A stretch of 27,902 bases of DNA from Armatimonadota bacterium (GCA_043746125.1 JAYTRQ010000641.1:1-27902), one strand, 5' to 3'. Shown: positions 1-27,902, numbered from the stretch's first letter. Notes: generated from the sequence alone by a model not told the origin. Made by a program: numbers and translations.

Positions 1-816
1 TTCCCGTTCCTAATCGTCCAGCTCGCGGGCTGGCAGCCGGGCGGGGACTCGTGGGCGGATCTGCGCGAGGCGCAGATGATGACGGCCCAGAACGTGCCCA
101 ATGCAGGGATCGTGACGGCCATTGACATCGGCGATCAGTCTGACATCCACCCGAAGAACAAGCAGGAAGTGGGCCGTCGCCTGGCTCTAGTGGCCGAAGG
201 GAAGGTCTACGGCCGGAAGCTGGAGTATTACGGCCCGGTCTATAAAGCCATGACGGTGGAAGGCGGCGCGATCCGGCTGAAGTTCGACCATCTGGGTGGC
301 GGGCTTATGGCGAAGGACGACAAGCCACTGGCCGGCTTCACAATCGCCGGGGCGGATGGAAAGTTCGTGCCGGCCGATGCGAGGATTGACGGCGACACGG
401 TCGTTATATCCTCGGCGGGCGTGCCCGTGCCGACGGCAGCGCGCTACGACTGGGCGGCCTATCCTGAGACGACCTTGTACAACAAGGCCGGCCTGCCCGC
501 CTTCCCGTTCCGCACGGACGTCCCGGTCCCGATCGCCGATCTGGCCCTGCCGGCGAACGCTGGGGCTAACCTGGCTTTAGGCAAGTCCTATGTGTGCAGC
601 GACCCGAACACGCATGGCTTCGGGATCGGCGGCCTGACCGACGGCTCCTGGGATGCAAGTGGGACGAACTGCTTTGCGACGAACGAAACAGGTGCGTTCC
701 CGAAGACGGCGACGATTGACCTGGGGAAGCCCGCTGGCATCGGCCTGGTGGCGGTGGGCGTGCCGCCGTTCGGCTCGACCAAGACGATCCAGGTGTCGGT
801 CAGTGCGGATGGGTAG
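1..816 (+). CDS. Sialate O-acetylesterase (SASA/SGNH family), 5'-partial, with the start of a C-terminal F5/8 type C (discoidin-like) domain
   Basis: Frame 1 is open from base 1: FPFLIVQLAGW...LREAQ...IDIGDQSDIHPKNKQEVGRRLA, including the DxxH catalytic motif, followed by ANLALGK...LTDG...ATIDLG (discoidin-like). Ends at TAG 814-816. Confidence 0.85.
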   Translation, partial: FPFLIVQLAGWQPGGDSWADLREAQMMTAQNVPNAGIVTAIDIGDQSDIHPKNKQEVGRRLALVAEGKVYGRKLEYYGPVYKAMTVEGGAIRLKFDHLGGGLMAKDDKPLAGFTIAGADGKFVPADARIDGDTVVISSAGVPVPTAARYDWAAYPETTLYNKAGLPAFPFRTDVPVPIADLALPANAGANLALGKSYVCSDPNTHGFGIGGLTDGSWDASGTNCFATNETGAFPKTATIDLGKPAGIGLVAVGVPPFGSTKTIQVSVSADG

Positions 817-1002
817 CTGTTCCGCCCGGTCGGCTCCTACATGTTCCGCCAGCGGAACGAGGAGAGGCATTTGTTCGCCTTCCCGTCTACGCCCGCGCAG
901 TTCGTGCGTCTGACCTACCCGGACCACTACGATGAGGCGGAGGGGTACAACAACACCTTCGCCTTCACGACGGAGTGTCAGGTATACGCGCCGTCGAAGT
1001 AG
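817..1002 (+). pseudogene. Remainder of the F5/8 domain, in frame behind the TAG at 814-816
   Basis: The same frame continues for 61 codons: LFRPVGSYMFRQRNEERHLFAFPSTPAQFVRLTYPDHY...FTTECQVYAPSK, to TAG 1000-1002. AQFVRL and ECQVY match the typical last strands of F5/8 domains, and the terminator follows this second stop. Confidence 0.7.
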
Positions 1003-1022
1003 TCACCGCGTACTGTCAATTG

Positions 1023-1051
1023 GGGTCCCGCCTGTGGCGGGACCCTTATTT
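1023..1051 (+). terminator. Rho-independent terminator between convergent genes
   Basis: Perfect 10-bp stem GGGTCCCGCC-tgt-GGCGGGACCC followed by TTATTT. Confidence 0.7.
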
Positions 1052-1249
1052 CATGGTCGGAGCCTCGGATAACAGACGTTCCTGAACGGCCTCTTTGCGC
1101 TGAACGGGCGTCTCCCTTGGCGCGAGGACGCCAACGATCACCTGTTCCCCCACCACTTCCAATATCTCTATCTCGATAACGTTCATCCCTTCACCGATTT
1201 GGATGACGGAACTGCTGCCCTCATGCGGGCGGCGGTTGAACAGATGCAT
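1046..1249 (-). CDS. csrA: Divergent CsrA/RsmA-like carbon storage regulator (67 aa)
   Basis: MHLFNRRPHE...IQIGE...IEIEILEVVGEQVIVGVLAPRETPVQRKE aligns by eye with the CsrA pattern MLILTRRVGE..IGD.V.V.VL.V.G.QV.IG..AP....HREE. R6, R7 and the R44 equivalent are retained. CAGGGG RBS lies upstream. Confidence 0.7.
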   Translation of the reverse strand: MHLFNRRPHEGSSSVIQIGEGMNVIEIEILEVVGEQVIVGVLAPRETPVQRKEAVQERLLSEAPTMK

Positions 1250-1313
1250 GGCAGGACCCCTGATCTAAGGAACACCGGACTTCCGGGAAACGAAGCTGAT
1301 CTACAGTCTTTCT

Positions 1314-1330
1314 TGCATAAATCGTGCCAA
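1314..1330 (-). promoter_or_regulatory. Sigma54 (RpoN) -24/-12 promoter upstream of the csrA-like gene
   Basis: The minus strand reads TTGGCACGATTTATGCA, an exact GG-N10-GC with TGGCACG, about 65 nt upstream of the ATG. Confidence 0.65.
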
Positions 1331-1498
1331 GTACAACGGCGGGGGATCGGCGGTTAGGCAGCAGCACGGTGGAGGGTGGGTGGAGAGGTGCGGGTGGGGG
1401 CGTTAGGCGGAGGCCCTTGACTTTCAGAGAGGCCACCTGTAAAACGGACTGAACGGCGGATGACACTGGCTCGGCCGCCATGGACCGCAGAAAGAACC

Positions 1499-1585
1499 GT
1501 GAACCGAACCCACCCCTTGCACCTTCTTCCCGTCCCTCTACTGTTTGCCCTCTCCCTGTTCACCCTGGGATAGACCGCCCGTGCC
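1499..1585 (+). pseudogene. Possible remnant of a secreted-protein signal peptide
   Basis: GTG start, then NRTHPLHLLPVPLLFALSLFTLG-TAG-TARA (hydrophobic core plus AxA site), followed by a G9 run. No recognisable mature domain. Confidence 0.3.
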
Positions 1586-1752
1586 GGGGGGGGGAGGGGC
1601 GGCTGGGAGATTCTGAGGCCCGGCACGGGCTGGGTCCGGGAGCGGATCCGGCGAGGCTGACGCTGGCGGCAGATCATGGAAGGCAGCCTAACAGGTTTGT
1701 GGAGGCCGCCCTCTAGCGCCTAGCTCCGGGCGGGTTGGAAAGAAACCAAATT

Positions 1753-2690
1753 ATGCCAATCCAATGGACCAGGAAGCTCATCGCCGCGGAAAACTTCGAG
1801 TCGGCCGGCGTGTTCGACGTGGATGGCGACGGCGTCCCGGACATTGTCTCGGGCGGGTTTTGGTATCAGGGGCCGGACTTCAAGGTCAAGCACGCCCTGG
1901 GCGACGTCCCGCGTATCGGCGACTATTACGACGATTTCAGCACAATTGCGCTGGACGTCAACGGGGATGGGCGTCTGGACATCGTTACCGGTGGGTGGTG
2001 GGGCGAGACCCTGCGCCGGCGCGAGAACCCCTGCCCACCCCTCGAGAATTGGCTGACACACGTGATCGCGCAAACAGGCAGCATTGAGACGACGTGGGCC
2101 TGGGACGTGGATGGGGACGGGTAACCCGAGATCGTGCCGAATACGCCGAATGGGCCGCTGGTCGCTTACAAGCTGAAGACGGACGGCGCGGGCAAGGGAA
2201 CGGGGGAGTTCACGGCCCATACGCTCTGGGCGCAGCCGCAGGGTCATGGCCTGGGGTGAGGGCCGTCAGCGGCAGCGGACGGGGCGACTTCGTGCTGAAC
2301 AAGGGCTGGCTGGAATGCCTGGCCGATCCGCTGGGCGGCGAGTGGATTTGGCACCCGGAGTTTGACTTAGGATGGGATGCCAGCATTCCGGTTCTGGTCG
2401 TAGACGTCAACGGCGACGGCCTGGCGGATTTGATCGTCGTCGGCTCACACTCCTACGGCCTGTCCTGGTGGGAGCAGGGGCGGGACTCCGGCGGCGTGCG
2501 AACGTGGACGCTGCACCCGAGCGACTCGTTCAACTCAGAGTACCATGATCTGCACTGGAGGGACATTGACGGCGATGGGGAACCCGAACTGGTCACAGGA
2601 AAGCGCTATCAGGCACACCCGAACGACGGCGATCCGGGGGGCGGCGAGAACTTCAGCAAGCAGGTGATCACCTATGGGCCTCTGGGCGCA
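1753..2690 (+). pseudogene. FG-GAP/VCBS-repeat beta-propeller protein, inactivated
   Basis: Repeated DVDGDG/DVNGDG/DIDGDG motifs. In-frame TAA at 2122-2124 (WDVDGDG*PEIVPN), TGA plus frameshift near 2257 (GHGLG*G then AVSGSGRGDFVLNKGWLE), and loss of similarity after KQVITYGPLG. Confidence 0.8.
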
Positions 2691-2939
2691 CGACACTCTG
2701 GGTCTGCCCAGTGTGGACAATTCGGTTTTCCCAAGCGCCCTTCTCGCTGAGGCTCGTCAGCCAAGCACTGGCGCCCATCAGCGAGACGGGATAGAATTGA
2801 TTCGCCCACTTCGATGTAGGCCTTTGCCTCTTCACATTCCTGGGGATGCAACTTCCACTTGTTGCCCCAGTGAGACCGACGCCGACCTGTTCGCCTTTGG
2901 CGGCGGAAAGACTTGCGGCCTTTTTGACTTCTTACAAGT

Positions 2940-2973
2940 GGTTAGAGAGTGGCACAGTGGGTACTCTCTAACC
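2940..2973. repeat. 11-bp inverted repeat, possible terminator for the oxidoreductase
   Basis: GGTTAGAGAGT-N12-ACTCTCTAACC, 32 nt past the stop codon. No clear U-tract. Confidence 0.45.
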
Positions 2974-3005
2974 GACGAGCGAGGCCCGGTGTGCCCAATA
3001 TCCGG

Positions 3006-4244
3006 CTAATCTAAGGCCAGCAGCAGGTTCAGATCGAAGTCGGACCTCCGTATGTCGGCTTCCAGGCCGTCCACGGGCGGCTTGACGCGAGGCAGTTTTT
3101 CCAGGACGTCGTACAGGTCGGCGGGCGGGTTGACGGAGATCACCATGACGACCTGGTTCTTGTCGTCCAAGTAAAGCTCGTCGAAACGGTTGGAAACCGG
3201 GTCGCCGTGAAACAGGCCGCCCTTGCCGCCCTGCGGGTCCCCAAACAGCTCAAAGTGAATGTCCAGTTCATCGGAAAAAAAGTTTGGGACATGGTCGTAG
3301 GCGACGTGCTGCCCGGCCATGTTCGCGCCTGCGATCTGGCCGTGCCAAAGGGCATTGTTCCAGTGTTCCACGCGCCACTGCTTTCCCATGACGGGGTCCT
3401 GGAACCCGGCCACGTCTCCGGCAGCGTAGACGTCAGGGGCGTCGGCTTCCAGATACTCGTTGACCAGGACGCCGTTCTTCTTCACGTCCACGGCCAGGCC
3501 CGCCGCCTGGGCGAACTCCAGATTAGGCTTGACGCCGACGGCCACGAGAACGACGTCGCCGTCAACGATCAGTCCCGACTTGGTCTTGACGCCAGTGGGC
3601 GTAATTTCAGTGACTTCATCGCCTAAAATCACTTCGGCCCCGGCCGCTTCCAGCTTCCCGCGCAGGAACGCGCCATATTCCGGCGAGGCGAACTTGCTCC
3701 ACAGGTGCCCGGTCGGTTCAATGATGGTCGCCTGCCCGCCTTTGGTCACGAAGTCGGCAGCAACCTCGACGCCGATGTAGCCGCCGCCGACCAGCACGAT
3801 CTTCTGGCCCAAGTGCGCCCGGAGGGCGTCGCTGTCCTCCCACGTCCGCAGGGTCCGCACGTTTGGCCCGTTCACGCCGGGGACGTCCAGCACCTTGGGA
3901 GACGAACCGGTGGCGACCAGCAGCTTTTCGTAAGCGACGGTGTCGCCGTTGTCCAGAGTGACGGTCTTCGCCTGCGTGTCCGCGCCGGTCGCTTTCGTGC
4001 CCGAAAGTAGAGTCACTTTATTGTCGTCATACCAGGCCGGCGACTGGATCGGCAGCACGTCTTCAGCTTTCGCTTCGCCGCGCAGGTACTCTTTGGAGAG
4101 TGGTGGGCGGTGGTAGGGCGGGTGAGACTCAGAGCCGATCAGCAGGATCGCGCCGTTTGGGTCGTACTGGCGGATGGTCTCGGCGGCCGTGGCGGAGGCG
4201 AGGCCGCCACCGACCAGAACGTATCGCGCGGAGTGGTGGGACAT
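3006..4244 (-). CDS. FAD/NAD(P)-dependent oxidoreductase, ferredoxin-reductase-like (Pyr_redox_2)
   Basis: GGGLAS FAD motif, PPYHRPPLSKEYL, ATGS, GGGYIGVE NAD motif, VYAAGDVA, RVEHW..A, PNFFSD. AAGGA RBS. Confidence 0.9.
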   Translation of the reverse strand: MSHHSARYVLVGGGLASATAAETIRQYDPNGAILLIGSESHPPYHRPPLSKEYLRGEAKAEDVLPIQSPAWYDDNKVTLLSGTKATGADTQAKTVTLDNGDTVAYEKLLVATGSSPKVLDVPGVNGPNVRTLRTWEDSDALRAHLGQKIVLVGGGYIGVEVAADFVTKGGQATIIEPTGHLWSKFASPEYGAFLRGKLEAAGAEVILGDEVTEITPTGVKTKSGLIVDGDVVLVAVGVKPNLEFAQAAGLAVDVKKNGVLVNEYLEADAPDVYAAGDVAGFQDPVMGKQWRVEHWNNALWHGQIAGANMAGQHVAYDHVPNFFSDELDIHFELFGDPQGGKGGLFHGDPVSNRFDELYLDDKNQVVMVISVNPPADLYDVLEKLPRVKPPVDGLEADIRRSDFDLNLLLALD

Positions 4245-4463
4245 AAGAGGTGTCCTTTCTCAAAGACAGGGAGTTAGCACTCAATTCTTACCCCACACCG
4301 GGGTGGGTCAACCCTTTCGCCGCGTGCCCTCGGCCACCGCCGCGCCTTCCAACTCGTCCCACAAAGTCACTTTCCCTTTTTGGCTTCATCGCCTCCGGTG
4401 GTGTGTCTATCCGCTTCTTAACGTTCTCTTAACATTCAGCCGTCGCCTGCGAAGGACTCATAA

Positions 4464-7400
4464 TCACGGTCCTAACGTCAGGCGGCCCCAATTTCTGGGT
4501 TCCATCATCAGCTCAAACACGGCGTCATCCACGATGCCCGTGTGCTGGTCGCTCCAATACGAGCGCAGGCGCGTCCGCTGGCCCGCCGGGTCGCCGAACG
4601 TCACGCCGAAGTCGCCCGCCAGGGACAGGCCCGGTCGGGGCGTGAGGCCGAGGCTAGACAGGGGGATGGCGGCTTCCACGGTGTAGCCGTCGCCGCGTTT
4701 GACGACCGCGACTCTTGCCTGGGGGACGACCGCGACGTAGTCCATCGGGTAGTTCGTGACCACGCCCGAGTGGAACGCGAACGGCTTTTTAAGCGCGGAC
4801 ACTTTGCGGTAGAGCACGGCCGTGTCTTTGCCGCCGAACGGCCCGACCGAGAGGCGGAGGTCGTCCGGCCCGGCCTCGCCTCGCGACGTGTCCGCAGTGG
4901 CGTCGGTCCCCATCTGGAAGTCCACGGTGTCACCGCCGAGGTACAAGTTCTGCGGCGTGGTTGCGCCGTTGACCCAGGGCGTGTTATCGCGGACGTCCCA
5001 GGCCAAATACAGGGTTTGCGCGTCATAAGCGGCAGCGGACGTTGCCGACGAGTCGTCGCTCTTTTGGTAGTGGACCGTGTTGGCTCCGGCGAAGTCGTGG
5101 GCGAGGTCGCCGGTGAACGTGGGTGTCAAACGCGCGACGGTGAGCAGATGCGGGCCGCTGACGACCTGCTGCTCCTGGGCCTGAAAGCCGGCCGCCTGGG
5201 CGATGTCGTCCCGGCTGAGGGTGAGCCGCCCGCCGGGGATGGCTTTCGTCGTTTCCAGGCCGGTCACTTCCAGGTTCCAGTAGCCGGTCTTGCCGGCCTG
5301 GACGTACAGCTTGCCGTCCGCGCCCTGTGCGATGGAGCCGCCGAAGTCCTCGCCGCCCAGGCCGGGCGGGGCATTGCTCACGTCCGCGCCGGGGGTAGTG
5401 TCGGCAGGGAACTGGTATTTTAATGGGTCCGGCTGGAACAGGCGGGTCAAATAGAACCCGTCATTGGTCAGCACATGCCACTCGCTGACGTTGGTGGGGA
5501 TGACCCAGATTCCGCCGATGGGGGCGGGTAGAGTCGCCGCCCCGACGATGTCGTACGCGCCCCGGATCAGGCCCGGCTCGGGCGGCGTGGCGTTGTGGGA
5601 CCCGTGCACGCCGACGTAGTCGTTCGGGTAGGCCCACAAGCGTAGGCCGGAGGCGATGTCGTAGCAGTCGAACGTGCTTCGGGCGGCCTGATACGCGCCG
5701 TTGTAGAGGATCAACTTGCCGTCGGCCGACCCGACGCCCGTGCCCGCTCCCATGCCGCCCTGCTCGCCCGCATTGGGCATCTTGATGGGGTGGGCAAGAT
5801 CGTAGAGCGGTGCGCCGGCCGGGGTGAAGCCGGCGACTCTGTACTGGCCGTAGCCGCTGTACAGGGTCAGATCCGGTGTCACGGACAGGTACCAGCCGCC
5901 AACTTTCAGGACGCCGGGTACGGTCGTGACTTCATTGGGCTGTTCCAGACCGTCGCCGTTGGCGTCGGCCCAGTAGCGCGTCGTATTGCCTTTGGTATCG
6001 TACGCAAAGCGGCTCCGCAGGGCGTACCGGGCGTCGCCCAGCCGCTCGAATATCTGCATGGGGCCATTCGTGAAGCCGGAGCCGTTCGCGACGACTAAAT
6101 ACCGCCGCCCGTTCGCGCCGGTCCCGAACAGGGAATTGTTCATGCCGTCCCGCGTGATAACAGCCAGGCAGCGGGCGCGGCCCGTGGTGGGGTCCAGCCG
6201 CCACTCGCAGCCCGATCCGACCATGACGTCCGGGTCGCGTGGGTTGATCGCCCCACCGGGTGCGCCGTAGTGGGTGGAGCCGAAGAACTCCTTGACGAAC
6301 CGGCCCGATTGGGTATCCCAGACCGAGACGCGCTTGGGGAAGTCGTCGGTTTCGGCCACCCACAGCTTGCTGTCCCGGTCCACGGCCAGGCCGCTGATGA
6401 AGCGCAGGCCGTCCGGCTGCCACGGGCCGAGCAGTGTGCGACCGCCGGGCCGGCCGATGGTGCGGAGGAACTTGCCCCCCGCGTCGTAGACCCGGACCTG
6501 GTTATCGGGATCGCCGACGCCGACGTAGACCCGGCCCTGCGCGTCTACGGTCAGGCCGGCGGCATGGGCGAGGCCCGAGACCAGTGTCTTCGACGTCCCC
6601 GAATTGGGGTCCAAAGACAGCACGGACGCCCCGCCGGAAATGACCAGAAGGCGGCCATCGGCCGTCGCTTTCATCCGCCCCGGCGCGGGGGCGGACAGCG
6701 TTTTAACGAACGCGCCGGTCTTCGCGTCTAGAACGAGAAGGCCGTTCTGCTTTAGCAGCGATAGGAATACGTGGCCGTCCTTCACTTCCAGGCCGTTGAT
6801 TTGATCCGGCTTGTCCGCCGCAATAGGCCACAGGTCGAGCGGGTTGACGTCGGCGGGCGCGTCGGGCGCGTTTGTCGCGCCCCAGGGGAGGTAGGCGCCG
6901 TCTTTGGCGTTCAGGTGGTACAGGTCTTTGGGGCCGTTCAGGACGTACGCGATGCCCCCGCTCACGGCGATCTGGTCCGCCCCGGAGATGCCCCCGCGCG
7001 TGTTCTTCCAGACGACGTCCCCGCCGAGGTCCGTCGCCAGCAGGGCCGCCCCGGCCTCCGCAAGCGTCCAGCCCAGGAAGACCCGGTCGCCCTCAGAGGC
7101 GCAGGCGGCGGGTTGGCCGTGGTCGCCGCCCCAGTTCGTGTCCGGCCCGTTGTCCCAGGGGGCCTTGCCGCCGTTGTCGGCGAAGCCGCGCCAGTGCAGG
7201 CCGATCGGGCCGTGGGTCAGGGCGCTCCAGGTGTACGCCCCGGCGGGGACCGGCTGCCCCGGCTCATGCGCGTTCGGCGTAGTCAGCCCGTCCCACAGGA
7301 CGGTATGCCTGCCCCTGGCGTAGAACGCGCTGCGCAGGAGGTGGCAGACGACCTGCCCCTGGGCGTTCTTGACGTTCAGCGAGACGTAGCCGTCTTGAGC

Positions 7401-8303
7401 CAGGGCGAACGTAACCGGCTTGAATCCGGGCAGGGTTGGGGCCAGCCTCGGCGCGGTCAGACTTGACCAATCGGCGATTGGCACGCCGCTTTGGAGCCGC
7501 ACGGGGAACTCGCGCCCGCCGGCGACGCGAACGGGGCGCGGGACCAGCCTGCCTTTGGGCGCCAGGGTGGCGACGCCCCATTCGTTTTTCGACATGAACG
7601 TGAAGACGCGGTCAATGGTCGGGAGCGGTTTGAAGACGTCCTTGACGGAGAGCCGCCCCTTCCCCGGCGTGGTGAAGTTCGGCTCGAAAGTGATCTGGAA
7701 CTGGTCGCCCGTTCTGAGCGGCAGCCCGTTTTTGGTCAGCAGGCTCCAGGGGATGGCGACCTCCTGGACGTACCCGCTGCCGTCCGTATTGACCGTAAAC
7801 GCCTGCTGTCCGCCCTGCGTTTTGGCGTCTTTGAGTTCCGGCTTCGCGCCCTCATAGTCCATGTTCACGACGTCGCTGCCGCTGCTGCCGCGCCACGCCG
7901 TCACGTTGCAGGTGAGCTGGTCGCCCGTGCCGGGGTGGGTGACCGTGCGGATCTGAAGGCTGTCCCCGGCGAAGCCGTAGTTTGCGATGGTCTGGCCGGG
8001 GTTGTTGAGCGGCGTCTTGTCGTTGAACCGGGCCAGCACATACAGGTTCTTACTGTCATAGTTGGCGCAGAGCCAGACCGCGTAATCGTCGCGCTGGGCT
8101 TCGACATTGTCGGAGGCGAAGACGCTGCCGGAGAGGTCCCAGTCAGTGTACTTTCCGTCCACGACGATGGGGCCGGGGGCGGGCGGGACTTGCAGCCCGA
8201 TGTTTTCAGACGGAGTAGCCTGGACACGGTTCACCGGGCCGAGCGCCATAACAACCAGGGCGGCAAGCCCGAGGCGGGTAATGTTGTTCACGTTTTGGTT
8301 CAT
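4464..8303 (-). CDS. Large secreted protein (1279 aa): signal peptide, CBM9/DOMON-like, FlgD-Ig, NHL-like beta-propeller, CBM9/DOMON-like
   Basis: Start placed at ATG 8303 (MNQNVNNITRLGLAALVVMALGPVNRVQA), 8 nt after the upstream stop, rather than TTG 8336. Motifs: IVVDGKYTDWD...YDSKNLYV; DGYVSLNVKNAQGQVV...VLWDG; GLTVDAQGRVYV; AYDAQTLYLAWDVRD...EAAIPLSSLG. Confidence 0.8.
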   Translation of the reverse strand: MNQNVNNITRLGLAALVVMALGPVNRVQATPSENIGLQVPPAPGPIVVDGKYTDWDLSGSVFASDNVEAQRDDYAVWLCANYDSKNLYVLARFNDKTPLNNPGQTIANYGFAGDSLQIRTVTHPGTGDQLTCNVTAWRGSSGSDVVNMDYEGAKPELKDAKTQGGQQAFTVNTDGSGYVQEVAIPWSLLTKNGLPLRTGDQFQITFEPNFTTPGKGRLSVKDVFKPLPTIDRVFTFMSKNEWGVATLAPKGRLVPRPVRVAGGREFPVRLQSGVPIADWSSLTAPRLAPTLPGFKPVTFALAQDGYVSLNVKNAQGQVVCHLLRSAFYARGRHTVLWDGLTTPNAHEPGQPVPAGAYTWSALTHGPIGLHWRGFADNGGKAPWDNGPDTNWGGDHGQPAACASEGDRVFLGWTLAEAGAALLATDLGGDVVWKNTRGGISGADQIAVSGGIAYVLNGPKDLYHLNAKDGAYLPWGATNAPDAPADVNPLDLWPIAADKPDQINGLEVKDGHVFLSLLKQNGLLVLDAKTGAFVKTLSAPAPGRMKATADGRLLVISGGASVLSLDPNSGTSKTLVSGLAHAAGLTVDAQGRVYVGVGDPDNQVRVYDAGGKFLRTIGRPGGRTLLGPWQPDGLRFISGLAVDRDSKLWVAETDDFPKRVSVWDTQSGRFVKEFFGSTHYGAPGGAINPRDPDVMVGSGCEWRLDPTTGRARCLAVITRDGMNNSLFGTGANGRRYLVVANGSGFTNGPMQIFERLGDARYALRSRFAYDTKGNTTRYWADANGDGLEQPNEVTTVPGVLKVGGWYLSVTPDLTLYSGYGQYRVAGFTPAGAPLYDLAHPIKMPNAGEQGGMGAGTGVGSADGKLILYNGAYQAARSTFDCYDIASGLRLWAYPNDYVGVHGSHNATPPEPGLIRGAYDIVGAATLPAPIGGIWVIPTNVSEWHVLTNDGFYLTRLFQPDPLKYQFPADTTPGADVSNAPPGLGGEDFGGSIAQGADGKLYVQAGKTGYWNLEVTGLETTKAIPGGRLTLSRDDIAQAAGFQAQEQQVVSGPHLLTVARLTPTFTGDLAHDFAGANTVHYQKSDDSSATSAAAYDAQTLYLAWDVRDNTPWVNGATTPQNLYLGGDTVDFQMGTDATADTSRGEAGPDDLRLSVGPFGGKDTAVLYRKVSALKKPFAFHSGVVTNYPMDYVAVVPQARVAVVKRGDGYTVEAAIPLSSLGLTPRPGLSLAGDFGVTFGDPAGQRTRLRSYWSDQHTGIVDDAVFELMMEPRNWGRLTLGP

Positions 8304-8311
8304 TGATTTAT

Positions 8312-11300
8312 CTATTTGAAAGCCCAGGCTCCCCAAAGCTGGGGCGTCAGTTCGGCCTCGCTTGGGACGTCCGAAACCAGGCCCGTCGCCTTGTTATGCC
8401 AGTAGACGCGCTGGAGGGTTTGGAAGCCGTTGCCGCGCAGCAGCCCGACGTCGCCGTGCAGCGTCTGGCCCGGCGTGGCGCTCAGGCCGAGCAGGCTCAG
8501 GGGCACGGAGTATTCGTAGTTCCCTGCTCCGTCGCCTGCGAGAGTGATCTGGGCACTGACGTCCTCGACCCGCTCGAAGCGCACGGTGCGCTGCGGAGAC
8601 GTGAATTCGAACGGGGACGTCCTGCCCGGTGCCGAACGGGGCTGGTAGAGCATGGCAGCGGTTTTGCCAGCCACCTGGGTTACCAGCAGGCGCTCGCCGC
8701 CGGGGACGGCATCCAGCATCAGGTCCAGCGCCCCGCCGGTTTTGAAGAGCAGGGGCGGACTGCCGCCCGCATTCTTCAGCAGACCGGCGTCGCCCGTCTT
8801 GAAGGCGGCGTACAGGCGGTCCCCCGAAATGGACAGCGCGGCCTGTGTTTCGGCCTCGGAATGGCCCCAGTCGCCCTTCTGGTCCGTCCAAGTGTCCAGG
8901 GTCACCCAACGGGCGTCTGCCCAGTCGTCCAGCTTGCCGTCCACCGTCGGGGCGGCAGGTCGCAGCGCAATGGCGAGAGGGCCTCGGTCGGCGGACGCGG
9001 CGGCCTGCCGCTGGGCCTCACTCTGGACGAAGTAGGCGCGGGCCTGGGTCAGGAGGTCCGGTGTGACGTCCAGGGGTGCGTCGGGCAGCCGCTGGATGCC
9101 GCTCAGGCCGTCCAGGCGGAGGACGTTGCCGCCGTCGCCGCCGCCCACGAGGTAGACATCGCCGTCAGCGGTCTGGGTGAGCGACGGCCAGAAATTCTCT
9201 TCCTGGAGGCTCAGGTCGTTGACGAGCATGTCCTGCTCGGCCTTGGGGGCGGACCAGGACGCGAGCCGGCTGTCCCGGAAGAGCGTGGCGACGAACAGGC
9301 CGTCCGTGGTGAACAGGTAGACGTTGCCCTTGTTGCCGTTGATCGCCCACAGCTCGCCCGCGTCGGAACCTTTCGGCCGGATCAGGCCGCCCAGGAGGCG
9401 CGTGGTGCCGATCAGCTCGCCCGGATGGTCCGGCAGGGGGGCGCCGTGGCTGGGATGCAGGCCGGGCCACAGGCTGGGGTAGGTCCAGGTCGGGACGCCG
9501 TCTTTGACTCCGGACAGGGACGACTGCGCGGTGTAAGGGGCGGGCGGCACGGTGAGCACGGTCCATCCGCCGGCCCCGGCCAGAGCCTGGCCGCCGCCGC
9601 TGGTCTGCGGGGTGCGGGTGCCTTCGGCCAGGGTCAGGCCCCCGCGGAGGTCGTAGCGGGGCGCCCCGCTGGCCGAGATCCCGGAAGGCGGGAACCGCAC
9701 GGCCCTGCCGTCGAGGTAGGCCGCCACGAAAGACAGGTCCGGCATGACGGTGATCCCGCTCGCCTGGCCTTGGAGGAACGTGACTTCGTCCGGCTCGACC
9801 TTGCCATCCCCGTTCGCGTCCGACCAGGCGAACATCATCCTTCCCCCCGGCCTCCAGCCGGCCGGCAGGCGCGCCCGGAACGCGGCGGCTTTCGGCGTCA
9901 AGGCGGCCGGCGGGGCCGCATCCCAGTTGAAGTCTATGGTCGGGTCCAGGGCGGTCCCCGCGAAGTCCTTCAAGTCGGTCCCGTTGTAGTAGCGGCCCGT
10001 CAGCCCGCCGGGCCGGGCGGCTTTGGCGGAGGGGTATAGGGCCGTGGCAGGAATAACCGCCTTCGGCGTGCCCGGCCCGGCCCAAAGCAGCCGCGCCGTC
10101 GCCCCGCCCGCGCCCTGGAAGTATTCCATCGTGACGTCATAGCGCTGGCCGGCCTGCAAGACGGTAGTCCCCCTGTCTTCGGTCGTGCCATGCCCGGTCC
10201 AGTCGTCGACGAGGGGCTTGCCGTTGACCCAGAGCCGCACGCCGTCGTCGGAGAGCGTCGTGAAGGCGTAGGACCCCGACGCGGGCGCTTTGATCTGGCC
10301 GGTCCAGCGCACGGAGTAGTTCTGCGTCCCCCGGAACAGGCCGGAGACGAGAGGCCAGGAGTCGGCATCGCCCAGGGCAGCCACGGGCCGGGCGACGCCG
10401 CCCTTCAGGAGCCAGAGGGCGGCGTTGTCGGCGGCATTCGTGGGGCTGACGTTGTAGCAGTCCGTCAGGTACTCACGGCCCCCGAACGTCAGGGCCGTTT
10501 CGGGGGCGCGGCTCTTGTAGTAGGACGGCAGTTTGAGGGGGTCCAGGTCCGCCTGGTAGTAGTTGGCGACCGGGCGATTGGATCCGTCCTTCCAATCAAT
10601 GGACAATTCCAGGCCGCTGTAGAAAAAGTGTGTCTTGTCCGCCGGGTCCAGCGCCCCGCCGCCGCCGTACTCCATCGGGCCGTAGAACGCCTTGACTAGT
10701 CCGCCCGTTCTGGCGTCCCAGACGCTGACTCTTTTCGGCACGAAGTCGGTCTCGGCTACCCAGAGCCGGCCCAGGCTGTCCAGGGCGAGGCCGTCGGGCT
10801 GGTGCATCTGGAGGGGGTCGTAGGGTCCGAGTTTGGGGCGGCCCGCCTTGCCGATCACGCGCAGGAGAGCGCCCTTTGGGCTGAAGACTTTGACCCGATT
10901 GTCGTCGCCCCGGTCGCTGACGTAAACGTTCCCGCCCGCGTCGAGCGTGAGGTTCCGGGGGTCTTGCAGGCCGCTGGAGACCATGACCGTGGGCGCAGGC
11001 ATCTTCCGCTTGTCCGGGCCGACCGGGCAGCGGAGCAGGCGGGTCCCCGAGAGGACGAGAAGCCGCCCTTGCGCGTCGAACGCCACTCCGCGCGGGTCCG
11101 GCATCGGGGCCGTCCTGAGAATCTTGTGCGCCCGCGCGTCCACCCACAGGAGTTGGTTCATCTTGGGCAGGCTGGCGACCAGGAGGCCGTTGCGCACGGC
11201 CAGCCCGCTCAGGCCGATGTGGGCGTTGTCGGGAAATACGTAGCGGTAGTCTTTCCCTTCCAACTCGAGCGTCTTCTGACCCGACGGCAGCAGGCCGGCG

Positions 11301-12133
11301 TAGGGGGCGTTCGGCACCAGAAGCGGCCGGTCGTCGCCCCGGCCCATCCGGCCGTCGCGCGGTGGGGCGGCCATACGGTCGCGGGTCAGCAGTTCGGCCA
11401 GGCGCAGCTCGGGCTTGTCCCCGTCGTAGCCGCCCCCCGCCCAGGCTGAACCGGCGTAAGCGTAGACATCTCCCACCCGCTTCGGGCCGCCGTCACGGGC
11501 GAGGTGCGTCGCGCCGGTCCAGACGCCGCCGACCCACATCTGCCCGCGCAGTTTGCGCCCGTCCAGGTCCAGCCAGGCCAGGCCCGATCCTCCCTCGGTG
11601 ACCGCGCTGCATACCAGCACTTCCCCGCCCGTCGGACTGGGGGCCGGGCCGCGCCTGGCGTCCTCGGCGGGCACGAACAGGACTCCGCTCGGGGGCGTGT
11701 GGTTTGCGAGCCATTCGCTGCTCGGGTCGGGCGTCGCCCAAGAGGGCCGGCCCGGATTGTAGACAGTGAACTGGTAGCGCAAGTCTATCGGCGGCCGGAC
11801 CAGCCCGCGCACCCGGTACGCGCCCGCCGGGACCAGCCGGCCGGGGACGTCATAGACGCCGTGGGCGGCGGCGTCGGGGTTACGCCCCGTGTCGTCCAGC
11901 CCGTCCCAGTAAGCCGTGTTCGCCCCGGCGGGGTAAGGCGTCTCGCTGACCAGATTACGCACCCGCTTGCCCTGGGCGTCGTCAATGACAAGGGTGACGA
12001 AGCCGGCCTTTGACAGCGTGAACGGGATCGCGATGGGCGCGTGCGGGGCCGGGCCGGCGGCGCGGGCCGGGGCGGGGAGGCAACCGGAGAGAACGGCGGT
12101 GAACATAGCGATCCAGGGTTGTGGTTTCTGCAT
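8312..12133 (-). CDS. Large secreted protein (1273 aa): signal peptide, FlgD-Ig, NHL-like beta-propeller with PA14 insert, CBM9/DOMON-like
   Basis: FTLSKAGFVTLVIDDAQGKRVRNL...YWDG (FlgD-Ig); DPRGVAFDAQGRL, NLTLDAGGNVYVSD, GLALDSLGRLWVAE (NHL-like); SVRWTG...SDDGVRL...EYFQ (PA14); PTVDGKLDDW (CBM9-like). Confidence 0.85.
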   Translation of the reverse strand: MQKPQPWIAMFTAVLSGCLPAPARAAGPAPHAPIAIPFTLSKAGFVTLVIDDAQGKRVRNLVSETPYPAGANTAYWDGLDDTGRNPDAAAHGVYDVPGRLVPAGAYRVRGLVRPPIDLRYQFTVYNPGRPSWATPDPSSEWLANHTPPSGVLFVPAEDARRGPAPSPTGGEVLVCSAVTEGGSGLAWLDLDGRKLRGQMWVGGVWTGATHLARDGGPKRVGDVYAYAGSAWAGGGYDGDKPELRLAELLTRDRMAAPPRDGRMGRGDDRPLLVPNAPYAGLLPSGQKTLELEGKDYRYVFPDNAHIGLSGLAVRNGLLVASLPKMNQLLWVDARAHKILRTAPMPDPRGVAFDAQGRLLVLSGTRLLRCPVGPDKRKMPAPTVMVSSGLQDPRNLTLDAGGNVYVSDRGDDNRVKVFSPKGALLRVIGKAGRPKLGPYDPLQMHQPDGLALDSLGRLWVAETDFVPKRVSVWDARTGGLVKAFYGPMEYGGGGALDPADKTHFFYSGLELSIDWKDGSNRPVANYYQADLDPLKLPSYYKSRAPETALTFGGREYLTDCYNVSPTNAADNAALWLLKGGVARPVAALGDADSWPLVSGLFRGTQNYSVRWTGQIKAPASGSYAFTTLSDDGVRLWVNGKPLVDDWTGHGTTEDRGTTVLQAGQRYDVTMEYFQGAGGATARLLWAGPGTPKAVIPATALYPSAKAARPGGLTGRYYNGTDLKDFAGTALDPTIDFNWDAAPPAALTPKAAAFRARLPAGWRPGGRMMFAWSDANGDGKVEPDEVTFLQGQASGITVMPDLSFVAAYLDGRAVRFPPSGISASGAPRYDLRGGLTLAEGTRTPQTSGGGQALAGAGGWTVLTVPPAPYTAQSSLSGVKDGVPTWTYPSLWPGLHPSHGAPLPDHPGELIGTTRLLGGLIRPKGSDAGELWAINGNKGNVYLFTTDGLFVATLFRDSRLASWSAPKAEQDMLVNDLSLQEENFWPSLTQTADGDVYLVGGGDGGNVLRLDGLSGIQRLPDAPLDVTPDLLTQARAYFVQSEAQRQAAASADRGPLAIALRPAAPTVDGKLDDWADARWVTLDTWTDQKGDWGHSEAETQAALSISGDRLYAAFKTGDAGLLKNAGGSPPLLFKTGGALDLMLDAVPGGERLLVTQVAGKTAAMLYQPRSAPGRTSPFEFTSPQRTVRFERVEDVSAQITLAGDGAGNYEYSVPLSLLGLSATPGQTLHGDVGLLRGNGFQTLQRVYWHNKATGLVSDVPSEAELTPQLWGAWAFK

Positions 12134-12136
12134 AGT

Positions 12137-13274
12137 TAGGACTTTCGCTTAGACTGGTGCGTAGGCAGTAATTGTCGGCTGCCGTAACTGCGCTCGTAAG
12201 AAGTCGCGCAGCAGGTTGGCATGAGCGGCGTACAACGTCGTGCCTACCTTCCGCGCATGAACCTTGAGCGTTAGCCATGCCAAGTAGCAGCAGGCTAGGT
12301 GGCTGCGCTGGGCGCGGGCGTTGCGGCACTGGCACTTCTCGGCCCCAACGAGTTATTTTAGCTCACGATGCAACTGCTCACGATGCAACTGCTCGATCTG
12401 CCAGCGCATGGCGTTCTCGTCTTGAACGTCGCCCGAGGTGAGCCGAGCCTGGGGCTTGCCGCTGTCGTCGCGGTTTGTGATGACCCACTCAATGCCGCCG
12501 TTCGTGGCGACTATCTTGAAGAGGCGCACGAGGAAAGGTAACTCCTGGAGCTTGACGAGACGCCCGTGCTGGAGGCTGTCCTGGTCCCAGTCCAGCGCGT
12601 CTAGATGCATGTAGCCTTTGTTCTTGTCTTTCTTGCCAGCCTGGTACTGCTCCTTGCTCGTGCTGACCAGGCGGTTGCTCTTGAGGCTTTATTAGGGTGA
12701 GCGTGGTTACGAACACCATCCCCAGGCGGCGGATCACCTTCAGGTTGTCCACCGAGGCGTACCAGGAGTCGAACAGGACCATGTTGGCTTTGATCCGCTT
12801 GTCGCTCTTGGCGCGGATCAGCATCTCCCGGAAGTGCTCGTTCTTGGTCTTGCCGTCCGTCTCAGGAGAATAGACGCGGAAGTCAATCGGGAAGAAGTTG
12901 TCGGCCTTGCCGCTCGTGTGCAACAGGTTGACCACGCCGATGCCGCGCACCAGGCCGCCCTCGGCCCCGCTGTATTGGAGCTTGACCAACTCGATCTTGC
13001 GCGAGTATTGCTTGTTCTGCACGCTATCATCCACGACGAGATAGCTGTCGGGGCTGTCTTGAAGCAGCGGTGAGACGACTTCCCACAGGCGGCGGGGTGT
13101 GAGCTTCTCGCGGCGCAGGTAGTCGCTGACAGTGTCGTGGCTGGTCGCTGCCTCGCCCTCCAGATGGTCGGCCAGGTAGGTGCAGGTGTAGTTGACTGGG
13201 GTGGCGACCAGGTATTCGATGTACTGCTACTTGGTCATAAGTGCTTGTACGCAAACGAGCGAGCGAAAGTCCTA
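12137..13274 (-). mobile_element. IS701-family insertion sequence (degenerate)
   Basis: 13-bp terminal inverted repeats TAGGACTTTCGCT / AGCGAAAGTCCTA, flanked by a 5-bp direct repeat ATAGT (12132-12136 and 13275-13279), enclosing a DDE transposase remnant. Confidence 0.85.
12149..13238 (-). pseudogene. IS701-family DDE transposase pseudogene
   Basis: MTK*QYIEYL...SHDTVSDYL...YLVVDDSV...VLFDSWYAS...RWQIEQLHRE..K*LVGAEKCQCR. TAG at codon 4, a 16-bp frameshifting insertion at 12683-12701, a 15-bp tandem duplication at 12362-12391, and an internal TAA at 12353-12355. Confidence 0.85.
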
Positions 13275-13314
13275 ATAGTGTGTCGATGAGGCGGCTGTCA
13301 GGCTTGACTAAGAT

Positions 13315-13347
13315 GAGGTTCGGGGGACGCAGTTTCCCCCGAACCTC
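13315..13347. repeat. Intergenic 12-bp palindrome (REP-like or mRNA-stabilising stem)
   Basis: GAGGTTCGGGGG-N9-CCCCCGAACCTC, with no U-tract on either side. Confidence 0.55.
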
Positions 13348-13392
13348 GTACTGCTGCCGTCGCGGCTTGAGTGCGTCCTGATTCACGAGGCT

Positions 13393-14238
13393 CTATTTGA
13401 CGCTCATCGTCAGAGCGTCAGTACTGTAGCCCGTGCCGGCGGCCGTGCTGTCGGCGGCGGGCGGGCTGGTCTCGGACGCGGCGTTAAATCCGCCGCTGAC
13501 TTGAATGGGGCGGAGCCATTTGACGTGTCCGTCGGCGGCCAGCCAGTTCAAGCCGTCGGTATGATAGGGTTTGGCCGGGTTCCCACTGCCGTAATTGCTG
13601 CAAGAGGTCGTGGCCGAGGTGATGTTATCCATCACGCCCATGTACTGGGCGTTGACAGCCCCGTTGTTATAACACTTGCCGTTGGCAAATTCGCCGCCGC
13701 TCTTACCGGTGGCCGTTTGCAGGTTGCCGCTGGCGTCGGCGTAGGCATTGGGATCCAGAACGCCTCCGGCATTTTGAGCCTCGAACAGCAGGACCGTCTT
13801 GGCGGGAGAGTTGAAGCTAGAGAGTGCGGTCATAGTCCCGCCGCCATTCGGCTGGTTGTTGCTGGCATCGGGGACATTCAGGTTGTAGACGTAGGAAATG
13901 CCGCCCGAACTGTCGTCAGAGCACTTGTAGACGCCTGCCGCTTTTACGTAGGGGTAAACGAATGCCGCCCATCCGAAGCCGTAGTTGGTGACGCTGCAAC
14001 ACCAGCTCGCGCCCTGGGGGTATTTCTCGTCGGCATCCTGCACATACTGGGTGAAGGCGAGGCCGAGCTGCTTGAGATTGCTCTGGCAACTCGCGCGGCG
14101 GGCGTTCTCACGCACTTTCTGAAAGACGGGAAACAAAATCGCCGCGAGAATAGCGATGATCGCGATGACGACGAGCAGTTCGATCAGCGTGAAGCCTCGC
14201 TTCTGAGACTTCAGGGGGCTAAGTATGCAAATGGACAT
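13393..14238 (-). CDS. Prepilin-type N-terminal cleavage/methylation protein, DUF1559 family, with H-X9-DG motif
   Basis: [27 protein letters not shown] (type IV prepilin motif), [16 protein letters not shown], and C-terminal [16 protein letters not shown] (H-X9-DG). AAGGAG RBS. Confidence 0.92.
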
Positions 14239-14293
14239 GATGGTGTTCTCCTTCGAGATCTGGCTGACCCTGTCCTCTAATACAGGCTACTAA

Positions 14294-14419
14294 TGGACGA
14301 ACCCGGTAGAACCGATAGGTACAGGTTCTTTTGTCCGCGCAGGCGGGCACTTGCTTTGCTGAAGACCCGGATTTCCAATCCGGGGGAAGATGGCCTATCG
14401 GTTCTACCGGGTTCGTCCA
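14294..14419. mobile_element. Putative 126-bp MITE
   Basis: Perfect 26-bp terminal inverted repeats TGGACGAACCCGGTAGAACCGATAGG / CCTATCGGTTCTACCGGGTTCGTCCA with TG...CA ends, flanked by imperfect CTAA/CTAG. No coding capacity. Confidence 0.5.
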
Positions 14420-14424
14420 CTAGA

Positions 14425-14454
14425 ACAGGTGTATTACTAGTATAAAGCACCTGT
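14425..14454. promoter_or_regulatory. Candidate operator overlapping the pilin-gene promoter
   Basis: ACAGGTG-N16-CACCTGT inverted repeat spanning the -10 box. ACAGGTGTAT (14425-14434) recurs exactly at 15713-15722. Confidence 0.55.
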
Positions 14455-14467
14455 GCGCTTTTGTCAA
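14439..14467 (-). promoter_or_regulatory. Sigma70-type promoter of the DUF1559 operon
   Basis: Minus strand TTGACA-N17-TATACT. Confidence 0.8.
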
Positions 14468-14474
14468 GCGTTTC

Positions 14475-15677
14475 TCACAAATAATTTCGGAGGCGGGTGG
14501 ATTGTCGGGGGATCAGGTGCGAGCGGAGGCAGACCTGCATGCTTGTGGTCTCGCCGCCGAGCGCACGCAGCAGCAGACGCGCGGCCTCAGCGCCCAGGGC
14601 TTCCAGCGGCGGGCGGACGCTGGTCAGCCCCAGCAAGCTGGACTCGGCCAGATCGTCGAAGCCGATCAGGCCGTAGTCGCGCCCCGCCTCCTTGCCCGCT
14701 TCGGCCGCGCCCTGGAGGAAGCTGAGGGCAACGATGTCGTTCGCGCCGATGATACCGACGCCGTCCGCCCAGCCCGCGCCGAGGACGGGGCCGGCCAGCG
14801 CCCGGCCGGCCATCCCCTGATCCAAGTCCCATGGGGGAGTCGGGTGGTCTGGCCGGTAGACGCGCAGGGCGTCGTCCGGAAGGCCTGCGTGCCGGACGGC
14901 GTTCCGTGCGCCGGTCAGGCGCTCCTCAGCCCAAGCCGCGGTGAACGGGAGCATGAAAATCAGACGAGCGTGGCCGCGCTCGATCAGGTGCTGGGCGGCC
15001 AGATAGCCAGCCGACACCTGATCGTAGTAGACGTGAGGCAGGGGCCGGTCGAGTGGGTCGGCAGTCACGAAAACGAGTGGCGTCCGCAGGCCCGCCGTGC
15101 CCGAAAGGGCGTTGGCGACCATCTCCGGCGGGTCATAGAGCAGGAGAACGGCCAGGGCATCCACGCCGCTCTCCCGCAGGGCGGTCATGGCGTCGGCCGG
15201 GGGGACGTTGCGCTTGTTCGGGCCGTACCGGTTGAACAGGCGCGTGGATCCGCCCGCCCCGCCGAAGGTGCGCTCCAGGGACGACAGGATGACCCGCTCC
15301 CAGTCGTGGTGGAGCGAGTCGTGGTGGAGCGGGCCTGGCCGGCCAAAAGGGGAAGACAACCCGGTGACAATGCCCAGGGTGGCCGAGCCGGGGGCTGGGC
15401 TAGGGCGGGGCTGGTCCTGGGAAGCCGCCAGGCCGACCACGGTGCCCTGGCGTGGCAGGGCCTTCAGGGTGCCATCGGCCAGCAGGCCAGAGACGGCTTG
15501 CTGAAGCGTACCCAGTTCGACTCCGTATTCGTCGGCCAGCGTCCGGCGAGAAGGCAGCAGCGCCCCCGGCAGCCAGCGGCCGGCGCGGATCTGTGCGCGT
15601 AAGTCAGCGGCGATGCGCTGGTAGACGTAGCGTGTCAGGTCCAGGCGCGGGTCTTGAAGTTTGTGGGGTAAGGTCAT
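14475..15677 (-). CDS. GntR-wHTH / LacI-type sugar-binding hybrid transcriptional regulator
   Basis: N-terminal YQRIAADLRAQIRAG...LLPSRRTLADEYGV...TLQQAV..L..DG.L....RQGT (GntR). C-terminal VYYDQVSAGYLAAQHL...NDIVA...LIGFDD...LTSVRPP (periplasmic-binding-protein fold). Confidence 0.9.
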   Translation of the reverse strand: MTLPHKLQDPRLDLTRYVYQRIAADLRAQIRAGRWLPGALLPSRRTLADEYGVELGTLQQAVSGLLADGTLKALPRQGTVVGLAASQDQPRPSPAPGSATLGIVTGLSSPFGRPGPLHHDSLHHDWERVILSSLERTFGGAGGSTRLFNRYGPNKRNVPPADAMTALRESGVDALAVLLLYDPPEMVANALSGTAGLRTPLVFVTADPLDRPLPHVYYDQVSAGYLAAQHLIERGHARLIFMLPFTAAWAEERLTGARNAVRHAGLPDDALRVYRPDHPTPPWDLDQGMAGRALAGPVLGAGWADGVGIIGANDIVALSFLQGAAEAGKEAGRDYGLIGFDDLAESSLLGLTSVRPPLEALGAEAARLLLRALGGETTSMQVCLRSHLIPRQSTRLRNYL

Positions 15678-15710
15678 GGGGCGATCCAGGACGGAGACGT
15701 GTCAAATCTG

Positions 15711-15722
15711 ATACAGGTGTAT
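15711..15722. promoter_or_regulatory. Candidate autoregulatory operator
   Basis: Palindrome ATACA-GG-TGTAT at the predicted transcription start of the regulator gene. Confidence 0.55.
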
Positions 15723-15729
15723 GGTACGC

Positions 15730-15758
15730 ATTATAGGCCTTATTGGTGTTTTTGTCAA
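15730..15758 (-). promoter_or_regulatory. Sigma70-type promoter of the regulator gene
   Basis: Minus strand perfect consensus TTGACA-N17-TATAAT. Confidence 0.85.
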
Positions 15759-15803
15759 GGCTCGCGGGAGTTGATAAAGCCGGCCGTCTGGGAATGTATA
15801 CTC

Positions 15804-16310
15804 ATGATTTCCTCTTCTCTCCCGAAAGACGCCCATTGCTCCTACTGCGGGCGTCGCTTCCCGGACGGCTCACCCTGGCCGCGCCGTTGTCCCCAGTGTC
15901 ACAACGTCACATACCGGAACCCATTGCCTGTCTCCGTGGTTCTGCTGCCCGTGGGGGACGGCCTGATGCTGGTCCGACGCACGAACGAGCCGGGGCGCGG
16001 CGAGCTGGGCCTGCCAGGCGGCTTTATCGAGTGGGGCGAAACCTGGCGGGCGGCGGGGGCACGTGAACTGGGCGAGGAGACGGGCACCGTCGTCGAGGCC
16101 TCTGGGCTGCAGCTATTCGACGCGGTCAGTGCGCCGGACGGGACGCTGCTGGTGTTTGGCCTGGCCCCCTCCATGTCTGAGGCCGATTTGCCCCCATTCG
16201 TGCCGACGAACGAGACGTCAGAAATCGTGATCAGCCGGGAGCTACTAGAATTGGCGTTCTCGACGCACACGGAGATGATGGCACGTTATTTTGAGGAGAA
16301 GCACCGATGA
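15804..16310 (+). CDS. NUDIX hydrolase with N-terminal zinc ribbon
   Basis: HCSYCG...RCPQC zinc ribbon, YRNP, and Nudix box GLPGGFIEWGETWRAAGARELGEETG. ATG 15804 preferred, because the longer ORF start at 15699 overlaps the divergent promoter. Confidence 0.88.
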   Translation: MISSSLPKDAHCSYCGRRFPDGSPWPRRCPQCHNVTYRNPLPVSVVLLPVGDGLMLVRRTNEPGRGELGLPGGFIEWGETWRAAGARELGEETGTVVEASGLQLFDAVSAPDGTLLVFGLAPSMSEADLPPFVPTNETSEIVISRELLELAFSTHTEMMARYFEEKHR

Positions 16311-16789
16311 CCAAGCCAAGTTTGGATGACAAAGGCATCGTCGTTACCTGTGCCCAGTGCGGGCGTAGGAACCGCCTTCCGTACGCGCGTCTGAACGAGG
16401 CCGGCACGTGTGGGCAGTGCCAGGCGGGTCTGCCGCCCGCCTCGGTCCCGCTGGACGTCAGTAGTGATGGACAGTTCGACCGCCTGGTGGCCGCCTCGCC
16501 CTTGCCGGTCGTGGTGGACTTCTGGGCGCCTTGGTGTGGACCTTGCCGCCAGGTCGCGCCGGAACTGGAGAAAGTGGCCCGGTCGCGGGCGGGGCAGTGG
16601 CTGGTCATCAAGATCAACACGGAGGCTCTGCCCGGCCTGGGGGCGCGTTTCAGCATCCAGTCCATTCCGACGATGGCCGTGTTCGTGGGCGGGAAAGAAG
16701 CGGCACGGACGATGGGGGCGCGGCCCGCGTCGGCCATTGAGGCGTTCGTGCGGGACGCGGCGGGGCCCGTTATAGCGGCGCAGCCATGA
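16307..16789 (+). CDS. trxC: Thioredoxin 2 (TrxC-like) with N-terminal zinc-binding domain
   Basis: CAQC...CGQC followed by VVVDFWAPWCGPCR, and SIPT cis-Pro motif. ATGA overlap with the NUDIX stop. Confidence 0.88.
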   Translation: MTKPSLDDKGIVVTCAQCGRRNRLPYARLNEAGTCGQCQAGLPPASVPLDVSSDGQFDRLVAASPLPVVVDFWAPWCGPCRQVAPELEKVARSRAGQWLVIKINTEALPGLGARFSIQSIPTMAVFVGGKEAARTMGARPASAIEAFVRDAAGPVIAAQP

Positions 16790-16828
16790 GGCCAGCGACA
16801 ACTAGCGCCGCCGTCCGTCAGCGGTCCC

Positions 16829-16837
16829 TGGTATACT
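16829..16837 (+). promoter_or_regulatory. Extended -10 promoter for the ABC transporter
   Basis: TG-G-TATACT, then AGAGGA RBS 7 nt before GTG 16857. Confidence 0.5.
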
Positions 16838-16856
16838 ATGAGCAGAGGAAAACAGA

Positions 16857-18713
16857 GTGAGCGTTATGACGCGGGGCGGGCCGCCCCTCGGCCCTGAAAA
16901 GCCATTAAAGCCGGATACCATCCGGCGGATCGTGCGGACGTTCGCGCCGTACCGAACGCAGGTCGTCGGGATCGCAGTCGCTGTTCTTGCCTCGGTGGGG
17001 CTGGGCCTGCTGCCACCGTTCCTGCTGCGGGCGATCATCAACCAGGGGCTTTTGGCGCGGGACATGGAGGTCGTCACGCGCGACACGCTGCTGACGCTAG
17101 GCGCGACATTAGCGGCGACCGGCCTGTCCCTGCTGTACGGCTATCTGAGTATCCAGGTCGGCCAGCGGATCATGCGGGACCTGCGGAACCAGTTGTACGA
17201 CCACTTGCAGGGGATGGCGCTCAAGTTCTTCGCGGATACCCGCACGGGGGAGATCCAGTCCCGGCTCGCCAATGACGTCGGCGGCGTCCAGTCTGTTCTC
17301 AGTGACACGGCCGCCAGCCTTCTGTCCAACGTCACGACCGTCTTGTCCACGCTTGTGGTCATGGTCATCATGGACTGGCGACTGACCTTGCTTTCGGTCG
17401 GCATCCTGCCCCTGTTTGCCTTTGTCGGGAGGCAGGTGGGCGAGGCCGCGCGAGGCGTCCGGACGACGGTGCAGACCAGTCTCGCGAGCCTGAGCGCGAC
17501 CATGCAGGAGACGCTATCGGTGTCGGGCGTGCTGCTGACCAAGACAAGCGGCCGGCGTAGCCTGGGTCTGGCGAAGTTCGCGGCCGAGAACGAGTCCCTG
17601 ACGGACGCCCAGGTCAAGCAGGCAATGATCTTCCGCGCCTTCTTCAACCTGATCGGCCTGACGTTCTCCCTGACGCCTGTTCTGGTCTACTGGCTGGCCG
17701 CTGACCTGTTCGTGTCGCAGGGTGACCATCACCTGAGCCTGGGCACCATCGTCGCCTTCACGACCCTGCAAGTTCGCCTCTTCTTCCCCTTGACGGGCCT
17801 CCTGAACGTCCAGGTGGAGGTGACGAGTGCCCTGGCCCTGTTTGACCGCATCTTTGAATATTTAGACTTAAAGCAGGATATCGTGGACGCGCCCGATGCC
17901 GTCGCTCTGTCCCCCGCCGAGATACGCGGCGCGGTCACCTTCGAGCACGTCTCGTTCCGTTATGATGAGTCTCAGGCTTCACCGACACTGGATGAGATCA
18001 CATTCGAGGCTGCGCCGGGGCAGTTGATCGCTCTGGTCGGCCATTCGGGGGCGGGCAAGACGACACTAACATATCTCATCCCGCGTCTATACGACGCCGA
18101 TTTAGGCCGGGTGACGATTGACGGCCGGGACATCCGCAGCATTCAGTTACAGTCCTTGGGCGCGGCCATCGGGGTCGTCACGCAGGAGACGTACCTGGTG
18201 CATGACACGATCAAAGCTAACCTGCGCTACGGCAATCCGGACGCGACCGATGCCGATCTAATCGCGGCGGCCAAAGCTGCCGCCATCCACGACCACATCG
18301 CGGGCCTCCCCGCCGGCTACGACACCGTCGTCGGCGAACGCGGCTATAAGCTGTCCGGCGGCGAGAAGCAGCGTATCGCCATCGCCCGCGCCATCCTCAA
18401 AGACCCGCGCATTCTGATTTTGGACGAGGCAACGTCCGCCCTGGACACCCAATCCGAGCGCCTGATCCAGTCCGCCCTGACGCCCCTGATGGCGGGCCGG
18501 ACGACATTCGCGATTGCCCACCGATTATCTACCATCCTGGCGGCCGACCTGATTTTGGTTCTGGTGGGGGGGCGGATCGTGGAACGAGGGACGCATTCGG
18601 GGCTTCTGGCGGCGAATGGGGCCTATGCGCGGCTATATGCGGCGCAGTTCATAGAGGGTGGTCAGGAGGCAGGAGAACGGGACGGGGTGGGACGGGAACT
18701 GGCGAGGGGATAA
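16857..18713 (+). CDS. ABC exporter, fused permease and ATPase (MsbA/MdlA-like)
   Basis: Hydrophobic N-terminal half, Walker A GHSGAGKT, signature LSGGEKQR, Walker B ILILDEATSALD, IAHRLST. Confidence 0.93.
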   Translation: MSVMTRGGPPLGPEKPLKPDTIRRIVRTFAPYRTQVVGIAVAVLASVGLGLLPPFLLRAIINQGLLARDMEVVTRDTLLTLGATLAATGLSLLYGYLSIQVGQRIMRDLRNQLYDHLQGMALKFFADTRTGEIQSRLANDVGGVQSVLSDTAASLLSNVTTVLSTLVVMVIMDWRLTLLSVGILPLFAFVGRQVGEAARGVRTTVQTSLASLSATMQETLSVSGVLLTKTSGRRSLGLAKFAAENESLTDAQVKQAMIFRAFFNLIGLTFSLTPVLVYWLAADLFVSQGDHHLSLGTIVAFTTLQVRLFFPLTGLLNVQVEVTSALALFDRIFEYLDLKQDIVDAPDAVALSPAEIRGAVTFEHVSFRYDESQASPTLDEITFEAAPGQLIALVGHSGAGKTTLTYLIPRLYDADLGRVTIDGRDIRSIQLQSLGAAIGVVTQETYLVHDTIKANLRYGNPDATDADLIAAAKAAAIHDHIAGLPAGYDTVVGERGYKLSGGEKQRIAIARAILKDPRILILDEATSALDTQSERLIQSALTPLMAGRTTFAIAHRLSTILAADLILVLVGGRIVERGTHSGLLAANGAYARLYAAQFIEGGQEAGERDGVGRELARG

Positions 18714-18817
18714 ATCCATCTCGCTAAAAGACGTCCTTCGGACGAGCAGGTGCTTCCGAACTTCAGTAAGGCCCGCCCAGAGGGCGCTTAACTAGCGAGA
18801 GGGATTTATCCCCTCGC
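18702..18817. repeat. Inverted pair of REP-like palindromes (REPIN-like)
   Basis: GCGAGGGGATAAATCCATCTCGCTA (18702-18726) and TAGCGAGAGGGATTTATCCCCTCGC (18793-18817) are 24/25 complementary, and each unit is itself an imperfect hairpin. Confidence 0.6.
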
Positions 18818-18835
18818 GTTGCTTGGGACCTCCCT

Positions 18836-19087
18836 CTAGAGGTAGTCCTCAAAGACGTCCCTGATGCTCGTGTCCAAAAGGACGTTCATGTCCTTCCCTT
18901 TGAACAAATCCATCGCAAAGCCTGCTTTGAATCCGCGCCTCCGCGCCGTCAGTTTCTCGAACTCGGCGGGCGATAATACCACCGCGATGGGGTGGCCGAC
19001 GCTCAGAACCGTGACGAGGCCGCTGGCTGCCTCCTTCTAGAGCCTCCCGATGTCGTTGTGGGCTTCAGTTGCGTTCATAGTTGTCAT
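18836..19087 (-). pseudogene. Phd/YefM-family antitoxin with an in-frame TAG at codon 17
   Basis: AGGAGG RBS, then MTTMNATEAHNDIGRL*KEAASGLVTVLSVGHPIAVVLSPAEFEKL...DVFEDYL*. The 84-codon length and the N(A)TEA and G.PIAVVLS..EFE patterns fit Phd/YefM. Absent from the ORF track. Confidence 0.72.
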
Positions 19088-19141
19088 GTTGAGCCTCCTG
19101 TGCTTATCGCACCACACTGAACAAATGCTCGAATGTGAGTG

Positions 19142-19837
19142 TTACGCACTCTCATTGGACTTGTTACGCCGTTCACGCAGAACCGATTGCGCCTCCTTTC
19201 TAACGCGACCGCTTCGATCCGAGAGCGAGACCTCACGCAGGGTCTTCAGCACCTTCTCCTCCTCACTGCTGCCAGCTGCCAGACGCCCCACGATCTTCTC
19301 CAAGCCTAGTATGCTGCCCTCTCTGCCCACTGCGTACCGAGTGGCGAGGGCCGTCCCGGTCAATAGGGGAATCGCTTCCCGCACGTCCCAGTGTTCGCCC
19401 ATCATGTCTGCCGCCATCCAGACGGCGTGTGCGGTTTGGCGGGGGACGCTCAGAAAGTAAGTTTCTACAAGCGGCAAGATGCTCTGGGTCAGCGAAGCGG
19501 CATAGGGCATCTCCTGTGCCCAATCCAAGTAGCAGAACAGGGTGTAATGAACCTCGTAGTGGTGCCTACCGGCGAACTTGTTCAACAGGCTGGTAATCAC
19601 TTCAAGAGACATGGGCAGAAGTGCGACGAGGACCCGGACGGCGGTAATCCGCAGTCTCTCATCCTTGCTGGCCCGCTCATTACGCAGGACGGCGGCGCAG
19701 TCCATCAAAAGGCGCGTCTTTTCTTCGGGAGAGAGTTGAGCGATTTGGGCTATGGCATGGGCATAATTCAGTGCGAGGACATCTCCGTCTACCCGCTTAT
19801 TCAAGCCGTCGAGAATGTTTTCATTTTTTTCTGTCAT
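19142..19837 (-). CDS. Hypothetical helical (HEAT/ARM-like) protein, 231 aa
   Basis: Long ORF with an ATGA overlap to the VOC gene and amphipathic helical patterns (LRITAVRVLVAL, RVRKEAQSVL). No family recognised. Confidence 0.6.
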   Translation of the reverse strand: MTEKNENILDGLNKRVDGDVLALNYAHAIAQIAQLSPEEKTRLLMDCAAVLRNERASKDERLRITAVRVLVALLPMSLEVITSLLNKFAGRHHYEVHYTLFCYLDWAQEMPYAASLTQSILPLVETYFLSVPRQTAHAVWMAADMMGEHWDVREAIPLLTGTALATRYAVGREGSILGLEKIVGRLAAGSSEEEKVLKTLREVSLSDRSGRVRKEAQSVLRERRNKSNESA

Positions 19838-20286
19838 GGCTCTGGCATGTACTCCGCGATCTCGACTAAGACGCAGTCCGGGTCTCGCAAGTAGCAGAGG
19901 CGCTTGCGGACGCCAGCGACGGAGAAGGGCACGGAGATTGGCGGGGAGAGAGATGGGACGCCGGCCTGGGTAAGCCGGGCGTAGAGGGCGTCCAAACCGT
20001 CCACTTCCAGGGCGACGTGCCGCAGGCCAAGCGTGTTGGCAAGGGAAGCGGCGGGGAGAGTCTGGCCGGGGGGAGTACGGTATTGGAGCAGTTCAAAGCG
20101 GGTGCCGCCGCCGGGAGGCTGGCAGAAGACGCAGCGGGCGGAGACGCCAGGCAGGCCGGAGACGGTTTCGATCCAGTCGCCGGTCAGGTCGCACTCGAAG
20201 GTGACACGCATCCCTAACAGGCCGACGTAGAAGGCGAGGCTGCGTTCCATGTCGGAGACGACGACGTTGACGTGGTTGACGCGCAT
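19834..20286 (-). CDS. VOC/glyoxalase family protein
   Basis: VNHVNVVVSDMERSLAFYVGLLG, RFELLQY, LRHVALEVDGLD..Y.RL...GV, YLRDPDCVLVEIAE. Confidence 0.9.
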   Translation of the reverse strand: MRVNHVNVVVSDMERSLAFYVGLLGMRVTFECDLTGDWIETVSGLPGVSARCVFCQPPGGGTRFELLQYRTPPGQTLPAASLANTLGLRHVALEVDGLDALYARLTQAGVPSLSPPISVPFSVAGVRKRLCYLRDPDCVLVEIAEYMPEP

Positions 20287-20307
20287 AGTTGTTGGGGTGG
20301 GGATGAC

Positions 20308-20345
20308 GAAAAGAGGCCGGGCTGGGAGTGATCCCGGCCCGGCCT
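20308..20345 (-). terminator. Rho-independent terminator after the PEP-CTERM gene
   Basis: 14-bp near-perfect stem (20314-20327 / 20332-20345) followed on the minus strand by CTTTTC. Confidence 0.7.
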
Positions 20346-20356
20346 TCGTACATGGA

Positions 20357-20884
20357 TTAGACGCCCAGGCTGCGGCGACGCGCCCGGAAGACCATTACGC
20401 CGACGCCCAGCGTCAGCAGGCCCAGGGAGGCCAGCGAGGACGGCTCAGGGACGACCTGAAGATTAAACTTCTGGGTCGATTCCACTGGCTGTTCCGAGCC
20501 GGGCGTGCCGCCGATGATGTTAAAGTAGCCGCTGTAAAGACCATCTTTGAGGGTGGGGGCCGCCGTGACGGTGAACAGCGCAGCGGAACCGCTCGCGGGG
20601 TAGGCAGTTCCATCGGCGAGGGACGACGGCGCACCAGTCACGAAGAGGCTGTCATCACCGGTCAGGCCTGGCCCGATGAACGTGAAGGCATCTCCGATCA
20701 GATAGATCAGGCCGCCGCTGTTGTTCGCGACGGAGCCGGTGAAGGTGACGGTCCCGCCGTTGCCCACCGTCAAAGTGGGGTGGGTGAAGGTTATGTCCAG
20801 GAGGCCCTGGGCGTGGGTGGCGGCTGGGGCCAGCAGGAGGCCGAAGGCTAAAGCCGTGGCGGGAAGTGCGTGTCGTAGATTCAT
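20357..20884 (-). CDS. PEP-CTERM (exosortase-sorted) surface protein
   Basis: Signal peptide ending ATHA, and C-terminal VPEPSSLASLGLLTLGVGVMVF-RARRR (PEP motif, TM helix, basic tail). Confidence 0.92.
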   Translation of the reverse strand: MNLRHALPATALAFGLLLAPAATHAQGLLDITFTHPTLTVGNGGTVTFTGSVANNSGGLIYLIGDAFTFIGPGLTGDDSLFVTGAPSSLADGTAYPASGSAALFTVTAAPTLKDGLYSGYFNIIGGTPGSEQPVESTQKFNLQVVPEPSSLASLGLLTLGVGVMVFRARRRSLGV

Positions 20885-20927
20885 TGTGGGTCAGGTTCCT
20901 TCGATTTGGTGATCTGTGCAGGTGTTC

Positions 20928-20966
20928 GCCCGGCACTGGAAGCCCTTCGGCCCGCCAGTGCCGGGC
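20928..20966. repeat. Intergenic 12-bp stem
   Basis: GCCCGGCACTGG-N15-CCAGTGCCGGGC, with no U-tract. Confidence 0.55.
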
Positions 20967-20973
20967 AAGACCG

Positions 20974-23757
20974 CTACGGCACGGACACGCGTAGGGAGCC
21001 ACCGAACTGGCTGCCAGCGCCGTAGAGGCCAGTCGCGTTCAGGATGGCGCGGCCGGCAGGGACGCCGGGGAACGTCACGAGGACTGGGCCGGACTGGGCG
21101 TAGGCGGAGACGGTCCCGGCCGAGGGGTTAGCGATGGTTCCCGACACGCCGTTCAGGGTGACGCTCTGGAGGAAGGCGTTCAGGGCGTCGGCCCGGCCAG
21201 CCCCGACAGGCCCATTGGACGTACCGATGTTCACCAGGATCAGTGTAGCCTGGACGGTCCCGTCGGGGAGCCGCATCAGGGTCGCGTTGGTGATGACGTT
21301 CGGCTGTGCCACGGTCTTGGAAAGCGGCAGGGTCCATGCGCCCCGGCCGTGCGTGCCGGCGGCCAGGATACCGGTCTTGTTGTTGATCTCCAGGTTGACG
21401 ACCTGCACGTTGGGCAGAGCCTGATAGATCTGGGTCCACGAGCCGCCGTAGTTCGTGGAGGCGTACACGCCGTCGTCGCCGCCGGCGTAGAGGGTGCCGG
21501 ACTTCTTGTCCAGGCTCACGGCGTTGAACGGCTCATCGGGCAGGTTGGAGCTGATGTCGTTCCACGTTGCGCCACCATTCGTAGAGCGGAAGATCTTGCC
21601 GGCCGCGAAATCGTCGAAGAGTGGGCGTGCGACGTAGACGTCTTTCGTGTTGGACGGGTTGACGTAGATGTCGTTCCAAAGGTTCTCGATGCCGGGGACG
21701 CTGACATCGGCCCAGGTCTGGCCGTCGTCGTTGGTGACATAGAGCGCTCCGATCCCGCCGCCGATGGGGTCGCCGACGGCCACGTAGATCGTCTTGCCGT
21801 GGACGGCTAATGTGCTGACGACGTTGTCAGAGGGGTTGAAGCCGTTCGTGCCGGGGATGCCGATGGGCGTGAACAGGTCGCCCTTGTTCAGCGACTCGTA
21901 GACGTGGTCGGTGCCCAGAATGACGCGCTTCTGCTTCAGCGGGTCCAGTTTGTACGGGATATAGAACGACGACGGGTCGTCCTGGTAGGTAGGACCGCCC
22001 GGCACGGGGCCATTCAAGTTGATGCCGCTGATGGCGTCCTGCCAGGTCAACCCGGCGTCGTCCGAGCGTCGGAGGGAGATGCCATAGAACGTGTGGTAGA
22101 TGGTGCTCGGGTTAGTCTGGTCCACGCGGACGAAGCCGCCGTCGCCGCCCTCCACCTGGTTCCAGGCGACGTCACCGGTCGTCTTCTCGGTCCCATTGTC
22201 CTGCGAGCCGCCATAGACGGTCTTGGGATCGGTCGGGTGGAGGGCGATGCCGGTGAACTGGATGGTCTCCAAGTTGGTGTTCAGGTCGGACCAGAGTATG
22301 TTGCTGACGTCGTTGACGCCGTCCTGGGGGATCGGGTTCTTGAGCTTCGGGTTCTCCAGCCGCCACAGCCCGCCGTCGTTGCCGTCGAGCAGGCCCTTGC
22401 CGCCCGCCGTATAGGCGAGGAAGTGCGTGTCGGTGTGCGGCCCCAGATACCCGGCTCCAATGGAGTAGTCCTGGAAGCTTTTGCCGCCGTCGTGGGTACC
22501 GACGAGGCAGTAGAGTTCAGGGTAGGTCTGAGCGCCGTAGTTGACCTGGCCGGCGGCGTACAGGGTGTTCGGGTCGGTGGGACTGACGGCGAGGGCGTTG
22601 TCGTAGCTGCCTTGGAATCCCAGATAATTCGGGGCGGCGGTGAGCTGGGTCCAGGCCGCACCGCCATTAGTGGTCTTGTACAGGCCATACAGCGAGTCGC
22701 TGGCATTAGGATCGAGGGCGCCGTCATTGGTGATGGAGGCGTAGAGGACGCCCGGGTTGGAGGGCGAAATGGCGAGGGACGTGTAGCCGATCGGGTCCAC
22801 GCCGGACTGGGGCAGGCCACCGGTCAGCTTGGTCCAGGTTAGGCCGCCGTTGACGGTCTTGTAGACGCCTTTGATGGCGGTGAAGGCATTGCGGCTGATG
22901 GCAGTGTAGAGCGTCTGCGGGCGCTTCGGGTCAATGACCAGGGCCGTGTAGTTGTTGGTCGTCGTAATACCGGCCGTGGTGTTGGTCCAGGTCCGGCCGC
23001 CATCCGTACTCTTCCAGACGCCGTGGTTGCCACGCAGGGCGTTGACCGCGCTGGCCGTGGCGATGTAGACGACGCTGGGGTTGGTCGGGTCTACGACGAT
23101 CTTGGAGATGGCCCGGCGCACGAAGGCGCCCTGCGGGCCGGGGATGACAGACCAGGACGCGCCGCCGTCCAAAGACCGCAGCAGGCCGATGCCGTACTTG
23201 CAGTCGCCGGAGAAGTCCGCCTCGCCCGTGCCGGCGTAGAGCACCTGGGCGTTCGAGGGGGCGACGGCGATGGACCCGATGGCCGTGTCGCCCAGAAAGT
23301 CGGTCAGCGCGACGAAGCTCGCGCCACCGTTCGTGGTCTTCCAGACGCCGCCACCGGCTGCGCCAACGTAGAACGTGTTCGGGTCCTTGGGGTCGGCGGC
23401 CAGGGCGGCGATGCGGCCCGAGCCGGGCTCCGGGTTGCCGCCGACGGTGCCGCTGTCATTGTCGAGCGGGGCGGGTCCGATGGCAGTCCAAGCGATCGGG
23501 GCGGGCGCGGCAGATGCACTGACGGCGGCACGGGGGACCAGGGGACCGCCGTCACCGAGACGGCCTGAGCGGGCGGCGGAGACGTCGCTGACGCCGGAGC
23601 GTACTTCGGCCGCGGCGGGCTGGGCCGTCTCGACGAGCGGCCGGTGCCGGTGCAGGAGCGGGCGAGGTACTAGGGGCGTGGAGGCAGAGGAGGCTCCCGC
23701 CAAAAGCCCGAGGGCCGCCGCGCCGAGAGCGGCGCAGGTGTGGGACGAAAACTTCAT
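20974..23757 (-). CDS. Secreted BNR/Asp-box repeat beta-propeller protein (sortilin/GH74-like fold) with a C-terminal beta domain
   Basis: Signal peptide; SGRIAALA, GGVWKTTNGG, LYAGTGE; repeated S/T-x-D/N-GG-x-x-W boxes; LYAGGDDGVY; LAAGTHGRGAW. Confidence 0.85.
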   Translation of the reverse strand: MKFSSHTCAALGAAALGLLAGASSASTPLVPRPLLHRHRPLVETAQPAAAEVRSGVSDVSAARSGRLGDGGPLVPRAAVSASAAPAPIAWTAIGPAPLDNDSGTVGGNPEPGSGRIAALAADPKDPNTFYVGAAGGGVWKTTNGGASFVALTDFLGDTAIGSIAVAPSNAQVLYAGTGEADFSGDCKYGIGLLRSLDGGASWSVIPGPQGAFVRRAISKIVVDPTNPSVVYIATASAVNALRGNHGVWKSTDGGRTWTNTTAGITTTNNYTALVIDPKRPQTLYTAISRNAFTAIKGVYKTVNGGLTWTKLTGGLPQSGVDPIGYTSLAISPSNPGVLYASITNDGALDPNASDSLYGLYKTTNGGAAWTQLTAAPNYLGFQGSYDNALAVSPTDPNTLYAAGQVNYGAQTYPELYCLVGTHDGGKSFQDYSIGAGYLGPHTDTHFLAYTAGGKGLLDGNDGGLWRLENPKLKNPIPQDGVNDVSNILWSDLNTNLETIQFTGIALHPTDPKTVYGGSQDNGTEKTTGDVAWNQVEGGDGGFVRVDQTNPSTIYHTFYGISLRRSDDAGLTWQDAISGINLNGPVPGGPTYQDDPSSFYIPYKLDPLKQKRVILGTDHVYESLNKGDLFTPIGIPGTNGFNPSDNVVSTLAVHGKTIYVAVGDPIGGGIGALYVTNDDGQTWADVSVPGIENLWNDIYVNPSNTKDVYVARPLFDDFAAGKIFRSTNGGATWNDISSNLPDEPFNAVSLDKKSGTLYAGGDDGVYASTNYGGSWTQIYQALPNVQVVNLEINNKTGILAAGTHGRGAWTLPLSKTVAQPNVITNATLMRLPDGTVQATLILVNIGTSNGPVGAGRADALNAFLQSVTLNGVSGTIANPSAGTVSAYAQSGPVLVTFPGVPAGRAILNATGLYGAGSQFGGSLRVSVP

Positions 23758-23857
23758 GAGAACTCACTTTCTGGACGCAGTATTTCTTACGAGTACGGGA
23801 AATTAAGGTGGCCGCAGCGCTGCGGGCGATACGACACAAGACCGCCGTTCCAATGAT

Positions 23858-23886
23858 AACTTACCAAAAAAATGCCAGGATGTCAA
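23858..23886 (-). promoter_or_regulatory. Sigma70-type promoter of the BNR gene
   Basis: Minus strand TTGACA-N17-TAAGTT with a TGn extension, about 100 nt upstream of the ATG. Confidence 0.65.
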
Positions 23887-24100
23887 GCCGCGCCAAAAAA
23901 ACGGTAATTTCACTGTGCAAGACTGAACCGACCCTCCCCCGTCCCCGCAATGCCCCGTGTGCCTACGGGTTTTTATCCTCCCTGCCTTTCGGCGGCTCTT
24001 TAATCTCCCGATAATGAAAAACAGCCGTCGCATCTGCGGCGGCTCCTGAAAATTGTCAAAGTGCGCCCCGCGCACTTCACTATAAATTACGGAGTACGAA

Positions 24101-27100
24101 ATGAAGTTTCTCCTGCCGCGGGCCTGGATGCTCCTGATCCTGGCCCTGAGCCTGGTCACGCCCACGCCTGCCGTGGCTCAGACTGCTTCTCAGTCTTCTC
24201 AGTCCGAAGTCCCTCAGTCCCTCCACGCTTATGGAAAGCTGCTGCCGGTGGGGACGAACGTCCTCGTCAACTGGCACGGCGTACCGCAGGCCCAGTCCTA
24301 CAACGTCTACCGGAACGGTCAGCTCCTGAACGGCGTGGCCCATACCTACTTTTTCGATTACGGTGCGGCCGCAGGCGAGACGCACACCTATACCGTCACA
24401 GCGGTCGGTGCGTGGGGCGAAAGCGCTCCCTCCGCTTCAGTCACGGCGCGGGCGCCGGTCGGCGGCGGGCAGGTGGTCTACGTCGATGCGCTCCAGAACG
24501 GCTGGCAGCCCTGGGGCTGGGCCGACCTGGATTATGCCAACACTTTCCCGAGAATGGGCGGCAGCCATTCGGTCCGGGTCAAGGCCGGACCGTGGCAGGC
24601 CATGTACCTGCACCATGCGCCGTTCGATACGACGTCTTACACCGTTGTCTCGCTTTGGGTGCATGGCGGCAAGACCGGCGGCCAGCGCCTGAGCCTGACC
24701 GCGCTCCGCAGCGGCACCCCACAAGCCTCCGTCACCCTGGACCCGCTGCCGGCCCGCGTATGGCGGCAGGTGACCGTGCCGCTGTCCACCTTGGGCGTTG
24801 CCGGGGTCTCGGACATGGATGGCCTGTGGGTGCAGGATGCGAGCGGGACCGCACAGCCGGCGTTCTACGTGGATCGCATCTGCCTGGGGACCGCCGCCGC
24901 CTCGCCGACGCTGATCCCCGCTCCGCAGAGACTGTCGGTCACCCCACAGTGGGTCACGAGCTGCCCCTCCTGCCCTGGAATGGCGATGCCGAATATGGTC
25001 CTGAGCTGGGCGCCCGTGCAGGGCGTCCCCGGCTATGTGGTCTGCCGGAACGGGACGCCTGTCGCCCCGAGCGTCACGCAGACGGGATGGACGGACATGA
25101 CCGTTGTGAGCGATCACACCTACGCCTACACCGTCGCCGCTTTGGGGCCGGCCGGACCTGGCACGGCCAGTGCGCCAGTTTCCGCGACGGCCCCTAACCC
25201 GCCGTCCTCCTCTGCCGCCCTGACCGCCCCGGTTAACCTGGGCGTACATGGGACCTGGCTGGCCGGCCAGACCGACGTCCTCTCTTGGTCGCCCGTCCCG
25301 GCGGCGGCGTCCTACAACGTGTACCAGTACGGAACGCTGATTGCGCAGAACGTCACCAGCACAGCGTACACCGTGCCCTCCGACGTCTTCTCCGGCGGGC
25401 TGACCTACGCAGTCACGGCGGTGGACGGCCTGGGAATGGAGACGCTCCCGTCGGCCATCGCAGCGTCGCAGGGCCAGTGTGACCCCGCGCAGGACCCAAC
25501 CTGGACTCCTGCCCCGCCCCAGGCGCCGACGAACGTCGTCGCCACCCCAGAATGGAACGCGGGCGTCCCACGCATCCATCTGACCTGGTATGGCTGGGAC
25601 ACGTCCTACACCTACAATGTCTATCGGGACGGGGTTAAAGTCGCGAGCGGGCTGTGGGGGTTGAACTACTTCGACACGACCGTCGCACCCGGTGAGACCC
25701 ACTCCTACGCCGTTTCTGGCGTCAACCTGCCCTGGAACACGTCCGTAGAAGGCCCGCAGAGCGCCTCGGTCACGGCGACCGCGCTGGCCGGTGCGCCAAA
25801 TGCCGCGCCGGGTGTTGTCCAGATCACAGGCCTCAAGCCGAATGATGACGGTGTCCTGGTGTCCTTCGCCGCCGTGCCCGGCGCGGTAGACTATCGCGCT
25901 TACAGCATGGCTAAACCGAACGTCGTCAAGTACAGCGGCGGCGGCCTGAGCATCGAGATGAACGGGCTGAACCAGGCTGGGGCGACCCTGGTGGTCGAGG
26001 CCGTTGACAAGCTCGGCCCGTTCCAAACCATGGACGGGATGGCCGGACCTGGCGCGATGGTCATGGGCAGTACGCACTCCGCGATCAACGGGCAGGGTGA
26101 CCCTTCGGACGTGCCGAACGTTCTGGCGGCCTCCGTGCCGTTCCCGGTCGTCTTGCAGCCGACCGTCCTAGCCGGCTCGCAGGTCTTCTTCGACAACTTC
26201 CGGGACGAAAACCCGCTCACCCTCCAGCCCAGCCCGGATATTACGGGCAACCCGGACGGCAGCTACGACTCATACGGGCAGCCCAACAATTACTGGGAGC
26301 AGGCCAACGACAAGTGGCGCATCCGCAACTACGTCGGGGACACGGACTACACGAAGGTGTTCTTCATGGGGAACCACTTCATGGACACGCTGTACGACGG
26401 CGGCACGGCGCGTAAGGGCGGGCCGATGCACAACAACAACTCGTCCCTGGTAATGATGCCCCGCGCCACGGCCGACATCTCGGGTGGCGGCGTCCTGCAC
26501 GTCACCTTCGAGGTGGATGCCCACTTCGACAGCCGCCGCTGGTGCGACCTGGTCGTGGCCCCGGCGGGCGACACGCTGCTGAACCCTGGCGCCAAAGGGG
26601 GAGGCCACCCGACCTTCTCGGGCACGGACACGGCCTTCCGCTGGCGCATCGAGTACCAGAACAGCATCCCCGAGATGGTCAACCTGAGCGCGACCGCGCC
26701 CTACGTCACGGTAGAAAATGCCCTGGTGCCGATCAACGGCCAGGCCTGGGACGTGGCCCGCAGCTCGGCCCGCGTAGATCCTTACCAGGGCACGCCCCAG
26801 GCCAACGGGACGCTCCGGGACCTGGACAAGCGGCACCGGTTCGACCTGTACCTGTCGCAGACTCACTTCCGCATCATGGAGCAAGGGACCGTGGCATGGG
26901 AGGGGGACATCCCCGCCGCGCTGGCGATGCCTGTTGGCCCGTACCAGGTGTACTTCGTGCATCAACTCTACCACACCGGCAACGACCGGCCCGAGCAGGT
27001 GGATTGGAACCCAGAGAACACCTACTGGTACAATGACCGGCCGTACAGTGACGAGCGCCACTGGGACAACATGGGCCAGAGCGTGCTGCCGGACTTCCCA

Positions 27101-27112
27101 GTCCTGCCGTAG
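24101..27112 (+). CDS. Secreted 1003-aa protein: several Fn3-like repeats, a CBM-like beta-sandwich and an unassigned C-terminal domain
   Basis: GGAG RBS; signal peptide ending PAVA; Fn3-like W...YNVYR.G...Y.V.AV patterns (about five); CBM-like VYVDALQNGWQPWGW...WQAMYLHH...LWVHGG. Confidence 0.8.
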   Translation: MKFLLPRAWMLLILALSLVTPTPAVAQTASQSSQSEVPQSLHAYGKLLPVGTNVLVNWHGVPQAQSYNVYRNGQLLNGVAHTYFFDYGAAAGETHTYTVTAVGAWGESAPSASVTARAPVGGGQVVYVDALQNGWQPWGWADLDYANTFPRMGGSHSVRVKAGPWQAMYLHHAPFDTTSYTVVSLWVHGGKTGGQRLSLTALRSGTPQASVTLDPLPARVWRQVTVPLSTLGVAGVSDMDGLWVQDASGTAQPAFYVDRICLGTAAASPTLIPAPQRLSVTPQWVTSCPSCPGMAMPNMVLSWAPVQGVPGYVVCRNGTPVAPSVTQTGWTDMTVVSDHTYAYTVAALGPAGPGTASAPVSATAPNPPSSSAALTAPVNLGVHGTWLAGQTDVLSWSPVPAAASYNVYQYGTLIAQNVTSTAYTVPSDVFSGGLTYAVTAVDGLGMETLPSAIAASQGQCDPAQDPTWTPAPPQAPTNVVATPEWNAGVPRIHLTWYGWDTSYTYNVYRDGVKVASGLWGLNYFDTTVAPGETHSYAVSGVNLPWNTSVEGPQSASVTATALAGAPNAAPGVVQITGLKPNDDGVLVSFAAVPGAVDYRAYSMAKPNVVKYSGGGLSIEMNGLNQAGATLVVEAVDKLGPFQTMDGMAGPGAMVMGSTHSAINGQGDPSDVPNVLAASVPFPVVLQPTVLAGSQVFFDNFRDENPLTLQPSPDITGNPDGSYDSYGQPNNYWEQANDKWRIRNYVGDTDYTKVFFMGNHFMDTLYDGGTARKGGPMHNNNSSLVMMPRATADISGGGVLHVTFEVDAHFDSRRWCDLVVAPAGDTLLNPGAKGGGHPTFSGTDTAFRWRIEYQNSIPEMVNLSATAPYVTVENALVPINGQAWDVARSSARVDPYQGTPQANGTLRDLDKRHRFDLYLSQTHFRIMEQGTVAWEGDIPAALAMPVGPYQVYFVHQLYHTGNDRPEQVDWNPENTYWYNDRPYSDERHWDNMGQSVLPDFPVLP

Positions 27113-27124
27113 ACGTAGGCTGGA

Positions 27125-27196
27125 AGTCAGAACGCGAGAGAAAGCCCCCGCAGGAGACGAAACTCTCTCGTGGGGGCTTTCTCTCGCGTTCTGACT
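27125..27196. repeat. 25-bp perfect inverted repeat, probably also a terminator
   Basis: AGTCAGAACGCGAGAGAAAGCCCCC-N22-GGGGGCTTTCTCTCGCGTTCTGACT, 12 nt after the stop at 27112. Confidence 0.7.
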
Positions 27197-27331
27197 CTGC
27201 CCAAAGACGTGTTTTGCCGGAGATGAGCTATAATCTGGTTTCTGACGCTTGCCCTTTCCAGTTTATTCCGGTGGCGGGCTACGACTGTGGCCGCTTCGTG
27301 CCGATTATATTGGGGGGGCCTGACATTAAAC

Positions 27332-27902
27332 ATGACCATTTCCGTAATCATCTGTACGCGCAACCGGGGCGACCTGATCGGCGCTACGCTACGCACGGTG
27401 CTGGCCGGGACGCTTGTGCCCGACGAGCTGCTGGTCGTTGACCAGAGTGACGGCGGTGAGACGCAGGCGGCCGTGGAGGCTTTCGCCGCCGATCACCCCT
27501 CTGTGCGGTATTTGGCGACCGAGACGCGCGGCCTTTCGCGGGCGCGGAACGTCGGTCTGGAACTCAGTCGGGGGGATGTCTTGGCATTCACCGACGACGA
27601 CGTCTTAGTCCACGCCGATTGGCTGGAACGGGTCGCGGCTGAGTTCCGGACGTATCCGCGCCTGGCCTTCCTGTTTGGGACGGTGTTGCCGCCCGAGGGG
27701 TACGACTGGCAGACGGAGTTCGTGCCTTATGTGGAGGTCCAGACGCGGCGGCCGGTGCTCTGGCATCAGAAAGAAGTCTTTGGCGGCATGGGCGCGAACA
27801 TGAGCCTGCGCAGGACGGCATATGAGCGCCTGGGCGGCTTCGATGAGGGATTGGGCGCGGGCACGGGTCTGGCGGGCGAGGATTACGAATATGCGCTGCG
27901 GG
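27332..27902 (+). CDS. Glycosyltransferase family 2, 3'-partial
   Basis: MTISVIICTRNR...LLVVDQS...GLSRARNVG...LAFTDDD...GANMSLRR...GGFDE..G...GED, open to the window end. Absent from the ORF track because no stop codon falls in the window. Confidence 0.9.
   Translation, partial: MTISVIICTRNRGDLIGATLRTVLAGTLVPDELLVVDQSDGGETQAAVEAFAADHPSVRYLATETRGLSRARNVGLELSRGDVLAFTDDDVLVHADWLERVAAEFRTYPRLAFLFGTVLPPEGYDWQTEFVPYVEVQTRRPVLWHQKEVFGGMGANMSLRRTAYERLGGFDEGLGAGTGLAGEDYEYALR

Follow-up and report, generated by a model that had tools for sequence, protein, structure and literature searches.

The locus described here has a conserved core made up of a regulator of the GntR/LacI type and two giant secreted double-propeller proteins with carbohydrate-binding-type modules; a prepilin-type protein of the DUF1559 family is a facultative, exchangeable accessory of this core and not a core part in the manner of SusC/SusD. 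We tentatively read the locus as a sugar-regulated glycan-processing unit of an uncultured Armatimonadota bacterium, kin of Capsulimonadaceae MAGs, and put the whole explanation, including its inferred steps, at a little less than an even chance.

The window (the whole stretch of DNA that was analysed, 27,902 nt) had been described earlier from its sequence alone (the sequence-only reading) as holding four co-oriented genes, for a regulator, a DUF1559 prepilin and two secreted proteins of about 1280 aa (here big1 and big2). All four, each on the minus strand, were verified by domain matches. The same reading stated that the unit has no SusC, SusD or solute-binding transporter, and this was borne out: neither these nor a sugar importer were found in the unit, and none of the window genes has a SusC/SusD Pfam match. 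No description of the cassette (regulator, DUF1559 gene and giants) was found in the literature searched. In the order of transcription, with L132 and L133 denoting orthologous loci from other metagenomes, the features are:

15730..15758, minus strand: regulator promoter, TTGACA, 17-nt spacer, TATAAT (12 of 12 consensus positions)
15711..15722, minus strand: candidate operator ATACA-CC-TGTAT, 7 nt past the regulator -10 box; identical 12-mer at the L132 and L133 regulator promoters
14475..15677, minus strand: regulator, 400 aa, GntR winged helix (54 bits) and LacI-type effector domain (Peripla_BP_3, 90 bits)
14439..14467, minus strand: second (pilin) promoter, TTGACA, 17 nt, TATACT (11 of 12 consensus positions), beginning 8 nt past the regulator stop
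14425..14454, minus strand: candidate operator of the pilin promoter, made up of ACAGGTG within the spacer (14448-14454) and ATACACCTGT (14425-14434) on either side of the -10 box
14290..14423, minus strand: pilin 5' leader hairpin, very stable (30-bp stem, -80 kcal/mol, z = -10)
13393..14238, minus strand: DUF1559/H-X9-DG prepilin-type protein, 281 aa (PF07596 63.8 bits, N_methyl 39 bits)
13315..13347, minus strand: hairpin 3' of the pilin gene, 13-bp GC-rich stem, 46 nt past the pilin stop, without a strong T tract
12137..13274, minus strand: decayed IS701-family element, 1,138 bp, transposase split among several frames, inserted at the big1 start codon between pilin and big1
8312..12133, minus strand: big1, 1273 aa (PA14 88 bits, NHL, weak FlgD_ig, 24.6 bits with the cut-off at 27)
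4464..8303 (8336 with a TTG start), minus strand: big2, 1279 aa from ATG (CBM9_1 47 bits, weak FlgD_ig), 8 nt past the big1 stop

Promoters, candidate operator and an inserted element

The regulator is a hybrid of a GntR-type helix-turn-helix protein and a LacI-type sensor, with the N-terminal winged helix and the C-terminal Peripla_BP domain both present, and its orthologs share 73% and 84% identity with it. One set of genome contigs returned no relative to a query with the single regulator; the relatives came from a different genome search. Both the regulator and the pilin gene have promoters that match the sigma-70 consensus almost perfectly, each with ATACACCTGT just 3' of the -10 box. The operator is predicted from a motif that recurs at four promoters of this genome and at two from orthologous loci, and the ATACACCTGTAT sites are putative regulator-binding sites. 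The 10-mer occurs seven times in the genome (2.8 expected), and four of the seven copies lie at promoters, either here or in a paralogous locus elsewhere in the genome (C771). In C771 it is found at the regulator promoter and in front of the giant gene, with one copy 37 nt past a perfect TTGACA-17-TATAAT promoter pointing at that gene, which argues that the regulon includes the giants. The regulator promoter and operator are identical in L132 and L133, where a TATAAT/ACCTGTAT promoter precedes big1, in the position taken here by the pilin promoter. In the present locus no copy of the motif lies near big1 or big2; of the shared promoter-overlapping motif claimed earlier, the part that stands concerns the regulator and pilin promoters. 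The regulatory circuit can be read, as a prediction from these motifs, as a single operator shared by the promoters of regulator, pilin and giant genes, the giant-gene copy being taken from C771 and the orthologs. A search for RNA runs containing this DNA found none.

The element on the big1 start codon does not figure in the sequence-only reading. It has the features of an IS701-type insertion, i.e., a DDE transposase (called decayed because its fragment scores 140 bits with NF049921 against a cut-off of 250), terminal inverted repeats of 13 bp (TAGGACTTTCGCT / AGCGAAAGTCCTA) and a 5-bp target duplication (ATAGT, at 12132-12136 and 13275-13279). The duplication points to a simple insertion into a pre-existing pilin-big1 junction, the gap of which was about 116 nt with a hairpin inside. 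Since the element lies between pilin and big1, the four genes are no longer one uninterrupted operon, and it may have silenced big1 and big2. Both junctions were recovered in independent metagenome contigs; an allele free of the element was not seen among the contigs of four metagenome runs, although contigs cannot prove an allele absent.

The giant proteins and the DUF1559 prepilin

The protein big1 consists of a signal peptide (with a possible lipobox, LSGC), an Ig-like domain, an NHL beta-propeller, an inserted PA14 domain, a second propeller region, a long helix and a CBM9-like C-terminal sandwich, and big2 of a signal peptide, an N-terminal CBM9-like module, a FlgD-Ig-like domain, propellers and a C-terminal CBM9_1 domain (PF06452, residues 1091-1288), a predicted carbohydrate-binding module. 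The CBM9-like, PA14 and FlgD-Ig modules previously attributed to both giants are thus present but unevenly shared: PA14 occurs in big1 only, a Pfam CBM9 match in big2 only, and the FlgD_ig matches are weak. The two giants align at their C-termini, and that of big1 is modelled as a beta sandwich, although it has no Pfam CBM9 match. Neither protein has a catalytic domain of any CAZy GH or PL family by Pfam or NCBIfam, and fold searches with the big1 model gave no enzyme family, only generic tandem propellers (teneurin, EML, the BT4663 sensor, PorZ). Full-length homologs of the giants with 50-74% identity were found in several phyla, often adjoining esterases and glycosidases.

The pilin gene is the first of the operon behind its consensus promoter, with the 13-bp hairpin 3' of it as a possible attenuator or mRNA stabiliser. 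The core of the leader hairpin is a dispersed repeat with about eight diverged copies in the genome, none adjoining a DUF1559 gene, and Rfam gave no match for this hairpin or anywhere in 12000-16000. The protein passes the PF07596 gathering score (23.3 bits) and scores 36.8 bits with TIGR02532. Its leader ends on Gly (...KRG) and is followed by FTLIELLVV, with Phe+1 and Glu+5 in the hydrophobic N-terminal helix. Phe+1, Glu+5 and two Cys are invariant across 139 diverse relatives, and Cys51, Cys106, Glu153, Asp236 and His238 are invariant in the family. The H-X9-DG motif is visible as H226...D236-G237, with all three residues conserved (TIGR04294 16.5 bits, cut-off 19). In the AF2 model (pLDDT 81.6) a long alpha-1 (helix 18-68) lies on an antiparallel beta sheet, an alpha-beta roll, while segment 155-225 is variable among relatives and of low model confidence. 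The 16 best VIA-align matches of the model are all pilins or pseudopilins, with PilA4, EpsG, ComP and PulG among the top ones, but they are weak (Z <= 5.1); Foldseek found nothing in the PDB at E <= 0.001, and PDB matches of the pilin profile were confined to the N-terminal helix. The solute-binding function suggested by the Pfam name was rejected in view of the modelled fold. No function of DUF1559 was found published in the literature searched. This genome (G000) and four relatives encode prepilin peptidase (Peptidase_A24), secretins and GspE/PilB ATPases, with 2-6 secretins and at least 4-5 full-length ATPases per genome; DUF1559 paralogs number at least 34 in this genome and 49 in a complete related genome (G021).

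Related loci and the role of the pilin

L132 and L133 have NUDIX-regulator synteny, operator and giant genes in common with this locus and consist of regulator, giant 1 and giant 2; the pilin is missing. In L136, a distant locus on an independent metagenome contig, regulator, DUF1559, big1-type and big2-type genes are present in full order, so that two of the four loci with the regulator-big1-big2 layout have the pilin. Regulator and pilin are both lacking at L072, the closest big1-big2 pair, and no pilin remnants or pilin-big1 spacer were found upstream of its big1 ortholog. We conclude from the two orthologous loci without the pilin, and the single distant one with all four genes, that the core is formed by regulator and giants and that the pilin is optional; as the pilin is missing from L072 as well, the giants evidently work without a cis-encoded pilin, and an obligate pilin-giant complex is unlikely given the orthologous loci.

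The gene neighbourhood showed recurrence on one side and a diffuse distribution on the other. Among relatives of the same order, 16 of the 28 assessable regulators of the GntR/LacI type have a co-oriented DUF1559 gene as their immediate downstream neighbour, and the genes after these pilins encode mostly secreted GH78, GH99/71-like, GH26+CBM, CBM6/35, GH16 and GH36 proteins; with the full order in L136, this supports the sugar-regulator-controlled unit proposed in the sequence-only reading. In G021, however, a LacI-type regulator lies upstream of DUF1559 genes in just 4 of 38 neighbours and GH-like genes lie downstream in at least 6 of 38, and most DUF1559 genes sit beside housekeeping genes. 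The further proposal that the pilin replaces the SusC/SusD pair as a core part is not supported, in view of this and of the three loci without it.

In the mechanism that we propose, the regulator would repress both promoters until a sugar effector binds. Pilin, big1 and big2 would once have formed one transcript, with more pilin than giants owing to the hairpin, and the insertion would at present lower or uncouple expression of the giants. The pilin would be cleaved by the prepilin peptidase of the genome, which encodes several type IV pilus or type II secretion-type machines, and one of these would polymerise it. Its variable middle may bind the polysaccharide or its carrier particle, so that the cell would keep hold of the substrate during its binding, and possibly its cleavage, by the giants. 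A fibre of this kind might instead display the giants, the other role named in the sequence-only reading. Pili-like fibres of Planctomycetes bind dextran (PMC5394234), a precedent for capture by fibres.

Other roles of the pilin have to be weighed. It might be an operon-specific T2SS-type pseudopilin that tunes or raises passage of the exoproteins through the secretin and makes no contact with glycans. The model's matches to the major pseudopilins EpsG (Z 4.8) and PulG (Z 3.9) are of about the same quality as those to true pilins, the downstream genes nearly always encode signal-peptide proteins of 400-1300 aa that need outer-membrane passage, and each genome has multiple secretins and GspE-type ATPases. 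The N-terminal 60 residues match the GspG model (TIGR01710), but the score of 36 bits is far below the cut-off of 88.85 and covers the helix only (model positions 1-60). We consider such an export helper unlikely, since the pilin gene is outside any gsp cluster (no gsp genes are among the window genes), L132 and L133 export the same giants without a cis-encoded pilin, most G021 paralogs do not adjoin exoprotein genes, and strong diversification of the heads is not expected in a periplasmic piston. A periplasmic function is also implied if the prepilin leader is an inner-membrane anchor only and the head an oligosaccharide-binding or -sensing protein. This would fit with SBP_bac_10, the identifier that Pfam gives to PF07596, and with the missing sugar importer or solute-binding protein, but the model is a pilin roll and not a periplasmic-binding-protein fold, with pilins and pseudopilins as its best matches, and Glu+5, required for filament assembly in known pilins, is invariant, which makes a non-filamentous anchor very improbable.

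The pilin gene may also be a mere passenger, a copy of the high-turnover DUF1559 family that sits behind a strong promoter in 2.45 kb of window-specific DNA, functionally unconnected to the giants. Nucleotide homology to L132 and L133 ends at 14496 and restarts at 12045, and the segment between is made up of the dispersed hairpin repeat, the pilin gene and the insertion; furthermore, most G021 DUF1559 genes have unrelated neighbours, and the L136 pilin, with 41% identity, is no closer to this pilin than unlinked relatives (~50%). Against this, the 16 of 28 regulators directly followed by DUF1559 compare with an estimated ~1-2% for a random neighbour (an estimate that rests on 49 DUF1559 hits in a 4.2-Mb genome), and the operator of the regulator is kept on both sides of the pilin -10 box; we therefore regard a passenger as not very probable. 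In a more far-reaching reading, a retractile fibre resembling a type IV pilus might catch a polysaccharide and reel it through a secretin into the periplasm, with DUF1559 pilins as its interchangeable subunits, each specific for a substrate. We think this quite unlikely. If true, the fibre would be the Armatimonadota/PVC answer to SusC/SusD, with each glycan operon plugging in its own subunit.

Comparison with known systems

The DUF1559/H-X9-DG prepilin-type family (PF07596, TIGR04294 with TIGR02532) is known from Planctomycetota, Lentisphaerota and Verrucomicrobiota, and it is among the largest protein families without an assigned function (about 254,000 clusters at 50% identity and E <= 0.001, many of which match the shared pilin helix only). 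The present pilin resembles it in scores above cut-off for PF07596 and the N-methylation motif, in a visible H-X9-DG motif that stays below the TIGR04294 cut-off, in the tens of paralogs per genome and in the fast-evolving heads, and differs in its Armatimonadota host, the readable operator at its gene and its gain or loss among orthologous loci; these otherwise orthologous loci provide a natural series of pilin presence and absence. Caution is needed because most Armatimonadota members sit outside glycan loci. With type IV pilins and T2SS pseudopilins (Thermus PilA4, 6xxd; EpsG, 4lw9; PulG, 5wda) the protein shares the class III leader, Glu+5 and the long N-terminal helix and, as modelled, the small beta sheet after the helix and a conserved disulfide pair. 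In contrast to these it is about twice as long, has a large variable insert, is not encoded in a pil/gsp cluster and shows sequence similarity in the helix only.

Both giants are full-length members of a group of secreted FlgD-Ig/NHL/CBM9 proteins of ~1,100-1,700 aa (some annotated as 'PA14 domain-containing protein') that occur in tandem pairs with esterase and glycosidase neighbours, and in which close relatives differ by insertion or loss of PA14, F5/8-type-C and N-terminal domains. The dextran-binding fibres at the crateriform structures of Planctomycetes (Boedeker et al. 2017, PMC5394234) are similar in being polysaccharide-binding fibres of a DUF1559-rich lineage without SusC/SusD. No such fibres were described for Armatimonadota in the literature searched.

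We know of no capture or uptake device in polysaccharide-using bacteria outside Bacteroidota. The SusC/SusD PULs of Bacteroidota likewise combine a substrate-sensing regulator with neighbouring secreted glycan-binding or -degrading proteins, in many differently equipped copies per genome, and in Pedobacter a big1 homolog is encoded 6.5 kb away from a SusC/SusD pair. The present locus differs in having neither SusC/SusD nor a transporter, and its pilin is optional whereas SusC/SusD define a PUL; our claim is bounded accordingly, the pilin being an accessory and not a SusC/SusD equivalent.

The four-gene unit and its insertion sequence

Domain matches bore out the four co-oriented genes of the sequence-only reading, and an IS701-family element that it had missed is present between two of them:

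14475-15677, minus strand: regulator, 400 aa; GntR winged helix and LacI-type Peripla_BP_3 domain
13393-14238, minus strand: pilin, 281 aa; prepilin N-methylation motif and PF07596 (DUF1559)
12137-13274: decayed IS701-family element; 13-bp terminal inverted repeats and 5-bp target duplication ATAGT
8312-12133, minus strand: big1, 1273 aa; NHL and PA14 domains, weak FlgD-Ig match
4464-8303, minus strand: big2, 1279 aa from its ATG; CBM9_1, weak FlgD-Ig match

Among the modules ascribed to the two giant proteins, PA14 was thus recovered in big1 and CBM9_1 in big2, whereas FlgD-Ig was matched only weakly in both. The H-X9-DG motif of the pilin is visible, its HMM score being slightly under the cut-off, and big2 starts 8 nt 3' of the big1 stop codon. 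The domain search agreed that SusC, SusD and a solute-binding protein are missing from the four-gene unit, and no recognisable glycoside hydrolase was found within it.

The transposase reading frame of the IS element is split over several frames. Its target duplication overlaps the start codon of big1, which marks this as a simple insertion into a pre-existing pilin-big1 junction (about 116 nt from pilin stop to big1 start before the insertion). Both IS junctions were seen in independent contigs (one metagenome run), and no IS-free allele was seen among the metagenome contigs compared with the locus.

The metagenome-assembled genome that holds the window comprises 3.8 Mb in 831 contigs and is 75% complete. 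Assignment of the window to Armatimonadota is supported by a housekeeping oxidoreductase that it encodes, which shares 73-83% identity with proteins from MAGs bearing the labels Armatimonadota, Armatimonadales or Capsulimonadaceae. The same strain's DNA also occurs in sediment metagenomes and in glacier metagenomes, the latter from an independent study. The surroundings of the unit abound in glycan-related exoproteins; the window also encodes a large secreted Sortilin-Vps10/BNR repeat protein (20974-23757, 927 aa) and a large secreted protein with a rhamnogalacturonan-lyase beta-sheet domain (24101-27112, 1003 aa).

Promoters, candidate operator and repeats

Only two sigma-70-like promoters scored in 11.6 kb, one at the regulator (12 of 12 consensus positions) and one at the pilin (11 of 12), the latter beginning 8 nt after the regulator stop codon. 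Downstream of each lies an exact 10-mer, ATACACCTGT, and the two promoters alike carry candidate operator sites (ATACACCTGTAT). At the regulator promoter the 10-mer is part of ATACA-CC-TGTAT. The copy at the pilin promoter has its partner half-site, ACAGGTG, within the spacer, which places the -10 box between the two half-sites. The promoter motif said to be shared by the unit therefore held for the regulator and the pilin, but the window contains only these two copies. Genome-wide, the 10-mer occurs 7 times (2.8 expected), and four of these copies belong to the present locus and to a paralogous locus on contig C771; it was absent from each of a set of 127 other loci. The first C771 copy overlaps the -10 region of a regulator promoter, and the second lies 37 nt downstream of a perfect TTGACA-17-TATAAT promoter facing a divergently transcribed big2-like gene, which would place a member of the giant family under that operator. 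The strongest argument for a single predicted regulon of regulator, pilin and giants is this second copy. The leader of that C771 gene also has a long inverted repeat, of a different kind from that described below.

The pilin leader contains a hairpin with a 30-bp stem (-80 kcal/mol, z = -10) without a match in Rfam, and a 13-bp GC hairpin lies 3' of the pilin stop codon. The leader structure, at 14290-14423, is a dispersed repeat in which a perfect inverted repeat of 30 bp encloses a conserved core, and it resembles a MITE or REP-type element; its core has copies on about eight other contigs, none beside a DUF1559 gene, and similar copies of the repeat were noted on C456, C337, C467, C492, C748, C567 and C213 of the same genome. 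There is good support for the predicted circuit and for a former operon made up of promoter/operator, pilin, hairpin, big1 and big2.

The giant proteins and the conserved core

Hundreds of full-length big1 homologs (50-74% identity) carry source names of Armatimonadota, Bacteroidota (Pedobacter), Planctomycetota, Verrucomicrobiota and Bacillota, and esterases or glycosidases often adjoin them. The big1 model (residues 26-1225, pLDDT 89.4) comprises, from N- to C-terminus, an Ig-like domain, an NHL propeller with inserted PA14, a second beta-rich propeller region, a long helix and a CBM9-like sandwich. Fold searches with this model returned generic tandem propellers only, including the heparin-sensing BT4663 periplasmic domain and PorZ; the giants may bind glycans with or without cleaving them.

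On each of two metagenome contigs, L132 and L133, lies an ortholog of the regulator (73% identity; 84% when counted over the N-terminal part), and both still have the NUDIX gene in divergent orientation as well as the regulator promoter and its 12-mer candidate operator. Immediately 3' of the regulator stop codon stands a TATAAT/ACCTGTAT promoter; big1 comes next (joined in L133 by big2), and neither pilin nor IS is present. Nucleotide homology to the window stops at 14496 and restarts at 12045, so that a 2.45-kb segment (hairpin repeat, pilin, hairpin, IS) is specific to the window. The closest big1-big2 pair (L072; 76.5% nucleotide identity over exactly 4471-12075) has no regulator and no pilin. 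It is flanked by an IS1-type gene (L072:8841-9404) and a DDE_3 transposase gene (17594-17851), which, together with the IS701 element of the window, suggests that the two-gene block resides in transposon-rich, rearranging regions. A distant contig, L136, has all four genes co-oriented (regulator and DUF1559 each 41% identical, big1-type protein about 60%, big2-type protein 26%), and regulator and giant-family genes are paired in other ways in C771, in genome G014 and in locus L134. The conserved core is thus regulator plus giants; some versions of the locus have the pilin behind the same promoter, and others lack it.

Domains are exchanged in and out of the big1 family. The big1 orthologs of the pilin-less loci carry, at the N-terminus, an additional domain of some 270 aa (L132:1878-2680; L133:about 3860-4640) that matches nothing in Pfam or NCBIfam, the L133 ortholog has an F5/8-type-C insert as well, and the L136 homolog lacks the PA14 insert. 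In G014, a big2 ortholog (78-80% identity; C1:3117356-3121136) without an adjacent big1 is broken over four reading frames, being either a pseudogene or a long-read assembly error.

The pilin and its relation to known systems

A survey of 40 relatives within the order placed a DUF1559 gene directly 3' of a GntR/LacI-type regulator, on the same strand, in 16 of the 28 assessable regulator loci, which are not independent because the genomes are kin; in two further loci DUF1559 is adjacent in another arrangement. The next genes encode secreted proteins (GH78 rhamnosidase, GH99/GH71-like, GH26 with CBM4_9, CBM6/CBM35, GH16, FG-GAP/ASPIC). One galactomannan-type locus (L138, ENA contig, 8001-14812) comprises regulator, DUF1559, GH36 melibiase, GH26 and a second DUF1559; a GH31 gene is divergent ahead of its regulator and a MalK-like ABC ATPase is close by. 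Counted from the pilin side the association is weaker: among 49 DUF1559 matches in the complete related genome G021, LacI-type regulators stand upstream in only 4 of 38 neighbours, and downstream neighbours are GH-like in at least 6 of 38, the remainder being housekeeping genes. The recurrent neighbourhood proposed earlier therefore holds from regulator to DUF1559 and is weaker in the reverse direction.

Clustered at 50% identity, the DUF1559 family comprises about 254,000 groups (E <= 0.001), many matching through the helix alone, and no relative of the window's pilin exceeds about 56% identity. Very large numbers of paralogs and organisms conserve the nucleotide sequence for the N-terminal helix; over 13975-14361 the depth of metagenome contigs rises about 500-fold, with dozens of them diverging at 14193-14198. 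Phe+1, Glu+5, Cys51, Cys106, Glu153, Asp236 and His238 are invariant in 139 diverse relatives; residues about 155-225 are variable and modelled with low confidence. In this genome and in four relatives, the search recovered a prepilin peptidase together with 2-6 secretins and no fewer than four or five full-length GspE/PilB-type ATPases; here, the peptidase (516-824) and a secretin (4615-5118) lie about 4 kb apart on contig C303 and probably belong to a single gene cluster for a pilus or for secretion.

The pilin model (pLDDT 81.6) shows likeness, at modest scores, to PilA4 (Z 5.1), EpsG (Z 4.8), ComP and PulG. A periplasmic binding protein fold was rejected, since the model resembles pilins and pseudopilins instead; that the protein is a periplasmic binder outside any filament is the least probable reading. 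A pseudopilin helping export has the likeness to pseudopilins on its side, and we regard it as unlikely, the pilin being absent from orthologous loci that keep the giants. That absence would also suit a mere passenger gene, a reading to which we give an equally small chance, given the 16 of 28 regulator loci with DUF1559 directly behind the regulator and the candidate half-sites on both sides of the -10 box of the pilin promoter.

In the searched literature DUF1559 was mentioned without any function assigned, and the term H-X9-DG led only to an unrelated mussel study. New here are the regulator-pilin-enzyme cassette in Armatimonadota, the candidate operator that the promoters of regulator, pilin and giant genes apparently share, the insertion of the IS at the pilin-big1 junction, pilin presence or absence between orthologous loci, and the position of most DUF1559 members of G021 outside glycan loci.

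The strong form of the earlier proposal, a PUL-like unit in which the pilin substitutes for SusC/SusD, is at odds with the pilin-less orthologous loci. We favour the pilin as an assembled fibre subunit, whose variable head would hold the substrate glycan, because its assembly residues are invariant, its gene opens the operon under a consensus promoter, its head diversifies, and polysaccharide-binding fibres are documented in Planctomycetes (PMC5394234).
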